Source of the DNA: Flavobacteriaceae bacterium
Lineage (GTDB): Bacteria > Bacteroidota > Bacteroidia > Flavobacteriales > Flavobacteriaceae
DNA length: 64,000 nt
Direction: 5' to 3'
Assembly: GCA_965659555.1 (NCBI GenBank)
Contig: CBFHVY010000002.1
Location: forward strand, 12,287 to 76,286
Shown here: piece by piece, positions 1-64,000 of the stretch
How the letters are laid out: every line of letters begins with the position of its first letter
Numbering within the stretch: position 1 is the stretch's first letter
The notes under the pieces: generated by a model
The model's database searches: none
What the model saw: only the letters and a program-made list of their open reading frames with translations
What the model was told of the DNA's origin: nothing
Translations under genes and position numbers: made by a program

Positions 1-511
1 TATCATTGGGGATGTTTTTATCGTAAGCATCTTTATAGTTGTCTATAATAGATTCTAAAATTAAAAAGAGTAGGTAATCTGTTTTCTTCTTTCTAACAAT
101 ACCCGTGTTGTTTACTAGTCGTTCTCTAATCCATTCAAAGTAGTCTCCTTTTTTCTCTTGAATACTCCAGATATGCGATGATGAAACAATAAAAATTAGT
201 TGGTCTGTTTCAAAGCTTGTGCTTTCTGTCTTTAATACCTTCACACCAACAAATAAAGAATCATCTAAGGTAATTACTTTGTTGGGGTGCTCAGAATCTG
301 TGATTAATTTTAATAAGAAGTCATCTAGCTCATTGTTCTTAATTACTTTTTTTATGGAGCTTTGAAAATGCAATCCATAAGTATTTAACCATTGAACACC
401 GTCGGGGGTTTTAGACAACACAATGTCATTAATATCATTAAAGGTATCTTTTGAATAGGTGTCTGGAGCATAACTAATAAGGGTGGTCTGTTCTAAAAAT
501 TGTTTATCCAT
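1..511 (-). CDS. corA: CorA-family Mg2+/Co2+ transporter, N-terminal part (runs off the left edge; missing from the ORF track)
   Basis: Hand translation from ATG at 511 is open to base 1: MDKQFLEQTTLISYAPDTY...GVQWLNTYGLH...HPNKV...IWSIQEKKGDYFEWIRERLVNNTGIVRKKKTDYLLFLILESIIDNY. This is the typical CorA cytoplasmic domain. Confidence 0.85.
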   Translation of the reverse strand, partial: MDKQFLEQTTLISYAPDTYSKDTFNDINDIVLSKTPDGVQWLNTYGLHFQSSIKKVIKNNELDDFLLKLITDSEHPNKVITLDDSLFVGVKVLKTESTSFETDQLIFIVSSSHIWSIQEKKGDYFEWIRERLVNNTGIVRKKKTDYLLFLILESIIDNYKDAYDKNIPND

Positions 512-515
512 AACA

Positions 516-1415
516 TTATGCGTTAGTTTTTAGGTGTTGTAATGCCTTGTGAAGCGCTGGGTACAGGTATGTAAAATCGGTTTTTTCTAGCTTCGTTGAC
601 GACACTCTGCTTCCCTTTAACAAGATACAAGCCATTTCTCCAAAGACTAATTTTAAGAGGAATGATGGAACTCCTAAAGGTAAAAAAGGGCGTTTGAATA
701 TTTTTGCCAGTGCTTTAGCAAAAGAGTAGTTGGTATAATGCTCGCCTGCAACCGCATTATAAGGACCAGAAAAGTCTTGCTCTTCGATACTCTTACAATA
801 GAGTGTACAAAGATCATCTATATGAATCCATGGCATGTATTGTTTTCCATTGCCTAAAGGACTTATAACAGGTGTTTTCATTTTTGCAAGTGCACCCCCT
901 TGAGCACTCAGAACAATTCCTGTACGCAATACTACCGTTCGTATTCCTAAGCTATTAAACTGTGCGCTTGCTTCTTCCCATTGTTTACAAACCATACCCA
1001 AGAAATCACTAGCAGGCGCATCATTTTCTTCGAAGATAGTTTCGCTAGTTAGGCTTCCATAGTAGCCTGTTGCCGAAGCAGCCACAAAAGCTTTAAGAGG
1101 GATGTCGAGTTTTTGTACGGTATCAAACAGCAGTTGTGTGGAGTTTACTCTACTCTCTAAAATCACTTGCTTACGTTGCTTTGACCACCGTTGATCTGCA
1201 ATACCTGCACCTGCGAGGTGTACAATCGCATCGATGTTTACAAAAGCCTCCTCGTCTATAGTTCCTTTAGCTATATCCCAACCATAGGTGGGATAGGGTC
1301 CTTTATTAGAAGAACGTCTACTCAATAAGGCAACTTCGTATCCTTTAGAAACCAACATTTCACAAAGACGAGCACCTACAAGACCAGTACCCCCAGAAAC
1401 TAATATTCTTTTCAT
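516..1415 (-). CDS. TIGR01777-family NAD(P)-dependent epimerase/oxidoreductase
   Basis: SGGTGLVG Rossmann motif, HLAGAGIA, MPWIHIDD, GPYNAVA, C-terminal DUF1731-like segment. Confidence 0.9.
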   Translation of the reverse strand: MKRILVSGGTGLVGARLCEMLVSKGYEVALLSRRSSNKGPYPTYGWDIAKGTIDEEAFVNIDAIVHLAGAGIADQRWSKQRKQVILESRVNSTQLLFDTVQKLDIPLKAFVAASATGYYGSLTSETIFEENDAPASDFLGMVCKQWEEASAQFNSLGIRTVVLRTGIVLSAQGGALAKMKTPVISPLGNGKQYMPWIHIDDLCTLYCKSIEEQDFSGPYNAVAGEHYTNYSFAKALAKIFKRPFLPLGVPSFLLKLVFGEMACILLKGSRVSSTKLEKTDFTYLYPALHKALQHLKTNA

Positions 1416-1470
1416 TAGTTAAAAATAGGCAATCTTTTTTACAAAGAAGTGGGTACATATTCAAAAAAAG

Positions 1471-1881
1471 TTATAAAAATAAAGCACAGATAATCAAGGT
1501 ATTAGCATAAAAATATAAAAAAAATGACATTTTTTTTACTCCTACTAAAACCGACCCTCCAGTTTTCTCGTAAGTAAGGGTGTATTGAGCATCAAGTTTT
1601 TTGCCAGCCATGTTAAAGTTTTTAGAACGAGTTTTGTCAATAGCCGTATTTCTAGCAATATTGAGAATCCAGGTAAAAAAACGCCCTTTTTCAGGAGCAT
1701 AACTTTCTGCATTATTCCATGCCTTTACAAAAACATCTTGAGCAAGTTCTTCGGCAATGTCATGACTTCGAACAATATTATAGACTATACCCAAAACATT
1801 TTCATGGTACATCTCATATATTTTCTCGAAGGCCTTTACGTCTTTGGCTCTAAAATTTAGTACTAGTTCTTCTTGATTCAT
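1471..1881 (-). pseudogene. ECF sigma factor truncated after region 2 (no region 4)
   Basis: Good sigma-2 (AEELAQDVFVKAW...FFTWILNIARNTAIDKTRS). After ~aa 100 it reads into AT-rich non-sigma sequence and stops at 136 aa. Confidence 0.7.
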
Positions 1882-1927
1882 GGGGGGTTATAGAGTTATA
1901 AAAATACTTAAAAAAATAGGGATACCA

Positions 1928-1959
1928 TAAAAAAAGCCGGAATCAAAGATTCCGGCTTT
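1928..1959 (-). terminator. Rho-independent terminator of the metalloprotease gene
   Basis: AAAGCCGGAATC-AAA-GATTCCGGCTTT hairpin with an A-run to its left (U-tract on the - strand). Confidence 0.8.
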
Positions 1960-1981
1960 GCGTATAATTCAAAGGATTTTC

Positions 1982-4585
1982 TTATTTAATTTCCTCCATC
2001 GCATTGGTAATTAACGTTTTGATATGGTTTTTGTGTGCTTTTGTAGACACATTTCCAGTACCATTACTTACCCAAGTTTTGATGTTTTTTAAATTGTAAA
2101 TCGCCATAGATTTAGCTGCGATAGAAAAACGTCTACTGCTGTTCCCTGTCACCATTCCAATTAATCTAGTGGTATATACCGCTTGTAAATTCTGACGGAA
2201 AGAATTGATGTTTCCATATACATCTGGCTTAAACATAGCATTGTTAAGGTCAGTCATAAAAGAAGCTAAACTATATTCGTTTCCATACAATTCAGAATCA
2301 GCAATACGTTGTAAGGTATTAGGATGCATAATATGCGCTAAAACTCTATTTTGATACCCTAAGATTCTATCGTGAATTTTTGGATCTTCTGGTCCACCAA
2401 AGAAATTATATCCTCTACGTTGTGGCGCTAAGTAATTATATAATTCTTTAGGAGCAGCAAATGCATCAGGAGCAAATACATACTTCTTTAATGCATCCAT
2501 GGCTCTTTTCTGATCTTTTAAACTTACAGGCGTATAGGGTTTTGTTCCCCCTTTTTGACCAGCCATAGCTCTATCTACATATACTCCACCAATAAAACGA
2601 GAGATTACATCACCAGCTCTAGCCGACTGTCCATTTAAAATAGCATAGGCTTGATTTAGTTGCATATACGTTTCTCCTTTTTTAGTAAAACGATCTTGAA
2701 TATCTTTCATCATAGTGTTTACCAATTCAAAACGATTGATTGAATAGGTAATCTGATCATTAGATAAATCTCCAGTCATTACACGTGGGTCAATAGCTTT
2801 TCCTGGGCTACGCATATCATCGGCATCGTTACCAAAAATGTGTTCTGGCTTAGTAGACTCATTCAATAAAGCAGTCATTTCTGCTTCATTTTTAAAGTCC
2901 TGGTATCCAAATTTGATTGCCCAGATATCGTAAGGACCAACAGCCATATCATAGTATTGTCCTTGTTTAGTTCTGTCGTTAGTTAGGTTGATACCCGCAT
3001 AATCCATTACAGAACCAGTTAAGGCTTTTCCTTTAATAAAATCGGCATCAGCTAATTGCTCAGGCGAGAATAATTGACTCGCTTTCATGTTGTGGTTTAA
3101 TCCTAAAGTATGCCCTACTTCGTGCATAATTAAAGATTTCATTCCTTCTTTTTTCATGCCTTCCATTTCTAAGTCAGACGCACCCGTAGCCGCTAAAACA
3201 ATTTTACCAAACATATTGTTTTCGTGCATCATGTGTCCTTTAGAACAGTATAAGAATTCTTTATTTTGAAGCATTTTAAGCTTTTGCTCTTCGTCAGATT
3301 CTAAACCGTAGTTTGCTGCGGTTGTAAATACTCTGTCGTAATACACTCTGTTAGTAAAGTGTACATATTCTAACATAATGTCTGCTCCTAAAATTTCACC
3401 TGTTCTAGGGTTAACAAAACTAGGTCCGTATCCTCCAAAAGGTGGGTTAGGCGAAGAAGTCCAACGCAATACATTGTAGCGTACATCACCAGCATCCCAA
3501 TCAGCATCATCTGGTTGCACTTTTACTACCATGGCATTTTTAAAACCAGCGGCTTCAAAGGCTTCGTTCCATGCTAATACTCCTTCTTTAATGGTTTCTC
3601 TAAATTCCATTGGTGTAGAGTTTTCTATCCACCAAGTAATTGGTGTTACAGGCTCAGAAACAGCAGCGTTAGGATCTTTTTTAACCAATCTCCAACGGTG
3701 AATCATATCTCTATAGTTCACAACAGCGGTAGAGGTCATGTCATTGGTTTGTGTTAAGAAATACCCTACACGAGGATCGTCCATTCTAGGCGAATATCCA
3801 TCCGCAGGCATATTCATAAAGGTGTGGAATAATTGAATACTTACATTACGACCATCGGTAATTGCTTGAGAACCTCCATTTAAAACACCAGGATTATTAA
3901 ACACATATTCTGTTTTGATGTTGGTGTTTTCTGGATAGTTTTTAATTTCATTAATTCGAGATCTCGTATTATCTAATCTACCTAACGTAAATGAGAAAGG
4001 AGATTGCCCTGGGAATCTTGGGTTTTTAATTCTAGTTAAGGTTTCCGATAAAAATAATTTGGTCGCATCAATTAAATACTCTCCAGTTTTATCGTCTTCA
4101 AATAATAATTTTGCGCTTGCAATAGTAGCATTACTAATGTTGGCATCAGAAGATCTAGAAATAGCATTGTTACTATCGAAGTAAAACGAAGTATTTGGCG
4201 CCATAAAGTCGATTCTGTTAAAGTACTTCTGAATATGAAAAACAGAAGACCCTCTATAAGACCCTCTGAAAGCATTTGCATCGGTAACTCCATTGGCTAC
4301 TTGAGCAAAGTAAATAAAGTCTTTGTCGAGTTGTTCTTTTTTTACCAACATCTTTACAGCACCTGTAACAGTGTCTTGAAAAATGGTAAATAAACCGTCT
4401 ATTTTTTTGCTTCCTTTGGTAAGGCTAGCAACAGATTTTTTTGGTTTCGGTTTTGGTTTTGGAGCAACCACTTCAGTTTGCCCTTTCTTCTTGCGCTTTT
4501 TACGTTGAGCATCCATATCTTGAACGCCTACAACAGCACATACCAAAAATAGGGACAATAAAAATTTAATTTTTTTTGAATACAT
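1982..4585 (-). CDS. Zinc-dependent metalloprotease (DUF5117/DUF4953, EcxA-like), secreted
   Basis: Signal peptide, DPRVGYF, HEVGHTLGLNHN zincin motif, SVMDY Met-turn. Confidence 0.9.
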   Translation of the reverse strand: MYSKKIKFLLSLFLVCAVVGVQDMDAQRKKRKKKGQTEVVAPKPKPKPKKSVASLTKGSKKIDGLFTIFQDTVTGAVKMLVKKEQLDKDFIYFAQVANGVTDANAFRGSYRGSSVFHIQKYFNRIDFMAPNTSFYFDSNNAISRSSDANISNATIASAKLLFEDDKTGEYLIDATKLFLSETLTRIKNPRFPGQSPFSFTLGRLDNTRSRINEIKNYPENTNIKTEYVFNNPGVLNGGSQAITDGRNVSIQLFHTFMNMPADGYSPRMDDPRVGYFLTQTNDMTSTAVVNYRDMIHRWRLVKKDPNAAVSEPVTPITWWIENSTPMEFRETIKEGVLAWNEAFEAAGFKNAMVVKVQPDDADWDAGDVRYNVLRWTSSPNPPFGGYGPSFVNPRTGEILGADIMLEYVHFTNRVYYDRVFTTAANYGLESDEEQKLKMLQNKEFLYCSKGHMMHENNMFGKIVLAATGASDLEMEGMKKEGMKSLIMHEVGHTLGLNHNMKASQLFSPEQLADADFIKGKALTGSVMDYAGINLTNDRTKQGQYYDMAVGPYDIWAIKFGYQDFKNEAEMTALLNESTKPEHIFGNDADDMRSPGKAIDPRVMTGDLSNDQITYSINRFELVNTMMKDIQDRFTKKGETYMQLNQAYAILNGQSARAGDVISRFIGGVYVDRAMAGQKGGTKPYTPVSLKDQKRAMDALKKYVFAPDAFAAPKELYNYLAPQRRGYNFFGGPEDPKIHDRILGYQNRVLAHIMHPNTLQRIADSELYGNEYSLASFMTDLNNAMFKPDVYGNINSFRQNLQAVYTTRLIGMVTGNSSRRFSIAAKSMAIYNLKNIKTWVSNGTGNVSTKAHKNHIKTLITNAMEEIK

Positions 4586-4790
4586 GTTTTCGTGTTTAAT
4601 AGTTAATTAAGAATTGTATGTTTGATAATTTGGCTTCTAAAAATAGCTAATTATTGTTAAACAATGTTTTAGAACTGCCAAAACATTAACGATTTAACAT
4701 TTTTATCACATTTTATTTGTGTTTTCCTTAGCACTAGCATAAAAATTTTTTGCTCAAAAAGCCGTATTTTTATACCGCTAAAAAAGATAC

Positions 4791-5906
4791 ATGAAAAGAA
4801 GCGGATTTATTTTTACGAAATACGAAGCCCCAGATCAATCTCCCTTCGAAAAATTATTTGAAATATTTAAGGAACTCATCACTTATACCTCTGGTGATTT
4901 TGATGAGGCTATCGATTGGTTAAGGCAATTAGACAAGGAGTATAGCTTAACAACCGATGAGTATACCATCGACGATTTTATTGAAGACCTCAAAGCGAAA
5001 GGATATATTAAAGAAGAAATAGAGCCCGATGGTGCTGGGGGAGGTATGGCCATTACTGCAAAAACAGAACGCGCTATTCGTCAACAAGCATTGCAACATA
5101 TTTTTGGAAAAATAAAACGAAGCGGTTCTGGAAACCATAAAAGTAAAAGCCCCGGAGTAGGCGATGAGCATACAGGAGACTTTAGGGCATATCAATTTGG
5201 AGATGCGCTAGACAAAGTATCAGTCACGGAGAGTTTAAAAAATGCGCAAATCAATCACGGTATAGGAAACTTTAACTTAACGGAAGAAGATTTAGTGGTT
5301 GAAGAAACAATGCACAAAGCTCAAATGAGTACCGTGTTAATGATTGATATTAGTCATAGTATGATTTTGTATGGAGAAGATAGAATTACCCCTGCAAAAA
5401 AAGTAGCCATGGCTTTAGCCGAGTTGATTACAACACGTTACCCTAAAGACACTCTTGATATTTTGGTGTTTGGAAATGATGCTTGGCCAATCTCAATTCA
5501 AGAGTTACCCTATTTAAAAGTAGGCCCCTATCATACCAATACTGTAGCAGGACTCCAATTGGCTATGGATATGTTGCGTAGAAAACGGAATACGAATAAA
5601 CAAATTTTTATGATTACCGATGGGAAACCAAGTTGCTTGAGAATGCCCGACGGACAGTATTATAAAAATAGTAATGGACTAGATTCCTTTATTACAAATA
5701 GATGCTATGCCATGGCTCAACAGGCAAGAAAATTGCATATTCCCATAACCACATTTATGATTGCACAAGACCCCTATCTTATGCAGTTTGTAAGTGCATT
5801 TACAAAAGCCAATCAAGGGAAAGCTTTTTATACAGGATTGAAAGGGTTAGGGGAAATGATTTTTGAAGATTATGAAACAAATAGAAAAAAGAGAATACGA
5901 GGATAA
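4791..5906 (+). CDS. von Willebrand factor A domain protein
   Basis: MIDAS elements DISHS, HTNT and ITDG. Confidence 0.85.
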   Translation: MKRSGFIFTKYEAPDQSPFEKLFEIFKELITYTSGDFDEAIDWLRQLDKEYSLTTDEYTIDDFIEDLKAKGYIKEEIEPDGAGGGMAITAKTERAIRQQALQHIFGKIKRSGSGNHKSKSPGVGDEHTGDFRAYQFGDALDKVSVTESLKNAQINHGIGNFNLTEEDLVVEETMHKAQMSTVLMIDISHSMILYGEDRITPAKKVAMALAELITTRYPKDTLDILVFGNDAWPISIQELPYLKVGPYHTNTVAGLQLAMDMLRRKRNTNKQIFMITDGKPSCLRMPDGQYYKNSNGLDSFITNRCYAMAQQARKLHIPITTFMIAQDPYLMQFVSAFTKANQGKAFYTGLKGLGEMIFEDYETNRKKRIRG

Positions 5907-5907
5907 T

Positions 5908-7374
5908 ATGGATACAGCAAGTATTAACACATTAGGAGCTTTAAAAAAAGCAGGATATCAATCTAAATCGATTAAAGATGAATTGCGTCAAAACCTCATT
6001 TCAAAAATAAAGCATAAAGAAACCACGTTTGTCGGAATCCACGGTTATGAAGAAACTGTAATTCCAGAATTAGAGCGTGCCATTTTATCTAAGCACAATA
6101 TTAATTTACTAGGGCTAAGAGGTCAGGCTAAAACACGACTCGCACGATTAATGGTCGACCTTTTAGATGAGTATATTCCCATAGTAGCCGATTCTGAAAT
6201 TAACGATGATCCGCTTCAACCCATCTCTCGATATGCTCAAGAATTGATTGCAGAGAAAGGAGATGACACCCCAATTCAATGGTTGCACAGATCGGCTCGT
6301 TTTGCTGAAAAACTGGCTACTCCAGATGTTACTGTTGCCGATATTATTGGTGATGTAGACCCCATCAAAGCAGCGCATCTTAAATTGAGTTATGCAGATG
6401 ACCGTGTGATCCATTACGGTATGATTCCAAGAGCCAATCGTTGCATTTTTGTGATTAATGAGCTTCCCGATTTACAAGCTAGAATTCAGGTGGCCTTATT
6501 TAATATTTTACAGGAAGGCGATGTTCAAATCCGAGGCTTTAAATTGCGTTTGCCTTTAGATATGCAGTTTGTGTTTACGGCAAACCCAGAAGACTATACC
6601 AATAGAGGAAGTATAGTAACCCCACTAAAAGATAGAATAGGGTCTCAAATTTTAACCCATTATCCAGAAGATATTGAAACTGCAAAAGTTATTACCCAAC
6701 AAGAGGCAAAATTAGACCGCAGATTATTAGATACTGTTTTTGTTCCCGAACTCGCCAAAGACCTATTAGAGCAAATTGTTTTTGAAGCAAGAGATAGTGA
6801 GTATATCGATGCTAAAAGTGGGGTAAGCGCCCGTTTAAGTATTACGGCTTATGAGAACTTAATTAGTACAGCAGAACGAAGAGCACTGCGTTCTGGAGCA
6901 CAACACACCAAAGTTCGGTTGAGTGATTTTATGGGAATCATTCCTGCTATTACGGGTAAAGTTGAACTCGTTTATGAAGGAGAACAAGAAGGCGCTTCAT
7001 TTGTAGCGCATACCTTAATTGGTCATGCTGTAAAAGCCTTATTTAAAGAACACTTTCCAAAGATCAAGAAAATTGAAAAGCAAGACGAAGAAACTCCTTA
7101 TGATGGTCTCATCTCCTTTTTCTTTAATAGCGAAGATGAGTTTGAATTGTTGGACGAGCTTTCCGATGAAGCTTATGAACTCTTATTAGATAGTATTCAG
7201 CCTTTAGCAGCACTACTAGACGAATATCACCCAACACTTTCTAAAGAAGAACGCTATTTTATGAAAGAGTTTGTTTTGTGGGGCTTAGTAGAATACAAGA
7301 AACTTAGCAAAGAGCGTTTTGCCGATGGTACTCAGTTTAATGATCCTTACGGAAATTATTTAAGTAGTATTTAA
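5908..7374 (+). CDS. AAA+ ATPase (Mg-chelatase/MoxR-like), partner of the vWA protein
   Basis: GLRGQAKT (Walker A-like), FVINE (Walker B-like), TANPEDY, PLKDR. Likely start is ATG 5908 right after the vWA stop; the track starts at 5863. Confidence 0.8.
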   Translation: MDTASINTLGALKKAGYQSKSIKDELRQNLISKIKHKETTFVGIHGYEETVIPELERAILSKHNINLLGLRGQAKTRLARLMVDLLDEYIPIVADSEINDDPLQPISRYAQELIAEKGDDTPIQWLHRSARFAEKLATPDVTVADIIGDVDPIKAAHLKLSYADDRVIHYGMIPRANRCIFVINELPDLQARIQVALFNILQEGDVQIRGFKLRLPLDMQFVFTANPEDYTNRGSIVTPLKDRIGSQILTHYPEDIETAKVITQQEAKLDRRLLDTVFVPELAKDLLEQIVFEARDSEYIDAKSGVSARLSITAYENLISTAERRALRSGAQHTKVRLSDFMGIIPAITGKVELVYEGEQEGASFVAHTLIGHAVKALFKEHFPKIKKIEKQDEETPYDGLISFFFNSEDEFELLDELSDEAYELLLDSIQPLAALLDEYHPTLSKEERYFMKEFVLWGLVEYKKLSKERFADGTQFNDPYGNYLSSI

Positions 7375-7378
7375 ACCT

Positions 7379-7407
7379 AAAAAAGCCACGCATTGCGTGG
7401 CTTTTTT
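7379..7407. terminator. Bidirectional terminator between convergent genes
   Basis: AAAAAAGCCACGCA-T-TGCGTGGCTTTTTT. Confidence 0.85.
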
Positions 7408-7427
7408 ATGCGTTATACACGATGCTT

Positions 7428-8756
7428 TTAGCGGTATACTCCCGAAGGGAATACCACCACGCTTTCGTGTCCGTTGGCACCAACAGCGGCTACTCCAAAG
7501 AAAAAATTATCAATTACAATACCTTCTAAAATCAGTTCGTTTACATTTTCTACATATCTAAAATGATCCCAAGTAGGGGAAGTGGTGTCTCTCCAATACA
7601 CTTTATATCCTTTCGCGTTAGCAACAGGTTCCCAACGTAACTTCACTGCAGGTTCTACAATACCTCCAATTTCTACATTTTTAGGCGATGGTGGAGCCCA
7701 AGCCAAACTGGCTAAATTTATGGCATTGACAGCCGTAAGTTTTTTAGCGTAATCAAAATTTACAAATTCAAGTTTATCGCCATAATCAATGCCATTTTCA
7801 GTGCGAATATCTTGGTGTTGTTGGGTGTAATTTTCGTGCATTTCCATAATTCGAACTCCAGGAAATCCAACATCATTAAAAGGTCTATGATGTCCTCCTC
7901 GTCCAAAACGATCTAAACGGTAAATCATTTTAGGATTCATTTCTGGCATATAGGTTTGAACAGTTTTGTGAATATAACGTGCTAACTGACGCGAGATTCC
8001 ATCTACTTCACCACCATAAAAACGACGCATTCTACGTGCTCTTTCTGTTTCAGTGGGTGGGGTTGGTTCCGAGAAAATTCTAAAGGTTCTGTTGTCTATC
8101 ACACCGTCTACACCAGTAATATTTCCAATCATATCGTTGTTCATAATACCTATAATTTCCCAATCCTGGTCTTGAGCATATTTGGCTAAACCTTGACCTC
8201 CATAGAGCCCTTGCTCTTCACCAGAAAGTCCAACGTAGATAATACTGTTTTCAAAGCTATATTTCGAAAGTACGCGAGCAGCCTCAATGGTGCCTGCCAT
8301 TCCAGAAGCATTGTCGTTTGCTCCAGGGGAGTCTGAAGTGAAGTCGGTAGCATTTGAGACTCTAGAATCGATATCACCACTCATAATTATAAAACGATTC
8401 GGATATGTTGTTCCTCTTTGTATGGCAACTACATTCACCACTTCTACATCCTTTACAATGCGTCGGCCATCTTTTTTTACTAGATTTTTTTGATAAAAAA
8501 CATCTAAACAGCTCTCGCACTCATTGCTAATATTGTCGAATTCAGATTTTATCCATCTTCTTGCAGCGCCAATACCTCTAGTTGAAGATATGGTGTCGCT
8601 TAAGGTATGTCTGGTTCCAAAATTAACAAGTTGTGTAATATCGCGTTCAATGCGATCTGCCGAAACAGCCGATATGATATCGTAAATTTTAGTGTTGGTT
8701 TGAGCGGTTAATACGCCAGAAAATATAAAGGCGAAAAGTAAACTGTAGTTCTTCAT
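7428..8756 (-). CDS. M28-family aminopeptidase with C-terminal fibronectin III-like domain
   Basis: GDIDSR, GANDNASG, GEEQGL, NNDMIG, GGHHRPF motifs and a signal peptide. Confidence 0.88.
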   Translation of the reverse strand: MKNYSLLFAFIFSGVLTAQTNTKIYDIISAVSADRIERDITQLVNFGTRHTLSDTISSTRGIGAARRWIKSEFDNISNECESCLDVFYQKNLVKKDGRRIVKDVEVVNVVAIQRGTTYPNRFIIMSGDIDSRVSNATDFTSDSPGANDNASGMAGTIEAARVLSKYSFENSIIYVGLSGEEQGLYGGQGLAKYAQDQDWEIIGIMNNDMIGNITGVDGVIDNRTFRIFSEPTPPTETERARRMRRFYGGEVDGISRQLARYIHKTVQTYMPEMNPKMIYRLDRFGRGGHHRPFNDVGFPGVRIMEMHENYTQQHQDIRTENGIDYGDKLEFVNFDYAKKLTAVNAINLASLAWAPPSPKNVEIGGIVEPAVKLRWEPVANAKGYKVYWRDTTSPTWDHFRYVENVNELILEGIVIDNFFFGVAAVGANGHESVVVFPSGVYR

Positions 8757-8758
8757 AA

Positions 8759-10090
8759 TTAGTTGTTTTTAAAATACCAAAAGGGGATGATATCGTCGGT
8801 ACGTATTAGGGTGTCTTTTTCTTTTATAAATAGACTTTTTAATCGTAGCAAATGCTTTCCATCGGAAAGACCTTTAATATTAAGGTAGGTTTCAAAACCT
8901 ATATTTCCTTGTTTGTTTTTAGAAAATAAAAAATCATGTGGATATTCAATACTATCGATAACAATTTTATGAGTGTTGTTAAACGCTTTTAAATAGGTTT
9001 TTGAAAGTCTTCTTTTTTTTGAGTCGGAGATTTTGGAGCTTGAAAAGAAGTTGAGTTCCGATTTTAATCCACGTTCATCATTTTTTGGGATTAATGTAGA
9101 GTCCCAATTAAATATTCTCGATTCTAGATTATTGTTATGTATTCTAAACAATTTTATATACGGGTCTGTAATGACTTTTGACTGTATCGTAGCAGTCTTT
9201 GCAAATATGCGTTGCTCTAAAGAGAGCAGGTCTTCGTAGTGTTCGTGTTTAAACGATTGACTAGAGATTAGCAGGTTTTCTTGAAGGTAATTAGACTTTT
9301 CGTATTTAAATGTTATGAGTATAAGTAGCACTCCATAGATTGGAATGAGTGCATAGAGCAATCGTTTTCCGAAGGTATTGTCTAGAAAATTATAGACTAA
9401 CGGTCTGTAAATAAACGATAGCGTAATGTATCCATACACCCAATAGAAGGGAAAATATATTTTTGAGAGCCATTTATTTCGTTTAAGATATCCCTGTGTT
9501 ATAAAATCAATGGCATTTAAAAAGGTGGCGATTATGATAAAAATAATGAGGAATATTCCGGTAATCTCACCAATTTCATAGGGAATAAAATCTGTTTCTA
9601 ATAGGGTAAAGACAATGAGTAAAATGGTTAACAACACCGCTACTGCCGATAAAACATAAAAAATTAATAAGAATGAAACGGCAAAAAGAATACTACAGTA
9701 ATCTTCTAGGGTGGCGATATATTTGTCGAATGACCCTACTTTTTTTTCTAGATATTTCGTGAATTTTAGACTGTACTTTAACTTTTCATATTCAATATCT
9801 CCAGAAATATATCGAAGTCCTAATGCGCCAATCCATAAGCCTCTTAGAATAACATGAAGAATAAGATTAAAAATAAGAATAGAACAGGCGGCTATGGCAA
9901 TTCCATATAATAGTACAGGGTACACTTGGTTTTCGCTTTGAGCAATAACAAAACCATTAACAATGGGGTCAAAAGCTGTGAATAAACCAAAAATAGCAAA
10001 ACCAGAAATGATCAGTTCAAGCTGCCAACTTTCTTGTTGGAGTTGTGTTAGCCATTCTTTAAAAGAGGTACTTTTATAGTTATTACTCAT
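8759..10090 (-). CDS. Hypothetical multi-pass membrane protein
   Basis: 443-aa ORF with several hydrophobic segments and a soluble C-terminal third; 2 nt from the M28 gene. Confidence 0.75.
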   Translation of the reverse strand: MSNNYKSTSFKEWLTQLQQESWQLELIISGFAIFGLFTAFDPIVNGFVIAQSENQVYPVLLYGIAIAACSILIFNLILHVILRGLWIGALGLRYISGDIEYEKLKYSLKFTKYLEKKVGSFDKYIATLEDYCSILFAVSFLLIFYVLSAVAVLLTILLIVFTLLETDFIPYEIGEITGIFLIIFIIIATFLNAIDFITQGYLKRNKWLSKIYFPFYWVYGYITLSFIYRPLVYNFLDNTFGKRLLYALIPIYGVLLILITFKYEKSNYLQENLLISSQSFKHEHYEDLLSLEQRIFAKTATIQSKVITDPYIKLFRIHNNNLESRIFNWDSTLIPKNDERGLKSELNFFSSSKISDSKKRRLSKTYLKAFNNTHKIVIDSIEYPHDFLFSKNKQGNIGFETYLNIKGLSDGKHLLRLKSLFIKEKDTLIRTDDIIPFWYFKNN

Positions 10091-10131
10091 GGTACTTTTT
10101 AAAACTTAAAGGTAAGGAGATTCTTAACAAC

Positions 10132-10162
10132 AAAAAAAACCATTTCTATATGAAATGGTTTT
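10132..10162 (-). terminator. Terminator after the DUF6249 gene
   Basis: AAAACCATTTC-TATAT-GAAATGGTTTT hairpin with an A-run to its left. Confidence 0.7.
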
Positions 10163-10182
10163 GCTTTTTAAGTCGACTACAG

Positions 10183-10521
10183 TCATTCGTTTTCAAGCTT
10201 CTTAGTAAGGTTAAAGCCTACAAATAGACCGATACCAGCCATTAAGAAAATGGTTCCAGGGTAGGCTACTTCTTCTTCAACCCCCAAGCTACTTACAAAG
10301 GCAGCGATAAAAACTCCTGCACCAATACCCATTAATAAAACGGCTAAGTTTAATGTTAATACCTTCCAAAAAGGGGCTTGTTTTTGATCTCCTTTTCCAA
10401 AGATACTGGCATCTGCTCCTTTTTCAATAAGAGCTAAACGCTCTTTGTTACGTGTTGAAAAGTATAAATAGAATACTCCAAAAAGTGAACCAAATATAAT
10501 GGCTAATACTACTGCTTCCAT
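10183..10521 (-). CDS. DUF6249-like small membrane protein
   Basis: N-terminal TM, RNKERLALIEKG, two further TMs. Confidence 0.75.
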   Translation of the reverse strand: MEAVVLAIIFGSLFGVFYLYFSTRNKERLALIEKGADASIFGKGDQKQAPFWKVLTLNLAVLLMGIGAGVFIAAFVSSLGVEEEVAYPGTIFLMAGIGLFVGFNLTKKLENE

Positions 10522-10566
10522 AATTGTGTTTTTAAATTGTTTATTTTTAATGTGTTTGTAGCATAG

Positions 10567-10593
10567 GACGGATAGCGTTACAAAAAGGTTACA
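10567..10593 (-). promoter_or_regulatory. ECF-type promoter for the DUF6249 gene
   Basis: - strand TGTAACC-N16-CGTC. Confidence 0.6.
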
Positions 10594-10638
10594 ACTTTTT
10601 AAATTTAATTCCTTTTTTAAAAAAAAATGTATCTAAAG

Positions 10639-10665
10639 TGTAACCTTTGTTTCATACTTTTCGTC
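10639..10665 (+). promoter_or_regulatory. ECF-type (autoregulatory) promoter for the sigma factor
   Basis: + strand TGTAACC-N16-CGTC, same spacing as the divergent copy. Confidence 0.6.
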
Positions 10666-10675
10666 ATTATATATA

Positions 10676-11263
10676 ATGACAACCAACAACGACCAACACT
10701 ATATAGATAAAGTATTAAAAGGAGATACGAATGCCTTTGGGCATTTAGTAGACACCTACAAAGATATGGTGTATTCTTTAGCGTTAAAGATGACCAAAAA
10801 TGTTGAAGATGCAGAAGAGGTTTCTCAAGATGCTTTTGTAAAAGCCTATAGTGCTCTTTCTGGATTTAAAGGAGATGCTAAATTTTCTACCTGGTTGTAT
10901 AGAATTGTATACCATACCGGTTTAGATAAAATTAAAAAGAATACCAGTAAACGCAAAGAAGTTGAAATTAATGAGTATACGGGAAATCAAATTCAAAGTG
11001 TAGATGATGTTTTACAGCATATAGATAGAGCAGAGCGTTCCGAAATGATGGCCACCTGTCTCGATCTTTTGCCTACCGATGAACGTACCGTATTGTGGTT
11101 GTTTTATTTTGAAGAAAAAAGTTTAAAAGAAATTATAGCCATAACCGCTATGAGTTCGAGTAATTTAAAAGTAAAGCTACATAGAGCACGAAAAAGATTA
11201 CTCGAGATTGTAAAAAATACTGTTGAACCTGAATTAATAAACCATTATGGAAGATCTAAATAA
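10676..11263 (+). CDS. ECF RNA polymerase sigma factor
   Basis: AEEVSQDAFVKAY, FSTWLYRI and region-4 HTH (SLKEIIA...NLKVKLHRARKRL). Confidence 0.92.
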   Translation: MTTNNDQHYIDKVLKGDTNAFGHLVDTYKDMVYSLALKMTKNVEDAEEVSQDAFVKAYSALSGFKGDAKFSTWLYRIVYHTGLDKIKKNTSKRKEVEINEYTGNQIQSVDDVLQHIDRAERSEMMATCLDLLPTDERTVLWLFYFEEKSLKEIIAITAMSSSNLKVKLHRARKRLLEIVKNTVEPELINHYGRSK

Positions 11264-11651
11264 GCAAAAAGCATATGATACATTTACTAAAAAGTATCTA
11301 AAAGAACTCACCTACGAGCGTCCTTCTAAAGATTTTACGGCTCAGGTTATACAGCGACTTCAAGAACAAGAAAGTATGTCTAAAATACCTGCTACTCCGT
11401 TAATTTCTTTATCCTCTTGGATCGGTATTGCAATTTCTCTTGTTGTTGGACTAGGCTATGCTCTTTCCTTTGAAAGTAAAGGTTGGTTTTCGTTACCTGA
11501 ACTTGATTTGAGTTTTCTAAAAGAGCTGTCGTTTAGCTTACCCACTTTTGAACTCTCCTTGTCTCAAACCATGGTCTATTGTGTGGCCTTTTTTGGTTCA
11601 CTATTGTTGTTTCAACTAGTTGCTTTAAGAGGGTTTTATCAAAAAGTATAA
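11247..11651 (+). CDS. Putative membrane anti-sigma factor
   Basis: Overlaps the sigma gene end; ERPSKDFTAQV N-terminus followed by two TM segments. Confidence 0.6.
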   Translation: MEDLNKQKAYDTFTKKYLKELTYERPSKDFTAQVIQRLQEQESMSKIPATPLISLSSWIGIAISLVVGLGYALSFESKGWFSLPELDLSFLKELSFSLPTFELSLSQTMVYCVAFFGSLLLFQLVALRGFYQKV

Positions 11652-11665
11652 ATCTTGGTACTAGT

Positions 11666-12181
11666 TTAAAAGGCTAGGTACATAATATGGTTTGGATTGG
11701 AATGCTTTGCCGATATTTTAAAATCATAACTTCCCACTCGTGTAAAGCCCATTTTGGTATAAAAAGCAATCGCTCTGTGATTTTCGGTCCATACCGCTAA
11801 CCAGATCCCTTTTTGGCCTGCCTTTTTGGCCAATTGAATATTGAAATCAAATAGTTGTTGTCCGAACCCTTTTCCGTAATATGCTTCTAACATGTACAAG
11901 CGCTCCATTTTAGTAATCGCAGGTTCTGTAACATTAGGATGTGGGGTATTAAAAATCACTTTTGAATATCCGGCTAGAGTCCCTGAGCTAAAGAAGAGGT
12001 AATAGGTATAGTTCGGATGGCTCAGTTCTTCCTCAAAACGTGCAACCGTAAAGTGTGATGTAACATACGAATCAATCTCTTTTTTTGGCGCACTATGTCC
12101 GTGAGCAGGTAAAAAAGAAGCCACACTTAGCGTTGCTAAGGCTGCAGCATCTTGGGGAGTTGCTTTTCTAATGGTTGTCAT
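11666..12181 (-). CDS. GNAT N-acetyltransferase (PaiA-like)
   Basis: MERLYML...YGKGFGQQL, IWLAVWTENHRAIAFY. ATG at 12181 preferred over track start 12190. Confidence 0.85.
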   Translation of the reverse strand: MTTIRKATPQDAAALATLSVASFLPAHGHSAPKKEIDSYVTSHFTVARFEEELSHPNYTYYLFFSSGTLAGYSKVIFNTPHPNVTEPAITKMERLYMLEAYYGKGFGQQLFDFNIQLAKKAGQKGIWLAVWTENHRAIAFYTKMGFTRVGSYDFKISAKHSNPNHIMYLAF

Positions 12182-12233
12182 TTCTAACACACTTTAATAG
12201 GCGCAAAAATACAGCAATAAAAAACATAAATTC

Positions 12234-12269
12234 AAAAAAAAACCTCCTTAGAATTAAGGAGGTTTTTTT
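12234..12269 (-). terminator. htpG terminator
   Basis: AACCTCCTTA-GAAT-TAAGGAGGTT flanked by A and T runs. Confidence 0.85.
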
Positions 12270-12293
12270 GTAGTTAAGTACAACTTAGACTAC

Positions 12294-14177
12294 TTATTTA
12301 ATTAACTCGTAACTGCGTTTAATAAAGTTGGTTAACTCTTCGCCATGCAATAGGTTTTGAGATAATTTCGCTAAATCGAAAGCTTGCTTAATTAAACGTT
12401 GTTGTTTCTTCTCTGTTTTGGTGTTTAGTATTTCTGACACTAACTCGTGGTTGGTATTTACTACCAGGTTATACATTTCTGGTAAGTTACCCATGCCCAT
12501 CATACCGCCACCGGTAGCGCTCATTTCCTTCATTCTTCTCATAAATTCAGGAACGGTAATCATAAATGGAGAAGCATTAGAATCCATAGCCTCTAACTGA
12601 ACGGTATATGTTTCTTTTGGAATGCTATTTTCTAAAATAGGTTTCAGTTTGTCTTTTTCCTCATCGCTCAATTTACTCAATACTGTATCCTCTTTTTTGA
12701 TTAATACATCAATAGGATCTGCATCTACGCGAGCAAATTTTACCTTCTCATTCGACGTTTCTAGTTTTTGCATTAAGTGCGATACAATTGGAGAGTCTAA
12801 TAATAAGACTTCATACCCTTTTTCTTTTGCATCTTGAATATAGCTATGTTGCGCATCTTTGTTTGCTGCATATAAGATAATGTGGTTACCCTCTTTATCT
12901 GTTTGTGCCGCTTTGGTTTTTTCGAGTAACTCGTCAAAGGTAAAGTAGCTATTATCTACCGTTGGGTATAAGGCAAACTTTTTAGCTTTATCGAAGAATT
13001 TGTCTTCAGATAGCATTCCGTATTCAATAATGACTTTTATATCGTTCCACTTTGCTTCAAAGTCTTCTCGGTTGTTTTTAAATAAAGAGCTGAGTTTATC
13101 GGCTACTTTTTTGGTAATATATCCCGAGATTTTCTTTACTGCACCATCGGCTTGTAGGTAACTTCTCGATACGTTTAAAGGAATGTCTGGACTATCAATC
13201 ACCCCTTTTAACATCTGTAAAAAGTCGGGTACTATACCTTCTACATTATCGGTAACAAACACTTGGTTTTGATACAATTGGATTTTATCTTTCTGCATGT
13301 CTAAGTTCTGACTCAACTTAGGGAAGTATAAAATACCGGTAAGGTTAAAAGGATAGTCTACATTGAGGTGAATGTGAAATAAAGACTCTTCAAATTGCAT
13401 TGGGTACAATTCTCTGTAGAAGTTTTTATAGTCTTCCTCTTCTAGATCTGCAGGTTTTTTTGTCCAAGCAGGATCTGTATTGTTGATGATATTATCTACC
13501 GTTATTTTTTCTGGCTTAGCGTCTTTATCTGCTCCTTCTGGTAATGGAAGGGTTTCTTCTTTGGTACCAAATTTAATAGGCACTTGGTTAAAACGATTGT
13601 ATTTGGTAAGCAGTTCTCTAATCTTACTGTCTTCTAAAAACTCGGTAGAGTCTTCTGCAATATGAAGCACTATTTCTGTTCCGCGGTCTGATTTGTCGTG
13701 TGCTTCTAAGGTATATTCTGGCGATCCGTCGCAAGTCCAATGTGCTGCTGGCTCATCTTTGTAAGACTTGGTAATAATTTCTACTTTTTCTGCAACCATA
13801 AAAGCAGAGTAGAATCCTAATCCAAAATGACCAATAACTCCGGTGTCATTTTTATCGTCTTTGTATTTTTCTAAAAATTCTTCGGCACCAGAAAAAGCAA
13901 TTTGGTTGATGTATTTTTCAACCTCTTCGGCGGTCATTCCAAGTCCTTGATCTTTAATGGTGAGTGTTTTCTTTTTCTTGTCGATGCTCACTTCAATCTT
14001 GGTGTCGCCAAGTTCTACTTGAGCTTCTCCAATAGAAATGAGGTGTTTTAATTTGGTGGTGGCGTCTGTACCGTTCGAAATTAATTCTCTTAAAAATATC
14101 TCGTGGTCAGAATATAAAAACTTCTTGATTAATGGAAAGATATTTTCTACCGATACATTAATGTTTCCTGTACTCAT
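12294..14177 (-). CDS. htpG: Hsp90 chaperone HtpG
   Basis: EIFLRELISN, KDQGLGMT, IGHFGLGFYSAF, IPLNVSRSYLQ. Confidence 0.97.
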   Translation of the reverse strand: MSTGNINVSVENIFPLIKKFLYSDHEIFLRELISNGTDATTKLKHLISIGEAQVELGDTKIEVSIDKKKKTLTIKDQGLGMTAEEVEKYINQIAFSGAEEFLEKYKDDKNDTGVIGHFGLGFYSAFMVAEKVEIITKSYKDEPAAHWTCDGSPEYTLEAHDKSDRGTEIVLHIAEDSTEFLEDSKIRELLTKYNRFNQVPIKFGTKEETLPLPEGADKDAKPEKITVDNIINNTDPAWTKKPADLEEEDYKNFYRELYPMQFEESLFHIHLNVDYPFNLTGILYFPKLSQNLDMQKDKIQLYQNQVFVTDNVEGIVPDFLQMLKGVIDSPDIPLNVSRSYLQADGAVKKISGYITKKVADKLSSLFKNNREDFEAKWNDIKVIIEYGMLSEDKFFDKAKKFALYPTVDNSYFTFDELLEKTKAAQTDKEGNHIILYAANKDAQHSYIQDAKEKGYEVLLLDSPIVSHLMQKLETSNEKVKFARVDADPIDVLIKKEDTVLSKLSDEEKDKLKPILENSIPKETYTVQLEAMDSNASPFMITVPEFMRRMKEMSATGGGMMGMGNLPEMYNLVVNTNHELVSEILNTKTEKKQQRLIKQAFDLAKLSQNLLHGEELTNFIKRSYELIK

Positions 14178-14388
14178 AGTTCGTGTGTTTAGTTTTAGTA
14201 TGCTTCCTCTATGTCAAAAAAAATACCAAAAGCAATCTTGTGACAAGATGACAGCACACTATCGTGGTGTTTAGTTTGTGGGGTGCTTTTGGAGTGGAAG
14301 ATTGTAGTTTGTGAAAAAATACGGTAGTATTGGGGTGTTAAGGGGATGTGCATCATACACATTGTTGTGTCTATTGCTTTTAGGTTTT

Positions 14389-16683
14389 GTTGGGCACAGT
14401 TATTCTATTCTTTTTCATTTTCCAGAACTATAAGATCAGCCCTTTCCTTTAGGACCTCTTTACAATAAGATCCAATATTAGTCCCTTTGATTTTAACACT
14501 GTCACCATTCTCTCTTTTGTAACAATCATCATCCATACTAGCTAATCTCGAGTTTTCAAGGGCGCTATCACTTAGAGCTTTTACATCAATTATAGCAATG
14601 GTTTTGCCATTATGTGTGACTTTTCTAATTTTTGGGATTGGATTCAATCCGTCAGTACAACTTGAAATTTTTTGAGACATACTTTGTTTTAAAGTGTCCC
14701 AGTCTTTTTTAATTTTTAGATCTGTAAAATCTATTCCTTTAACCTCCCATGTACCATCTTCAATTCCAATAACTATCCTTCCACCTAAATAATTTGAGAA
14801 TGCTGTTACAGTTTTTATTATTCCCTTGATCGCTTCATCTTTATTTTGATGTAATTCTCCTTGTGCTTTTAGTCTTTTAGTATCTGTAAAGAAAGCTTCT
14901 TTAATTTCTAAGTCGATATGTTCAGAATCTATCTTTAATTTGTCTAAAATTTCAAGTATTTCTGGGTCAGCCATATCCTTCATTAATGCCTCACAGAATT
15001 TAGGTTTTGAAACTCTAATTAGCTTAAGAAAGTCTTTAAAAAGTTGTTGTTTTCCTCCTTCACCGATACGCTTCCAGTTTTTAATTTCCTCTTTGGATCT
15101 CAATTTGTTCACTGAATCAATAATAGGAATCAAATATGTCTCAAATTCATTTTTGACAGTAATATAGTCGTCAATTCTTATTGACTCTAACAGGTCATTT
15201 TTATGAAGCTCCTTTAATACTTCTGTAAACACTTTTAAGAGAGCACCAAATCCTTGATTGGATCTAAGTAGGTTAAGTGTTTTGTCTCTACGATTCCAAT
15301 GTTCTGTACCTCTTTCTTGAATAACTTGAAACCATAGAGAGATTAGTGAAAAAGCGACACTATCTTTTTTATTTGGAATTCTTAAGAGAGACATAGTTGC
15401 TTCGATATCCTCGATAACTTTTTCACTTTTAATAGCAGTGCATACTGACTCTAAAGTTAGTTTTGGCTCCTTTTTAGAATATGCTGCGCTATCATATTTT
15501 ATAATGCCAAACAAAGAACTTTCTTCATTTTCATTTAACGATTTAACCAATGTCGATATTCGATACTTTATATCATCAACTTCTAATATTGTTGGGTAAA
15601 GATCCCACAATAGACTCGGGCTTACTTTGGTTTGCTTTTCATTAATATCAATGAAAGTTTTTATTTGGTCTTCCAAATTCATTTTGTCGAACGCCACCAC
15701 ATAAATGAGGTCCTTAGTAGACTGATCAAGACCATCATATGCAAAAAGTCTATGTTGACCATCTATTACATTAACAGATTGATATTGTTTAGGTAAGGTA
15801 AGTGTTCCGTGTTGTATATCATTAATTGCTTTACCGGCAGGTTTAAAATTATGTTTATCAGATTCTAATGAAATAATGATATTCGTTGGAAAGATTCCGC
15901 GTTCATCACGAATAAACTTCTTAATAGCATTGACTTTAGTTTTTTTAATTAATCGCTGATAATTATGATTTAAATCGTCTTCGAAATCTAATTTCCTATG
16001 GGGAACTGTTGAAAGAGGAATAAGCGTGGAAGGATGTACCCCAAATAAATATGCGTATGATTTACTGCCATATTTGGTTCTTATTGCTGGTATTGTAAGA
16101 TCTTCAGAAGTCATAGATCTAATTTGTTGGCCTTTACACAAATAAGACACTAACTGGAAATAGGCCAATCTTGAGTATTGACTTTTGAGTTCAATAAAAT
16201 ACTCTATGATTGCTGGGTTCAAATAGACAATACCTTTTCTATTTAGTTTTTCTCTATCAGTGTCTGAGATAGATCTATTATTACAGTACACGAAAACGAC
16301 ATTTTTTTTCTCTGTTTCGGGATTACCTGATTCATATTTTCTAATGTCATCTACTTCAGAGGACCATTGTTTAATCTTTAGAGAGTCATTTTGCTGAGTT
16401 GTACATTCAATATAAATTCTTGACTCATTTGATTCAGCTATTACGTCTATTTTTTTTGATGATAATTCAGATTCCTTTTTTCCATATTTAACTTCGCACT
16501 CTCTTCCGATATTAAGTTTTTCAAAACCTAATTTGTAAAACAATAACCAAGCTTCATTTTCTAAAGCCTCATCATTTTGAACCTCTTCACTTTCTCTTTT
16601 CTTTGCTTCTGTTTTGAGTAATGACTTCGAATCATTAAAGTTGTCTGAAATTATTATCATATGTTTTTTTTATTGTGCCCAAC
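14389..16683 (-). mobile_element. Solitary integron-like gene cassette carrying the DGQHR-Schlafen gene
   Basis: On the - strand GTTGGGCACA (16683-16674; GTTRRRY core) lies 13 nt before the ATG, and TGTGCCCAAC (14398-14389; RYYYAAC inverse core) lies 6 nt after the stop. The two are perfect reverse complements. No integrase in the window. Confidence 0.55.
14405..16660 (-). CDS. Three-domain protein: PD-(D/E)xK-like N-terminus, DGQHR (DndB-like) domain, C-terminal Schlafen/AlbA_2 domain; candidate defence protein
   Basis: KKIDVIAE...IYIECTT; FPTNIIIS...VNVIDGQHRLFAY...TFIDINEKQTKV; SEHIDLEIKE...KTVTAFSNYLGGRIVIGIED...CYKRENGDSV. Confidence 0.85.
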   Translation of the reverse strand: MIIISDNFNDSKSLLKTEAKKRESEEVQNDEALENEAWLLFYKLGFEKLNIGRECEVKYGKKESELSSKKIDVIAESNESRIYIECTTQQNDSLKIKQWSSEVDDIRKYESGNPETEKKNVVFVYCNNRSISDTDREKLNRKGIVYLNPAIIEYFIELKSQYSRLAYFQLVSYLCKGQQIRSMTSEDLTIPAIRTKYGSKSYAYLFGVHPSTLIPLSTVPHRKLDFEDDLNHNYQRLIKKTKVNAIKKFIRDERGIFPTNIIISLESDKHNFKPAGKAINDIQHGTLTLPKQYQSVNVIDGQHRLFAYDGLDQSTKDLIYVVAFDKMNLEDQIKTFIDINEKQTKVSPSLLWDLYPTILEVDDIKYRISTLVKSLNENEESSLFGIIKYDSAAYSKKEPKLTLESVCTAIKSEKVIEDIEATMSLLRIPNKKDSVAFSLISLWFQVIQERGTEHWNRRDKTLNLLRSNQGFGALLKVFTEVLKELHKNDLLESIRIDDYITVKNEFETYLIPIIDSVNKLRSKEEIKNWKRIGEGGKQQLFKDFLKLIRVSKPKFCEALMKDMADPEILEILDKLKIDSEHIDLEIKEAFFTDTKRLKAQGELHQNKDEAIKGIIKTVTAFSNYLGGRIVIGIEDGTWEVKGIDFTDLKIKKDWDTLKQSMSQKISSCTDGLNPIPKIRKVTHNGKTIAIIDVKALSDSALENSRLASMDDDCYKRENGDSVKIKGTNIGSYCKEVLKERADLIVLENEKE

Positions 16684-17019
16684 TATGTGCTAAGTGTATA
16701 TGGCATTTACTCATTTCTATCCTTAAGGATAGGAAGCCCCTTAAAATCCTCATCATACGCCTCTAAAAGCGATCGAGTGCTTGTTTATGATTTGCAAGAG
16801 ATGTTCAGTTTTTAAAACTATTAAAAAATAGTTAGACTTACCTCATTTGTATTGGTGAAATTTTAAACCCACCAAAACTAGTTAAACGCAAAAGCTATAT
16901 TAAAGCGTCATACAAAAACCACAGGAGTTGCGAATAACAACACAAAATGAGATTACGCTTGTTATAGGTGCTGTACCGCTGAATGTTGGCATCACCCTTT
17001 TGAGTTGATTTTTTATTGG

Positions 17020-17027
17020 TATTTTTG
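17020..17027 (+). promoter_or_regulatory. Bacteroidota sigma-A -7 element for fabH
   Basis: TATTTTTG matches TAnnTTTG, with TTTG at 16999-17002 upstream. Confidence 0.45.
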
Positions 17028-17066
17028 TTACCTTGTACAACAAACAAACAAATTCAACGGATAAAT

Positions 17067-18074
17067 ATGTATACTTCTAAAATAACAGGATTAGGTTATT
17101 TTGTGCCCGACAATGTGGTGACCAATGACGACCTAAAGCAGTGGATGGAAACGAGTGATGAATGGATTCAAGAACGTACGGGTATTCAAGAGCGAAGATG
17201 GATAGACCCTGCTACTGGAGAAACCACGTCTACCATGGCGGTTAAAGCGTCTAAAATAGCCATAGAAAGAGCCGGGCTCACCAAAGATGATATCGATTTT
17301 ATTGTCTTTGCTACCCTAAGTCCCGATATGTATTTTCCTGGTGGAGGGGTTCGCGTACAAGATATGTTAGACATGCCTACTGTGGGAGCGCTCGATGTTC
17401 GAAATCAATGTTCTGGGTTTATTTATGCCTTGTCTGTTGCCGATCAGTTTATCAAAACCGGGATGTATAAAAATATTTTAGTAATTGGTTCCGAAAACCA
17501 CTCAGGTGGTTTAGAACGTTCTACGCGTGGTAGAAATGTTACCGTTATTTTTGGTGATGGGGCAGGAGCTGCGGTATTATCGAGATCGGAAACCCCTGGA
17601 AGAGGTATCTTATCGTCTCATCTGCATTCTGAAGGAAAACACGCTAAAGAATTGGCCCTTGAAGGACCTTCTACCGGACGTTGGGTTCCAGAAATTTTGG
17701 AGGCTAATGACCCCGAAGATATTTCATACTATCCGTATATGAATGGTCAGTTTGTGTTTAAACATGCTGTGGTTCGTTTTTCCGAAGCAATTATTGAAGG
17801 ATTGCAAGCCAATAACCTTCAAAAAGAAGATATCGATATGTTGATACCGCATCAAGCGAATTTGCGTATCGCACAATTTATTCAAAAGAAATTTCAACTC
17901 TCCGACGATCAGGTGTACAATAATATTATGAAGTATGGTAATACTACAGCTGCTTCTGTTATTATTGCCCTTACCGAGGCTTGGGAGTTGGGTAAAATTA
18001 AAGATAACGACCTGGTGGTATTGGCCGCTTTTGGTAGTGGATTTACCTGGGGTAGTGTGGTCATTCGCTGGTAA
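17067..18074 (+). CDS. fabH: 3-oxoacyl-ACP synthase III
   Basis: NQCSGF (catalytic Cys), FGDGAGA, PHQAN, YGNTTAAS. ATG at 17067 preferred over track start 17016. Confidence 0.93.
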   Translation: MYTSKITGLGYFVPDNVVTNDDLKQWMETSDEWIQERTGIQERRWIDPATGETTSTMAVKASKIAIERAGLTKDDIDFIVFATLSPDMYFPGGGVRVQDMLDMPTVGALDVRNQCSGFIYALSVADQFIKTGMYKNILVIGSENHSGGLERSTRGRNVTVIFGDGAGAAVLSRSETPGRGILSSHLHSEGKHAKELALEGPSTGRWVPEILEANDPEDISYYPYMNGQFVFKHAVVRFSEAIIEGLQANNLQKEDIDMLIPHQANLRIAQFIQKKFQLSDDQVYNNIMKYGNTTAASVIIALTEAWELGKIKDNDLVVLAAFGSGFTWGSVVIRW

Positions 18075-18090
18075 GCGAAGCTATAAAACA

Positions 18091-18120
18091 AAAAGCCAGC
18101 GCATTGCGCTGGCTTTTTTT
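18091..18120. terminator. Bidirectional terminator
   Basis: AAAAGCCAGCGCA-T-TGCGCTGGCTTTTTTT. Confidence 0.85.
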
Positions 18121-18135
18121 ATATACCTAGGGAGT

Positions 18136-20523
18136 CTATATAAACCCTCCGTTTTGTACTTCGTTACTGTCTCTGTTTCTACGTCTTTTGGCTTTGTTCT
18201 TCCCGTCACCAAATCTGTAGTTAAATCCTAAGAATACCGTTCTACTTTCCCAGTTAAACTGTCCGTTTTGTGCATATGGATTGGTAGAATTAAATTGAAA
18301 CTTCATTCCTCTAAAAATATCATTTACTCTAAAGTTTAATGATCCTTTTCCTTCAAACATGCTATAACTAGCACCCGTGTTAATCATCCACATTGGGTCT
18401 ACATTAAACTGTACTCCTTTTTGAGAACCTCTATACATGGCAAACAATTGTAAACGTAACTTCTTTGAAGCGGTAAAACTATTACTCACACGTGCATTAA
18501 ATACATTATTGTCTACTTCAATTTGTTCTCCATTAGCAATACCATTTTCTGTTTGAGCATAGAAGTCAGAACTTGCATTTACACTCCACCATTTGGCTAA
18601 CTTATAGTTAGACGACAATTCAAAACCATATCTGTCGTTTCCATTAAAGTTGGTAAAACTTAAAATCTGACGGGTATTACTGTTGTCTAATGGATCAGCA
18701 AGTAAGGTTCTAGAGATGTTATCATTTACTCTTCTGTAAAACGTTCCAAATGTTAACGATCCTTTTTTAAGTTTACGGGTATAGTTCACCTCAAATGAAT
18801 TGGTAAATTGAGGTACTAAATCTGGGTTACCTACAGAAGTTATTAAAGGTGTACTCCACTCTCTAATAGGGTTTACTTGTTGAATAGATGGTCTATCAAC
18901 TCTTCTACTATAACTTACTTGAAACTGATTTTTGTCAGAAGCCTTGTAGGTAAAGAACGCTGAAGGATATACGGTAAAAATATCATCGGTTACTTTTTCG
19001 TTTTGTGTACCACTAGTAAAGCTTCCAACAATACTATAGTTTTCTATACGAGCACCTAACTGCATCGATAATTTATCGAAAGAACGCGAATAGTTCACAT
19101 ATGCCGAATAAATATCTCTATCGTAGTCAAATGCAGAGTTTGGTACACCAAACTGATCTGTAATAATGTCGTTAGTGGTTCTGTCTAATCGAACTTCAGC
19201 ACCCAATTCTAATTTGGTTTTGTCTGATAACGGATTGGTAAAATCAACATTCAATAACGTATTGGTTCTATGATTGTCTACATCATTCAAATAATTTAAG
19301 GTGTTGTCTAACGGATTAATGCTTTCTGTGAATATGGCATTTTCTGGCGCCTTGTTGTCTGAAAATGTAGCTTCAAATTCTATCGTTTTCCCTTCTTTTG
19401 CAAAATCATGTTTATAGTTTACGTTGTACACATTGTTTTTATTATTGGTTTCTTGTGTATTCTTAGCATCAAAAAACAATACATTATTATTCGAGATTTT
19501 TACAAAACCATTTCCTAAACCATCAAACCAGTTTTGAGTAGTGTAAAATGAAAGTGTGTTTTGGTCGTCTAAATAAATATCGGCACCTAATTTTAACAAA
19601 TGTGATTGATTGTTATTCATAAAGGTAAAGTTTTGTAGTGATGCGTTGGCATCGGTTCTTTCTACAAAACCATAGTTGTAATTATCACCACCATTGTATC
19701 CGTAGTTCAAGAAGAAGTTTACTTTACCCGTCTTTAAGTTCATATTGGTAGAGGCATTGGTACGACCATAATGTCCGGCAGTTACTCCTACATCAATATT
19801 TCCATTAAAGCCCATGTTGGCATTTTTGTTTAAGATGATATTAATAATACCGCTCATCCCTTCTGGATTGTATTTTGCAGATGGATTGGTAATTAATTCA
19901 ATACTCTTAATAGAGGTTGAAGGGATTTGCTTTAATAATTGAGCAGCAGAAATATTTGTAGGTCTTCCGTCTACAAGTACACGTACATTTTCATTTCCAC
20001 GAAGGCTAATAGCCCCTGTTTGACTATCAACACTTACCGATTGAACATTGTTTAACAATTCAGAAGCACTAGTTCCTGTTGCTGTTAAATCTTTTCCAAC
20101 ATTAATTACTTTACGGTCTACCTTCTGAACTACCGTAGATAGCTCAGCTCTTACCACAACTTCGTCTAGTTTGGCAGCGTCTTCGGTTAATACAATAGTA
20201 CCAAGGTTAAGTTGTTTTGCTTTATTCGTGATGCTGATTTCTTTAGAAATAGTTTTATATCCAATAAATTGTATTTCAACAATACTCTTTCCTTCAGGAA
20301 TGTCTTTAATTTCAAAACTACCAGCATCTGTGGTAATTCCTCCTGTAATGACAGCTTTGGCCATATCGCGAATAACGATGTTTACATAAGGAAGAGGTTC
20401 TTTGGAGGTGTTATCTATAATTTTACCCGATATAACACCAGGTTTTGGGAGTTTGTCTTTGGCTAGTTGAGCAAAAGTGTTCGATGCTACGAAAAGCATA
20501 CATAACATGATTAATTTTTTCAT
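18136..20523 (-). CDS. TonB-dependent receptor / outer-membrane beta-barrel protein with N-terminal carboxypeptidase-like domain
   Basis: Signal peptide, ISGKIID..EPLPYVNI, LDEVVV, plug (LLNNVQSV, IELITNPSAKYNPEG), YSRRVDRP. Confidence 0.9.
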   Translation of the reverse strand: MKKLIMLCMLFVASNTFAQLAKDKLPKPGVISGKIIDNTSKEPLPYVNIVIRDMAKAVITGGITTDAGSFEIKDIPEGKSIVEIQFIGYKTISKEISITNKAKQLNLGTIVLTEDAAKLDEVVVRAELSTVVQKVDRKVINVGKDLTATGTSASELLNNVQSVSVDSQTGAISLRGNENVRVLVDGRPTNISAAQLLKQIPSTSIKSIELITNPSAKYNPEGMSGIINIILNKNANMGFNGNIDVGVTAGHYGRTNASTNMNLKTGKVNFFLNYGYNGGDNYNYGFVERTDANASLQNFTFMNNNQSHLLKLGADIYLDDQNTLSFYTTQNWFDGLGNGFVKISNNNVLFFDAKNTQETNNKNNVYNVNYKHDFAKEGKTIEFEATFSDNKAPENAIFTESINPLDNTLNYLNDVDNHRTNTLLNVDFTNPLSDKTKLELGAEVRLDRTTNDIITDQFGVPNSAFDYDRDIYSAYVNYSRSFDKLSMQLGARIENYSIVGSFTSGTQNEKVTDDIFTVYPSAFFTYKASDKNQFQVSYSRRVDRPSIQQVNPIREWSTPLITSVGNPDLVPQFTNSFEVNYTRKLKKGSLTFGTFYRRVNDNISRTLLADPLDNSNTRQILSFTNFNGNDRYGFELSSNYKLAKWWSVNASSDFYAQTENGIANGEQIEVDNNVFNARVSNSFTASKKLRLQLFAMYRGSQKGVQFNVDPMWMINTGASYSMFEGKGSLNFRVNDIFRGMKFQFNSTNPYAQNGQFNWESRTVFLGFNYRFGDGKNKAKRRRNRDSNEVQNGGFI

Positions 20524-20559
20524 GGGTTGTTTTTTGATTGATTGTTATTGTCCTTAATA

Positions 20560-20585
20560 GACTGCCTATGGTATATTTTTGTTAC
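20560..20585 (-). promoter_or_regulatory. ECF-type promoter for the TonB-dependent receptor
   Basis: - strand GTAAC-N17-AGTC, same geometry as the 10567 and 10639 promoters. Confidence 0.45.
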
Positions 20586-20618
20586 CTTAGTTAACAGTGT
20601 TTAACGTAACCTTAACAT

Positions 20619-20984
20619 ATGTTTAAAACCACCCTCGTACTCGGAGCATCTGAAAATGAAGTGCGTTATTCCAATATGGCTATTCGAAAATTAAGAGCGC
20701 ACAACATTCCTGTAATCGCAGTAGGATTAAGGCCAGGGAAGGTTTTAGATGTGCCTATTGTAACCGATTTTCCTAAAGCAAATGAAGTGCACACGGTAAC
20801 GCTTTATGTCAATCCAGAACGTCAAAAAACATATTACGAACCCATCGTAAAACTTCGTCCTAAACATGTTATTTTTAATCCTGGAACAGAAAATAGAGCT
20901 TTTGAAAAGGTGTTGGAGGCTGAAGGTATAGCCGTAGAAGTAGCCTGTACTTTAGTGTTACTATCGACTAATCAATATGAATAA
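20619..20984 (+). CDS. CoA-binding protein (YccU-like)
   Basis: TLVLGASEN..RYSN, IFNPGTEN, ACTLVLL. Confidence 0.88.
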   Translation: MFKTTLVLGASENEVRYSNMAIRKLRAHNIPVIAVGLRPGKVLDVPIVTDFPKANEVHTVTLYVNPERQKTYYEPIVKLRPKHVIFNPGTENRAFEKVLEAEGIAVEVACTLVLLSTNQYE

Positions 20985-21885
20985 CTTTTCCAGCTTCTGC
21001 TAAACGTACGTTGGCAAACTCTTGAGATGCTTCTTCGTAGAACGCTTGAATATCGTTGTATCTACTCGAATAATGACCAATAACCAAGGTGCCTACATCG
21101 GCGCCTTTGGCAATGCTAGCCGCTTGTTGTGCAGTACTATGCTTGGTTTTTTTTGCCAAGTCTTTTTTGTCGTTTAAAAAAGTCGCCTCATGGTACAGCA
21201 AGGAAACTTCTTTTAGTAAAGGAATCAACGTAGGCTTATATACCGTATCACTACAATAGGCATACGATAACCGTTGGGGAGGATCGAACGTAAGCGTTTC
21301 GTTTTTTATGAGGGTTCCACCACTGGTTTTAAAATCTTTGCCTGCTTTTAAATTGTTGTAGTCGCAGATTTCAATTTCGGGGTATTGTGCAACGCGCTCC
21401 ATGTTTAGGGAACGTGGTTTTAACTTTTCGCGAAATAAAAATCCATTGGTGTACACTCTATGAGACAGGGGTAAGGTATGAACGGTAACCTTATCATCTT
21501 CATAAATTAAAGTGGAGGTTTTTGAGGACAACTCATGAAAACACAACTCGTAATGGACATGAGATTTCGATAGGTTAAGCTGTAATTCAGTCACTTCTTT
21601 CAATCCTTTTGGACCGTAGATGTGAAGCGGTTTCTCTCTGTTTAATATTCCATACGTGCTCAGCAGTCCTATCAATCCGAAGAAATGATCGCCATGTAAA
21701 TGAGAAATAAAAATATGGTCAATTTTGGCAAAACCTACTTTGTATTTACGCATCTGACGTTGGGTGCCTTCACCACAGTCAATTAAAAAATGACGATTAT
21801 TAATTTGTAAGTATTGTGCAGTAGGAAAGGCGTTTGCACGAGGAGTGGCAGAATGACAACCCAAAATAGTGAGGGTTATACTCAT
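20968..21885 (-). CDS. rnz: Ribonuclease Z
   Basis: LIDCGEGTQ, FISHLHGDH, YCSDT, LYHEATF, HSTA, GHYSSRY. Confidence 0.95.
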   Translation of the reverse strand: MSITLTILGCHSATPRANAFPTAQYLQINNRHFLIDCGEGTQRQMRKYKVGFAKIDHIFISHLHGDHFFGLIGLLSTYGILNREKPLHIYGPKGLKEVTELQLNLSKSHVHYELCFHELSSKTSTLIYEDDKVTVHTLPLSHRVYTNGFLFREKLKPRSLNMERVAQYPEIEICDYNNLKAGKDFKTSGGTLIKNETLTFDPPQRLSYAYCSDTVYKPTLIPLLKEVSLLYHEATFLNDKKDLAKKTKHSTAQQAASIAKGADVGTLVIGHYSSRYNDIQAFYEEASQEFANVRLAEAGKVIHID

Positions 21886-22199
21886 TTAATTACCAAACGT
21901 TTAGAAATTAATTCTGTGCTATTTTGAATGGCATAAATATACATCCCATTTTGCAGATCGTTTTTTGAAAATGGAATGTTGTTCTTCCCTTTTTTAAGCA
22001 CTACTTCCTTGCGGTAAACGGTTTTACCAATCACATTTCGCACACTAAAGAGTACCGTTTGGTCAATCGTAGATTCAATTGAAATAGTAGTGTTGTTTAC
22101 AAATGGATTGGGTGCAGCAGTAACCTTACTGAGGCTTTTCTGAGAAAACACAGTAAGGGAAAGCAGTAAAAAAGAAATTAAAAGTAGTCTTTTAACCAT
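21882..22199 (-). CDS. Small T9SS type-A CTD protein (signal peptide plus CTD only)
   Basis: Signal peptide followed by APNPF...GKTVY...LQNGMYIYAI...KRLVIK. Confidence 0.8.
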   Translation of the reverse strand: MVKRLLLISFLLLSLTVFSQKSLSKVTAAPNPFVNNTTISIESTIDQTVLFSVRNVIGKTVYRKEVVLKKGKNNIPFSKNDLQNGMYIYAIQNSTELISKRLVIK

Positions 22200-22216
22200 C
22201 CAATTGTTTTTGTGTA

Positions 22217-22549
22217 TTAAAACCCTAAGTCGCGTTCTATGGCTTCCATTTCAAGGATGTCTTCAGCTTCAATAAGCGTTGGAACCATATTCACTTCTTC
22301 GGGTACGGTATCGATGTCAACATTGGAATAGACTACAACAAATGATGTGCCATGTTCCTTTTTATGACGTGCGATTCTCAAAAATAGTAAATTTTCTTGT
22401 TCAGAAATGTTAATACTTTCTGAAACTTCAATAATAACATGGGTATTGTGAAAAGCAGACAGGTCTTTTTCAAGCGAATTTTCAAAAGAGTATGCGTCCT
22501 CTGCTTCAATAATGAGCTGTACATACGCTGATTTTTGAACAATCTGCAT
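22217..22549 (-). CDS. Hypothetical protein, possibly a degenerate STAS domain
   Basis: 110 aa, ends VPTLIEAEDILEMEAIERDLGF; translationally coupled between pyrB and the CTD gene. Confidence 0.65.
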   Translation of the reverse strand: MQIVQKSAYVQLIIEAEDAYSFENSLEKDLSAFHNTHVIIEVSESINISEQENLLFLRIARHKKEHGTSFVVVYSNVDIDTVPEEVNMVPTLIEAEDILEMEAIERDLGF

Positions 22550-23481
22550 TACTTTCGTTTTATTTGTTGTGCTAGTAAATAGATAACAGCCATTCGTACT
22601 GCAACTCCGTTTTCAACCTGATTAAGTATTATTGATTGGTCTGAGTCTGCAACATCACTCGTAATTTCAACCCCTCTGTTAATAGGTCCTGGATGCATGA
22701 TGGTAATCTTTTTTCCGAGATTATCTAAGAGGTATTTGTTGATGCCAAAAAGTTGGGTATACTCTCTTGTAGATGGAAAATAATTGATATCCATTCGTTC
22801 GTTTTGTACCCGTAATACGTTGGCCACATCACACCATTCTAGTGCTTTTTTGATGTCGGTTTCTACGGTTACGCCTAAGCTCGTAATGTATTTTGGAATT
22901 AAGGTTGTAGGTCCACAGACCTGTACTTCGGCCCCTTGTAGTTGTAGGGCAAAGATGTTTGATAACGCCACTCTTGAATGCAAAATATCGCCAACTATGA
23001 CAATCTTTTTTCCTTTTACACTTCCTAGCTTTTCTTTGATAGAGTAACTGTCTAAAAGGGCTTGCGTAGGATGCTCGTGCGTTCCGTCTCCAGCATTAAT
23101 AATTTTAGCATTGATGTGTTTAGAGAGAAATACTCCTGCACCAACGCTGGCATGACGCATAACTACCATGTCTACTTTCATCGAAAGAATATTGTTTACC
23201 GTATCGATTAAGGTTTCCCCTTTTTTTACCGAAGATTGACTTGCAGAAAAATTGATTACATCTGCTGAGAGTCTCTTTTCTGCGAGTTCAAAAGAGAGTT
23301 TGGTTCGCGTACTGTTTTCAAAAAACAGGTTTGCGATGGTAATGTCTTGTAGTGATGGAACTTTCTTAATAGGCCTATTAATCACTTCTTTAAAATGATT
23401 TGCCGTTTCAAAAATTAGGTGAATATCGTTTGCGTTGAGATATTTTATACCTAAAAGATGTTCTACACTGAGTTGCTTCAT
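22549..23481 (-). CDS. pyrB: Aspartate carbamoyltransferase catalytic subunit
   Basis: FFENSTRT, NAGDGTHEHPTQALLD, HPGPINRG. Confidence 0.97.
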   Translation of the reverse strand: MKQLSVEHLLGIKYLNANDIHLIFETANHFKEVINRPIKKVPSLQDITIANLFFENSTRTKLSFELAEKRLSADVINFSASQSSVKKGETLIDTVNNILSMKVDMVVMRHASVGAGVFLSKHINAKIINAGDGTHEHPTQALLDSYSIKEKLGSVKGKKIVIVGDILHSRVALSNIFALQLQGAEVQVCGPTTLIPKYITSLGVTVETDIKKALEWCDVANVLRVQNERMDINYFPSTREYTQLFGINKYLLDNLGKKITIMHPGPINRGVEITSDVADSDQSIILNQVENGVAVRMAVIYLLAQQIKRK

Positions 23482-23484
23482 AAT

Positions 23485-24024
23485 TTATTGTTCGTCTATA
23501 TAGACTGCATCTTTTGCATGCGTTTCTTTCCAGTTCACCAGAACTTTTTCTTCATTTATAGCGTCCACTTGTCTACCTCTGTAATTGGGTTGTATGGGTA
23601 AATGTCTGCTAAACCTTCGGTCTATAAGTACCAATAACTCAATGGCAGCAGGTCTTCCATACGATTGTAAAGCCGATAGGGCAGAACGTACACTTCGTCC
23701 CGAAAACAAGACATCGTCTATAATGACTACCTTTTTGTTTTCAATTAAAAAATTAATTTCTGTATTGGTTGCTTCTAAGGGTTCTTCTCTACGTCTAAAA
23801 TCGTCTCGGTAAAAGGTAAAATCTAAGAGCCCTAGCGAAAGGTTTTTAATATGGTATTCTTCTTCTAAAAGTGTCGCTAGGCGTTTGGCCAAATACACCC
23901 CACGGGGTTGGAGCCCTATAAGAACAGAATCAGAAAAATCGTTGTGGTTTTCAATTAACTGACAGGCTAATCGATGAAGAATTATTTCAATTTCTTTAGA
24001 GTTTAATAATATCTTTTTGCTCAT
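23485..24024 (-). CDS. pyrR: Pyrimidine regulatory protein / UPRTase PyrR
   Basis: LDFTFYRDD, VVIIDDVLFSGRSVRSAL, LVLIDRRFSRHLPIQ. Confidence 0.93.
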   Translation of the reverse strand: MSKKILLNSKEIEIILHRLACQLIENHNDFSDSVLIGLQPRGVYLAKRLATLLEEEYHIKNLSLGLLDFTFYRDDFRRREEPLEATNTEINFLIENKKVVIIDDVLFSGRSVRSALSALQSYGRPAAIELLVLIDRRFSRHLPIQPNYRGRQVDAINEEKVLVNWKETHAKDAVYIDEQ

Positions 24025-24218
24025 GAGAAATCTATCAGTTTAGCTGATAGCTAAAGTTAAGCAAAACTAAACGAAAAAACTCAATACGCAAAATTAATCC
24101 AAGTAAAAGCATTTCAAATGGCACGATTCTAGTTGTTAATTAAATTGTTGAAAACAAAAGCCATCTTAAATGAGAAGCATCTTTGTTAATAGTACATTTA
24201 AATAGTCTTTCAAAACTA

Positions 24219-25595
24219 ATGCCTATGCCTTTATCTAAGTTTGAGTCTATGTTAAAGACAAATAGTGTGTATTTCTTTGATTTAGTTGAATTTGAGGAGA
24301 TTATTCTTCACTATTTAGACACTGGAAAACATTCACTCGCCAAAAAAGCGGTTACCTTAGGTCTTCAACAGCATCCTTCATCTATAGACCTTAAGTTGTT
24401 GCAAGTAGAAATTCTCATTTTTGACAACAATTTAGAAAAGGCAACACAGTTAGTCAAAAAATTAGAACAACTAGACCCTCATAACGACGAGGTCTATATT
24501 CAGAAGGCGACCATACTTTCCAAAAAAGGAATGCATATGGAAGCTATTCAAAGTCTTCAAATTGCTTTGCTCAAAACAGATGATCAGGTCGATATTTGGT
24601 CGTTAATGGGGATGGAGTATTTGTATTTAGACGATTTTGAAAATGCACGTTTAAACTTCGCAAAATGTATCGATGTCGATTATGAAGATTATTCTGCCTT
24701 GTACAATGTGGTGTATTGTTTTGATATGGAAAAGGATCACGAACAAGCCATTTCATTTTTAAATACATATATCGATAGAAATCCATACTGTGAGGTCGCC
24801 TGGCATCAGTTAGGACGTCAATATTTTATACTCAATATGTTTAAAGAGGCCTTAACGGCCTTCGATTATGCTGTATTAATTGACGAGTCTTTTATTGGAG
24901 GCTACCTCGAAAAAGCAAAAACACTGGAGCAATTAGGTCAGTTTGAAGAAGCCATTGACAATTATTTGGTGACGTTAGAGTTAGACGATCCTACGGCTTT
25001 TGCATATGTACGAATAGGAGAGTGCTACGAAAAATTAGATCGGTTAGATGCTGCTATAGAGTATTATAAAAAAGCAGTGCATGAAGATCCACTTTTAGAT
25101 AAAGGTTGGATTCTTCTTACGGAAGCGTATTATCAAGAAGAAGACTATCAAAAAGCGCTGTACTATACCAATAAAGCCATTAAGATTGATGAAGATAACC
25201 CGCTTTATTGGAGAAAGTATGCCCAAATAAATATGCAACTTAACTTCTTTGAAGAAGCGGCAAACGGATTCCGTCAGTGTCTGTCTTTAAAAGATAACGA
25301 TATTGAAATTTATGTTGCATTATCGGATGTTTTGTTGTTTTTAGGTGAATACAAAGAAGCTATTGCTGTTCTCGAAAATGCAGAGAAATTGTATACCGAT
25401 TTTGCTGAAATTGAATACAGGCTTAGTGGTCTATTTCTCATTTTACAAAATGAAAAAGAAGGAATAGCACATCTAAAAAATGGATTTTCTATAGATTTTG
25501 AATACCACCAAATTATGAAGGAATTACATCCAGTGGTATTTAAATCACCAAAGGTTCAAAAATTATTAGTTGCCTATCGAAAAGCAACACAATAA
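24219..25595 (+). CDS. Tetratricopeptide-repeat protein
   Basis: Multiple TPR-like helical repeats. ATG at 24219 or 24225 preferred over track start 24183. Confidence 0.88.
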   Translation: MPMPLSKFESMLKTNSVYFFDLVEFEEIILHYLDTGKHSLAKKAVTLGLQQHPSSIDLKLLQVEILIFDNNLEKATQLVKKLEQLDPHNDEVYIQKATILSKKGMHMEAIQSLQIALLKTDDQVDIWSLMGMEYLYLDDFENARLNFAKCIDVDYEDYSALYNVVYCFDMEKDHEQAISFLNTYIDRNPYCEVAWHQLGRQYFILNMFKEALTAFDYAVLIDESFIGGYLEKAKTLEQLGQFEEAIDNYLVTLELDDPTAFAYVRIGECYEKLDRLDAAIEYYKKAVHEDPLLDKGWILLTEAYYQEEDYQKALYYTNKAIKIDEDNPLYWRKYAQINMQLNFFEEAANGFRQCLSLKDNDIEIYVALSDVLLFLGEYKEAIAVLENAEKLYTDFAEIEYRLSGLFLILQNEKEGIAHLKNGFSIDFEYHQIMKELHPVVFKSPKVQKLLVAYRKATQ

Positions 25596-25598
25596 GGC

Positions 25599-26357
25599 TT
25601 ATTGATACCAATTTAATTGAACTACTTCAATGTCTTTTTGGGCATCATTGACCAATTGTTTGAATTTAGCCACATCAATCATTCCATTTGTTCCTCGGTA
25701 ATGATAGGGATAGATTTTCTTCGGAGAAAATTCTAGTACCGCACTCGCTGCGCTTTCCACAGTCATGGTATATGGTAAATTCATACAAACAAATGCACGG
25801 TCTATATTTTGTAAAGCTCTCATTTCTGGAATATCTTCCGTATCGCCCGAAAAGTATAAACGTTCACCGGCCAAGGTGAGTACATATCCGTTTCCTCTTC
25901 CTTTAGAATGAAAACGCAGAGCTTCTTCTCTAAGATTGTACATAGGAATTGCTTCCGCTTTTAAGTCTGGTAGATCAATACTGTCACCATTATTTAAAGT
26001 CACTAAGGTTTTTGCAATATCTGCAGGAAGTTTTTCTATGACAGCAGCTGGAGCAATTAAAGTGGTAGCAGTTAAGTCTAACGCTTGTAAAGTTTTTATG
26101 CTCATATGATCGCCATGAATATCTGTAATAAACACCACAGTAGGAGCTGCGTAGTTGGCAAAGGCTTCTTTACCTCCAGTGGGATCGATATAAATGGTGG
26201 TTTTTCCTGAGGTAAGCACAGCAGTAGCATGACTTATTGGGTAAATGTTGAGGGTAGATTCGGTTTCAGTAACCACAGCTGCTTTTTTTTCTTTCGTTTC
26301 ATTACAGCTCATCCATATAACGCTTATCAATAAAATGAGTATACTATTTTTTTTCAT
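25599..26357 (-). CDS. MBL-fold metallo-hydrolase, lipoprotein
   Basis: Lipobox IWMSC, FITDIHGDH, YFSGDTED, MNLPYTM, YPYHY. Likely start ATG 26357. Confidence 0.85.
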   Translation of the reverse strand: MKKNSILILLISVIWMSCNETKEKKAAVVTETESTLNIYPISHATAVLTSGKTTIYIDPTGGKEAFANYAAPTVVFITDIHGDHMSIKTLQALDLTATTLIAPAAVIEKLPADIAKTLVTLNNGDSIDLPDLKAEAIPMYNLREEALRFHSKGRGNGYVLTLAGERLYFSGDTEDIPEMRALQNIDRAFVCMNLPYTMTVESAASAVLEFSPKKIYPYHYRGTNGMIDVAKFKQLVNDAQKDIEVVQLNWYQ

Positions 26358-26464
26358 CGGGAAAGGTTTAAAAGTTAAAACGTAAAGATACGCATAATAA
26401 GCAATCATAGGTACAGCGATATTGTTTCAAAACTTCTATATTCGTAACTAGAAACCAAACAAAC

Positions 26465-27388
26465 ATGAAACGAAAAGTCCAAGATTATATAGTTATTTCT
26501 TTAAAGGGAATGGCTATGGGAGCTGCTGATGTTGTTCCTGGAGTTTCTGGAGGAACAATTGCTTTTATTTCAGGAATATACGAAGAGCTATTAGGTGCTA
26601 TTAGTGCTATTGATGTAAAGTTGTGGAAAACACTTCGAAAAGAGGGACTTAAAGCAGCTTGGACTCAACTCAACGGATCTTTTTTAGTAGCGCTTTTTGC
26701 AGGAATTTTTGTGAGTATTATTTCTTTGGCTAAAGGCATTAAATGGCTACTCGAAAATGAGCCTGTTTTATTGTGGTCTTTCTTTTTTGGTTTGGTTTTA
26801 GCCAGTATCCTTTTTATTGGAAAACAAATTAGCCAATGGAATTACAAAACGGTACTAGCTTTAGTATTGGGGGCAGCGGTTGCGTTTTATATTACCACAC
26901 TCAATCCTTTAGTTTCCGAAAATGCTTCTCCAGTATTTATGTTTATTGCCGGGGCTATTGCCATCTGTGCTATGATACTTCCTGGTATTTCAGGAGCCTT
27001 TATTTTGGTTCTCCTTGGGGCCTATACACCCATTTTAACAGCGGTAAATACTAGAGACCTTTTTACTATTTCTGTAGTTGGACTAGGGGCTATTTTTGGA
27101 TTACTCTCTTTTTCTAAAGTTTTAAAGTGGTTGTTTAAACACTATCACAATACTACTCTGGCGGTATTAACAGGGTTTATTTTAGGATCTCTAAATAAAA
27201 TATGGCCATGGAAAAACACCCTGACCTATCGCTTAAATTCAAAAGGAGTCGAGGTGCCTTTTCAGCAAGAAAGCATTTCCCCTTTTCATTTTAATGGCGA
27301 TGCTCAGTTGGTATACGCCTTACTTTTGGCGTTTTTTGGTTTCGGACTGATTCTAGTATTAGAACGTATTGCAAGCAGAAATACCTAA
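26465..27388 (+). CDS. DUF368 membrane protein (paralog 1)
   Basis: KGMAMGAADVVPGVSGGTIAF, AMILPGISGAFIL. Confidence 0.9.
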   Translation: MKRKVQDYIVISLKGMAMGAADVVPGVSGGTIAFISGIYEELLGAISAIDVKLWKTLRKEGLKAAWTQLNGSFLVALFAGIFVSIISLAKGIKWLLENEPVLLWSFFFGLVLASILFIGKQISQWNYKTVLALVLGAAVAFYITTLNPLVSENASPVFMFIAGAIAICAMILPGISGAFILVLLGAYTPILTAVNTRDLFTISVVGLGAIFGLLSFSKVLKWLFKHYHNTTLAVLTGFILGSLNKIWPWKNTLTYRLNSKGVEVPFQQESISPFHFNGDAQLVYALLLAFFGFGLILVLERIASRNT

Positions 27389-27391
27389 ACT

Positions 27392-28405
27392 ATGGCAGCT
27401 AAAGGAACGTTGATACAACAACTCATCCTTTTTCTAAAAGGACTTGCTATGGGGGCTGCTAATAAAGTTCCCGGAGTTTCTGGCGGTACGGTTTCATTTG
27501 TTTTAGGCTTTTATGAAGAGCTGATTTATTCTTTTCAAAAAATCAACCTAAAGGCTTTAAAACTTGTGCTTAACGGACGTTTTCGTAGCTTTTTTAGGTA
27601 TACCAATGCACGATTTTTATTCCTAATTATGGCTGGAAGCGTGTTTAGCTATTTTAGCATATCACTCGTGTTAGACTATTTGCTGTCGCATTACGAGCGC
27701 TATGTTTGGAGTTGGTTTTTTGGAATGATTATCGGGTCTATTTACTACATCTCTAAAGACTTTAACGATTGGAGCTTTAAAAATATCATCTGGCTGTGTG
27801 TTGGTATTGGTATTGGAATAGGAATTAGCTTAATGACGCCTGCAAAAGAAAACGACAATCTTTGGTTTGTGTTTGTTTGTGGTATTATTGGCGTTTCTGG
27901 CATGACACTCCCAGGACTCTCAGGATCGTTTATTCTTATTTTGTTGGGTAATTATGTCCTTTTACTGGTAGACTCTGTCAATGTGTTATTTGAGGTAATG
28001 ACTCAAGTTATTCGTGGTGATTTTTCATTTGTAAACAATCCAACTCAACTCAGGTATCTTAAAATTATTGGGGTTTTTACAGCAGGCTCTGCTTTTGGTT
28101 TAGTTTCTATTTCACATATTTTGAGCTATGTTTTAAAACGCTACCATCAAATTGTTATGGCAGTGATTATTGGGTTTATTACGGGCTCTTTAGGAATCGT
28201 TTGGCCTTGGAAAGAAAAAGTATTTAAACAAGTTGATGGTACATTTTTACTCGATCAACAAAACAATAAAATTATTGAGAATTACCAACGGTATTTTCCA
28301 GACTTTTCAGCTTCTGAAACTTGGATAGCTATCGGGTATATTGTGGTGGGAATCGCTTTAATTCTCGTTATAGATTACTATGGAAAACATCGAAAAAGAA
28401 ACTAA
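27392..28405 (+). CDS. DUF368 membrane protein (paralog 2)
   Basis: KGLAMGAANKVPGVSGGTV, GMTLPGLSGSFIL. Confidence 0.9.
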   Translation: MAAKGTLIQQLILFLKGLAMGAANKVPGVSGGTVSFVLGFYEELIYSFQKINLKALKLVLNGRFRSFFRYTNARFLFLIMAGSVFSYFSISLVLDYLLSHYERYVWSWFFGMIIGSIYYISKDFNDWSFKNIIWLCVGIGIGIGISLMTPAKENDNLWFVFVCGIIGVSGMTLPGLSGSFILILLGNYVLLLVDSVNVLFEVMTQVIRGDFSFVNNPTQLRYLKIIGVFTAGSAFGLVSISHILSYVLKRYHQIVMAVIIGFITGSLGIVWPWKEKVFKQVDGTFLLDQQNNKIIENYQRYFPDFSASETWIAIGYIVVGIALILVIDYYGKHRKRN

Positions 28406-28406
28406 T

Positions 28407-29150
28407 ATGTCCCTTTTTGCGCTTGTTGGAAAGGATATAGCCTACTCCTTTTCTAGACGCTACTTTACGCAGAAGTTTGCCGATGAGAACATTGCAAATG
28501 CATCGTATGTTAACTTCGATATTGCTTCATTAGTGATGCTTCCCAAGCAACTTAAACAACATCAAGATCATTTAAAAGGGCTTAATGTTACTATTCCCTA
28601 CAAACAAGAAATCATTAGTTATCTCGATGAAATGGATGCTGCAGCGAGTGCTATTGGAGCCGTAAACACCATTCGAGTGTTGCCAAATGGTACCTTAAAG
28701 GGCTATAATACCGATAGTATTGGATTTAGAGATTCGCTTACTCCCTTATTACAACCCCATCATACCAAAGCACTTATTTTAGGAACAGGAGGGGCTTCAA
28801 AAGCGGTTGCATATGCATTGCAAGAGTTAGGAATAGCCTATCGTTTTGTTTCAAGAAATCCTAAGGACAATGAAATGCTGTCCTACCATAAACTCACCCC
28901 AGCATTACTGGAAGAGTATACTCTGCTCATCAACTGCTCACCTGTGGGCACTTATCCTAATACAGCAGACGCACCAGAACTTCCTTACCATGCACTTACT
29001 AGTGCTCACTTACTGTATGACCTGATTTATAACCCCGAAAAAACTACTTTTTTACAAAAAGGAGAAGTCAAGGGGGCCCAGCTTAAAAATGGTTATGAAA
29101 TGTTAGTGCTTCAAGCAGAGGCTTCTTGGCGTATTTGGAATACTACATAG
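28407..29150 (+). CDS. aroE: Shikimate dehydrogenase
   Basis: YSFSR, GLNVTIPYKQ, IGAVNTI, GYNTD, ILGTGGA, YDLIYNP. Start ATG 28407. Confidence 0.93.
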   Translation: MSLFALVGKDIAYSFSRRYFTQKFADENIANASYVNFDIASLVMLPKQLKQHQDHLKGLNVTIPYKQEIISYLDEMDAAASAIGAVNTIRVLPNGTLKGYNTDSIGFRDSLTPLLQPHHTKALILGTGGASKAVAYALQELGIAYRFVSRNPKDNEMLSYHKLTPALLEEYTLLINCSPVGTYPNTADAPELPYHALTSAHLLYDLIYNPEKTTFLQKGEVKGAQLKNGYEMLVLQAEASWRIWNTT

Positions 29151-29239
29151 TCTCTTTTATTATTTCTATAAGTTTTGTGGTTTTGTAAGTTGTGAGTATC
29201 TTTATAGACAAATAATTTGGAACCGTAAACATTGTATAT

Positions 29240-31183
29240 ATGTTAGAGAACAGCAAAGAAAAGGCACAGTCAAATGCTGAAACCCCTGTAAATCAAAATA
29301 ACCTAGAAGAGCACACTTCAGAAACTACAACTCCAGCTACTGAAGAAGTTACTGATGCTCCTACACCAACTGAAAATTCTTCTGAAGACAACGAGGCTGT
29401 TGAAGCTGTTGAAAATGAAGTGGCTAAAACGTCGGAAGACGATAGTGACGCTGAAGAGGAGAACGCAGGTGAGCAGGATAATAAAAGCGTTGCCTATGAT
29501 ACGCTAAGTCTTGAAGAACTAGTAGGCATGCTAGACCAATGCCTTAAAGAGGAGCCCATTCAGAAGATTAAATCGAAAACAGATGCTATTAAAGCGGCAT
29601 TCAATCAAAAATTTGGTGCATTGTTAGCCGAAAAGAAAGCACAGTTTTTAGCCGAAGGAGGTGAATCTATCGATTTTCAGTTCTCGAGTCCCATAAAAGC
29701 GACATACAATAGCTTGTTAGCAGAATACAAGAAAAAAAGAGATGCGTATTATGCCGAATTAGACACACAGCTTAAGGTAAATCTTGAAAAAAGAACGTTA
29801 GTTATTGAACAATTAAAGGAACTTATAGACCAAGCAGATACCAATACCATGTATAAGCAATTTAGAGAGTTGCAAAATTCATGGAGAAGCATAGGGCCTG
29901 TTCCCAAAACCAAATACAACGATACCTGGAAAATTTACCATCACCATGTAGAGCGTTTCTACGATCTATTACATTTAAGTAATGATTTTAGAGATTTAGA
30001 CTTTAAAAATAACTTAGAACAAAAACTTGAGTTAATTAAGAAAGCAGAAGCACTTATAGATGTTCAAGATGTTAACCTTGCCTTTAAGGAACTACAAGGC
30101 TTACATAAAGAATGGAAAGAAGATATTGGTCCTGTTGCAAAAGAGCTCCGCGAAGAGGTTTGGCAAAAGTTTAGTGCTGCCACCAAAAAGATTCACGATA
30201 AGAGACACGATTATTACAAATCGTTAAAGTCTCAAGTGCAAGAGATTATGGAGAAAAAGATGGCTGTTATAGAACAGATTAATGCCTACGATACCTCAAA
30301 AAATAAATCGCATAAAGATTGGCAAAAAAGCATTAAAGAAATAGAAGTGCTTCGTAAACAGTATTTCGACGCTGGTAAATTACCATATGCGAAAAGTTAA
30401 GAGGTATGGCAAAAATTTAAAAAAGCGACCAAAAAGTTTAATCATGAAAAAAACGCTTTTTACAAGTCAGAGAAATCAGGTCAACAAGAAAATCTCGAAA
30501 AAAAGAAAGCACTTGTAGCATTAGCCGAATCGTTAAAAGACAGTGAAGACTGGGAAGAGACTACAGAGAAATTTAAAAAGATTCAAGCCGATTGGAAAAA
30601 AATTGGACATGTACCTCGTAAATTTTCAGATACTATTTGGAAAGAGTTTAAAAATGCCTGTAACCATTACTTTGATCGCTTTCACAGTCAGAAAAATGAA
30701 TTGTCTAAAGAGCAACTCGCTTTAGTAGAGGAAAAGAAAGTGTTTTTAGAGAAGTTGACCTTTTCTAAAAAACCGACCAAAGAAGAGATTTTAGAAGTGA
30801 TGGAACAATGGAATGCCATTGGAACACCTCATAAAAGTGCTAAAAACTTAGATATTGCGTTTAATAAACAAATTGAAAAGCAATTAAGTGGATTAAGTTT
30901 ATCTGAGGAAGAGATTTCATTGCTAAAGTTTAAGAATATTGTTAATGGCTATGTTGCTGCAGAAAATATTAGAAAACTCGATGGCGAACAATCGTTTATT
31001 AGAAAGAAAATTGACGATTCAATTCGCGAAATTCAGCAATTAGAAAATAACTTGAGTTTTATCACCACATCATCAGACGATAATCCGTTTGTACAAAATG
31101 TAGAGAATAAAGTTACACAGATTAAGAAAGACTTAGAGGTTTGGCAACAGAAGTTAGCCTACTTAAAAACTCTCAACTATTAA
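29240..31183 (+). pseudogene. DUF349 repeat protein interrupted by one in-frame TAA at 30398-30400
   Basis: The frame continues without stops from 30401 (EVWQKFKKAT...WKKIGHVPRKFSDTIWKEFKNAC...) into the 30701-31183 ORF. Confidence 0.85.
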
Positions 31184-31196
31184 TATTAGTATAGTC

Positions 31197-31231
31197 AAAA
31201 AAAACGCGAAGCTTTAAGCTTCGCGTTTTTT
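31197..31231. terminator. Bidirectional terminator
   Basis: AAAAACGCGAAGCT-TTA-AGCTTCGCGTTTTT. Confidence 0.85.
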
Positions 31232-31248
31232 GTTTTTGTTTGTATTTC

Positions 31249-32022
31249 TTAAGAAAATAAACTGTCTATTTTCTCTTTTTCTTCGTTTGCTAAACCAGCA
31301 TCTACTAAGATACGTCCACTGTGCTCGTCTATGGTAATTTTCTTACGTGTAGCAATTTCTAATTGTACTTGTGGAGGAATAGTAAAGAACGATCCACCAG
31401 AAGCTCCTCTTTCGATAGAAACTACAGCTAAACCATTTTTAACCTTCTTTCTAATTCTTGTATAAGCCTGAAGTAAATGATCGTCTATAGACTCAGAAAA
31501 TTCGTTTGATTTTTTTTCTAATAAAGCTTCTTCTTTCTCAGTTTCTTTTAAGATAGCATCTAACTCTTTTTTCTTGTGATCTAAGTGTTGTTGTTGCTGT
31601 GCTAATTTCTCTTCAGTACTGGCAATGATTTCGTTTTTCTGCGCAATTTTTGCTTTGAATTCATTGATTCTTTTTTCAGCAAGTTGCATTTCTAAATCTT
31701 GGTATTCAATTTCTTTGCTTAAAGAATCGAATTCTCTATTGTTGCGAACTTTCTTCTGTTGCTCTTCGTATTTTTTGATCAACGCTTGCGCTTCAGAAAT
31801 GGCAATCTTTTTGTTGTTGATGTCGGTTTCTAAGTTAGCAACATCTTCAGCTAAGTTAGAAAGTCTTGTATTTAATCCGGCAACTTCATCTTCTAAGTCT
31901 TCTACTTCAAGAGGTAATTCTCCTCTCATATTACGAATCTCATCAATTCTAGAATCGATTAATTGAAGGTCGTAGAGCGCTCTTAATTTTTCTTCAACCG
32001 TTACTTCTTTCTTCTTTGCCAT
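31249..32022 (-). CDS. Coiled-coil protein with C4-type zinc-ribbon-like C-terminus (zf-RING_7 family), cysteine-less
   Basis: LQLIDSRIDEI, long coiled coil, then GLAVVSIERGASGGSFFTIPPQ...DEHSGRIL. Confidence 0.85.
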   Translation of the reverse strand: MAKKKEVTVEEKLRALYDLQLIDSRIDEIRNMRGELPLEVEDLEDEVAGLNTRLSNLAEDVANLETDINNKKIAISEAQALIKKYEEQQKKVRNNREFDSLSKEIEYQDLEMQLAEKRINEFKAKIAQKNEIIASTEEKLAQQQQHLDHKKKELDAILKETEKEEALLEKKSNEFSESIDDHLLQAYTRIRKKVKNGLAVVSIERGASGGSFFTIPPQVQLEIATRKKITIDEHSGRILVDAGLANEEKEKIDSLFS

Positions 32023-32024
32023 GT

Positions 32025-33119
32025 TTATATATAATAAATTGGATTTGTACTTTTTTGTGATAAAACGATTGCAAAATTAGTGAATTTTTTTGTAAGATAG
32101 TCAACCAAAAGATTTTTTGTAAACTGTTCACTTTCATAATGTCCAATATCAGCTAGCAAGATGCGTCCTTCTGCTTTAAAAAAATCGTGATACTTAAAAT
32201 CTGCACTTACATAAGCATCTGCTTTTACACGGATTGCCTGATCTATGGCAAAACTTCCCGAACCTCCTAAAACGGCCACTGTTTTGATAGGTCTATTGAG
32301 TGCTTGTGTATGCCTAATCATGTCGGTTTGCATGTGCTCTTTTAGATACCCTAAAAAATGGTTGGTATCCATGGGTTCAGGGAGCTCTCCAACCATACCC
32401 ATGCCAATATCGTTGTGGATATTTTCTGTTTTTATAAGTTCGTAGGCTACCGCTTCATAGGGGTGCGCTTCAAATAGTGCCTTTAAAACTGCAGCGGTGT
32501 ATTGATCTTCAAAAACCACTTGTAGTTGTACTTCTTCTGTGCTGTGTAATTTCCCTGGAGTGCCCAGTGTTGGATTTGCGTCTTCATGAGGTAAAAAACT
32601 TCCAATACCCTGACTGGTAAAACTGCACTGACTGTATTTTCCAATACTACCAGCACCAGCAGCAAACAATGCGTTTCTTACTGTGTCTATATGTTCTTGA
32701 GGAACATAAGTACTCAGCTTTTGAATGAGGTGTTTTTTTGGGACTAAAATATGGGTGTTTTTCAGTTGTAAAACACTGGCTATCTTAGCCGAGACTCCCT
32801 CTTTACTATTGTCTAAGGCAGTATGGGTAGCGTAAATAGCAATATTGTTTTGAATCGCCTTAAGTACCACTCGTTCTACATAGTTTTTACCGGTGATTTT
32901 TTTAAGACCACTAAAAATAATTGGATGAAAACTAACAATGAGATTACAGTTTTTGCCAATGGCCTCATCTACAGTTTCCTCCAAGGTGTCTAGGGTTACC
33001 AGAACTCCACGAACTTGGGTGGCTGCATCTCCTACAAGAAGCCCTACATTGTCAAAATCTTCTGCGTAATGTAATGGGGCTACTTCTTCTATGGCTTTAG
33101 TAACATCAGAAATGGTCAT
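32025..33119 (-). CDS. Nif3-like dinuclear metal centre protein
   Basis: DFDNVGLLVG, SFHPIIF, HTALDN, HPYE, DIGHYESEQF. Confidence 0.92.
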   Translation of the reverse strand: MTISDVTKAIEEVAPLHYAEDFDNVGLLVGDAATQVRGVLVTLDTLEETVDEAIGKNCNLIVSFHPIIFSGLKKITGKNYVERVVLKAIQNNIAIYATHTALDNSKEGVSAKIASVLQLKNTHILVPKKHLIQKLSTYVPQEHIDTVRNALFAAGAGSIGKYSQCSFTSQGIGSFLPHEDANPTLGTPGKLHSTEEVQLQVVFEDQYTAAVLKALFEAHPYEAVAYELIKTENIHNDIGMGMVGELPEPMDTNHFLGYLKEHMQTDMIRHTQALNRPIKTVAVLGGSGSFAIDQAIRVKADAYVSADFKYHDFFKAEGRILLADIGHYESEQFTKNLLVDYLTKKFTNFAIVLSQKSTNPIYYI

Positions 33120-33184
33120 ATGATCATGTTTTTAGTATCGCTGTTGCGTAGCCAAAGTTAAGATTTTTAATTACTTTCGTTCTA

Positions 33185-34207
33185 ATGAAATTACTTCGAT
33201 TTTTACTGTTTCCTTTTGCAATACTGTACGGATTGGTAACGAGCCTTAGAAATGCCATGTTTAATGCTGGTTTATTCAAGGCTACTTCTTTTTCGTTTCC
33301 AGTAATTGTTATTGGTAATCTATCTACGGGAGGAACAGGAAAATCACCCATGACTGAATATGTGATTCGACTCTTAAAAAAACAGTATACATTAGCCGTA
33401 TTGAGTAGAGGGTATAAAAGGAAAACTTCAGGATTTTTAGAGGTTCAAGCAATACATGACGCGAAAGATGTGGGAGACGAGCCTTTACAGTTTTATAAAA
33501 AATTTAAGGATATTACTGTAGCTGTTCACGAAGATAGGGTAGCGGGGATTCGTCAATTAGAAAAAACAAAGCAACCCGAGGTAGTGGTGCTAGATGATGC
33601 ATTTCAGCACAGGAAATTAAAGGCAGGATTTTATATTCTTTTAACCCCTTATGACGATTTGTTTTTAGATGATTTTCTTTTGCCTATGGGGAACTTAAGA
33701 GAATTGAGAGTTGGCGCAAGAAGAGCAGATTGTATTGTAGTAACCAAATGTCCTGACCATTGTGGTGTGGCAGAGCAAGAAGCACTTTCTAAACGGATAC
33801 AACAACACTTTAATGTTCCTGTGTATTTTAGCAGTATTCGATATGCGAGTACCTTACATGGGGCTTCAAATGGACTTCAGGTTGCGTCTCTTTCAGAGTA
33901 TACGGTGTTGTTGGTAACAGGCGTTGCAAACCCTAAGCCTCTTTCTGAATTTTTATCAAGTCAACAGTTTGATGTTATCCATTTACAATATCCAGATCAT
34001 CACGATTTTTCTTCTGCAGACCTTACCAAGATTACCAAAGTATTTAAGGGTATTCCTACTGCCAACAAACTTATTCTTACTACAGAAAAAGATTTTATGC
34101 GCTTAGAAGGTAAGCTTCCTCAGTTACAGTATTTAGCTATTGAAACGGTATTTATGGCTCAAGGAGACCAATTTGATGAGCACCTTTTAGACTTCTGCGC
34201 TCGCTAA
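33185..34207 (+). CDS. lpxK: Tetraacyldisaccharide 4'-kinase
   Basis: IGNLSTGGTGKSP, LSRGYKR, GDEP, LDDAFQH, LPMGNLRE, TTEKD. Confidence 0.95.
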   Translation: MKLLRFLLFPFAILYGLVTSLRNAMFNAGLFKATSFSFPVIVIGNLSTGGTGKSPMTEYVIRLLKKQYTLAVLSRGYKRKTSGFLEVQAIHDAKDVGDEPLQFYKKFKDITVAVHEDRVAGIRQLEKTKQPEVVVLDDAFQHRKLKAGFYILLTPYDDLFLDDFLLPMGNLRELRVGARRADCIVVTKCPDHCGVAEQEALSKRIQQHFNVPVYFSSIRYASTLHGASNGLQVASLSEYTVLLVTGVANPKPLSEFLSSQQFDVIHLQYPDHHDFSSADLTKITKVFKGIPTANKLILTTEKDFMRLEGKLPQLQYLAIETVFMAQGDQFDEHLLDFCAR

Positions 34208-34228
34208 TATTTACTAAGAAGTGTATTC

Positions 34229-35131
34229 TTAGATGGTGTTAAAGTAAATGCTTTTAATGATACCGTCTGCTAAACCTATTTTTGGAACATAAATTTTTCG
34301 AGCACCACTCCATTTCATGGCAGATAAATAGATTTTGGTGGCTGGAATAATAACATCGGCTCGATCTGGGTTTAAACTTAATTCTGAAATACGATCTTCG
34401 TAGCTCATTTTCTTTAAAAACTGGTATTGAGCATCGAGATAAATAAAAGAAATAGGTTTCCCTTCTTTTCTGCCCGAGAGTTTAAACAGTTTGTTGATGT
34501 TTCCTCCCGAACCAATTAATGAAATCTTTTTAAAGGGTGCTGTATGGGTTTTAATCCATTGCTCCACTTCTTTAAAGATTTCTTTATTTTTTGCTTTTGG
34601 GTTATTCAGTAATCGAACGGTACCCATTTTAAACGATTTAGATTTTACGATTTTCCCCTTAGAAAATATAGTAAACTCTGTACTTCCTCCACCTACATCT
34701 ACATATAAGTAAGAGGCATCACTTTCTATCAATTCGTTAAGGTCTGTAGAAGAAATGATGGCCGCTTCTTCCTTTCCTGTAATGATGTCGATTTTTACGT
34801 TAGTTTTATCAAAAATTTCATTAGCGACATCTTGTCCATTCTCAGATTCACGAAGTGCCGAAGTAGCACAAGCCTTGTACTTTTCTACACCATGAACATG
34901 CATTAATAACTTAAAGGCTTCTAAGGCATCAATCATTCTGTTGGTATTGCCCTTACTTATTTTGCCAGAAACAAAAGTGTCGGCACCTAAACGAATTGGG
35001 ACACGTACTAAAGCAGATTTTCTAAACTGCGTTTCCTTTCCTTCCGATTCAATAACGTTCGCTATTAACAAGCGTATGGCATTGGAACCAATATCTATCG
35101 CAGCATATTTTTTAATATTCAACACAGGCAA
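34229..35131 (-). CDS. ppx: Ppx/GppA exopolyphosphatase
   Basis: AAIDIGSNAIRL, CATSALRE, GKEEA, DVGGGSTE, IGLADG. Confidence 0.9.
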   Translation of the reverse strand: MPVLNIKKYAAIDIGSNAIRLLIANVIESEGKETQFRKSALVRVPIRLGADTFVSGKISKGNTNRMIDALEAFKLLMHVHGVEKYKACATSALRESENGQDVANEIFDKTNVKIDIITGKEEAAIISSTDLNELIESDASYLYVDVGGGSTEFTIFSKGKIVKSKSFKMGTVRLLNNPKAKNKEIFKEVEQWIKTHTAPFKKISLIGSGGNINKLFKLSGRKEGKPISFIYLDAQYQFLKKMSYEDRISELSLNPDRADVIIPATKIYLSAMKWSGARKIYVPKIGLADGIIKSIYFNTI

Positions 35132-35134
35132 TGC

Positions 35135-35623
35135 TTATTTGTGGTCTTTTGGGTTTTCTGTTAAAATAGTGATTCCAGATTTAATGTTTTTCCAGTGTTT
35201 TTCGTCGAATTGAATACCAATAATTCCACATGTAGGTACGTGAGCAATGGGTTTACTTCCAAATTTATTGACAAAGGTGTTTATCCCATGATCATGACTG
35301 AAGATGATGGCTGAACTAAAACCGTCGTCTAGGGCTTTGACTGTTTTTACCAAATATCCATCACTAAAGCTATACAGTTGCTTTTTAATTTTTAGATTGG
35401 ATAATGGATAATCAAAATTTTCACAGAAAATAACAGCAGTGTGTAATGCTCTATTTGCGCTACTAGAAACAAAAACATCAGGTTTTGTTATTTGTTCGCT
35501 CAGTATTTTAGACATCATATGTGCGTCTTTAATACCTCTTTGCTTTAGGGGTCTATCGATATCTTCAATTTTAGGATAGTCCCAAGATGATTTTGCGTGG
35601 CGTACAATGTACAATGTTTTCAT
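35135..35623 (-). CDS. SixA-family histidine phosphatase
   Basis: IVRHAKSSW, DRPL..RG, SSANRALHTA. Confidence 0.88.
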   Translation of the reverse strand: MKTLYIVRHAKSSWDYPKIEDIDRPLKQRGIKDAHMMSKILSEQITKPDVFVSSSANRALHTAVIFCENFDYPLSNLKIKKQLYSFSDGYLVKTVKALDDGFSSAIIFSHDHGINTFVNKFGSKPIAHVPTCGIIGIQFDEKHWKNIKSGITILTENPKDHK

Positions 35624-35657
35624 AAAAACGACCTTAAGGGGTTGAAAATATAAAATT

Positions 35658-36305
35658 TTAAGGAGCTAATCGTTCTAATTTCCAAGAAAAATCTTCTTGC
35701 AAGCTATATCTAATTCTATCGTGCATTCTATTGGGTCTTCCTTGCCAAAATTCTATAGATACTGGCTCTACTAAAAATCCGCCCCAATGTGGAGGTCTAG
35801 GAATCTCTTTTCCTTCGAATTGTTTTCCGAATTCGTGTAAGCGTTCCTCTAGATAAGCTCTTGAGGGCACAACCTCACTTTGACTCGATGCCCAGGCACC
35901 TAGTTTACTGCCATCGGGTCTAGATTCAAAATACCCATCCGAAAGGTTTTCAGCGAGTTTTCTAGCTTTTCCTTTAATGATGATTTGTTGTTCTAAAGCG
36001 CCCCAAAAAAAAGACAAGCAAATGTTTGGATTGGCTAGAATTGCGGTTCCTTTTTCAGACGTATAATTGGTGTAAAATACAAAGCCTTCCCAAGTGTATT
36101 TTTTGAGTAAAACAACTCTGCTTTTCGGAAATCCATCTGCGCCAATTGCACTTACGGTCATTGCATTTGTTTCTCCAACAGTGTTCGAATTGTCGGCATT
36201 GATAAACCATTGCTGAAAAAGCTCCATGGGGTTTTCAGGACAGTGCTCTTCAAGTAGTTCGTGTTTTTCGTATGACTTTCTGTAGTCGCTTAAATCTTTT
36301 GCCAT
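35658..36305 (-). CDS. pdxH: Pyridoxamine 5'-phosphate oxidase
   Basis: SRVVLLK, FYTNYTSEKG, EFWQGRPNRMHDR. Confidence 0.96.
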   Translation of the reverse strand: MAKDLSDYRKSYEKHELLEEHCPENPMELFQQWFINADNSNTVGETNAMTVSAIGADGFPKSRVVLLKKYTWEGFVFYTNYTSEKGTAILANPNICLSFFWGALEQQIIIKGKARKLAENLSDGYFESRPDGSKLGAWASSQSEVVPSRAYLEERLHEFGKQFEGKEIPRPPHWGGFLVEPVSIEFWQGRPNRMHDRIRYSLQEDFSWKLERLAP

Positions 36306-36361
36306 GCTTGCTTTTATAAGACAGGTAAAAATACAACTTATTTAAGTTTTAAGAAACTTAT

Positions 36362-37798
36362 TTAGTTTTTACGTTTACACAAGAGTAGTCCTAAAAAGGT
36401 ATAGCATCCATTGAGGACTAACACAAAAAACTCAAAGTCAAATTGTGCATAGTGTATCGTTGCATAATTGGTTGCGTAGGTGAGTATTGGAGCGGCAATA
36501 CAGATATACGGAACCGCCTTATCATATACCTTCCATTGTGTAAATAAACCAAAAGCATACAGCCCTAAAAGAGGTCCGTAAGTGTAGCCTGCAAATTGAA
36601 ATATTTTAGCAATGACACTCTCGTCAGCGATAAAGTATTTAAATATTAAAATGGTGATGATTAGGATTACTGAAAATAATACATGACTTTTCTTTCTCGA
36701 GACTTCTTGCTCTTTGGGGGTTTTCTTTTTGTCGATTTCTAAAATATCAATACTGTACGATGTTGTAAGTGAAGTTAGCGCAGAATCTGCACTAGAGTAG
36801 GCTGCTGCAATTAAGCCTAACACAAAAAACAAAGCAGTTGCTATACCCAAAGACCCACTTGAGGCTACTAAAGGAAAGAGTTCATCTTTGTGTGCATCAA
36901 GTCCGTTTTGAGCAGCATAGGCTGTGAGTAAAACACCGAGTGCCAAAAAGAAAAAGTTGACCACTACCAAGACTATGGTAAACCAAAACATGTTTTTTTG
37001 AGCATCTTTTAGGTTTCTACACGTAAGGTTTTTCTGCATCATATCTTGGTCAAGCCCAGTCATAACTACTGCAATAAATGCTCCTGACAAAAAGCGTTTC
37101 CAAAAATAATTTCCTGTTTTCCAATCGTCGAAAAAGAAGATTTGAGAATGTTCGTTTTCGAAGACGTACTCAAAAAGATTGTCGATTTGTAAAGCATCTG
37201 ATACCGTGTAAATACAAACGCCAACAGCAATAAGCATAAATAAGGTTTGCAATGTATCTGTCCAAACAATGGTTTTAATTCCTCCCTTAAAGGTATAGAG
37301 CCAAATGAGTAGAATGGTAATAATCACAGTCAGCCAAAAAGGAATGCCATATTCATCAAATAACAGTAATTGCAATACATTAGCTACTAAGAAGAGTCTA
37401 AAGGCTGCACCAATAGTTCGAGAAAGTAAAAAAAAGGCTGCTCCTGTTTTATAAGAATAGGCTCCAAATCGATCTTCGAGATAGGTGTAAATTGAGGTGA
37501 GGTTTAAACGGTAGTATAATGGTAATAAAATAAGTCCTATAATAGCATAACCCACCACATAGCCAAATACCATTTGCATATAGCTCAACGATTGGGTTTC
37601 TACCCACCCAGGCACCGATATAAAAGTGACTCCAGAGAGGGAGGCTCCAATCATTCCAAAGGCCACTAAATACCATGGCGATTGATTGTTGGCCTTAAAG
37701 AAGGTTGCATTGGTTGCTTTTTTTCCAGTGAGAAAAGAGATGAAAATTAATACCCCAAAATAGCATACGATAAGGAGTAATATGTGAAGTGGCTGCAT
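36362..37798 (-). CDS. Sodium:solute symporter
   Basis: Many TMs, GASLSGVTFISVPG, GGIKTIVWTDTLQ, GLDQDMMQKNL. Confidence 0.9.
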   Translation of the reverse strand: MQPLHILLLIVCYFGVLIFISFLTGKKATNATFFKANNQSPWYLVAFGMIGASLSGVTFISVPGWVETQSLSYMQMVFGYVVGYAIIGLILLPLYYRLNLTSIYTYLEDRFGAYSYKTGAAFFLLSRTIGAAFRLFLVANVLQLLLFDEYGIPFWLTVIITILLIWLYTFKGGIKTIVWTDTLQTLFMLIAVGVCIYTVSDALQIDNLFEYVFENEHSQIFFFDDWKTGNYFWKRFLSGAFIAVVMTGLDQDMMQKNLTCRNLKDAQKNMFWFTIVLVVVNFFFLALGVLLTAYAAQNGLDAHKDELFPLVASSGSLGIATALFFVLGLIAAAYSSADSALTSLTTSYSIDILEIDKKKTPKEQEVSRKKSHVLFSVILIITILIFKYFIADESVIAKIFQFAGYTYGPLLGLYAFGLFTQWKVYDKAVPYICIAAPILTYATNYATIHYAQFDFEFFVLVLNGCYTFLGLLLCKRKN

Positions 37799-37920
37799 AA
37801 ATTCAATTTCTGAATTACGAATATAATGTTTAATTTGGAGTTGCGATTATTGATTCTAATTCAAAGATGGATTCGTAAAATTTTACCCATAAAAACATGG
37901 GGCATACGTGAGTAATATTG

Positions 37921-37928
37921 TAAATTTG
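37921..37928 (+). promoter_or_regulatory. Possible -7 element immediately before recR
   Basis: TAAATTTG ends 5 nt before the ATG, which would imply a very short or leaderless 5' UTR. Confidence 0.35.
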
Positions 37929-37933
37929 CCTTC

Positions 37934-38551
37934 ATGGAATTTTCATCTAAACTATTAGAAAACGCGGTAAATGAAATTTCTCGTTTACCAGGTATTGGTA
38001 AGCGAACCGCATTGCGTTTGGTGTTGCATTTACTCAAGCAACCTAAAGAAAATACAGGCTATTTAACCACAGCATTAACCAACCTCAGAAACGATATTAA
38101 TACCTGTTCTAAATGCTATAATATTTCAGATACTACGACCTGTGATATTTGTGCGAGTGCCAATCGAAATCATGAGTTGGTATGTGTAGTAGAAGATATT
38201 AGAGATGTTATGGCTATTGAAAGTACATCTCAATATAGAGGTGTTTATCATGTGTTAGGAGGTAAAATTTCTCCAATGGAAGGTATTGGACCTCAAAATT
38301 TACAAATAGAAAGTCTTGTTGAACGTGTGCAATCGGGAGCCGTAAAAGAAATTATATTTGCCTTGAGCTCAACGATGGAAGGCGATACCACGAACTTTTA
38401 CATCTTTAAGCAAATTGAGTCTTTTGATGTATTAACCTCAACCATTGCTAGAGGAATATCTGTAGGAGATGAATTAGAATACGCCGATGAGGTAACCTTA
38501 GGAAGAAGTATTGTAAATAGAATTCCGTTTGAAAACTCTCTCAAGCACTAG
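37934..38551 (+). CDS. recR: Recombination protein RecR
   Basis: [12 protein letters not shown]4 zinc finger, CVVE, Toprim EGDTT, ADEVTL. Confidence 0.96.
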
Positions 38552-39117
38552 TCTTCTTGTAAAGTATCGTCGGTATCCCAACTTTTTTTTGCTCTCAATT
38601 TTTTATAGAGTTTTATAGAAAGCATTAACAGTACTCCGAAAAGGAGAATTCCTATAACACCCCAAATCCAATTAATAGCACTTTTTAAGACTACTAAAAA
38701 TACAATGGCAAAGAGTAAAAGTGTGGCCACTTCATTCCAAAGTCTGAGTTTAAATGCAGAAGATTTGAGTTGGTCTTTTTGTAATTGATTGTAGATTTTT
38801 TGACAGGCTCCGTGGTAAAAATACAAGGCAAACACAAAGCTTAATTTTACGTGCATCCAGCCCATTAACAGATAATCGGGTTGTAGGTAGAGCATCCAAA
38901 ACGCAAAGAGACTTGCCAAAACTGCCGATGGCCACGTAATAATATACCAAAGACGTTTACTCATTAACTTGTATTGCTGCTGTAAAATTCTTTTAGCAGG
39001 TTCTTCTTTTTGAGCTGCTTCAGCATAATAAATAAATAAACGCACAATATAAAAGAGACCAGCAAACCAGGTCACAACAAATATGATATGCAGGGCTTTT
39101 ATGTATAAGAAATTCAT
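38548..39117 (-). CDS. hemJ: Protoporphyrinogen IX oxidase HemJ
   Basis: [35 protein letters not shown]. Confidence 0.9.
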
Positions 39118-39122
39118 AAGTT

Positions 39123-40133
39123 CTATTTCCAGTTGTTAATCCAGGTCGCCATAACGTCAACCCAATTTTCGTCTTCATTTAAACAAGGTACGGTATAAAA
39201 CTTAGCTCCACCAGCTTCTAAATATTCTTCTTTTCCTTCCATACCAATTTCTTCTAGTGTTTCTAAACAATCAGACACAAACGCAGGAGTTACAACTGCT
39301 AATTTGTCTTTCCCTTCTTCAGCAAGGCGCTCAATGGTTTTGTCTGTATAGGGTTGTAGCCAAGGGTCTCTTCCTAGTCTTGATTGAAATGAGGTGCTAT
39401 ACTGTTCTTCGTTCAGTCCTAAATATTCGACAACCCCTTTGGTGGTTTCGTAACATTGATGTCTGTAGCAAAACTCATGCGCAGGAGAAGGGGTGTTACA
39501 ACAACTGCCATCGAGTTTACAATGACTCTTAGTAATGTCTGATTTTCTAATGTGGCGTTCTGGAACTCCGTGATACGAGAATAGTAAATAATTCCAGTCT
39601 TTATCTGCTAAATATCCTTTGATACTTTCTGCAAGTACTTTTATATACTCTTCTTTGTTGTAAAAAGCAGGGATATGATCAAGTTTCATCTCAGGAAAAT
39701 GTTGAGCTCTCAACTCTTCGGCGAGAACTAAAATAGTCTCTGTAGTTGCCATGGCAAATTGAGGATACAACGGAACGATTAATACTTCGGTGACACCTTG
39801 GTCATACAGTTCTTGCATTCCTTGTTTCATAGACGGATTACCATAACGCATGGCTAAAGAAACAGGAAGGTCTGTTTTTGTTTTTACCTTTTCGTGTAAG
39901 CGCTCAGAAAGAACAATTAGCGGAGAGCCTTCTTCCCACCAGATCTTTCGGTAGGCTTTGGCAGATTTTCGGGGTCTCGTGTTTAAAATAATTCCCTTCA
40001 CTAAAAATGCTCTTAAAAGGTATGAAACGTCTATGACACGTTCATCCATTAAAAATTCGCCTAAATATTTTCGAACATCTTTTGTACTCGTACTATCTGG
40101 AGATCCTAAATTTACTAGTAAAACGCCTTTCAT
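39123..40133 (-). CDS. hemH: Ferrochelatase
   Basis: LLVNLGSP, GSPL, LYPQFA, SYHGVP, FQSRLG, WLQPYT, DCLETLEE. Confidence 0.96.
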   Translation of the reverse strand: MKGVLLVNLGSPDSTSTKDVRKYLGEFLMDERVIDVSYLLRAFLVKGIILNTRPRKSAKAYRKIWWEEGSPLIVLSERLHEKVKTKTDLPVSLAMRYGNPSMKQGMQELYDQGVTEVLIVPLYPQFAMATTETILVLAEELRAQHFPEMKLDHIPAFYNKEEYIKVLAESIKGYLADKDWNYLLFSYHGVPERHIRKSDITKSHCKLDGSCCNTPSPAHEFCYRHQCYETTKGVVEYLGLNEEQYSTSFQSRLGRDPWLQPYTDKTIERLAEEGKDKLAVVTPAFVSDCLETLEEIGMEGKEEYLEAGGAKFYTVPCLNEDENWVDVMATWINNWK

Positions 40134-40136
40134 AAA

Positions 40137-40652
40137 TTAATTTCTTTCGTTGTTTGTGATTTGTTGTGTTACCTCGTATAAGCTAATTGCTAAACTGTGG
40201 ATTACGTTGATAGAGGAATTTCTTCCATACATGGGTATTGCAACAGTTGCATCTACATGATCTAGGCTTTCGATACCCCCACGTTCGCTTCCCAAAAGTA
40301 ATACTAATGGAGTGCTTGAGGTGAAATTATAATCGGAAATTCCTATGCTTTTATCGGTAACCTCAATACCTATAATGGAGTGTTTTGTGCTTTTTAAATC
40401 GCGCAAGAGCTGATTAAAATCGCTGTAGCGCTCGTGAGGGACTTGACTAATAGTATTTCGTGCTGTTTTTTTTACAATTCTATTGTCGGTACTTGGAGAG
40501 TTCTCGTGGAGGTATATTTTTTTTACCCCAAAACTTTCTGCAATGCGAAAACACATGCCAATATTTTCAGGAGTACGTATTGCATCGCACACAATAGTAA
40601 TCGGGAACGAGCGCTCTTCGTTTTGAATATCGTAATGACTTAATTGTTTCAT
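40137..40652 (-). CDS. TrmH/SpoU-family RNA methyltransferase
   Basis: RTPENIG..FR, LLLGSERGGI, IPMYGRNSSINV. Confidence 0.88.
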   Translation of the reverse strand: MKQLSHYDIQNEERSFPITIVCDAIRTPENIGMCFRIAESFGVKKIYLHENSPSTDNRIVKKTARNTISQVPHERYSDFNQLLRDLKSTKHSIIGIEVTDKSIGISDYNFTSSTPLVLLLGSERGGIESLDHVDATVAIPMYGRNSSINVIHSLAISLYEVTQQITNNERN

Positions 40653-41539
40653 GAGTTTGACGCTAGTGAGCTGACGTATTTTTTGGGTGTGGTCCCAAAT
40701 TTTTTCTTGAATGCTGCTATAAAATGACTCGCCGTACTGTAGCCGACCTTTAACCCAACCTCATTTACATTCAATTGATTGCTTTCTAAAAGACGTCTTG
40801 CATGTTCCATTTTATAATCTAAGAGAAAACTATATACAGTATCTCCATAAATTTGCTTGAATCCCTCTTTTAGTTTTTTGATATTTAGACCTATTTCATT
40901 TGCTAGCTCTTGTAAGCTTGGAGGCTCGGCCATATTTGCAATAATAATGTCTTTTGCTTTTCTGATTTTTAAGACGTTTTGCTCATCTACTAAAAACGGA
41001 CAGTTGTCTTGAGCAGCAACATCGTCGTATTGAAAATGAAGACTTAACAGTTCATAAATCTTTCCTTTTACATACAATTCTCTTAGCGCAGTATTTTTAT
41101 GAGAGCTTAACAATTGTTGTAAAACAATATAAACACTAGGCTTAATATCACTTTCATCGTAATATTTTTTGTTGATGTTTTCTGAACTTAAAAAGTGAAT
41201 ATACCCTGCTTCTTTTGAAAATAACGAATGAAATTTTTCAATAGACACCAATAACGAAATCATAGTCGTGTTTTTAGCTACCTCTAAATTAATGGGTAAT
41301 TCACGCTGAGGGTTATACAGTAAAATACAACGCTGACTTCCAACATTAAAAGCATAGTTTCCATTGTTAAATAAAAACTTTGCTTGTCCTTCTAAACAAA
41401 AATGTATTTGAATAAACGTGCTATCTACCTCTCGTTCAAAACGTTCTGTGTCTGAAGACGTGTTTTGAAAATGAACCAACTGAAAGTTGTTTTCTACACT
41501 AATATCTTCAATAGTACTTATAGCGTTATTTATTTGCAT
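40649..41539 (-). CDS. AraC-family transcriptional regulator
   Basis: C-terminal double HTH (PPSLQELANEIG...GFKQIYG...VGYSTASHFIAAFKKKFGTTP). ATG 41539 preferred over track start 41560. Confidence 0.92.
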   Translation of the reverse strand: MQINNAISTIEDISVENNFQLVHFQNTSSDTERFEREVDSTFIQIHFCLEGQAKFLFNNGNYAFNVGSQRCILLYNPQRELPINLEVAKNTTMISLLVSIEKFHSLFSKEAGYIHFLSSENINKKYYDESDIKPSVYIVLQQLLSSHKNTALRELYVKGKIYELLSLHFQYDDVAAQDNCPFLVDEQNVLKIRKAKDIIIANMAEPPSLQELANEIGLNIKKLKEGFKQIYGDTVYSFLLDYKMEHARRLLESNQLNVNEVGLKVGYSTASHFIAAFKKKFGTTPKKYVSSLASNS

Positions 41540-41564
41540 GGTGTTCGGATAATATGTCACTTCT

Positions 41565-41587
41565 TTATTTAGAATCGTTCTATATAA
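41565..41587. promoter_or_regulatory. 23-bp imperfect palindrome (candidate Fur-type operator) between AraC and hemA
   Basis: TTATTTAGAA-TCG-TTCTATATAA; one mismatch from perfect dyad. Confidence 0.5.
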
Positions 41588-41716
41588 AATTGTTCTAAAG
41601 CCTTATATTTGCTACAAAAATAAGGCATTTATCTTTCTTTTTCTTAAAAGAGTATTAAAATTCTGCAATCGACATTAAAAGTACTTTTAGCGACATTTTT
41701 ATCGTATTGATCTTTT

Positions 41717-41724
41717 TACTTTTG
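41717..41724 (+). promoter_or_regulatory. -7 element of the hemA operon promoter
   Basis: TACTTTTG, 20 nt before the ATG. Confidence 0.55.
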
Positions 41725-41744
41725 CGCAGTATTCAAGAAACCCC

Positions 41745-43010
41745 ATGTATTTAGAATCAGATAAGACCTTTTATAGTATTGGTGTAAGTTATAAAAAAGC
41801 GGATGTAAATACCCGTGGAAAATATAGCGTATCTAAGGAACACCAAATCGCTTTATTAGAAGAGGCAAAGCATTTAAAGGTAGACGGCGTATTTATTTTA
41901 TCTACATGTAATCGTACCGAACTTTTTGGTTTTGCAGATCATCCCTATCAACTTATTCAATTGTTGTGTAAGTACTCTGAAGGAGATGTAACCGAGTTTG
42001 CCAATATTTCTAATGTGTACAAGAATCAAGAGGCTGTAAGCCACTTATTCAGAATAGGTACTGGTTTAGAAAGTCAGATCTTAGGTGATTACGAAATTGT
42101 AGGGCAGCTTAAAATAGCTTTTAAACAAGCAAAGAAGATTGGGGTAACCAATGCCTACCTAGAGCGTTTACTTAACTTAGTGCTCCAAGCCAGTAAAAAG
42201 GTTAAGAATCAAACAAAGCTTAGCTCGGGAACTACTTCTGTTTCGTATGCTGCTATTCAATACATTATTGATAATGTTCACGATTTCAGTTCCAAAAATA
42301 TTTTGGTTTTTGGTCTCGGAAAGATGGGTAAACACGCTTGTAAAAATATTGCAGAATACACCTCAAATAGATCGGTTACTTTAATTAATAGAACAGCAGA
42401 AAAAGCAGCAGCTTTTGTTAAAGAATACACTTTTATAGAAAAAGCTTCCATGGCCAATTTATCGGAAGAGATTGCCAAAGCCGATATTTTAATTGTGTCT
42501 ACGGGGGCAGACAAGCCAACGGTTACTTCAGCACATATTCAGCCAGGAAAAGAATTGTTGATACTAGATTTATCGATGCCCGAAAATGTAGATCCAGCCT
42601 TAGTACAACAACAAGGAATTACCTTAGTAAATGTAGATGAGTTGTCTAAGGTAACCGATAAAACATTAGCTACCCGAGAGCAAGAAATTCCAGCAGCAGA
42701 GGCCATTATTGCAACACATAAAGAAGAGTTTAATGAATGGTTAAATCACAGAAGATTTACTCCAGCCATCAATGCATTGAAAGCTTCACTACAAAGTATT
42801 CAGCAAGATGAGCTCGATTTTCACAAAAAGAAAATTAAAGATTTTGATGCATCACAAGCAGAAATTGTAACTTCCCGATTCATTCAAAAAATAACCACAC
42901 AGTTTGTAAAGCATCTTAAAGAAGACGATACGTCGATCCAACAAAGCATTCAAGTAATGTCTAAGGTGTTTGCTACTGTACAGGATAAAAAAGATGCAGA
43001 ATATAATTAA
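41745..43010 (+). CDS. hemA: Glutamyl-tRNA reductase
   Basis: LSTCNRTE, GLESQILGDYEIVGQ, VFGLGKMG, LDLSMPENV. Confidence 0.95.
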   Translation: MYLESDKTFYSIGVSYKKADVNTRGKYSVSKEHQIALLEEAKHLKVDGVFILSTCNRTELFGFADHPYQLIQLLCKYSEGDVTEFANISNVYKNQEAVSHLFRIGTGLESQILGDYEIVGQLKIAFKQAKKIGVTNAYLERLLNLVLQASKKVKNQTKLSSGTTSVSYAAIQYIIDNVHDFSSKNILVFGLGKMGKHACKNIAEYTSNRSVTLINRTAEKAAAFVKEYTFIEKASMANLSEEIAKADILIVSTGADKPTVTSAHIQPGKELLILDLSMPENVDPALVQQQGITLVNVDELSKVTDKTLATREQEIPAAEAIIATHKEEFNEWLNHRRFTPAINALKASLQSIQQDELDFHKKKIKDFDASQAEIVTSRFIQKITTQFVKHLKEDDTSIQQSIQVMSKVFATVQDKKDAEYN

Positions 43011-44583
43011 AATTGGAACCCGCGATAGTCAGTTAGCACTATGGCAGGCCAACAAAGTTCGAAAAGAACTAGAAGCATTAGGATACGAAACCGAAATTGT
43101 ACCCATACAATCTTCTGGCGATGTAGTGTTAGATAAACCGATCTACGAAATCGGAATTACAGGGGTATTTACCAAAAACTTAGATATCGCATTACTCAAT
43201 AATGAAATTGATATCGCAGTGCACTCTATGAAAGATGTTCCTACGGTATTAGCCGATGGAATTGTGCAAGCTGCAGTACTTAAAAGAGCCAATCCAAATG
43301 ATATTTTGGTCTTAAAAGATAATGAAGAGTTTTTTGCTCAAAAAGAAGCTGTCATTGCAACAGGAAGTCTCCGAAGAACTGCGCAATGGTTACATAGATA
43401 TCCAACACATACCTTAGTTGATCTTCGTGGAAATGTAAATACACGTTTGCAAAAATTAGAGGATAACGATTGGAATGGAGCCATATTTGCAGCCGCAGGC
43501 CTAGAGCGTATCGGAAAGCGACCTGCAGGAGCCGTAAACTTAGGATGGATGATTCCCGCTCCCGCTCAAGGAGCTATTATGGTTACTGCATTGGCAGAAA
43601 ATCAATTTGCTATAGATGCCGCAGAGCAACTCAATCATCACGAATCGCAAGTGTGTACTTCTATCGAACGTGAGTTCCTCAACCGTTTAGAAGGAGGTTG
43701 TACGGCACCTATTGGAGCCTATGCTTTTATAGATGAAAAAACGGAAGAGATTAATTTTAAAGGAGTGTTACTTTCGAAAGATGGTGCTAAAAAATTGTCA
43801 GTAGCTAAAAACGCCCCCGTTAACAGGCATCGTTATTTGGCTAAAGACTGTGCAGATTATATCTTAAACCGAGGCGGAAAAGAGTTGATGTTCGCCGATG
43901 CCGTTGAAGAGGTTCAAAAAGAACGTCTAGTATACTCTACCAAAAGTTTGTCAGAAAGTCAATTAGCCCTGTTTGATACCGCTATTGGTGCCGAGAGCAG
44001 CGATTTTATCAAAATTAGATTTAATAGAATTCCGCCAAAAGTGGTAAAGACGGCTTTAAAGCATGTTATTATAACCAGTAAAAATGGGGTAGAAGCCATT
44101 TTAAATAGCTTTTCAAAAGAAGAGTTTACGTTTAAAAACATTTACTGCGTAGGTAGAAGGACTAAAAAACTAATTGAGAAAAAAATTGGACCTGTAGTTA
44201 AGGCAGAGAAAAATGCCAAAGCTTTAGCAGCCTATCTCTCTAAGGAGTTGAAAGGCGAAGAGGTTACCTACTTCTGTAGCGATCTTCGTTTAGATACCTT
44301 GCCTCAAGTATTGACTTCAAAAGGGGTAACTGTTCATGAAGTTGTGGCCTACAAGACGATGATGAGTCCGGCTAAGGTGAATGAAAAGTATGCTGGTGTA
44401 CTATTTTATAGTCCGTCTACAGTGTCTAGTTACTTAGAAAAAAACACCGCTGATAAAATTGCTTTTTGTATTGGTGAGAGTACTGCACATGAAGCAAAGC
44501 GTCATTTTAAAGAAGTGCATATAGCAGCATTGCCTACTGTAGAAAGTGTTATTGCTTTAGTGAATGCACATTATTTAAACTAG
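42994..44583 (+). CDS. hemC: Hydroxymethylbilane synthase fused to uroporphyrinogen-III synthase (HemC-HemD)
   Basis: IGTRDSQLALWQ, AVHSMKD, GSLRR, RGNVNTRL, LEGGCTAPIG, then a HemD-like half (ITSKNGV, CVGRRT, FYSPSTV, CIGESTA). ATG 42994. Confidence 0.92.
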   Translation: MQNIIKIGTRDSQLALWQANKVRKELEALGYETEIVPIQSSGDVVLDKPIYEIGITGVFTKNLDIALLNNEIDIAVHSMKDVPTVLADGIVQAAVLKRANPNDILVLKDNEEFFAQKEAVIATGSLRRTAQWLHRYPTHTLVDLRGNVNTRLQKLEDNDWNGAIFAAAGLERIGKRPAGAVNLGWMIPAPAQGAIMVTALAENQFAIDAAEQLNHHESQVCTSIEREFLNRLEGGCTAPIGAYAFIDEKTEEINFKGVLLSKDGAKKLSVAKNAPVNRHRYLAKDCADYILNRGGKELMFADAVEEVQKERLVYSTKSLSESQLALFDTAIGAESSDFIKIRFNRIPPKVVKTALKHVIITSKNGVEAILNSFSKEEFTFKNIYCVGRRTKKLIEKKIGPVVKAEKNAKALAAYLSKELKGEEVTYFCSDLRLDTLPQVLTSKGVTVHEVVAYKTMMSPAKVNEKYAGVLFYSPSTVSSYLEKNTADKIAFCIGESTAHEAKRHFKEVHIAALPTVESVIALVNAHYLN

Positions 44584-44589
44584 TAAATT

Positions 44590-45552
44590 ATGTTTAGAAC
44601 CAGAAGACTTAGAGCAAAAGAAGGGATTCGACGTTTAGTGCAAGAAACCGCACTTTCTGTAAACGATTTTATTTACCCATTATTTATTGAAGAAGGGGAG
44701 AATATTGCAAAAGAGATCGTTTCTATGCCAGGCATAAAACGTTTTTCTTTAGATAGACTTTCAGAAGAATTAGAGGAGGTAGTTGCATTAAACATTCCTG
44801 CAGTATTGCTGTTTGGTATACCTTCAACAAAAGATGAAATAGGAGCCGAAACATGGAACGATCAAGGAGTGATTCAGCAAGCAATTCGCTTTATCAAAAA
44901 AGAATACCCTGAGTTATATGTGATTACCGATGTATGTTTTTGTGAATATACTTCTCACGGACATTGTGGGGTATTGCATAACCATGATGTTGATAATGAT
45001 GCTACCTTAGTACACCTAGCAAAACAAGTGGTGTCTCATGCAAAAGCTGGAGCCGATATGGTAGCTCCATCAGGAATGATGGATGGGACGATTACTACTG
45101 TTAGAGAAGCTCTAGATGCAAATGGTTTTGTAAACCTACCTATTATGGCATATGCTGTAAAATATGCTTCAGCATTTTATGGTCCGTTTAGAGATGCCGC
45201 CGATTCTGCACCTACTTTTGGTGATCGAAGGACCTATCAAATGGATCCTGCGAATCGAGATGAAGGCATTAGAGAAGCTGCTTTCGACGATCAAGAGGGC
45301 GCTGATATTTTAATGGTAAAACCCGCGTTGTCGTATCTAGATATTATTAGAGACCTAAAAACAAATTTCGACAGACCCATTGCATGCTATAATGTAAGTG
45401 GTGAATACGCTATGATTAAAGCTGCGGCAGCTAAAGGATGGATTGATGGTGAACGGGTAATGATGGAAAGTTTACTTTCTATGAAAAGAGCAGGAGCTAG
45501 TATAATCATCACTTATTTTGCAAAAGAAGCTGCAAGAATTTTACAAAAGTAA
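44590..45552 (+). CDS. hemB: Porphobilinogen synthase
   Basis: [48 protein letters not shown]. Confidence 0.97.
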
Positions 45553-45556
45553 TCGA

Positions 45557-46855
45557 ATGAAAGAGTTTAAAAATTCACAACATTTATATCAAAAAGGATT
45601 AGAGCATTTGGTGGGAGCGGTAAACTCTCCCGTACGAGCTTTTGCCTCAGTAGGAGGGAACCCCCTGTTTATTAAAAAAGCAAAAGGGTCAACAATTACC
45701 GATGTAGACAACAATCAATATGTAGACTTGGTGTTGTCGTATGGCCCTATGATATTAGGACACAAGCATAAAAAAGTACAACGCGCTATTACCAAGGCCT
45801 TAAAAAATGGCTATTCATTTGGAGCTTCAACAGCCAATGAAATCAAGCTTGCAAAAATTGTTTGCGATGCCTTTCCTGGAATGGATAAAGTACGTTTTGT
45901 AAACTCTGGTACCGAAGCCGTTTTAAGTGGTATTCGTTTGGCTAGAGCTTTTACAGGAAAAGATAAAATCATAAAGTTTTCTGGGTGTTATCACGGACAT
46001 CAGGATGCCTTATTGGTTGCTGCCGGATCGGGTTTAGCTACCTTGAGTATGCCAGGAAGTAAGGGTGTGCCAGAAGGCGCTGTTAAAAATACCTTAGTAG
46101 CAACGTATAACGATTTAGATAGCGTAAAAAAACACTTCGAAGAACACAACGATATTGCTGGAGTTATTATTGAACCCGTAGGAGGTAATATGGGGGTGGT
46201 TATTCCGCAGAACAACTTTTTAAAAGACCTCAAAGATTATTTAGAAACCCAAGGAGCTTTGCTTATTGCAGATGAGGTGATGACAGGTTTTCGTTCTACT
46301 TTTGGTGGTGCACAAACCTTATTTGGAGTAGAGGCAGATATTACTTGTTTGGGTAAAGTTATTGGAGGAGGTTTTCCAGTAGGTGCCTATGGTGCACGTA
46401 ACGAAATTATGGAGAATGTAGCACCTTTAGGTGGAATGTATCAAGCAGGAACATTGAGTGGTAACCCGATAGCTATGGCTGGTGGAATTTCTACCTTAAC
46501 AGAGTTAAAGCGTCAAAATCCGTACGAGTTCTTTACTACAATTGCTGAAGAAATTGAGCAGCTATTAGTCGCTGCGGCAAAACAACATCATGTACCTTTA
46601 GTAGTCAATAGATTTGGTTCTATGCTTAATCCGTTTTTTACTTCGAGTAAGGTTACCAATTTCGAACAAGCACAAACATCAGATACTAAAAAGTTTGCTA
46701 CGTTCTTTTGGGCTATGATTGAAAACGGAGTGTTTTTACCGCCCTCTCAATTTGAAGCTTGGTTTTTATCTTCAGCATTTAGACCACAAGACATGCAAAC
46801 CTTTAAAAAAGCTGTTGCAATTGCCATGCAACGCGTAGCAGAGCAACACCCTTAA
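45557..46855 (+). CDS. hemL: Glutamate-1-semialdehyde 2,1-aminomutase
   Basis: NSPVRAF, RFVNSGTEA, GCYHGH, DEVMTGFR, LGKVIGGG, AGTLSGNP. ATG 45557. Confidence 0.96.
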   Translation: MKEFKNSQHLYQKGLEHLVGAVNSPVRAFASVGGNPLFIKKAKGSTITDVDNNQYVDLVLSYGPMILGHKHKKVQRAITKALKNGYSFGASTANEIKLAKIVCDAFPGMDKVRFVNSGTEAVLSGIRLARAFTGKDKIIKFSGCYHGHQDALLVAAGSGLATLSMPGSKGVPEGAVKNTLVATYNDLDSVKKHFEEHNDIAGVIIEPVGGNMGVVIPQNNFLKDLKDYLETQGALLIADEVMTGFRSTFGGAQTLFGVEADITCLGKVIGGGFPVGAYGARNEIMENVAPLGGMYQAGTLSGNPIAMAGGISTLTELKRQNPYEFFTTIAEEIEQLLVAAAKQHHVPLVVNRFGSMLNPFFTSSKVTNFEQAQTSDTKKFATFFWAMIENGVFLPPSQFEAWFLSSAFRPQDMQTFKKAVAIAMQRVAEQHP

Positions 46856-46889
46856 AAACAATATTTAAGTCAAAAGAAATATAGAACCG

Positions 46890-47915
46890 ATGATAAAAAA
46901 CGATTTATTCTTACGCGCCCTAAAAGGAGAAACAGTAGATAGACCACCAGTGTGGATGATGCGTCAGGCTGGAAGATATTTACCAGAGTTTATGGCAATT
47001 AAAGAAAAATACGATTTCTTTACCCGTTGTAGAACTCCAGAATTAGCCTCTGAGATTACAGTGCAACCGATTAGAAGATATGGTATGGATGCCGCTATTT
47101 TATTTTCGGATATTTTAGTGATTCCTCAGGCGATGAATATTGAGGTGGAGATGAAACCTAACTTTGGACCGTATTTGCCTCATCCGGTTAGAGATCAACA
47201 AGGAGTCGATCGTGTTATTATTCCAGATGTTCAAGAATCATTGGGTTATGTTATGGAAGCAATTAAGGCTACCAAAGAAAAGCTCAACGATGAAATTCCA
47301 TTAATTGGATTTGCAGGGTCTCCATGGACCATTTTGTGTTATGTGGTTCAAGGTCAAGGATCTAAAAACTTTGATAAAGCTAAAGAGTTTTGTTTTACAC
47401 AACCTGTTGCAGCACATCAGTTACTTCAAAAAATCACAGATACCACCATTACCTATTTAAAAGCTAAGGTAGCTGCAGGGGTAAATGCTGTTCAGGTTTT
47501 TGACTCTTGGGGAGGTATGTTATCGCCCACCGATTATCAAGAATTTTCATGGCCGTATATCAACCAAATTATTGAAGCCTTAAAAGACGACGCCCCGGTT
47601 ATCGCTTTTGGAAAAGGATGTTGGTTCGCATTACACGAAATGGCGCAGTCTAATGCGTCGGCGCTTGGGGTAGATTGGACTTGTACGGCAAGAAATGCAC
47701 GTTATTTGTCGGGTGGAAATATTACCCTACAAGGAAATTTTGACCCTTCACGATTATTATCACCTCCAGCCGAAATCAAAAAAATGGTACATCAGATGAT
47801 TCGAGAGTTTGGTAAAGACCGTTATATTGTGAACTTGGGTCATGGAATTTTACCTAATATACCTACTGAAAATGCAAAAGCATTTATTGATGCTGTGAAA
47901 GAATATCGTGAGTAA
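46890..47915 (+). CDS. hemE: Uroporphyrinogen decarboxylase
   Basis: [37 protein letters not shown]. Confidence 0.97.
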
Positions 47916-48445
47916 TGATTACTGTAGGTTTGTTTGATGTAGCACCAATTCGCCCCGAAGACTACTGGTCTTTATGTGATTTTGTAGTGTCAAATGAAGA
48001 TCGATTACAGCGATTTTTCCCTTTAACCCTTGAGCAAAACCTTACCCCAGAATTAGCCAAACGATTTACCAAGCTTAAAGCTATTGCTTTTGCCGAACAC
48101 AAGGAATATCTTTTTACACTTAAAGCAAAAGATCGTTCAGCAATACTAGGGGTATTTTATATTAAAGCTCTTGATTGGGAAAAGAAGCAAGGAGAATTGG
48201 CATATGCCATTAGCTATACTTTAGAGGGTAAGGGTATTACTACACAAGTACTTCAAGAACTCACTAAAACTGCATTTCAAGACCTTGGGTTAACTACCTT
48301 ACACATAAGTGTTCACAGAGAACATGCCGCAAGTATTCGAGTTGCTGAAAAGTGCGGTTTTCTTTGGAAAAAGACCTTAATAAAAGAATTTACTCCCCCT
48401 GGTGAAACTCCACTAGACATGGAATTATACGAATTAAAATACTAA
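47915..48445 (+). CDS. RimJ/RimL-family GNAT acetyltransferase
   Basis: GELAYAI...EGKGITT, NAAS-like HAASIRVAEKCGF. Confidence 0.85.
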   Translation: MITVGLFDVAPIRPEDYWSLCDFVVSNEDRLQRFFPLTLEQNLTPELAKRFTKLKAIAFAEHKEYLFTLKAKDRSAILGVFYIKALDWEKKQGELAYAISYTLEGKGITTQVLQELTKTAFQDLGLTTLHISVHREHAASIRVAEKCGFLWKKTLIKEFTPPGETPLDMELYELKY

Positions 48446-48449
48446 ACAA

Positions 48450-48797
48450 ATGCCACATTTTATTTTAGATTGCACCGCAAATATTATGAAGCTTCAAGAC
48501 CCTAAGCAGGTTATGGATGAGGTGTATACAACTGCCTTGGCTTCAGATCTTTTTACGCCTGAAGATATAAAGGTAAGAATGAATCCATATACTCATTCAC
48601 TAGTGCTGGGTGGAGTTCATGATTTTATTCATGTCTTTGCTCATATTATGGAGGGCAGAACTGAGGAACAGAAAGCAGCGTTATCGAAACAAATTGTTCT
48701 TAAACTGAACTCACTTTTTCCAGAGGTGCCAATCATCACTATGAATGTACGTGAGTTCGAACACTCAAATTATTACAATAAAAACAGCAATCAATAA
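48450..48797 (+). CDS. 5-carboxymethyl-2-hydroxymuconate isomerase (CHMI)-family tautomerase
   Basis: N-terminal MPHFILDC, DIKVR, FIHVFAHIMEGRTEEQK..LS. Confidence 0.82.
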   Translation: MPHFILDCTANIMKLQDPKQVMDEVYTTALASDLFTPEDIKVRMNPYTHSLVLGGVHDFIHVFAHIMEGRTEEQKAALSKQIVLKLNSLFPEVPIITMNVREFEHSNYYNKNSNQ

Positions 48798-48799
48798 TC

Positions 48800-49702
48800 A
48801 TGAAAAACCAATTTTACAATTATATACAAGAACTACAAGACACTATTGTTGCAGGTCTAGAGGCAGTTGATGGCTCAGCTACTTTTAAGGAAGACCTCTG
48901 GGAACGCCCAGAAGGAGGCGGGGGTAGAACACGCGTAATAGAAAACGGAGCTGTTTTTGAAAAGGGAGGTGTTAATATTTCTGCTGTTCATGGTGCTTTA
49001 CCAGAGCCATTGCGAAAGCAATTTGGAGTATCGGCTGGAGATTTTTTTGCGTGTGGTTTAAGCTTGGTAATCCATCCTAAAAACCCTATGGTACCTACTG
49101 TCCATGCGAATTGGCGTTATTTTGAAATGTATGATGCTACTGGCGCTGTAGTTACTCAGTGGTTTGGGGGTGGTCAAGATTTAACACCCTATTATCTTTT
49201 TGAAGAAGACGCAGTTCATTTTCATACGGTTTGTAAAGATGTTTGTGATGCGCATCATCAAGATTTTTATACTGACTTTAAAAAGGAATGTGACGAATAT
49301 TTTTGGAATAGTCATCGCAATGAAGCCCGTGGAATTGGAGGCTTGTTTTTTGATTATTTAAAAGAAAACGATCATTTTTCTATACAAGATCGATATGACT
49401 TTGTAACCAATGTAGGACGAAGCTTTTTAAGTTCCTATGTGCCTATAGTAACAAAACGCAAAGAATTATCGTATACCCCAGCACAGAAAGAATGGCAAGA
49501 GATTCGAAGAGGACGTTATGTAGAGTTTAATCTAGTGCATGACCGTGGAACCTTATTTGGGTTAAAAACCAATGGTAGAATTGAAAGTATTCTCATGAGT
49601 TTACCTCCAGTCGTGCAATGGAAATACAATTATACCCCAGAGGAAGGCACCGATGAAGCACTACTTGTTGCTGTGTTGAAATCGCCAAAAGCATGGGTAT
49701 AA
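48800..49702 (+). CDS. hemF: Oxygen-dependent coproporphyrinogen III oxidase
   Basis: FEKGGVN, HPKNPMVPTVHANWRYF, WFGGGQDLTP, RGRYVEFNL, SILMSLPP. Confidence 0.97.
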   Translation: MKNQFYNYIQELQDTIVAGLEAVDGSATFKEDLWERPEGGGGRTRVIENGAVFEKGGVNISAVHGALPEPLRKQFGVSAGDFFACGLSLVIHPKNPMVPTVHANWRYFEMYDATGAVVTQWFGGGQDLTPYYLFEEDAVHFHTVCKDVCDAHHQDFYTDFKKECDEYFWNSHRNEARGIGGLFFDYLKENDHFSIQDRYDFVTNVGRSFLSSYVPIVTKRKELSYTPAQKEWQEIRRGRYVEFNLVHDRGTLFGLKTNGRIESILMSLPPVVQWKYNYTPEEGTDEALLVAVLKSPKAWV

Positions 49703-49857
49703 TGCATTGTTGATTTGATAATTGTACCCCTATAAAACAGGATTAACGATTAGAATATTCAATACAAAACCAAATATTTTAAGAATACCATAAAAAAATA
49801 AGAATACGCGTCTTTTTTTAGTGAAATAAAAAATACAAAAATGTCATCTGATTTTAG

Positions 49858-49865
49858 TATTTTTG
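49858..49865 (+). promoter_or_regulatory. -7 element for the E2 gene
   Basis: TATTTTTG, 21 nt before ATG 49887. Confidence 0.5.
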
Positions 49866-49886
49866 CATTCAATAAAATTAAAATTC

Positions 49887-51215
49887 ATGGCTAAGTTTGA
49901 ACTAAAATTGCCTAAGATGGGCGAAAGTGTTGCAGAAGCAACCATTACTTCATGGTTAAAAGAGGTTGGTGATACTGTAGAATTAGATGAAGCCATTGTA
50001 GAAATTGCTACCGATAAGGTAGATTCTGAAGTGCCTAGTGAAGTAGAAGGGACTCTTGTTGAAATTTTATTTGAGAAAGATGCTATCGTTGCTGTAGGGC
50101 AAACCATTGCTATTATTGATACCGATGGAGATGCTCCAACTGCAAACACTTCAACCACTGCTTCAGCAACCACAGCGACTGAATCGGAAGCTCCAGCTGC
50201 ATCTGCTGTTGCAGAAACCTATGTAGATAAGGCCGTAGAAACCGTATCTACTCCTCTTGAAAAACATTCTGAATCTGGTAAATTCTATTCACCTTTAGTT
50301 CGAAACATCGCTCAGACTGAAGGGGTAAGCATGGAGGAATTAGAAGGTATTCAAGGAAGTGGAAGTGAAGGTCGTGTGACTAAAAATGACATCTTGAGTT
50401 ATATAGCTCAAAGAAGTTCTTCACCAGCACCGGCTACTCCAGTCGCAAAAGCTTCACCAGCACCAGCTCCAAAAGCAGCACCTCAAACACCAGTAAGTGT
50501 TCATGGAGGTGATGAGCTTATTGAGATGACTCGTATGGGTAAATTGATTTCTAAACACATGGTGGATTCTGTACAGACTTCTGCGCATGTTCAGTCGTTT
50601 ATCGAAATTGATGTGACCAATATTGTAAAATGGAGGTCTAAAGTGAAAGATGCTTTTTTTGCAAGAGAAGGCGAGAAGCTTACGTTTACTCCGATCTTAA
50701 TGCATGCAGTAGCAGCTACTATTAAGAAATATCCCATGATTAATATCGCTGTTCAAGGAGACAGTATTATAAAAAAGAAGAACATCAACTTAGGTATGGC
50801 TGCGGCTTTACCCGATGGAAATTTAATTGTGCCTGTTATTAAAAATGCTGATCAATTGAATTTGGTTGGAATGACCAAACAGGTTAACGATTTAGCCAAT
50901 AGAGCCAGAGCTAATCAATTAAAGCCAGATGAAATCCAAAACGGAACCTACACGGTAACCAATGTAGGTAGCTTTGGTTCAGTTATGGGAACTCCAATTA
51001 TCAATCAACCACAAGTTGCTATTTTAGCTCTAGGAGCGATTCGTAAAGTGCCTGCGGTGATTGAAACATCTGAAGGAGATTTTATAGGTATCCGTCAGAA
51101 AATGTTTGTATCGCATTCTTACGACCATCGTGTTGTTAACGGTGCTTTAGGAGGTATGTTTATCAAGACCTTGAAAGAGACTTTGGAGGCTTGGGATATT
51201 AATCAAGACTTCTAA
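49887..51215 (+). CDS. 2-oxoacid dehydrogenase E2 (single lipoyl domain; probably branched-chain type)
   Basis: LPKMGESV, IATDKVDSE lipoyl site, FYSPLVRNIA, SYDHRVVNG. ATG 49887. Confidence 0.9.
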   Translation: MAKFELKLPKMGESVAEATITSWLKEVGDTVELDEAIVEIATDKVDSEVPSEVEGTLVEILFEKDAIVAVGQTIAIIDTDGDAPTANTSTTASATTATESEAPAASAVAETYVDKAVETVSTPLEKHSESGKFYSPLVRNIAQTEGVSMEELEGIQGSGSEGRVTKNDILSYIAQRSSSPAPATPVAKASPAPAPKAAPQTPVSVHGGDELIEMTRMGKLISKHMVDSVQTSAHVQSFIEIDVTNIVKWRSKVKDAFFAREGEKLTFTPILMHAVAATIKKYPMINIAVQGDSIIKKKNINLGMAAALPDGNLIVPVIKNADQLNLVGMTKQVNDLANRARANQLKPDEIQNGTYTVTNVGSFGSVMGTPIINQPQVAILALGAIRKVPAVIETSEGDFIGIRQKMFVSHSYDHRVVNGALGGMFIKTLKETLEAWDINQDF

Positions 51216-51236
51216 GTAAGCAATGAAAAGTTTACC

Positions 51237-51269
51237 AAAAAAGCGTTCATATTCATGAGCGCTTTTTTT
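51237..51269 (+). terminator. Terminator after the E2 gene
   Basis: AAAAGCGTTCAT-ATTC-ATGAGCGCTTTTTT. Confidence 0.75.
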
Positions 51270-51326
51270 ATGAGGTATATCAAATAATTCAACTATTTTA
51301 GCGCCATCTAATCTTAAAAATAAGCT

Positions 51327-52061
51327 ATGAAAAAATTTATAATTGCACTTTTTATTTGTGTTTCTATTTCTGTTGGCGCTCAAGAGTCTGTATTACTTCG
51401 TGTAAACTATACGAAGGGTGATCAGTATGAAATGAAGATGGAACAAAATCAAAATTTAGGCCCTATGGGTACGATGAACATGAGTTTGATGTATCAAATG
51501 ATGGTTTCAGGTCAAGAAGGCGCTAATTTTAAACTTCAATCTAAAATCGCAAAAATTGTATTTACGCAATCTCAAGGAGAAATGACGGTTAGTTATGATT
51601 CTAGTAGTAAAAGTGATTCTCTAGACCAAATGGGGGTAATGCTTAAAAACCAATTTGAACCCATGCTAAAGGTGGCTATATCTAGTAAGGTAACACCATT
51701 GGGGGCGGTACAGGATATTGTAATTGATCCAGCGCTTCCTGGAATGGAACAACTGACCAAACAAGTAGGTGATTTTTTATATCCAGAAGAGAAGGTCTCT
51801 GTAGGGTCTACTTGGAGTGTTACCAACGAAAATCAAGGAATGAAAATAGTGTCTACTTATAAGGTTGCTAAAATTGAAGATGATACAGTGTTTTTAGATA
51901 TCGTAGGTGTGTTATCTGGAGCTGGTGAAGGCACTCTAAAAGGAAGTGTGCAAATTGATGCCAAGACTGGTATTCAGCAGTCGAGTTCGCAGCAGATTAC
52001 GATTTCTGTTCAAGGAATGGAAGTCACTAATACTACTACAACAACGATTACCAAAATGTAA
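51327..52061 (+). CDS. Hypothetical secreted protein (DUF6263-like)
   Basis: Signal peptide, beta-rich sequence, YPEEKVSVGSTW. Confidence 0.65.
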   Translation: MKKFIIALFICVSISVGAQESVLLRVNYTKGDQYEMKMEQNQNLGPMGTMNMSLMYQMMVSGQEGANFKLQSKIAKIVFTQSQGEMTVSYDSSSKSDSLDQMGVMLKNQFEPMLKVAISSKVTPLGAVQDIVIDPALPGMEQLTKQVGDFLYPEEKVSVGSTWSVTNENQGMKIVSTYKVAKIEDDTVFLDIVGVLSGAGEGTLKGSVQIDAKTGIQQSSSQQITISVQGMEVTNTTTTTITKM

Positions 52062-52078
52062 TTCAAGTGTACTATCAT

Positions 52079-52111
52079 AAAAAAAGCCTCTAGAAACTAG
52101 AGGCTTTTTTT
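52079..52111. terminator. Bidirectional terminator
   Basis: AAAAAAAGCCTCTAG-AAA-CTAGAGGCTTTTTTT. Confidence 0.88.
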
Positions 52112-52129
52112 ATAGTGTATAAGGTAAGC

Positions 52130-53773
52130 TTAAGCTAACATGGTTACTGGATTCTCTAGATAGTTTCTTAATGTTTGTAAGAACTGAGCTCCTGTTGCAC
52201 CGTCTACTGTTCTATGGTCGCAAGCTAAGGTTACTTTCATAGTATTTCCTACTACAATTTGTCCGTTTTTAACCACAGGTTTCTCAACAATACTTCCTAC
52301 CGATAAAATAGCAGAATTGGGTTGATTTATGATAGAAGTGAATTCTTGAATACCAAACATACCTAAGTTAGAAATGGTGAATGTACTACCTTCCATTTCA
52401 TTAGGGGCAATCTTTTTGGTTCTTGCTTTTCCTGCTAAATCTTTTACTGCACTACCAATTTGAGTTAAGCTCATTTGATCTGTAAATTTCAATACAGGTA
52501 CTAATAGGCCATCTTCTACTGCAACGGCAACTCCAATATGTATGTGTTGGTTGTAGCGTGTAGTATCTCCATTCCAACTGGTATTTACTTGTGGATGTTT
52601 TTTTAATGCCATAGCACAAGCTTTTACAACCATATCGTTAAAAGATACTTTAGTGTCTGGTATTGCATTGATGGTTTTTCTAGATGCCATTGCATGATCC
52701 ATATCTACTTCAATAGTTAAGTAGTAATGTGGAGCAGTGAACTTAGATTCTCCTAAACGTTTTGCAATTACTTTACGCATTTGAGAGTTTTTAACCTCTT
52801 CAAATCCTTCTTCTCCAGCTGGTGCAAATGTTGCCACTGGTGCTACCGATGGTGTTGCTGCCGATGCCACTGATGCTGCTGAAGCCACTGGAGCTGCAGT
52901 AAAGTTTTCTACATCTTTCTTTACAATACGTCCGTTTTCACCAGACCCTTGTACTTGAGATAAGTTGATTCCTTTATCTTCTGCAATTTTTTTGGCTAAT
53001 GGCGATGCAAATATTCTTCCGTTAGTGCTTTCTGAAACTACAGGGGCACTTTGAGTGGTGTTTTCTACTTGTGCAGGTGTGCTAGTTGCTTCTGCTACTG
53101 TTTCATCAGCAACACTACTACTAGCTAAAGTTCCTGCTTTATGTGCTGCTACTAGTGCAGTAACGTCAGTTCCTTTGGGGCCAACAATAGCTAATAAACT
53201 ATCTACAGGAGCACTTTCGCCTTCTTGTACACCAATATGTAATAAGGTGCCTTCGTAAAACGATTCAAACTCCATTGTTGCCTTATCGGTTTCAATTTCT
53301 GCTAAGATGTCTCCTTCTTCAATAGTATCTCCTTCTTTCTTTAGCCAAGAAGCCACTGTTCCTTCGGTCATTGTATCACTTAGTCGAGGCATACTAACAA
53401 CTTCTACTCCTTTAGGAATGCTAACACTACTAGTGTTTTCAGTTGCTTCTGGAATTGTAGTGGTTTCTTTTTCTTCTTTTGGAGCTTCTTCTTGAGTGGC
53501 CGTTTCTCCGTTTAATAGACCTGAAATATCTTCACCTTCTTCACCTATAATGGCTAAAAGGGTATCTACTGGAGAGGTCTCTCCTTCTTGAACACCGATA
53601 TGTAGTAGGGTTCCTTCATTGAAAGATTCGAATTCCATGGTTGCTTTATCGGTTTCGATTTCTGCTAGAATATCTCCTTCTTCTACTTTATCTCCTACAC
53701 TTTTTAACCACTTTGCTACTACACCTTCTTCCATGGTGTCGCTTAGTCGGGGCATATTTACAATTACTGCCAT
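52130..53773 (-). CDS. pdhC: Pyruvate dehydrogenase E2 with two lipoyl domains
   Basis: Two MPRLSDTM...EIETDKATME repeats, IFASPLAKK, LACDHRTVDG. Confidence 0.96.
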   Translation of the reverse strand: MAVIVNMPRLSDTMEEGVVAKWLKSVGDKVEEGDILAEIETDKATMEFESFNEGTLLHIGVQEGETSPVDTLLAIIGEEGEDISGLLNGETATQEEAPKEEKETTTIPEATENTSSVSIPKGVEVVSMPRLSDTMTEGTVASWLKKEGDTIEEGDILAEIETDKATMEFESFYEGTLLHIGVQEGESAPVDSLLAIVGPKGTDVTALVAAHKAGTLASSSVADETVAEATSTPAQVENTTQSAPVVSESTNGRIFASPLAKKIAEDKGINLSQVQGSGENGRIVKKDVENFTAAPVASAASVASAATPSVAPVATFAPAGEEGFEEVKNSQMRKVIAKRLGESKFTAPHYYLTIEVDMDHAMASRKTINAIPDTKVSFNDMVVKACAMALKKHPQVNTSWNGDTTRYNQHIHIGVAVAVEDGLLVPVLKFTDQMSLTQIGSAVKDLAGKARTKKIAPNEMEGSTFTISNLGMFGIQEFTSIINQPNSAILSVGSIVEKPVVKNGQIVVGNTMKVTLACDHRTVDGATGAQFLQTLRNYLENPVTMLA

Positions 53774-53776
53774 ATC

Positions 53777-54766
53777 TTATTTTATGAAAGGATAATCTTT
53801 TTGTTCGTATACTACATCGTGCAACTGACTCAATTCTGGATATGGAGAATCTTCTGCAAACTGCTCACATTCTTTTACCATATTTTTCACTTCTTTATCA
53901 ATTGCTGCAATTTCTTCGTCTGTAGCGTAGTTCTTTTCTTTAATAATGTCGAGTACTTGAGTAATTGGGTCAATTTTCTTGTACTCTTCTACCTCGTCTT
54001 TTGTTCTGTAATGCTGTGCATCAGACATGGAGTGTCCTCTATATCGGTAAGTTTTCATTTCTAAGAAGGTAGGTCCATCACCGCGTCTTGCACGTTGGAT
54101 TGCTTCATCAACTGCTTCGGCTACTTTTATTGGATTCATACCATCTACAGGACCACAAGGCATCTCATATCCGAGTCCTAATTTCCAAATATCGGTGTGG
54201 TTTGCTGTTCTTTCAACAGAAGTTCCCATAGCGTATCCGTTGTTTTCTACAATAAATACTACGGGTAGTTTCCAAAGCATTGCCATATTAAAGGTTTCGT
54301 GTAATGAACCTTGTCGAGCTGCTCCATCTCCAAAGTAGGTAAGGGTTACACCATCGCTTCCTTTGTATTTGTCTGCAAATGCGATTCCAGCTCCTAAGGG
54401 AATTTGTCCACCAACAATACCATGACCACCATAAAAACCAAATTCTTTCGAAAAGATATGCATAGATCCACCCATTCCTTTGGAGGTTCCTGTTACTTTT
54501 CCGTATAACTCAGCCATTACTCTTTTTGGGTCTTCACCCATACCGATGGGTTGTACGTGATTTCTGTAGGCTGTAATCATTTTGTCTTTAGACAAGTCCA
54601 TCGCATGAAGGGCTCCTGCTAATACAGCTTCCTGTCCGTTGTACAAGTGTAAAAATCCTCTTACTTTTTGTTGAATATATACAGAGGCAAGTTTGTCTTC
54701 AAACTTACGCCAGAATAACATGTCTTTATACCAATTTAAATAGGTTTCTTTGGTGACTTTTTTCAT
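53777..54766 (-). CDS. pdhA: Pyruvate dehydrogenase E1 alpha
   Basis: GFLHLYNGQEA, GMGGSMH, FGDGA...ENN (TPP binding), YRYRGHSMSD. Confidence 0.97.
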   Translation of the reverse strand: MKKVTKETYLNWYKDMLFWRKFEDKLASVYIQQKVRGFLHLYNGQEAVLAGALHAMDLSKDKMITAYRNHVQPIGMGEDPKRVMAELYGKVTGTSKGMGGSMHIFSKEFGFYGGHGIVGGQIPLGAGIAFADKYKGSDGVTLTYFGDGAARQGSLHETFNMAMLWKLPVVFIVENNGYAMGTSVERTANHTDIWKLGLGYEMPCGPVDGMNPIKVAEAVDEAIQRARRGDGPTFLEMKTYRYRGHSMSDAQHYRTKDEVEEYKKIDPITQVLDIIKEKNYATDEEIAAIDKEVKNMVKECEQFAEDSPYPELSQLHDVVYEQKDYPFIK

Positions 54767-54822
54767 TCTATATAATGCTTAGATACGATTTGTTTTGTTG
54801 CGTTTCAAAAAATTTGCAACTA

Positions 54823-54830
54823 CAAAAATA
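54823..54830 (-). promoter_or_regulatory. -7 element for pdhA-pdhC
   Basis: - strand TATTTTTG. Confidence 0.45.
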
Positions 54831-54898
54831 ACTTATTTAAATAGAATAAAAAAAACGGATTGTTGTAAAATAATGATAACGATATCGCTAGGGATATT

Positions 54899-55552
54899 CT
54901 ACTTGTCTTTGGCGATAAGAATAGTTGCTTTTGCTCCGGTAGCAAGATTCCATTCGTTGGAGGAAATAAGGTTTCCTTTATCGTCAAACACACTGAAAGC
55001 AGCGGTGTTAGGGCCAGAAGTTCCTTGATTTAATGCAACAAAAGCAATGCGATTAATACCTTCTGTTAGAGGAATGGTAAATTTTTGATAGGCCCTTTCT
55101 AAGGTAATATTATAAATTACGGGTATATTATTGACTAAAATACTGACTTTATCTCCGTCTGGATATTGAAAATCACGACAAATAATTCGAATGGTTTTTG
55201 ATTCTGTTCTAAAACTGCCCAAATCTTGATCAATTTTTGGGTAAACTCCATTCAGTTTTTTAAATGATTTTAAAAAGCGTTCTTCTGTAAGTTTTGCCTC
55301 CGATAAGATTCCTTTGTTTTTTAAGTCTTCTTTGTTTTTTGCAGCATTTTTCTTTGCTTCATTTTTTGCAGCATTTTTAAAACCATCTTTATTATCGGGT
55401 AAAATAGATTTAGGATCTTCTAGTTTCTTTGCTGGAATAGCTTTTATAGCCACCTTTTTCTTTCCTTCTTTAGACCCATCAACTTGAGCAAAACAGATCG
55501 CGCTTTGAAATATAGCTAGTAGAATAAAAAAAATAAGATTTTTCTGTTTCAT
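54899..55552 (-). CDS. Hypothetical secreted protein
   Basis: Signal peptide from ATG 55552; beta-rich C-terminal domain (DGDKVSILVN, ALNQGTSGPNTA). Confidence 0.7.
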   Translation of the reverse strand: MKQKNLIFFILLAIFQSAICFAQVDGSKEGKKKVAIKAIPAKKLEDPKSILPDNKDGFKNAAKNEAKKNAAKNKEDLKNKGILSEAKLTEERFLKSFKKLNGVYPKIDQDLGSFRTESKTIRIICRDFQYPDGDKVSILVNNIPVIYNITLERAYQKFTIPLTEGINRIAFVALNQGTSGPNTAAFSVFDDKGNLISSNEWNLATGAKATILIAKDK

Positions 55553-55577
55553 ATTGTGCTTAGGTATTCCCATAAGA

Positions 55578-55603
55578 GACTACAAATATAATACCGAAGT
55601 TTC
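55578..55603 (-). promoter_or_regulatory. ECF-type promoter for the secreted hypothetical protein
   Basis: - strand GAAAC-N17-AGTC. Confidence 0.4.
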
Positions 55604-55633
55604 AATGAGTTGCTTAGAAAGTGTTAAATCCTG

Positions 55634-56302
55634 TTACTCAATGTTAAAATCAAAGTAAGTTGAAGGAAATGGCTCATTTTTAAGTGTAAAATGCCACCAT
55701 TCGTTTTTATAGGGGACAAAGCCATGTGTTATCATAAGATTTCGTAACAACATTCTATGTCGATAGGCTTGTGCTGAAATATCTTTGTAAAAAGGGTGAG
55801 AAATGGTGCCAAAAAAATCGTAGGGACTTCCCATGTCCACTTCTTTGCCTGTGTTTAATTCAATCAAGGTAAGGTCTACTGTAGAGCCACGGGTATGCCC
55901 CGACTTTTTCGCAATAAACCCTAAGGCAAATAGACTGTCTTTAGGAACAGTTGGGTAATATTGGTGTTTTTTTAAGGTGTCGTTTAAATGGCCAGCCCAG
56001 CGTACAAAATGATCTACTGCTTTTTGAGGTCTATAGGCGTCGAAAATTTGTAATCCATACCCCATTTTTTGTAATTTATTTTGGATTTTATACAGTGCCT
56101 CTGCTGTTGGTTGTGTGACAATAATGACCGATTTTTTATACCCATCGATGGGTCTTCCTATAAAGTTATTTGAAGAACGATAGTTGAGTTCAACTTTAAT
56201 ATTAGTGGTGTCTGTGTTGAGATACACAAAATGTTTAGGGAGTTGTTGACTAGCTGTAACAAGGCTACATAAAAGCATGACGCAACAAAGAAGTATTTTC
56301 AT
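55634..56302 (-). CDS. D-alanyl-D-alanine dipeptidase (M15D, VanX/DdpX family)
   Basis: FDAYRPQ, SGHTRGSTVD, DMGSPYDFF, NEWWHF. Signal peptide from ATG 56302. Confidence 0.9.
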   Translation of the reverse strand: MKILLCCVMLLCSLVTASQQLPKHFVYLNTDTTNIKVELNYRSSNNFIGRPIDGYKKSVIIVTQPTAEALYKIQNKLQKMGYGLQIFDAYRPQKAVDHFVRWAGHLNDTLKKHQYYPTVPKDSLFALGFIAKKSGHTRGSTVDLTLIELNTGKEVDMGSPYDFFGTISHPFYKDISAQAYRHRMLLRNLMITHGFVPYKNEWWHFTLKNEPFPSTYFDFNIE

Positions 56303-56364
56303 GGATGTTGTTTTACACCATGAAAATACGGTATTTTTTTGATGTGTAGTAGGGATTAAAAATG

Positions 56365-56390
56365 AAAGAGTCACCCAAAGGTGACTCTTT
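56365..56390 (-). terminator. Terminator at the end of the PadR-PspC operon / small ORF
   Basis: AAAGAGTCACC-CAAA-GGTGACTCTTT. Confidence 0.75.
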
Positions 56391-56453
56391 ACTGTAAACT
56401 AATAAAACCAAGTATTAGTAATATAATTAGAGTTAGCTATTCTAATTATGAGT

Positions 56454-56540
56454 TTACACAATAGTTAGCAGCCAAGTGATACATTCGGTAAGTACCTTAA
56501 AGGCTTCACTTTGTGTGATGATACTGAGTAGATATTCCAT
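56454..56540 (-). CDS. Unannotated 28-aa small ORF
   Basis: Hand translation MEYLLSIITQSEAFKVLTECITWLLTIV*; A/C-rich leader upstream and a terminator downstream. Confidence 0.45.
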   Translation of the reverse strand: MEYLLSIITQSEAFKVLTECITWLLTIV

Positions 56541-56546
56541 AATAAA

Positions 56547-56620
56547 GTTGGTTAGTTGGTTGGTTAGTTGGTTGGTTAATTGGTGTTGGTTAATTGGTAT
56601 TGGTTGGTTATAAATTGGTT
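56547..56620. repeat. Degenerate tandem repeat of GTTGGTTA(G/A)TTG
   Basis: Three 12-mer copies at 56547-56582, followed by decaying TTGGTT units. Confidence 0.8.
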
Positions 56621-56624
56621 ATGG

Positions 56625-57347
56625 TTAAGATGAAACACTTCCTCCTGAAGAAGTCTTTTTATTGATACGTTTAGGGTTTCCTCTGTAATCAATATCTCCT
56701 CCACTACTTGCTTTGGCATCTAAGTATTCTGAAGCATGTACATCGATATTAGCTCCGCTACTTACTCTAGCTGTAGTGGTTTCACTTTCTAATTTATATG
56801 CTCGTATGGAGGCACCACTACTTGCTTTTGCATTATGAGTTTCTGTTTCTCCTTTAATGTTTAAATACGATCCACTAGAAGCTTCCGAAACCACGTTTTT
56901 TGCCTTAACTGTTAAATTTACATCAGCTCCACTGCTTACATCAACTTCAAAGTCGTTCACATTAAGTGTTCCTTTTGAAACTACTTCACTTCCAGAGCTA
57001 GCTTTTAAATAATCGATCTGAGGAAGGGTTAAGTATATTTTTTTTGACTTAGCTCTCCAGATATTTTTTTCAGAATAGATATTTAATTGTCCGTTTTTTA
57101 CTTCAGTCTTAATTAAGTCTTGTAAATTTTCATCGGCTTCTACCGTAAGCTCTGAGTTTGATCCTTGGGTAATATAGAGATCTAAACCACGACTTACTTT
57201 AACTCGGGTAAAATCGTCACCTACTTTTCTTGTGGTGGTGGTCACATTTTTGTTTCCTTCAACTCTGTTAATCATATCGATATTACAAGAGCCTAGTAGC
57301 AAAGAGATGCTTAGGAAAAGGATTAGTTTTGTTGCGATTGTTTTCAT
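56625..57347 (-). CDS. GIN-domain (DUF2807) lipoprotein
   Basis: Lipobox LLGSC, VEADENL, repeated ASSG units. Confidence 0.88.
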   Translation of the reverse strand: MKTIATKLILFLSISLLLGSCNIDMINRVEGNKNVTTTTRKVGDDFTRVKVSRGLDLYITQGSNSELTVEADENLQDLIKTEVKNGQLNIYSEKNIWRAKSKKIYLTLPQIDYLKASSGSEVVSKGTLNVNDFEVDVSSGADVNLTVKAKNVVSEASSGSYLNIKGETETHNAKASSGASIRAYKLESETTTARVSSGANIDVHASEYLDAKASSGGDIDYRGNPKRINKKTSSGGSVSS

Positions 57348-57434
57348 GATTGTTGTTTTTTATTCAAATGTCTTTTGTTTGTGGTAGTTCAGCTAATTTA
57401 TAATACCGAGTTGTCTTTTTTTTGGGATGAATTG

Positions 57435-59063
57435 TTAATAGTCTTCTTCAACCACTTCAACACAATCGGTACAAGTCAAGCCACCTTCACCCATTAAGAA
57501 ATAATGTCCATCCATATCATTGTCATAAATGTTGGTGGTATTGGCAACATTATTTAAAAACTTTTCAGCGCTTTCATCGAAATACACGGTTACATTTTCA
57601 GGAACAAATACCACTACAGAAACTTTTTCTGACTTTAATATATTCTCTAATTCTGAGATAAAAAATCCATCAATATGTAGTGTTTTATCGACTAATTTGA
57701 GGTTGTGCTGAATTTCTTCTGCATTTTTATTTGCATCGCTTACAGATTTTCCTTCTGAGCCTCTTTTAACGACCACATAAGCTTGGTCTGAATCGCTTTT
57801 TCTAACATCTACTTTTACATATTGAGAATAGATCTTTTTTTCATCGTTCCATTCCACCTCTCTTTTATTATTTTTTGTTCCAAAATAGGTATCGAAATAC
57901 AATTCTTCATTCTGAATCAACTTAATACTTAAGGTATCATTTGCCTGGATAGCCAACGGACTCTTGTCTGATTTTTGTCCGTAATAAGCATTGCCAACGG
58001 TCATTTCTATAGTAGAGAATATCAAGATAAGTAAGGCGATAATCCACACCCCAAGTAAACTCAATGAGGTTGCTTTACTAAATTGTTTAACGTTACTAAA
58101 CAGGATACGAACTCCAAGTACAAATAGAATAACGAATGGTACTCCTGCAAGTATTAACCCGCAAATTGAGAGCAACCAGTAAGGCACTGTAGACCCTAAA
58201 AAGAAGGGTGATAAATCGTCTGCAAATTCAAAGCCCAAAAATTCTAGGCTTCCAATAGAAAATATGGCTATAACAAAGCTTACTAAAATAATTGCCGAAA
58301 CAAACATTAATAATACTCCTGCAAATTTTCCTATGATTTTAAAAAACACGACGATAATATTCCCTAAGGTGTCCAAAAAATCTTGAAACCCCGATTGTGC
58401 TTTTTTACCATATTTTTTATAATCGGCATTGGATATTTTTTCACCCAAACCCTCGGCGCCATCTTTTATTTTGTTGGTTACATGACTAAACTCTTCACGA
58501 ATTTTTTTTTCAATGTTGTCAATGTTCACGGCCTCTCCTTCCATTTGAAGCTTCTCTGCAGTGCTTTTAGCTTCTGGAACTACTATCCATAAAATGATAT
58601 ACGCTGGAACTCCAAATCCTCCAAAAATCGTAAGTAAGATAAAGGCAATTCTCACCCAAACTACATCGATATTCGCATAGTGTCCTAGCCCTGCAGCAAC
58701 ACCACCTAAAAACTTGTCATCGCCATCTCTAAAGAGTTTTTTAGAAGCACTACTTGCGCTGCTGTAATAGCTTTTAGATTCTGTATATCCTTCTTCGTTT
58801 TCGGCATAGGCTTCAGGTTCTCCCATGATTTTGATAACATCACTAATGTCTTGCTCATTAACTACCTGACGAGCATCGGTTATTTTCTCCGATAATAATT
58901 CGCTAATACGCATTTCGATATCGGCTATAATTTCATTTTTTCCTTGAGGATCATCACTCAACGATTTACCAATCGCATCGAGGTATCTTCTCAGTTTAGT
59001 ATAGGCGGTTTCATCGATATGAAAAAAGTACCCTCCTAAGTTTATATTGATTGTCTTATTCAT
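57435..59063 (-). CDS. PspC-domain membrane protein
   Basis: MNKTININLGG N-domain, KKLFRD...LGGVAAGLGHY PspC motif, YIILWIVVP, C-terminal beta domain. Confidence 0.9.
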   Translation of the reverse strand: MNKTININLGGYFFHIDETAYTKLRRYLDAIGKSLSDDPQGKNEIIADIEMRISELLSEKITDARQVVNEQDISDVIKIMGEPEAYAENEEGYTESKSYYSSASSASKKLFRDGDDKFLGGVAAGLGHYANIDVVWVRIAFILLTIFGGFGVPAYIILWIVVPEAKSTAEKLQMEGEAVNIDNIEKKIREEFSHVTNKIKDGAEGLGEKISNADYKKYGKKAQSGFQDFLDTLGNIIVVFFKIIGKFAGVLLMFVSAIILVSFVIAIFSIGSLEFLGFEFADDLSPFFLGSTVPYWLLSICGLILAGVPFVILFVLGVRILFSNVKQFSKATSLSLLGVWIIALLILIFSTIEMTVGNAYYGQKSDKSPLAIQANDTLSIKLIQNEELYFDTYFGTKNNKREVEWNDEKKIYSQYVKVDVRKSDSDQAYVVVKRGSEGKSVSDANKNAEEIQHNLKLVDKTLHIDGFFISELENILKSEKVSVVVFVPENVTVYFDESAEKFLNNVANTTNIYDNDMDGHYFLMGEGGLTCTDCVEVVEEDY

Positions 59064-59400
59064 CTTTGGTTGATTTTTTACTTGTTACTTGGTTTACGGC
59101 ATTAATTAAATTGCTCCATGTTTTTTGTAATTCTTTTAAAAACATTTTACCATTCTCTGTGAGAACGTAATATTTTCTCGGTGGCCCTGAGGTAGATTCT
59201 TCCCATCTATACGATAGCAGACCTGCGTTTTTTAAACGCGTTAGTAAAGGATAAATAGTTCCTTCTACCACAATCATCTCTGCACCTTTGAGCGATGAAA
59301 GAATTTCTGAGGTATAGGCATCTCCTTGCTCTAGTATAGCTAAGATACAATACTCTAAAACTCCTTTGCGCATTTGTGCTTTTGTGTTTTCAATATTCAT
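59056..59400 (-). CDS. PadR-family transcriptional regulator
   Basis: QMRKGVLEYCIL, EGTIYPLLTRLK, GPPRKYY. Confidence 0.93.
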   Translation of the reverse strand: MNIENTKAQMRKGVLEYCILAILEQGDAYTSEILSSLKGAEMIVVEGTIYPLLTRLKNAGLLSYRWEESTSGPPRKYYVLTENGKMFLKELQKTWSNLINAVNQVTSKKSTKDE

Positions 59401-59412
59401 GTATTGTGGTTT

Positions 59413-59838
59413 TTATTTTATAAACTTAATGGTTAGTGGATACTTATATCCTTCCCCTTTGTTGGCTTTTACTGCTGCTAAAATTATAAGTGCTACATAA
59501 ATAATACTAAATAGCCCTGCTAAAGAAGCAAATCCGAAAATACCAAATACGTCGCCAAAGCCTAAATTGAAATCGAAATCGTGAATGTTTGGAAAATCTC
59601 TAAAGATTCGTGCGATAAAAAAGGGAACCATAGTAGCTCCTAAGATTAACGCATAAAGTCCGTAACTTAAATTAAAGTTTACAGCTTCTTTTCCTTGCTC
59701 ATCAAGATATTGACTTCTGTCTTTTAGACTTTGCCATAAGATTAATGGTACAATAACACTTCCGAAAGGAAATATATATCCTGCAAATGCAGAGATATGT
59801 ATTAAGAAAGCATTGGTGTGATCGTTGTTGTTTTTCAT
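59413..59838 (-). CDS. DUF4870 membrane protein
   Basis: GSVIVPLILW, QGKEAVNFNLS, GYKYPLTIKFI. Confidence 0.85.
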   Translation of the reverse strand: MKNNNDHTNAFLIHISAFAGYIFPFGSVIVPLILWQSLKDRSQYLDEQGKEAVNFNLSYGLYALILGATMVPFFIARIFRDFPNIHDFDFNLGFGDVFGIFGFASLAGLFSIIYVALIILAAVKANKGEGYKYPLTIKFIK

Positions 59839-59869
59839 GTGTTGATAATTTATATACTACTTGACTATG

Positions 59870-59877
59870 CAAATATA
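59870..59877 (-). promoter_or_regulatory. -7 element of the DUF4870-padR-pspC operon
   Basis: - strand TATATTTG. Confidence 0.55.
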
Positions 59878-59890
59878 TGTATAAAAAAAG

Positions 59891-59911
59891 GTATTATGCA
59901 AAACATAGTAC
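59891..59911. promoter_or_regulatory. Candidate PadR operator
   Basis: GTATTATG-CAAAA-CATAGTAC; one mismatch from dyad symmetry; overlaps the expected -33 region. Confidence 0.55.
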
Positions 59912-60062
59912 TAAAATAATTTAAATTTTAACATTTTATTTTTTTGTATATAAGAATGAAATGGGCTGTAAGGTCAATAAATACAGCGCTTTGTTGTTTG
60001 TTTTATTCTTTTGACTATATTCGTAAAATGTTAACATTTTTCACTCTTAAGAAGTTTTACAC

Positions 60063-60518
60063 ATGAGTATTACACCTAAAAAAATAAATAATTTTCTATT
60101 TTTTAAACTTCCTTTAGCTTTTATTGCTGGGGTGCGAGTGAAAAATATCGACCAAAATGAGGCGATAGTTACCGTTCGCCATCGATGGATTAATCAGAAC
60201 CCTTATAAGAGCATGTTTTGGGCAGTTCAAGGCATGGCTGCAGAACTTACTACAGGGATTTTAGTAATGAAGGGGATTAGTGATGCAGGTAAAAAAATTT
60301 CAATGTTGGTTACCCAACAACAAGGAACCTTTACTAAAAAAGGAACTGGGGTATTACGTTTTGAATGTCGTGATGGGCATTTAATTACTGAGGCCATTCA
60401 AAAAGCCATTGCAAAGGGAGAAGGACAAACGTTAACCTTAACTTCTCAAGGTTATAACGCCGAAAATATTCCTGTTTCTCATTTTTCTTTTGAGTGGAGT
60501 TTAAAGGTAAAATCGTAA
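60063..60518 (+). CDS. DUF4442 / hotdog-fold thioesterase-like protein
   Basis: KLPLAFIAGVRV, NQNPYKSMFWA, FEWSLK. Confidence 0.82.
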   Translation: MSITPKKINNFLFFKLPLAFIAGVRVKNIDQNEAIVTVRHRWINQNPYKSMFWAVQGMAAELTTGILVMKGISDAGKKISMLVTQQQGTFTKKGTGVLRFECRDGHLITEAIQKAIAKGEGQTLTLTSQGYNAENIPVSHFSFEWSLKVKS

Positions 60519-60577
60519 GTACTGTAACATTAGGATCTTTTTTTCATCTTATAATAGAATTTAAAAATTGATATCAT

Positions 60578-61378
60578 ATGAATGCACACGAAATAACATA
60601 TAGTATTTACGGTGAAGAAATGCAGTTTGTGGAAATAGATTTAGATCCACAAGAAGGAGTCGTTGCTGAAGCGGGAAGTTTTATGATGATGGACAGCGAT
60701 ATTCAAATGACCACTATTTTTGGTGATGGCTCTAAACAAGATAAAGGGGTTTTAGGGAAATTGTTTTCAGCAGGAAAACGATTACTGACCGGTGAGAGTT
60801 TGTTTATGACCGTATTTACCAATATAGGATATGGTGAAAAGAAAGTGTCTTTTTCTTCTCCTTATCCAGGGAAAATTATTCCTATTGATTTATCTGAATT
60901 TGGCGGAAAGTTTGTGTGTCAGAAAGATGCTTTTTTATGCGCAGCAAAAGGAGTGCAAATTGGCATTGAGTTTTCTAAACGATTGGGAAGAGGTCTTTTT
61001 GGAGGAGAAGGCTTTATTATGCAAAAATTAGAAGGAGACGGAATGGCTTTTGTTCATGCTGGGGGTACCATGGCTAAAAAAGTACTAAAAGCTGGAGAGG
61101 TATTACGGGTGGATACCGGATGTATCGTTGGTTTTACTCAAGGAGTAGATTATGATGTTGAGTTTGTAGGGGGTATTAAAAACACCATTTTTGGTGGAGA
61201 AGGCTTGTTCTTTGCCAATTTAAAAGGCCCCGGTACAGTGTATATTCAATCTTTACCATTTAGCAGATTAGCTGGTAGAATACTAGCTATGGCACCTCAA
61301 ACCGGAAAGGGTAGTAGAGGAGAAGGTAGTCTTTTGGGTGGAATAGGCGACTTGTTAGACGGTGATAATCGCTTTTAA
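60578..61378 (+). CDS. TIGR00266 / AIM24-family protein
   Basis: AEAGSFMMM, GESLF, CQKDAFLC, GGEGFIMQ, VDTGCIVGF, GPGTVYIQSLP. Confidence 0.9.
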   Translation: MNAHEITYSIYGEEMQFVEIDLDPQEGVVAEAGSFMMMDSDIQMTTIFGDGSKQDKGVLGKLFSAGKRLLTGESLFMTVFTNIGYGEKKVSFSSPYPGKIIPIDLSEFGGKFVCQKDAFLCAAKGVQIGIEFSKRLGRGLFGGEGFIMQKLEGDGMAFVHAGGTMAKKVLKAGEVLRVDTGCIVGFTQGVDYDVEFVGGIKNTIFGGEGLFFANLKGPGTVYIQSLPFSRLAGRILAMAPQTGKGSRGEGSLLGGIGDLLDGDNRF

Positions 61379-61384
61379 AAGGGC

Positions 61385-62089
61385 TTAGTTTTTCTCTTTC
61401 GTTTTAATCTGATCGATAAACGTATGGAGCTTTTTTCCGTAGGTAGAGCTTTTAATTTTATCGCTTAAGCTACTGTTAATGGTATCTAATAATCCAATAT
61501 TAGCATCTACTAGGTCTGTAAGTGCAATATAAGGAGCTACTTCTGTGTCTGCATTGTTAAGTGCAAAGTTTACGGCAAACAAATAACGTCTACGGGTTAA
61601 ACTCTTTGAGGCAGCATCTACTGCTTCTAAAGCTTTAGTGTCTTTATCTTGTTGGGCTTTTAATTCTTGTTGAATTAATTCTAGAAGCTTATTCTGAAAC
61701 TGACTGTTGATTTTATTGTATTCATTTAGCACTTCTTGGTTTTTAGAACCTTGAATACTTGGTTTTTTTCCAAAATCTTCAACCCAATCGTTAATTGTAA
61801 TAATTCCAGGTTCTCCAAAAAATGGAATTCTAGTAGCTGTAGTTTTATCGTCTAGCGTTAAATAATACATTTCTGGACTGTTAACCTCATCAACTAAGGT
61901 ATAGGTGTCTTCACCAAACATGGCAATAGAATCTACAGATACCAAAAGGGTGTCTTGAATTTTTTGTAGATATAAGGTTCCTTTTTTTAGTCCTTTAATT
62001 TGTCCTTGAACGATCATGTTTCCTTCTTTTTTCGAAGAACAAGCGCTAATGCTCAAAGTAAGTAGTGCTAAAAGTAAAAATTGCTTCAT
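61385..62089 (-). CDS. DUF4369 lipoprotein
   Basis: Lipobox SISAC, GQIKGLKKGTLYLQK, SPEMYYL, FFGEPG. Confidence 0.82.
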   Translation of the reverse strand: MKQFLLLALLTLSISACSSKKEGNMIVQGQIKGLKKGTLYLQKIQDTLLVSVDSIAMFGEDTYTLVDEVNSPEMYYLTLDDKTTATRIPFFGEPGIITINDWVEDFGKKPSIQGSKNQEVLNEYNKINSQFQNKLLELIQQELKAQQDKDTKALEAVDAASKSLTRRRYLFAVNFALNNADTEVAPYIALTDLVDANIGLLDTINSSLSDKIKSSTYGKKLHTFIDQIKTKEKN

Positions 62090-62152
62090 GTTTAGGTGTC
62101 ATTTTGTGAATGCAAATATGCAGATTTCTATAAAACTTTTGCCATATAAATC

Positions 62153-62183
62153 AAAAAAAAAGCGGAGCATGGCTCCGCTTTTT
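62153..62183 (-). terminator. Terminator after the VPS10/BNR gene
   Basis: AAAAGCGGAGC-ATG-GCTCCGCTTTT. Confidence 0.85.
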
Positions 62184-62186
62184 AAC

Positions 62187-64000
62187 TTAGTTCATAGAAA
62201 ATGATTTGGTTTCTTTAAATGGAGAATGTGTTATTTTTTCCACTTGAGCTCTGTAGGTCTTCCAATCGTTTTCAAAAAAGGCATTATTTGTTTTAAGTGC
62301 CTCGTTGAAGGCATCTGTAAACTGTTCGATTAATTGGGTTTCTGTAGCAGTTAAGTTGCCTTTTCTTGAAGCTACATAACTTCTTGCAAGTCCCAAACGT
62401 CTGGTTACGGTAGGCGCTGCATTTCTAGTGATTCCCTGACGGGTATCAATTTTTCCAAAGTAGGTATCGAGTTGTGCATCAATCTTCTTAATAATGTCTT
62501 TTGAAGCCTTGATTTGTTCTTTGTACTTTTCTTTATCTTCTTTACTTAAAGATGTACTGTAATTGGTTGCGATAGTTTTGCTTTCTACCAATTGTTTTAC
62601 TACATCGGCCATGGTAGCTTGATAACGCTCTAGTAATTTACTGGTATCGTAGATTTCATTGAGAGCAGCTTCAGACATTTGTAATCTTGGATCGTAAGCC
62701 ACCGTAATTTTTTGAGTGCTTGTTTCTCCACCATAACTTAGTTTAAGAGTATATTCTCCTGGGGTAACACGAACTCCACTAGGCTCTCTTCTGCTTTTTC
62801 TGATGGTTCTTGAAGGTCTGTCAACCCCCTTTTCATCAATATACCAATACATTTTATGGACTCCACTTTCTTTAGGGGCTTTGTTTTTTAGGGTTCTAAT
62901 GAGTCGGTCTCCATCAAAAATTTGAAGTGTAATCGAATCCTTTTTTACTGAATCTTTTTTAGTGGTATTGATATGATAGGAAATCATAGCTCCACGCGCT
63001 CTGTTTTCTCCATTATATAAAGCGTCAGCTCCAAATCTACTTCCAGTAGGTTGCTGGTAAGCTGCTTGGTAAGCTGTTGGTGGTTCAAATAATACCACAT
63101 CTTTATTGGCTAAATCTAAATTTCCAGCTAGGGCACGTAGTGGTCGAATATCATCTAATACCCATGCAGCTCTTCCAAAAGTTCCGATGATTAAATCGTG
63201 TTCTCTAGGATGAATAGCTAAATCTTTTACAGAAACGGTTGGGAATCCGTTGGTCCATTTGGTCCAGCGTTCACCAGCGTTTAGAGAAACATATAGTCCG
63301 TCATCGGTTCCTAAAAAGAGAAGGTTAGCGTTTATAGGATCTTCAATAATACTTAAGGTGTAGCTTTGTACATCGTTAGCATCTACAATACGCTCCCATT
63401 TTTTACCGTAATTGGTGGTTTTATAGGCGTAAGGTGTATAGTTAAAGCGTCTGTAATCGTTGGCAATTAACAGTGCTTCTCCCTTGTTTTTATTAGAGGC
63501 TTTAATTTGTGTAATCCAACTTCCTTTAGGTAGGTCTTTAATGTTTTTAGTTACATCATTCCATGAAGCACCACCATCGGTTGAGGTATGTACTCTTCCA
63601 TCATCTGTTCCAATCCATAACATGTCTTTTTCTACAGGAGAGGGTTCTATAACTAATATAGTACAGTGGTTTTCTGCACCAGTAGCATCCATAGTTAACC
63701 CACCACTTTCTCCTTGTTTTTGTTTTTCAGGATCGTTTGTGGTTAAATCTGGAGAAATGATATTCCAGGTTAATCCTTTGTCAGTCGATTTATGAACAAA
63801 CTGACTTCCAAAGTATAAGGTGCTATTATCAAAAGGATCCATATTGATAGCTGAATTCCAGTTGAATCGCAACATCACATTTGGATCTGGATGTGTTGGT
63901 TTTACCGAATAGTTGTTTCCTGTAATGTGGTCGTAGCGCACTACAGAACCTTGTTGACTCATAGACCATCCGTACTGGCTATTGTCTTTATCGGGTACGA
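62187..64000 (-). CDS. VPS10/BNR-repeat beta-propeller glycosyl hydrolase-like protein, C-terminal part (runs off the right edge)
   Basis: Asp-box repeats (STDKGLTW, STDGGASW, TTNYGKKW, SLNAGERW), RFNWNS, GTFGR. The frame is open from the track's internal Met (63962) to the window edge. Confidence 0.85.
   Translation of the reverse strand, partial: VPDKDNSQYGWSMSQQGSVVRYDHITGNNYSVKPTHPDPNVMLRFNWNSAINMDPFDNSTLYFGSQFVHKSTDKGLTWNIISPDLTTNDPEKQKQGESGGLTMDATGAENHCTILVIEPSPVEKDMLWIGTDDGRVHTSTDGGASWNDVTKNIKDLPKGSWITQIKASNKNKGEALLIANDYRRFNYTPYAYKTTNYGKKWERIVDANDVQSYTLSIIEDPINANLLFLGTDDGLYVSLNAGERWTKWTNGFPTVSVKDLAIHPREHDLIIGTFGRAAWVLDDIRPLRALAGNLDLANKDVVLFEPPTAYQAAYQQPTGSRFGADALYNGENRARGAMISYHINTTKKDSVKKDSITLQIFDGDRLIRTLKNKAPKESGVHKMYWYIDEKGVDRPSRTIRKSRREPSGVRVTPGEYTLKLSYGGETSTQKITVAYDPRLQMSEAALNEIYDTSKLLERYQATMADVVKQLVESKTIATNYSTSLSKEDKEKYKEQIKASKDIIKKIDAQLDTYFGKIDTRQGITRNAAPTVTRRLGLARSYVASRKGNLTATETQLIEQFTDAFNEALKTNNAFFENDWKTYRAQVEKITHSPFKETKSFSMN

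Follow-up and report, generated by a model that had tools for sequence, protein, structure and literature searches.

The 64,000-nucleotide stretch of Flavobacteriaceae DNA analysed here (the window) raises the question of what a single gene that joins a DGQHR domain to a Schlafen domain might do between htpG and fabH. The gene had been picked out in a sequence-only reading of the window as a 751-aa open reading frame at 14405-16660, and it is present there on the minus strand, with htpG at 12294-14177 (minus strand) on one side and the start of fabH at 17064 (plus strand) on the other. A GNAT gene, a sigma/anti-sigma pair and a TonB receptor gene are also nearby. The product, called P0001 below, is predicted to consist of a nuclease fold, a DGQHR domain, a helical linker and a Schlafen RNase; all of these features are given in coordinates of the window and are encoded on the minus strand. 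The AT-richness ascribed to the gene is real but modest. Its GC content is 31.7%, against a mean of 36.7% (sd 2.4) for the genes of the window, which is the lowest of the 62 window ORFs (z = -2.0), and its GC3 is 23.7%, against 35% in htpG and fabH. The solo gene makes a compact construct of 2.3 kb.

P0001 is absent from 36 of 36 genomes of the same genus, and htpG lies directly beside fabH in about 18 of these congeners. Alignment with the 18 empty sites places the segment missing from them at approximately 14263-17010 (GC 32.5%). Vertical conservation of the gene at this locus, a prospect raised in the sequence-only reading, is excluded by these absences together with the empty sites. The htpG-fabH gap is variable in the genus, and we considered it as a defence hotspot; this was rejected, since its other cargos are transporters, oxidoreductases, peptidases and lipoproteins, none of them a defence gene. 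By these genome comparisons P0001 is an accessory gene, horizontally acquired and patchy in its distribution. The ten genes nearest to it include neither dnd or dpd genes nor any gene with a PADLOC defence match below E 1e-5, and in this window P0001 lies outside any defence island. No credible candidate for a small partner ORF was found in its flanks, and an Rfam search of the flanks gave no RNA match.

The C-terminal domain is the putative effector. A Schlafen/AlbA_2 RNase core at residues ~576-751 (14408-14935) is indicated by PF04326, by profile matches and by fold matches. Pfam SLFN_AlbA_2 (PF04326) matches residues 598-724 with an E value of 1.5e-12 (48.5 bits, cutoff 25.3), and the family profile matches SLFN14 at 7e-9, as well as SLFN5/11/13/12. 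Foldseek with the structure model of P0001 (AF2, pLDDT 87) returned SLFN13, SLFN11, SLFN14, SLFN5, the SAMD9 tRNase domain and 3lmm, so that the HMM and structure checks both bear out the domain assignment first made from the letters alone. The Ex4ExK catalytic motif (E580, E585, K587) lies in EHIDLEIK, residues 580-587, exactly at 14900-14923 as had been claimed, with TAFSN..GGRIVIG downstream. None of these three residues varies across 41 relatives that reach down to 30% identity, and the same holds for N623, G626, G627, G632 and the DGQHR pentapeptide. In the segment G632-I-E-D635 (14756-14767), D635 is aligned with the acidic residue of "GVDD" in SLFN14; it is conserved in at least 90% of the 41 relatives and invariant in a 13-sequence C-terminal set. 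In the profile alignment, "AFaNylGGeiviGieD" stands opposite "AFANTQGGYVLIGVDD" of SLFN14. Judged by this conservation, the Schlafen RNase core of P0001 is intact at E580, E585, K587 and D635.

The central domain, residues 192-481 (15218-16087), is of the DndB/DpdB-type, ParB/Srx-like DGQHR family, in agreement with the earlier reading. TIGR03187 matches these residues at E 2.5e-34 (119 bits, cutoff 58.9), and Pfam DndB (PF14072) matches P0001 at E 2.7e-14. The DGQHR pentapeptide itself occupies residues 300-304 and precisely the coordinates first given for it, 15749-15763; the QR pair (235-236) and F336...N340 are likewise invariant in the relatives, and every signature motif of the domain is present. 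The domain is followed by a linker at residues ~482-575 (14936-15217), which is all-helical in the model (pLDDT 77-95) and gave no family match in HMM searches.

The DpdB and DndB models are the closest to the DGQHR domain of P0001, and AlbA_2 domains are also found in proteins annotated as regulators. P0001 might have a role outside defence, either in a DNA modification pathway, as a regulator or accessory factor resembling DndB/DpdB, or as an AlbA_2-type transcriptional regulator. Plasmid homologues adjoin a cluster of a small DGQHR protein, a radical SAM protein and an ATPase, and DndB acts as an ATP-modulated regulator (PMC4507180). We give such a role hardly any credence, because P0001 falls far under the equivalog cutoffs (76.6 against 300 for DpdB, NF041060; 35.9 against 328 for DndB, TIGR03233; 56.1 against 450 for TIGR04172), dnd and dpd genes are absent nearby, the RNase catalytic residues are conserved and the distribution is patchy and horizontal. 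The first two of these points also agree with the earlier statement that this is not a standard Dnd regulator.

At the N-terminus, residues ~1-185 (16106-16660) appear to form a NERD/Card1-like PD-(D/E)xK-fold domain, according to Foldseek, to HMM matches of relatives and to the secondary structure of the model. A PDB sequence search found no match to the N-terminal or DGQHR parts of P0001. Foldseek matched the nuclease domains of Can2/Card1/Cdn1, VC1899, AF1548 and R.BspD6I. The Foldseek output carries no query ranges, and these matches were therefore placed at the N-terminus by way of the NERD, Card1_endonuc and CARF_PDDEXK matches that fall on homologous N-terminal residues of the relatives (for NERD, 32.2 bits against a cutoff of 22.1 in the relative P0104).

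The superfamily to which P0001 belongs comprises 633 clusters at E<=1e-30. It is large and uncharacterised, and its build is a nuclease fold, DGQHR, a helical linker and an RNase. Among the best 150 of the 633 clusters, the match to P0001 extends into the Schlafen region in about 36. The others have RNxxxH HEPN tails (Swt1-like/PDC-M34B-like), and the C-terminal RNase of the superfamily is usually HEPN. A tree of the shared part contained two separate Schlafen clades with local support of 99-100%, one of them nested among HEPN forms. The nuclease fold, DGQHR and linker are, by these comparisons, a conserved chassis, and the tree indicates that its C-terminal RNase has switched between HEPN and Schlafen on at least two occasions.

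The clades differ in the nuclease motif, and here the PD-(D/E)xK-like segment proposed in the sequence-only reading stands as a fold and fails as a catalytic motif. P0001 has D72 and E85, in D72 ... E85-C86-T87 (16400-16447), but the position of the canonical (D/E)xK lysine is T87. This position is Thr or Ser in every member of P0001's clade and Lys in the sister clades, where the motif reads E-C-K; the canonical D...ECK is retained in the HEPN clade and in Schlafen clade B. The alignments thus mark the D...(D/E)xK triad of P0001 as incomplete and the nuclease motif as degenerate across its clade. Because the motif lysine is missing, the part of the N-terminal fold in binding or catalysis is uncertain.

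The gene had also been described as standalone. This is apt for P0001, which has no partner gene, and does not carry over to the family, in which DNA methyltransferases adjoin the gene at about half of the relatives' loci, frequently as a Dam-type gene immediately upstream or as a DpnII cassette. A D12 methyltransferase is directly upstream in 6/6 loci of the 30%-identity branch, and members of the HEPN clade likewise adjoin MT-A70 or D12 methyltransferases. The commonest coupled form in the relatives is a methyltransferase and a P0001-type protein alone, without a separate nuclease. One relative's locus has Dam with PDDEXK_11, one a PIN toxin-antitoxin pair, and one island contains HNH, MazG-like, SLFN-g3 helicase, PLD-helicase, caspase and WYL genes. 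Defence genes occur near most relatives' loci with enough flank, and none is among the ten genes nearest to P0001 itself; by gene content, the relatives are located in defence islands. The methyltransferases beside them suggest a coupling of DNA modification state to RNA cleavage, and they favour modification-linked sensing over generic nucleotide sensing.

This linkage does not apply to P0001, since no D12 (Dam-class) or N6_N4 methyltransferase was detected in its genome (a MAG 94.7% complete). No DNA methyltransferase is adjacent to P0001, no type I N6_Mtase was found in the genome, and the only C5 methyltransferase found is located on another contig; MT-A70 was left out of the genome-wide negative because its search control gave no signal. 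On these results, which cover the D12, N6_N4 and type I classes, we rejected a cognate adenine methyltransferase elsewhere in the genome. The window copy is an orphan without a partner gene.

The neighbours of the relatives could also point to a DNA-targeting restriction enzyme, Type II-like where coupled to a methyltransferase and Type IV-like where solo. The PD-(D/E)xK fold or the ParB-like domain would cut DNA, and the Schlafen/AlbA_2 domain would only bind nucleic acid or serve as a secondary effector. The Dam/D12 or MT-A70 methyltransferase genes that often lie immediately upstream in the operons of relatives would fit this, as would the D...ECK motif of the HEPN clade and Schlafen clade B. 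ParB/Srx proteins are able to nick DNA, and the DUF262-HNH enzymes GmrSD, SspE and BrxU restrict modified DNA (PMC4619093; PMC12839542). We regard such an enzyme as unlikely. The motif lysine is replaced by Thr or Ser throughout P0001's clade, whereas the Schlafen catalytic triad is invariant; moreover, an RNase superfamily, HEPN or Schlafen, always fills the C-terminal slot, and P0001 has no methyltransferase partner.

The DpnII cassettes bear on a further possibility, that the protein is a PrrC-like guard, kept latent by R-M or methyltransferase proteins, whose RNase fires once a phage anti-restriction factor has disabled those proteins; P0001 would then be a stranded remnant of such a system. 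At one locus a HEPN-type paralogue is part of a DpnII operon, with a Schlafen-type copy 0.5-3 kb away from that cassette, and at other loci a DpnII R-M cassette stands beside the P0001 relative. PrrC is the classical precedent, and it has been suggested that Schlafen/HEPN RNases act as suicidal backups next to BREX/R-M loci (PMC12839542). We nevertheless think a guard very unlikely, as many family loci, that of P0001 included, have no R-M neighbour, and the commonest coupled form offers no separate nuclease to guard. The homologues of P0001 at 80% identity are solo copies that are intact and conserved, which also disfavours decay of the solo copies.

An inverted repeat surrounds the ORF. In the window, the arm GTTGGGCACA (14389-14398, plus strand) ends 6 nt from the stop codon (14405-14407), and the arm TGTGCCCAAC (16674-16683, plus strand) lies 13 nt upstream of the ATG. 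The repeat is perfect over 10-11 bp in the window and at the loci L133 and L134, with one arm 13-28 nt ahead of the ATG and the other 1-6 nt past the stop; it is 9 bp long at L055, has one mismatch at L135 and L139, and is missing from most family loci. The arms vary between loci yet remain complementary, and 0/486 cross-locus control pairs reach 10 bp. The 10-mer arm has eight copies in the genome, and the six outside the P0001 locus share no flanking similarity, which led us to reject a repeat element. The sequence GCCCAAC past the stop and GTTGGGC ahead of the ATG led us to consider an integron gene cassette. A search for attC (RYYYAAC ... GTTRRRY within ~60-150 nt) found no second core site within 150 nt downstream of P0001. 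We rejected an integron cassette because an attC partner site and an integrase are both lacking and the arms are placed like terminal inverted repeats.

The repeat could instead belong to a selfish or addiction-type mobile cassette, or to an autoregulated toxic gene, that persists through mobility or toxicity and not through phage defence; it would serve for recombination or inversion, or as an operator pair for the ParB-like domain. The covarying arms favour this, and similarity between loci begins and stops at the repeat. The gap that holds P0001 is variable across the genus, and an IS110 transposase adjoins one homologue. Against it stand the lack of any integrase, invertase or transposase in the P0001 neighbourhood of the window, the lack of an attC-like second core site, inserted DNA that reaches ~125 bp and ~325 bp past the repeat, and the absence of the repeat from most family loci. 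A cassette would in any case be compatible with a defence function, and we judge persistence by mobility or toxicity in place of defence to be highly improbable.

Our preferred reading is that P0001, the product of a horizontally acquired gene, is probably an anti-phage sensor-effector in one polypeptide and of the pSlfn kind, that is, akin to the prokaryotic Schlafens. The sensor-effector proposed in the sequence-only reading survives as the best account, given the invariant catalytic residues and the HEPN RNase in the same slot of sister proteins; of the two inputs offered with it, nucleotides or modified DNA, the methyltransferases of the relatives favour the second. DNA would be bound by the nuclease fold and DGQHR module, which would recognise some property of the invading DNA, in all likelihood how it is modified or methylated. 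The switch would lie in the DGQHR pocket, where a nucleotide would be bound or hydrolysed, and it would free the Schlafen domain to cut tRNA, and possibly also rRNA or mRNA. Translation would then stop and phage yield would fall, via abortive infection or growth arrest. Given that there is no partner gene and no detected D12/N6_N4 methyltransferase, P0001 would be silenced through the sensor module that it carries or through regulation, rather than by cognate methylation.

A broader and more doubtful proposal, which we make tentatively, is that the superfamily may represent R-M-like immunity with an RNase as its restriction arm. The ParB-like NTP switch would check DNA for the mark of a partner (Dam m6A, MT-A70, DpnII or a radical-SAM module), and unmarked DNA would lead to tRNA cutting. 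Solo copies would be partner-independent, and the covarying repeat, as operators of the ParB-like domain or an inversion switch, would restrain a toxic gene.

Only two sensor types have been tested so far among anti-phage bacterial Schlafens. The family of P0001 offers a third, DNA-facing candidate, a nuclease fold with a DGQHR ParB-like switch, and the interchange of HEPN and Schlafen on one chassis is a natural experiment on the gating of RNase effectors. A coupling of modification state to RNA cleavage, if true, would blur the boundary between R-M and abortive infection. The solo P0001 is suited to asking, with no partner involved, which signal the chassis responds to.

A match of P0001 to a named system was sought and rejected: PADLOC matched it only in part, to DpdB and DndB domains, and PHROGs gave only generic ParB and helicase-N matches. 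DndB and DpdB, of the Dnd phosphorothioation and Dpd 7-deazaguanine systems, share with P0001 a homologous DGQHR domain with QR, DGQHR and FxxxN. They are ~350 aa long, without nuclease-fold or RNase domains, and lie inside dnd/dpd clusters, whereas P0001 lies outside any. PrrC, of the EcoprrI type I R-M locus, resembles P0001 in combining an NTPase-type regulatory domain with an RNase effector. It is a tRNA-directed RNase genetically tied to R-M, whereas the genome of P0001 has no R-M partner, and its ABC-ATPase and HEPN-like domains have no homology to P0001. GmrSD, BrxU and SspE, like P0001, have a ParB-like nucleotide-dependent domain and a nuclease effector in one protein. They are single-gene defences that sense DNA modification state, as P0001 would in the preferred reading, and their effector is a DUF1524 HNH DNase beside a DUF262 NTPase, where P0001 has a Schlafen domain. 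No HMM match to DUF262/GmrSD_N was found in P0001, and GmrSD_N matched only a relative, at E 0.062.

A further known group is that of the ParB-HEPN fusions of the Saro_3948 type, catalogued computationally in 2013 along with a "HEPN in operon with ParB nuclease and DNA methylase" (Anantharaman et al., PMC3710099). They have the same chassis as P0001 (E 1e-35 to 1e-54; 25-31% identity over 60-77% of the length), and both groups have a C-terminal RNase slot and methyltransferase neighbourhoods. They differ in their HEPN effector (RNxxxH) and canonical N-terminal ECK motif, and are known from computation alone. A pNL1 plasmid member of this HEPN-type family was recovered in our searches. A literature search, in which the pSlfn class table of PMC13056530 was outside the scope, found no paper with both DGQHR and Schlafen, and only one with both DndB and Schlafen, which treats them separately (PMC12839542).

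The sequence-only reading saw no named system of this kind, and here it has been overtaken. The prokaryotic Schlafens pSlfn1-55 were shown as anti-phage tRNases in 2026 (Perez Taboada et al., Nat Microbiol; PMC13056530). In that study, pSlfn proteins protect E. coli, RorSlfn5 is a tRNase whose activity is triggered by phage, and EcoSlfn7, a ParB-like DUF262-Slfn fusion, protects against T7 and other phages, with T7 plating down ~540-fold (PMC13056530). Like EcoSlfn7 and other pSlfn proteins, P0001 is a single polypeptide with an Ex4(E/D)xK Schlafen core as presumed effector, and its relatives are enriched close to defence genes; like pSlfn7, it fuses this core to a nucleotide-binding domain of the ParB/Srx superfamily. 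That domain is of the DGQHR (DndB/DpdB) type in P0001 and DUF262 (DGQQR) in pSlfn7, only the superfamily being common to both. Unlike EcoSlfn7, P0001 has an additional N-terminal NERD/Card1-like nuclease fold and a helical linker, with the Schlafen domain at the C-terminus, and its relatives are linked to methyltransferases. Since bacterial Schlafens were shown to be anti-phage in 2026, we take P0001 to be most likely a variant within a known kind and not a new class of system.

The gene for P0001, a protein of 751 residues, occupies 14405-16660 on the minus strand, between htpG (12294-14177, minus strand) and fabH. Its GC content of 31.7% is the lowest among the 62 ORFs of the window (mean 36.7%, sd 2.4, z -2.0), and its GC3, at 23.7%, is also below that of htpG and fabH (about 35%). 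The sequence-only reading had described an AT-rich ORF at this place, and its positions for the DGQHR motif (residues 300-304, 15749-15763) and the EHIDLEIK motif (residues 580-587, 14900-14923), both on the minus strand, are exact.

The three modules proposed in that reading were all recovered by profile and structure searches. Pfam DndB matches residues 208-410 (E 2.7e-14) and SLFN_AlbA_2 residues 598-724 (E 1.5e-12), each exceeding the gathering score, and NCBIfam TIGR03187 (DGQHR domain) spans residues 192-481 (E 2.5e-34). An AlphaFold2 model built from 41 relatives (mean pLDDT 87.2) gave two groups of Foldseek matches in the PDB, one of AlbA_2/Schlafen structures (3lmm, SLFN13, SLFN11, SLFN14, SLFN5 and the SAMD9 tRNase domain) and one of PD-(D/E)xK structures (the Can2/Card1/Cdn1 nuclease domains, VC1899, AF1548 and R.BspD6I). 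The Foldseek output carries no query ranges; the second group was placed on the N-terminus because NERD (above cutoff), Card1_endonuc, Hjc and CARF_PDDEXK models match the relatives over residues homologous to about 26-199. From sequence alone, a profile built on the last 190 residues retrieved human SLFN14 (E 7e-9), SLFN5, SLFN11, rat SLFN13 and SLFN12, aligning "AFaNylGGeiviGieD" with AFANTQGGYVLIGVDD of SLFN14. The DndB match could suggest a Dnd/Dpd-like regulator, a rival that the sequence-only reading had set aside in its standard Dnd form. The NCBIfam equivalog models DpdB, DndB and DGQHR_dnd_1 all score far under cutoff, and P0001 matches no named system, since PADLOC returns only partial DpdB and DndB domain hits.

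In an alignment of 41 full-length relatives, with identities from 81% to 30%, the QR pair (235-236), DGQHR (300-304), F336 and N340 are invariant; these columns correspond to the published signatures of the DGQHR domain (PMC4619093), and the predicted nucleotide-binding signature is thus intact. The Schlafen active site also looks intact, because E580, E585, K587, N623, G626, G627 and G632 are invariant in the same alignment and D635 is kept (at least 90% of the 41 relatives, and invariant in a 13-sequence C-terminal alignment). The nuclease fold, in contrast, has a degenerate active site. D72 is invariant and E85 present in at least 90% of the relatives, but the lysine position of the (D/E)xK motif is Thr or Ser in all members of the P0001 clade (IECT), whereas sister clades have ECK. 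It is therefore doubtful that this domain of P0001 cuts DNA, although K93 and K95, slightly downstream, could in principle substitute for the missing lysine. The replaced lysine counts against a less likely rival explanation, P0001 as a DNase restriction enzyme.

P0001 belongs to a large superfamily combining a nuclease fold, a DGQHR domain and an RNase, known so far only computationally. When a profile was searched exhaustively against 1.84 billion representative proteins, 6,959 passed the E<=1e-3 threshold, 633 of them also E<=1e-30. Among the best 150, the alignment reaches through the Schlafen region in about 36, and most of the others align only at residues ~15-590 and end in a different domain, an HEPN RNase (RNxxxH motifs, Swt1-like HEPN Pfam and PADLOC PDC-M34B-like matches); a few relatives have Mrr_N or DUF4357 additions. 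In a FastTree phylogeny of the shared front part (138 proteins), the Schlafen forms fell into two separate, well-supported clades: clade A (23 rows, 99% local support, EC[T/S] N-domain), which holds P0001, and clade B (14 rows, 100% support, ECK N-domain), nested among the HEPN forms. The RNase slot has therefore switched from one RNase superfamily to another, unrelated one on at least two occasions. Among the comparative evidence, this exchange speaks most strongly for an effector role of the C-terminus and a sensing or regulatory role of the front part. The sensor-effector interpretation proposed earlier thus gains partial support, from the swap and from the RNase core, on an ORF and architecture that hold as first described.

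The distribution of the gene is patchy and horizontal. No homologue was found in 36 of 36 same-genus genomes, and one of 24 same-order genomes had a relative, of only 29% identity. In 18 congeners htpG and fabH are transcribed divergently with 160-350 bp between them, and conserved promoter blocks adjoin both genes; between these blocks the window carries about 2.75 kb extra, at roughly 14263-17010. Vertical conservation at this locus, which the sequence-only reading had named as evidence against its proposal, is accordingly rejected. The gap is a variable spot within the genus: 11 of 29 congeners (L033-L043) have 1.3-8 kb of unrelated cargo there, comprising GFO/IDH-type and GMC oxidoreductases, a Na+/solute transporter, MFS, an S9 peptidase, a nucleotidyltransferase with a kinase, and lipoproteins, with no defence-like genes seen among them. 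The fabH start is TTG 17016 in the mechanical ORF list and a conserved ATG at 17064 by alignment with the 18 congeners; a Bacteroidota -7 type box, TATTTTTG, lies at 17020-17027, 5' of that ATG.

The arms of a perfect 10-bp inverted repeat lie close on either side of the ORF. One arm, GTTGGGCACA (14389-14398, plus strand), has its end 6 nt from the stop codon; the other, TGTGCCCAAC (16674-16683), is exactly complementary to it and lies 13 nt 5' of the ATG. This geometry recurs at five homologous loci, where the arms differ in sequence yet stay complementary: L133 (upstream GTTGGCAATA, downstream TATTGCCAAC), L134 (TGTTGGCCACA, TGTGGCCAACA), L055 (GTTGTGTGC, GCACACAAC), and L135 and L139, with one mismatch each. 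In control pairings across loci, 10 bp was reached in 0 of 486 and 9 bp in 1.9% of pairs. The repeat is possibly an inversion switch, a pair of operators for the ParB-like domain of P0001, or a site of 5'/3' mRNA pairing. Such an arrangement is what an unlikely rival, a selfish or autoregulated cassette, might show; the 10-mer belongs to no repeat family of its genome, and the inserted DNA extends past both arms in the empty-site alignment. The arms resemble integron core sites (GTTRRRY/RYYYAAC), but an attC reading was rejected, there being no second core site 3' and no integrase, and the arms flanking the ORF. Neither an Rfam RNA nor a small ORF credible as a partner was found in the flanks.

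Relatives occur in defence islands and beside methyltransferases. In clade A, the neighbours are a PIN toxin-antitoxin pair (L045); Dam, DpnII and an N6_N4 methyltransferase (L046); Dam and PDDEXK_11 (L047); HNH, HIT, SLFN-g3 helicase, MazG-like, PLD-helicase-DUF3427, NUDIX, caspase, WYL and T5orf172 (contig of P0051); MazG-like, SLFN-g3 helicase, Dam, DpnII, N6_N4, HEPN RiboL-PSP, PLD-helicase and YhcG (L056); an N6_N4 (L141) or C5 (L138) methyltransferase; and a WYL-WCX regulator (L135). In the 30%-identity branch (L143-147, L149), a D12 methyltransferase is immediately upstream or overlapping at 6 of 6 loci. These contexts therefore place a DNA methyltransferase within 1-3 genes at about 11 of about 22 independent clade-A loci; none adjoins the gene in the window or at L044, L054 and L055. 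The "standalone" description holds for P0001 here and fails for about half of its clade. L143-L147, L149 and L047 look like two- or three-gene R-M-like operons with an RNase-bearing subunit; the D12 methyltransferase and the Schlafen-type gene are separated by a PDDEXK_11 gene of 151 aa in L146 and L047. The metagenomic island L048 has two paralogues, a Schlafen-type gene (1316-3562), followed 3' by HTH, Dam, DpnII, the HEPN-type paralogue, N6_N4 and NOV_C, and the HEPN-type gene itself (6352-8649), which lies inside the DpnII cassette, with DpnII on one side and the second methyltransferase on the other. The closest metagenomic homologue (L050-L052, 81% identity) has a DUF6161 gene (411 aa) directly 5' and an IS110-family transposase 3', neither of which is in the window. 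In the HEPN clade, an MT-A70 gene lies 15 bp upstream (L213) or a D12 gene overlaps the start (L214). A tblastn search recovered members on Agrobacterium/Rhizobium plasmids and on pNL1, the latter presumably Saro_3948 itself. On such alphaproteobacterial plasmids the large DGQHR-HEPN protein adjoins a conserved trio of a small DGQHR protein, a radical SAM protein and an ATP-binding protein (ATPase) (L225, Agrobacterium plasmid, 5830-12534; L226, pNL1, 5791-12289), which may be a different DNA-modification partner module.

In the proposed mechanism, the nuclease fold and DGQHR module would act as a DNA-binding sensor for a property of foreign DNA, NTP binding or hydrolysis would switch the conformation, and the Schlafen domain would then cleave tRNA, halting translation. 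Modification state would be the obvious candidate for the sensed property, in view of the linked methyltransferases and of what the DGQHR/DUF262 proteins DndB, DpdB, SspE, GmrSD and BrxU are known to do. The same linkage would suit a less likely rival, a PrrC-like guard of an R-M system. For the orphan P0001, lack of a cognate adenine mark cannot be the trigger, as far as the tested classes go, because methyltransferases of the D12, N6_N4 and type I N6 classes are all missing from the MAG that carries it (94.7% complete); the only C5 methyltransferase there is on another contig, and the MT-A70 search, which had no match, was uninformative because its control likewise matched nowhere. The HEPN/Schlafen swap, the methyltransferase coupling of relatives and the covarying flanking repeat are testable leads.

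Our literature search found no publication combining DGQHR and Schlafen. The sequence-only reading knew no named kind for this architecture, but prokaryotic Schlafen defence proteins (pSlfn) now give it a precedent. A study by Perez Taboada et al. (Nat Microbiol 2026, PMC13056530) describes 5,930 prokaryotic Schlafen proteins with a conserved Ex4(E/D)xK motif, 97% of them joined to further domains in 55 different compositions (DUF262 in 1.8%) and 70% no more than 10 kb from a known defence gene. Their RorSlfn5 is a phage-triggered tRNase that cleaves the anticodon arm, and EcoSlfn7, a DUF262-Slfn fusion, reduces T7 plating about 540-fold. Makarova et al. (2013, PMC3632139) had described ParB-like DUF262/DGQHR cores that neighbour DNA modification systems and are fused to HNH, PD-(D/E)xK and HEPN nucleases. 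We moderately favour P0001 as an anti-phage RNase of the pSlfn type, with which it has the Ex4ExK Schlafen core in common. It differs from EcoSlfn7 in having DGQHR in place of DUF262, two related domains of the same ParB/Srx fold with the common motifs QR, DGQ(Q/H)R and FxxxN (PMC4619093).

Follow-up and report, generated by a model that had tools for sequence, protein, structure and literature searches.

The mechanics of integrons (folded single-strand sites, crossover at G/TT, and cassette circles) are believed to require the additional domain of the integrase IntI. Cassettes are also said to be inserted at secondary genomic (attG) sites, as Loot and coworkers reportedly found in 2024. Integron integrases are defined by the IntI-specific additional domain (10.1101/2022.02.06.479319), and sedentary chromosomal integrons with defence cassettes have been described (10.1101/2024.07.02.601686). 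In gut Bacteroidales, rAID-1 (recombinase-associated acquired interbacterial defence) consists of an XerD-family recombinase gene located 5' of co-directional arrays of short accessory genes (Ross et al. 2019, 10.1101/471110; 10.1101/2025.05.03.651265). Its repetitive intergenic sequences have been called "reminiscent of integrons", although how the clusters work has yet to be established (10.1101/471110; 10.1101/2025.05.03.651265). Assignment to rAID-1 calls for a recombinase with at least 44% identity to B. fragilis BF9343_RS08045, and the arrays carry T6SS immunity genes (10.1101/471110). rAID-1 is the nearest described relative of the flavobacterial arrays presented here.

The window analysed in this study is a stretch of 64,000 nucleotides from a MAG of a Flavobacteriaceae bacterium. 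Between htpG and fabH it contains a gene encoding a DGQHR-Schlafen protein, whose ends carry an inverted repeat. With a probability of about 0.75, this gene is a cassette of an integron-like, Xer-type system of Flavobacteriaceae, the repeat is the split core of the cassette, and the window copy is stranded. The locus is composed of the following features (window coordinates):

14213 to 14265, no strand: native left flank, a conserved element upstream of htpG, GTCAAAAAAAATACCAAA...TGTGACAAGATGACAG, present in all relatives regardless of slot content
14266 to 14370, minus strand: degenerate tail at the expected position of the L'/R' arm, with no detectable right half
14371 to 14388, minus strand: spacer AAAACC (unpaired) and L'' arm TAAAAGCAATAG, as in the class of 63-nt sites, the last stretch homologous to intact copies
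14389 to 14400, minus strand: R'' box ACTGTGCCCAAC, reverse complement of the 5' core
14405 to 16660, minus strand: cassette ORF of 751 aa, whose product combines DGQHR (DndB/DpdB-like) and Schlafen AlbA_2 domains
16674 to 16683, minus strand: 5' core (R' remnant) GTTGGGCACA, followed by AAT, an A-run and, 13 nt on, the ATG
16684 to 17015, minus strand: leader of ~330 nt between the fabH promoter and the cassette, without a homologue in 60 relatives
17018 to 17066, plus strand: right flank of native sequence, with the conserved promoter/leader of fabH, TATTTTTGTTACC...AACAAACAAACAAATT...ATG

The cassette product is a putative single-gene anti-phage defence protein. It matches the Pfam families DndB (PF14072; 53.4 bits, with a gathering threshold of 29.1) and SLFN_AlbA_2 (48.5 bits, with a threshold of 25.3), scores 82 bits as DpdB in PADLOC, and has an N terminus with a weak Hjc/PD-(D/E)xK-like resemblance (E value of the Hjc hint, 0.11). 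Homologues adjoin McrBC, a reverse transcriptase, and a Schlafen-helicase, and elsewhere the same gene rides in tmRNA- and tRNA-linked islands. No dnd or dpd partner genes adjoin the window gene, and the DGQHR-Schlafen gene was not found in 36 other species of the genus. The 330-nt leader probably drives expression of the gene, which is probably retained as a stand-alone defence gene.

The ORF is bracketed by GTTGGGCACA (16683-16674, minus strand) and TGTGCCCAAC (14398-14389); in gene orientation, the end sequences are ...cacataGTTGGGCACAATaaaaaaaacatATG and ...gaaTAGaataacTGTGCCCAACaaaacc. An earlier note on this DNA had described the two 10-mers as exact reverse complements, with the ATG 13 nt after the 5' copy, and this observation was confirmed when the coordinates were re-read, while the interpretation that it attached to the repeat stood in part. 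The 3' copy starts 6 nt past the stop codon, and the cores GTTGGGC and GCCCAAC, which fit GTTRRRY and RYYYAAC, are complementary over 10/10 nt; the crossover point would lie between G16683 and T16682. A whole-genome search returned eight occurrences of the exact 10-mer in 2.19 Mb, and the other six are in unrelated coding contexts without common flanks, so that a genomic repeat family was rejected. Some 9-nt end-to-end inverted repeat, nearly always A/T-rich, exists in 67 of the 2192 ORFs of the genome (~3%). Given these background counts, the repeat by itself is only suggestive. As a separate observation, the 22 nt at 16668-16689 resemble the N-terminal codons of fabH (82%), a similarity that we treated as chance.

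Copies of the DGQHR-Schlafen cassette fall into at least four sequence lineages and occupy six or more contexts, and the two halves of the repeat covary among the lineages. They are GTTGGGCACA and TGTGCCCAAC in the window and in the L051 copy, GTTGGCAATA and TATTGCCAAC in the P0002 lineage, GTTGGCCACA and TGTGGCCAAC in the L052 lineage, and, with one mismatch, GTTGACCACA and TGTGGCCAAC in the P0003 lineage. The window and L051, which differ in context, are 98.57% identical from 16683 to 14371; similarity ends sharply on both sides and starts at exactly the G of GTTGGGC. On this comparison of sequences, a chance origin of the repeat is excluded by the covariation in four lineages and the L051 break at G/TTGGGC, and the earlier proposal, in which the repeat represents the core of a cassette divided at G/TT, is supported. 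One P0003 context (L044) diverges 6 nt ahead of G/TT and not at G/TT, which we attribute to homologous exchange between near-identical 129-nt sites. Because more distant homologues (at most 76% identity) have no such repeat, it is a property of the cassette and not of the gene family. The family offers a clean natural experiment, in which the crossover point is pinned and compensatory evolution of the core is displayed.

Intact sites were found in other contexts. In L051 and L052, a 63-nt hairpin site lies 3' of the gene and contains the complete attC series (R''-L''-loop-L'-R'); the next cassettes in these contexts follow the same core rule (GTTATAGC with GCTATAAC, and GTTAGCAA with TTGCTAAC). 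Folded with their own cores, the bottom strands of the L051 and L052 sites reach -21.9 and -22.1 kcal/mol (z scores, -7.8 and -7.0) and are more stable than the top strands. About 42 of 49 metagenome sites of the 63-nt class are complete, and three base pairs in this class show compensatory changes; in the site alignment, 98.9% of the cells are paired, compared with 25-48% when partners are slid. In five arrays, the complement of a cassette's own core precedes the next G/TT in 36/49 cassettes, compared with 54/677 in the control. The intergenic sequences of the arrays are conserved and repetitive, with the consensus ..AAC AAnnCCTATAA ... CATAGCCnAACC G/TT between genes of the five arrays and of contig C143. 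The Flavobacteriaceae-specific attC-like family suggested by the earlier note exists, and its arrays occur in the source MAG (G000; contigs C143 and C165) as well as in many other Flavobacteriaceae genomes, but the sites are not ~300 nt long and upstream, as had been envisaged; they measure 58-203 nt (length classes of 58, 63, 129, and ~190 nt) and are placed 3' of the ORF.

A cassette cycle of the following kind would explain these regularities. In the circular form, R'' (..TGTGCCCAAC) would pair with R' (GTTGGGCACA..) to close the stem of a hairpin formed by a single strand; this site comprises an R box, an unpaired spacer, an L box that carries an extrahelical base, and a loop. Cleavage by a tyrosine recombinase would occur at G/TT, and the inserted linear cassette accordingly begins with TTGGGCACA and ends with R''-L''-loop-L'-G. 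The cassette layout is demonstrated by comparison of sequences, and the array recombinase is the presumed catalyst. The window copy has an intact 5' G/TT junction, its 3' site breaks off beyond L'', and the recombinase gene of the MAG is a relic.

The remains of the 3' site in the window are consistent with this proposal. The identical R'' serves another cassette in the G326 array, and the TAAAAG variant of L'' also occurs in L102, together with a compensating CTTTTAG partner. The best left-half HMM match in the window covers 14400-14372 (12 bits; E value, 0.012), and the alignment to L051 and L052 stops at 14371. The tail holds a second, weak left-half-like stretch, ACACAAC AATGTGTATGATGCAC (14370-14348). 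No HMM match to a right half-site was obtained anywhere in the window, the covariance model gave 14 bits (E value, 0.13) for 14356-14398, and the L-box stem is absent from the fold of the window 3' site. A candidate for a downstream L'/R' arm, the 9-nt complement ATTGCTTTT at 14236-14228, is mostly within the conserved native htpG element and was judged coincidental. Because the site ends after the L'' arm at 14371, the window copy cannot form the hairpin. The reconstituted junction, which had been expected to fold like an attC, does not do so in the window, where R''-spacer-L'' (14400-14371) is all that is left of the complete series. With its recombination site broken, the window copy is probably stuck.

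As the earlier note had inferred, the gene is an orphan cassette without a recombinase nearby. It sits apart from any array, in the intergenic slot between htpG and fabH. This slot holds other genes in 8 species of the genus and is empty in 13, and no attC half-sites accompany the unrelated slot genes of the 8 species. The interspecies breakpoints (~14265 and ~17015), which come from species-level relatives with scant non-coding similarity, fall 125 and 330 nt beyond the repeat. The segment that varies against other species (~14266-17015) exceeds the repeat-bounded unit, so that this comparison does not support insertion of the cassette alone into an otherwise empty site.

The leader contains no ORF or pseudogene remnant and no attC half-site. 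Leader and tail are unlike the leaders of other DGQHR cassette contexts and have no homologue in any array examined or in 60 relatives; tblastn ruled out that they are relics of the genes filling the slot in relatives. Three short elements were noted in the leader: CCATATACACTT (16703-16692), which resembles attI-type junctions but is 8 nt too distant from G/TT; a perfect 16-bp palindrome, CTATCCTTAAGGATAG (16732-16717); and TAGTTTTG (16880-16873). The ACCTATAAC motif reported previously is indeed at 16969-16961, within the leader, and the reported CATATACAC is also present, although its true place is 16702-16694 and not 16699-16691 (a 3-nt slip). The hybrid site proposed to extend over ~280 nt from ACCTATAAC was not scored by the half-site HMMs or the covariance model, and a hand-built upstream attC from ACCTATAAC (16969-16961) to GTTTAAC (16887) scored with neither and was rejected. 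The junction on the upstream side lacks both a scored right half of attC and a clean match to attI. No match was returned by an exact-protein lookup of fabH, by a metagenome scan with a 28-mer of the fabH promoter, or by an Rfam scan.

There are two plausible routes of arrival. (i) Insertion by a recombinase at an attI-like or secondary G/TT site, with later decay of the 3' site, is the preferred guess, if somewhat short of even odds. (ii) Import of a larger fragment through recombination in the flanking core genes is about equally likely. In this second account, which we regard as a serious contender, a fragment of ~2.75 kb, comprising the leader, the cassette, and what is left of the site, entered the slot by homologous or illegitimate recombination, and the repeat is a fossil from an array. 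The unrelated genes without attC half-sites in the slot of 8 other species, a variable segment larger than the repeat-bounded unit, an incomplete 3' site next to a 5' flank that is not recognisable as a target, and the travel of the gene in tmRNA- and tRNA-linked islands all argue for import. However, the 5' junction is precisely at G/TT and adjoins a sequence that is not an attC right half and not clearly attI, as would be expected of a secondary-site event, and leader and tail have no homologue in the arrays or relatives examined.

By either route, the gene would be a stranded cassette of an Xer-type system, and the recombinases that accompany the arrays bear on this reading. The best match to TIGR02249 adjoins the array in 8/8 array genomes, and no match in the source MAG or in these 8 genomes reaches the cut-off (265 bits, compared with 210 and 181 bits for the array-adjacent recombinases). 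In the alignment to VchIntIA (2A3V), 14 residues of these recombinases stand in place of the 58-residue domain specific to IntI, and the PDB entry that they match best is archaeal XerA. The array recombinase is a XerA-like protein of 380-400 aa with an extra N-terminal domain of ~110 aa, encoded just 5' of the array and co-directional with the cassettes, an orientation that was verified for G096 and G326. Two flavobacterial recombinases were compared and share 35% identity. An XerD-family recombinase 5' of at least two co-directional genes is a feature of the cassette family, not of the window locus. In the MAG, a single cognate recombinase gene was found, a remnant of ~45 codons on contig C83, adjoining the resident array (C83, C143, C165). 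As the MAG is 94.7% complete, an intact gene could be missing from the assembly, and contigs C83, C143, and C165 could be mis-binned. Because the recombinase is XerA-like, co-directional, and devoid of the 58-residue IntI domain, the system is integron-like in its working but not a classical integron, and mobilisation by an integron integrase, as first proposed, is not upheld.

For the same reasons (the TIGR02249 cut-off unmet in the MAG and the 8 array genomes, the 210- and 181-bit scores, 14 residues in place of 58, and XerA as the best PDB match), it is very unlikely that a classical integron cassette was moved by a true IntI encoded elsewhere, as in proteobacterial attC x attG insertions. 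The GTTRRRY/RYYYAAC core and the integron-like cassette layout would agree with such an origin, and Bacteroidota integrons are found in the literature (PMC8618304; 10.1101/2022.02.28.482270), but IntegronFinder 2.0 lists a complete Bacteroidetes integron solely in Salinibacter (10.1101/2022.02.28.482270). A function of the repeat in RNA, through pairing of the 5' UTR and 3' UTR for stability or translational control, would account for compensatory changes that preserve the complementarity of the halves, both of which are inside the likely transcript. We consider it highly improbable, since the same rule holds in dozens of unrelated array cassettes beside a recombinase, homology between contexts stops exactly at G/TT, R'' is part of a local hairpin site and pairs with whichever core is next in the array, and nothing was found in Rfam. 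The remaining alternative, a non-autonomous transposon (MITE-like cargo) with inverted repeats at its termini, or chance, is extremely unlikely: a perfect 10-bp inverted repeat does surround a single gene with no recombinase inside, and ~3% of the ORFs have some 9-nt end-to-end inverted repeat, but the flanks (..cacata/ and /aaaacc) show no duplicated target site, homology in the window extends 27 nt beyond the 3' repeat and elsewhere spans the whole 63-nt site, the repeat sequence varies by lineage with its complement tracking, and the 10-mer is not a genomic repeat family.

A widespread cassette system that combined the same site grammar with a plain Xer-like recombinase would show this grammar to be older, or more readily evolved, than believed; it would also supply a concrete, testable mechanism for the rAID arrays of gut Bacteroides, which are still poorly understood. 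If the stranded-cassette reading is true, the putative anti-phage gene of 2.3 kb would be mobile as a cassette, and such cassettes are found outside arrays, beyond where standard integron finders look. A wider and rather doubtful proposal is that Flavobacteriaceae possess a second integron-type platform, XerA-like and without the IntI domain, from whose arrays cassettes leave for an intergenic attI-like motif (TATAnAC ... G/TT), seeding defence genes while their sites decay. Were this dispersal to occur, the window would be a caught example of cassette spread across the core genome.

Among known systems, CALIN (integrase-less attC clusters or single attC sites; IntegronFinder, 10.1101/2022.02.28.482270) resemble the window cassette in its distance from any integrase and its chromosomal, non-array position, whereas only half of a site is present in the window, IntI does not underlie the system, and insertion there is putative. 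Classical integrons share the GTTRRRY/RYYYAAC cores, the G/TT crossover, and a 5' core complementary to the cassette's own R''. Further shared traits are sites that form imperfect palindromes and contain R and L boxes together with an unpaired spacer and an extrahelical base, a bottom strand more stable than the top, and mostly promoterless single-gene cassettes with defence genes among the cargo. In contrast, the flavobacterial recombinase lacks the IntI additional domain, has an extra N-terminal domain, and is co-directional. With rAID-1, the flavobacterial arrays examined share the architecture of a 5' recombinase and co-directional genes. Unlike rAID-1, the window copy is not in an array, and the flavobacterial system occurs in marine Flavobacteriaceae-like genomes, with sites of 58-203 nt and a cargo that includes the 2.3-kb putative anti-phage gene and toxin-antitoxin pairs.

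Two 10-mers that are exact reverse complements, as the earlier note had seen, enclose the DGQHR-Schlafen gene, a putative antiphage defence gene between htpG and fabH. On the minus strand the layout is ...gccatatacacttagcacata GTTGGGCACA AT aaaaaaaacat ATG ... gaa TAG aataac TGTGCCCAAC aaaacc..., with the following features.

Features of the htpG-fabH interval (window coordinates)
12294-14177, minus strand: htpG, neighbour
14398-14389, minus strand: 3' R'' 10-mer TGTGCCCAAC, exact reverse complement of the 5' 10-mer
14405-16660, minus strand: cassette ORF, 751 aa, enclosed by both 10-mers
16683-16674, minus strand: 5' core 10-mer GTTGGGCACA, exact reverse complement of the 3' 10-mer
17067-18074, plus strand: fabH, neighbour

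Among the motifs previously listed, ACCTATAAC was placed correctly, whereas CATATACAC lies at 16702-16694, 3 nt off. The 751-aa product combines DndB/DGQHR and Schlafen AlbA_2 domains, also matches PADLOC DpdB, and gives a weak Hjc-like hint at its N terminus. The 5' core region (16668-16689) resembles N-terminal codons of fabH (17096-17117; TTGTGCCCRAC.ATGTG, 82% over 22 nt), and fabH itself thus contains a near-R'' sequence, GTGCCCGAC; we judged this likeness to be due to chance.

Taken alone, the inverted repeat is at best suggestive of a cassette. The 2.19-Mb source MAG (36% G+C) contains the exact 10-mer 8 times, the other copies being unrelated coding sequence, and about 3% of the MAG ORFs carry some 9-nt end-to-end inverted repeat, nearly all of these A/T-rich. 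The question of a chance origin is settled in the negative by comparison across lineages. Close protein homologues are present in many metagenome contigs, and in four gene lineages the halves of the repeat vary yet remain complementary.

Repeat halves in four lineages of the cassette gene
Window and fetched locus L051: 5' core GTTGGGCACA, 3' R'' TGTGCCCAAC, exact
Lineage P0002: 5' core GTTGGCAATA, 3' R'' TATTGCCAAC, exact
Fetched locus L052: 5' core GTTGGCCACA, 3' R'' TGTGGCCAAC, exact
Lineage P0003: 5' core GTTGACCACA, 3' R'' TGTGGCCAAC, one mismatch

Between 16683 and 14371, L051 and the window share 98.57% identity; the similarity breaks off sharply, on one side at the G of GTTGGGC and on the other just past ..AAGCAATAG, and the flanks are unrelated. 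The repeat pair is decayed in the 80% lineage (L126). Because no repeat of this kind was found in the homologues of 76% identity or less that we examined (L045, L053, L054, L127, and L128), it is a property of the mobile form of the gene and not of the gene family; the repeat-free 68% homologue in L054 adjoins a Bacteroidota-type integrase. A 79% homologue with a GC-rich attC-like hairpin occurs on a 2.6-kb contig filed under a Tissierellia MAG (L033; SKID01000135.1), which could reflect either mis-binning or a presence of the homologue in another phylum.

In L051 and L052, a 63-nt imperfect palindrome lies 3' of the gene, and the next gene follows directly. The site reads R''(..CCAAC) AAAACC TATAAGCAATAGCGCCC tgc GGGACGCnACTGCTCATAGCC AGACC G|TT (R''-spacer-L''-loop-L'-R', with crossover inferred at G|TT), and in the next cassettes the 5' core again complements the cassette's own R'' (GTTATAGC/GCTATAAC and GTTAGCAA/TTGCTAAC). 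With the site fused to the 5' core of its own cassette, to mimic the circular form, the bottom strands of L051 and L052 fold at -21.9 kcal/mol (z, -7.8) and -22.1 kcal/mol (z, -7.0). In the predicted fold, the R-box stem spans 10-11 bp, the spacer is unpaired and asymmetric, and one base of the L-box stem is extrahelical. The top strands fold less stably, at -18.2 and -17.2 kcal/mol, since they have A·C mismatches at two positions where the bottom strand forms G·T pairs. This site class is widespread: a left-arm metagenome scan gave 49 sites, about 42 of them structurally complete. Over 29 of these sites, in which sequence variation is limited because one arm was fixed by the search pattern, 98.9% of cells were paired versus 25-48% with the partners slid, and three base pairs have changes on both sides.

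With half-site profiles built without any window sequence, the best left-half match in the entire window is at 14400-14372 (12 bits, E 0.012), and the same search of the whole window found no right half-site. The covariance model built on the 63-nt class scored only 14 bits (E 0.13) at 14356-14398; by comparison, diverged sites on another contig of the MAG, C143, scored 29-34 bits. The site is therefore cut off after L'', and what follows (14370-14266) is unrelated except for a weak second left-half-like stretch. The window copy is a lone cassette that retains half of its recombination site. In a metagenome site (L083:~1644, minus strand), an internal deletion fuses ..GCAATAG to ACACGTT; the window has the same GCAATAG|ACAC junction at 14371-14367, followed by AAC, not GTT. 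The site hairpin may be deleted recurrently.

The right-arm motif CATAGCYARACCGTT is clustered in many genomes of the family. In five fetched arrays, 36 of 49 cassettes have the complement of their own 5' core no more than 260 nt ahead of the following G|TT, compared with 54 of 677 in a control with other cassettes' cores. Sites range from 58 to 203 nt and commonly fall into classes of about 63, 129, and 190 nt. The best match to the integron-integrase model directly adjoins the array in 8/8 array genomes; in two of them, G096 and G326, the recombinase gene lies 5' of the cassettes in the same direction. Array recombinases score 210 and 181 bits against TIGR02249, below the 265 cut-off and in two pieces omitting profile positions 181-242. 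The top family is XerA/"integron integrase" NF040815, slightly below cut-off, the best solved relative is archaeal XerA, and there is an N-terminal extension of about 110 aa. In an alignment to VchIntIA (2A3V), 14 recombinase residues stand against the 58-residue additional domain of IntI, a domain treated as defining IntI (10.1101/2022.02.06.479319). The array recombinase is not an IntI, and the earlier reading of an integron cassette was right in substance, except that the platform is integron-like and Xer-type, not a classical integron.

The ~300-nt hybrid site once proposed upstream is not real. The 330-nt leader 5' of G|TT yielded no ORF, homologue, or attC half. Junctions 3' of the recombinase gene read ctatataaacaaG|TT (G096), cgatataacaaG|TT (G326), and ctatattcacttG|TT (array genome G209), and those of L051 and P0003 look like them. 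The window leader has ccatatacactt, with 8 additional nt before G|TT, a likeness that is suggestive only. The leader also contains a perfect 16-bp palindrome, CTATCCTTAAGGATAG (16717-16732), and a hairpin, AACTATTttttAATAGTT (16816-16833).

Parts of such a platform occur elsewhere in the source MAG. Contig C143 carries eight small ORFs (56-133 aa) arrayed with sites between them, and a further piece on C165 (~890-1990, minus strand) has a HigB/HigA-like pair between 190-nt and 135-nt sites and ends at tRNA-Ser. In tblastn searches, two array recombinases matched only two ordinary Xer genes (C66 and C15) and a relic of the last ~45 codons of an Xer-like array recombinase (C83:9632-9795; ..LGHSKPETTMIYTHV..; ..LGHSKPETTMIYTHVSRSALEAVSNPLD..). 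About 130 nt past it, at C83:9930-9960, is GCCATATAACgaGTTATATGC, the core used throughout C143; together they look like the decayed head of the MAG's own platform. Within the limits of a MAG that is 94.7% complete, this genome no longer has a working cognate recombinase. A solitary site-like sequence also occurs at C35:15219-15400 (left half, 17.8 bits; right half degenerate, ..catgctaaaacacGTTGGCAAAC).

The cassette gene was absent from 36/36 other species examined in the genus. The htpG-fabH gap is empty (169-288 nt) in 13 species and filled by 1.3-3.3 kb of unrelated genes, mostly in htpG orientation, in 8 (L118-L125): an MFS transporter; a TAT-signal GFO-type oxidoreductase; an unannotated, peptidase-like 812-aa protein with a transposase fragment; two lipoproteins; and a 382-aa protein. 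None of these contents has attC half-sites, and the slot (14178-17066) is therefore a general gene-content hotspot. Similarity to relatives stops at ~14265, in an htpG-upstream element, and restarts at ~17018, in the fabH promoter; thus, the variable segment (~2.75 kb) exceeds the cassette. The cassette may have been inserted site-specifically, or it may have come in as part of a larger imported fragment. The htpG-upstream element (14213-14265; GTCAAAAAAAATACCAAA(N7-8)TGTGACAAGATGACA), conserved in every relative regardless of slot content, may be a heat-shock promoter or operator.

Lineage P0003 has at least three different upstream contexts and at least three downstream ones; one copy lies directly 3' of a tmRNA gene and others come after degenerate tmRNA 3'-end copies (aaatcctcc..agttcgac..ggctccac), with McrBC, reverse transcriptase, and Schlafen-helicase genes as neighbours. 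At these loci (L041:447-839 and L038-L044), the tmRNA sequence is followed by ~2.8 kb made up of the leader, the cassette with its site, and then a second, decayed cassette, and these contexts suggest tandem islands at ssrA bearing McrBC, reverse transcriptase, and other defence genes. In one of them, L044, divergence begins 6 nt short of G|TT; the 129-nt sites differ little from one cassette to another, so that homologous exchange within them could account for the offset. The L051 cassette comes after tRNA-Gly, two att-like tandem repeats, and tRNA-Leu. The repeats (100 nt each; L051:47-320), each ending in a tRNA 3'-end copy (tcccgtctcccgctca), resemble a stack of att remnants left by integrative elements.

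In a P0002 locus, an IS110-family transposase gene (L034:4621-5592; DEDD_Tnp_IS110/Transposase_20) lies 44 nt past the cassette stop, the element lying just past R'' where the site is expected; the other site half was not found beyond it. IS1111-attC elements target integron attC sites, and the insertion just after R'' recalls this. Within Bacteroidetes, IntegronFinder 2.0 reported a complete integron for Salinibacter only (10.1101/2022.02.28.482270). The rAID-1 elements of Bacteroidales, whose mechanism is described as unknown, are the nearest description that we found for the flavobacterial arrays: a XerD-like recombinase at the 5' end precedes gene arrays that run in one direction, and the repeats between genes have been called "reminiscent of integrons" (10.1101/471110; 10.1101/2025.05.03.651265).
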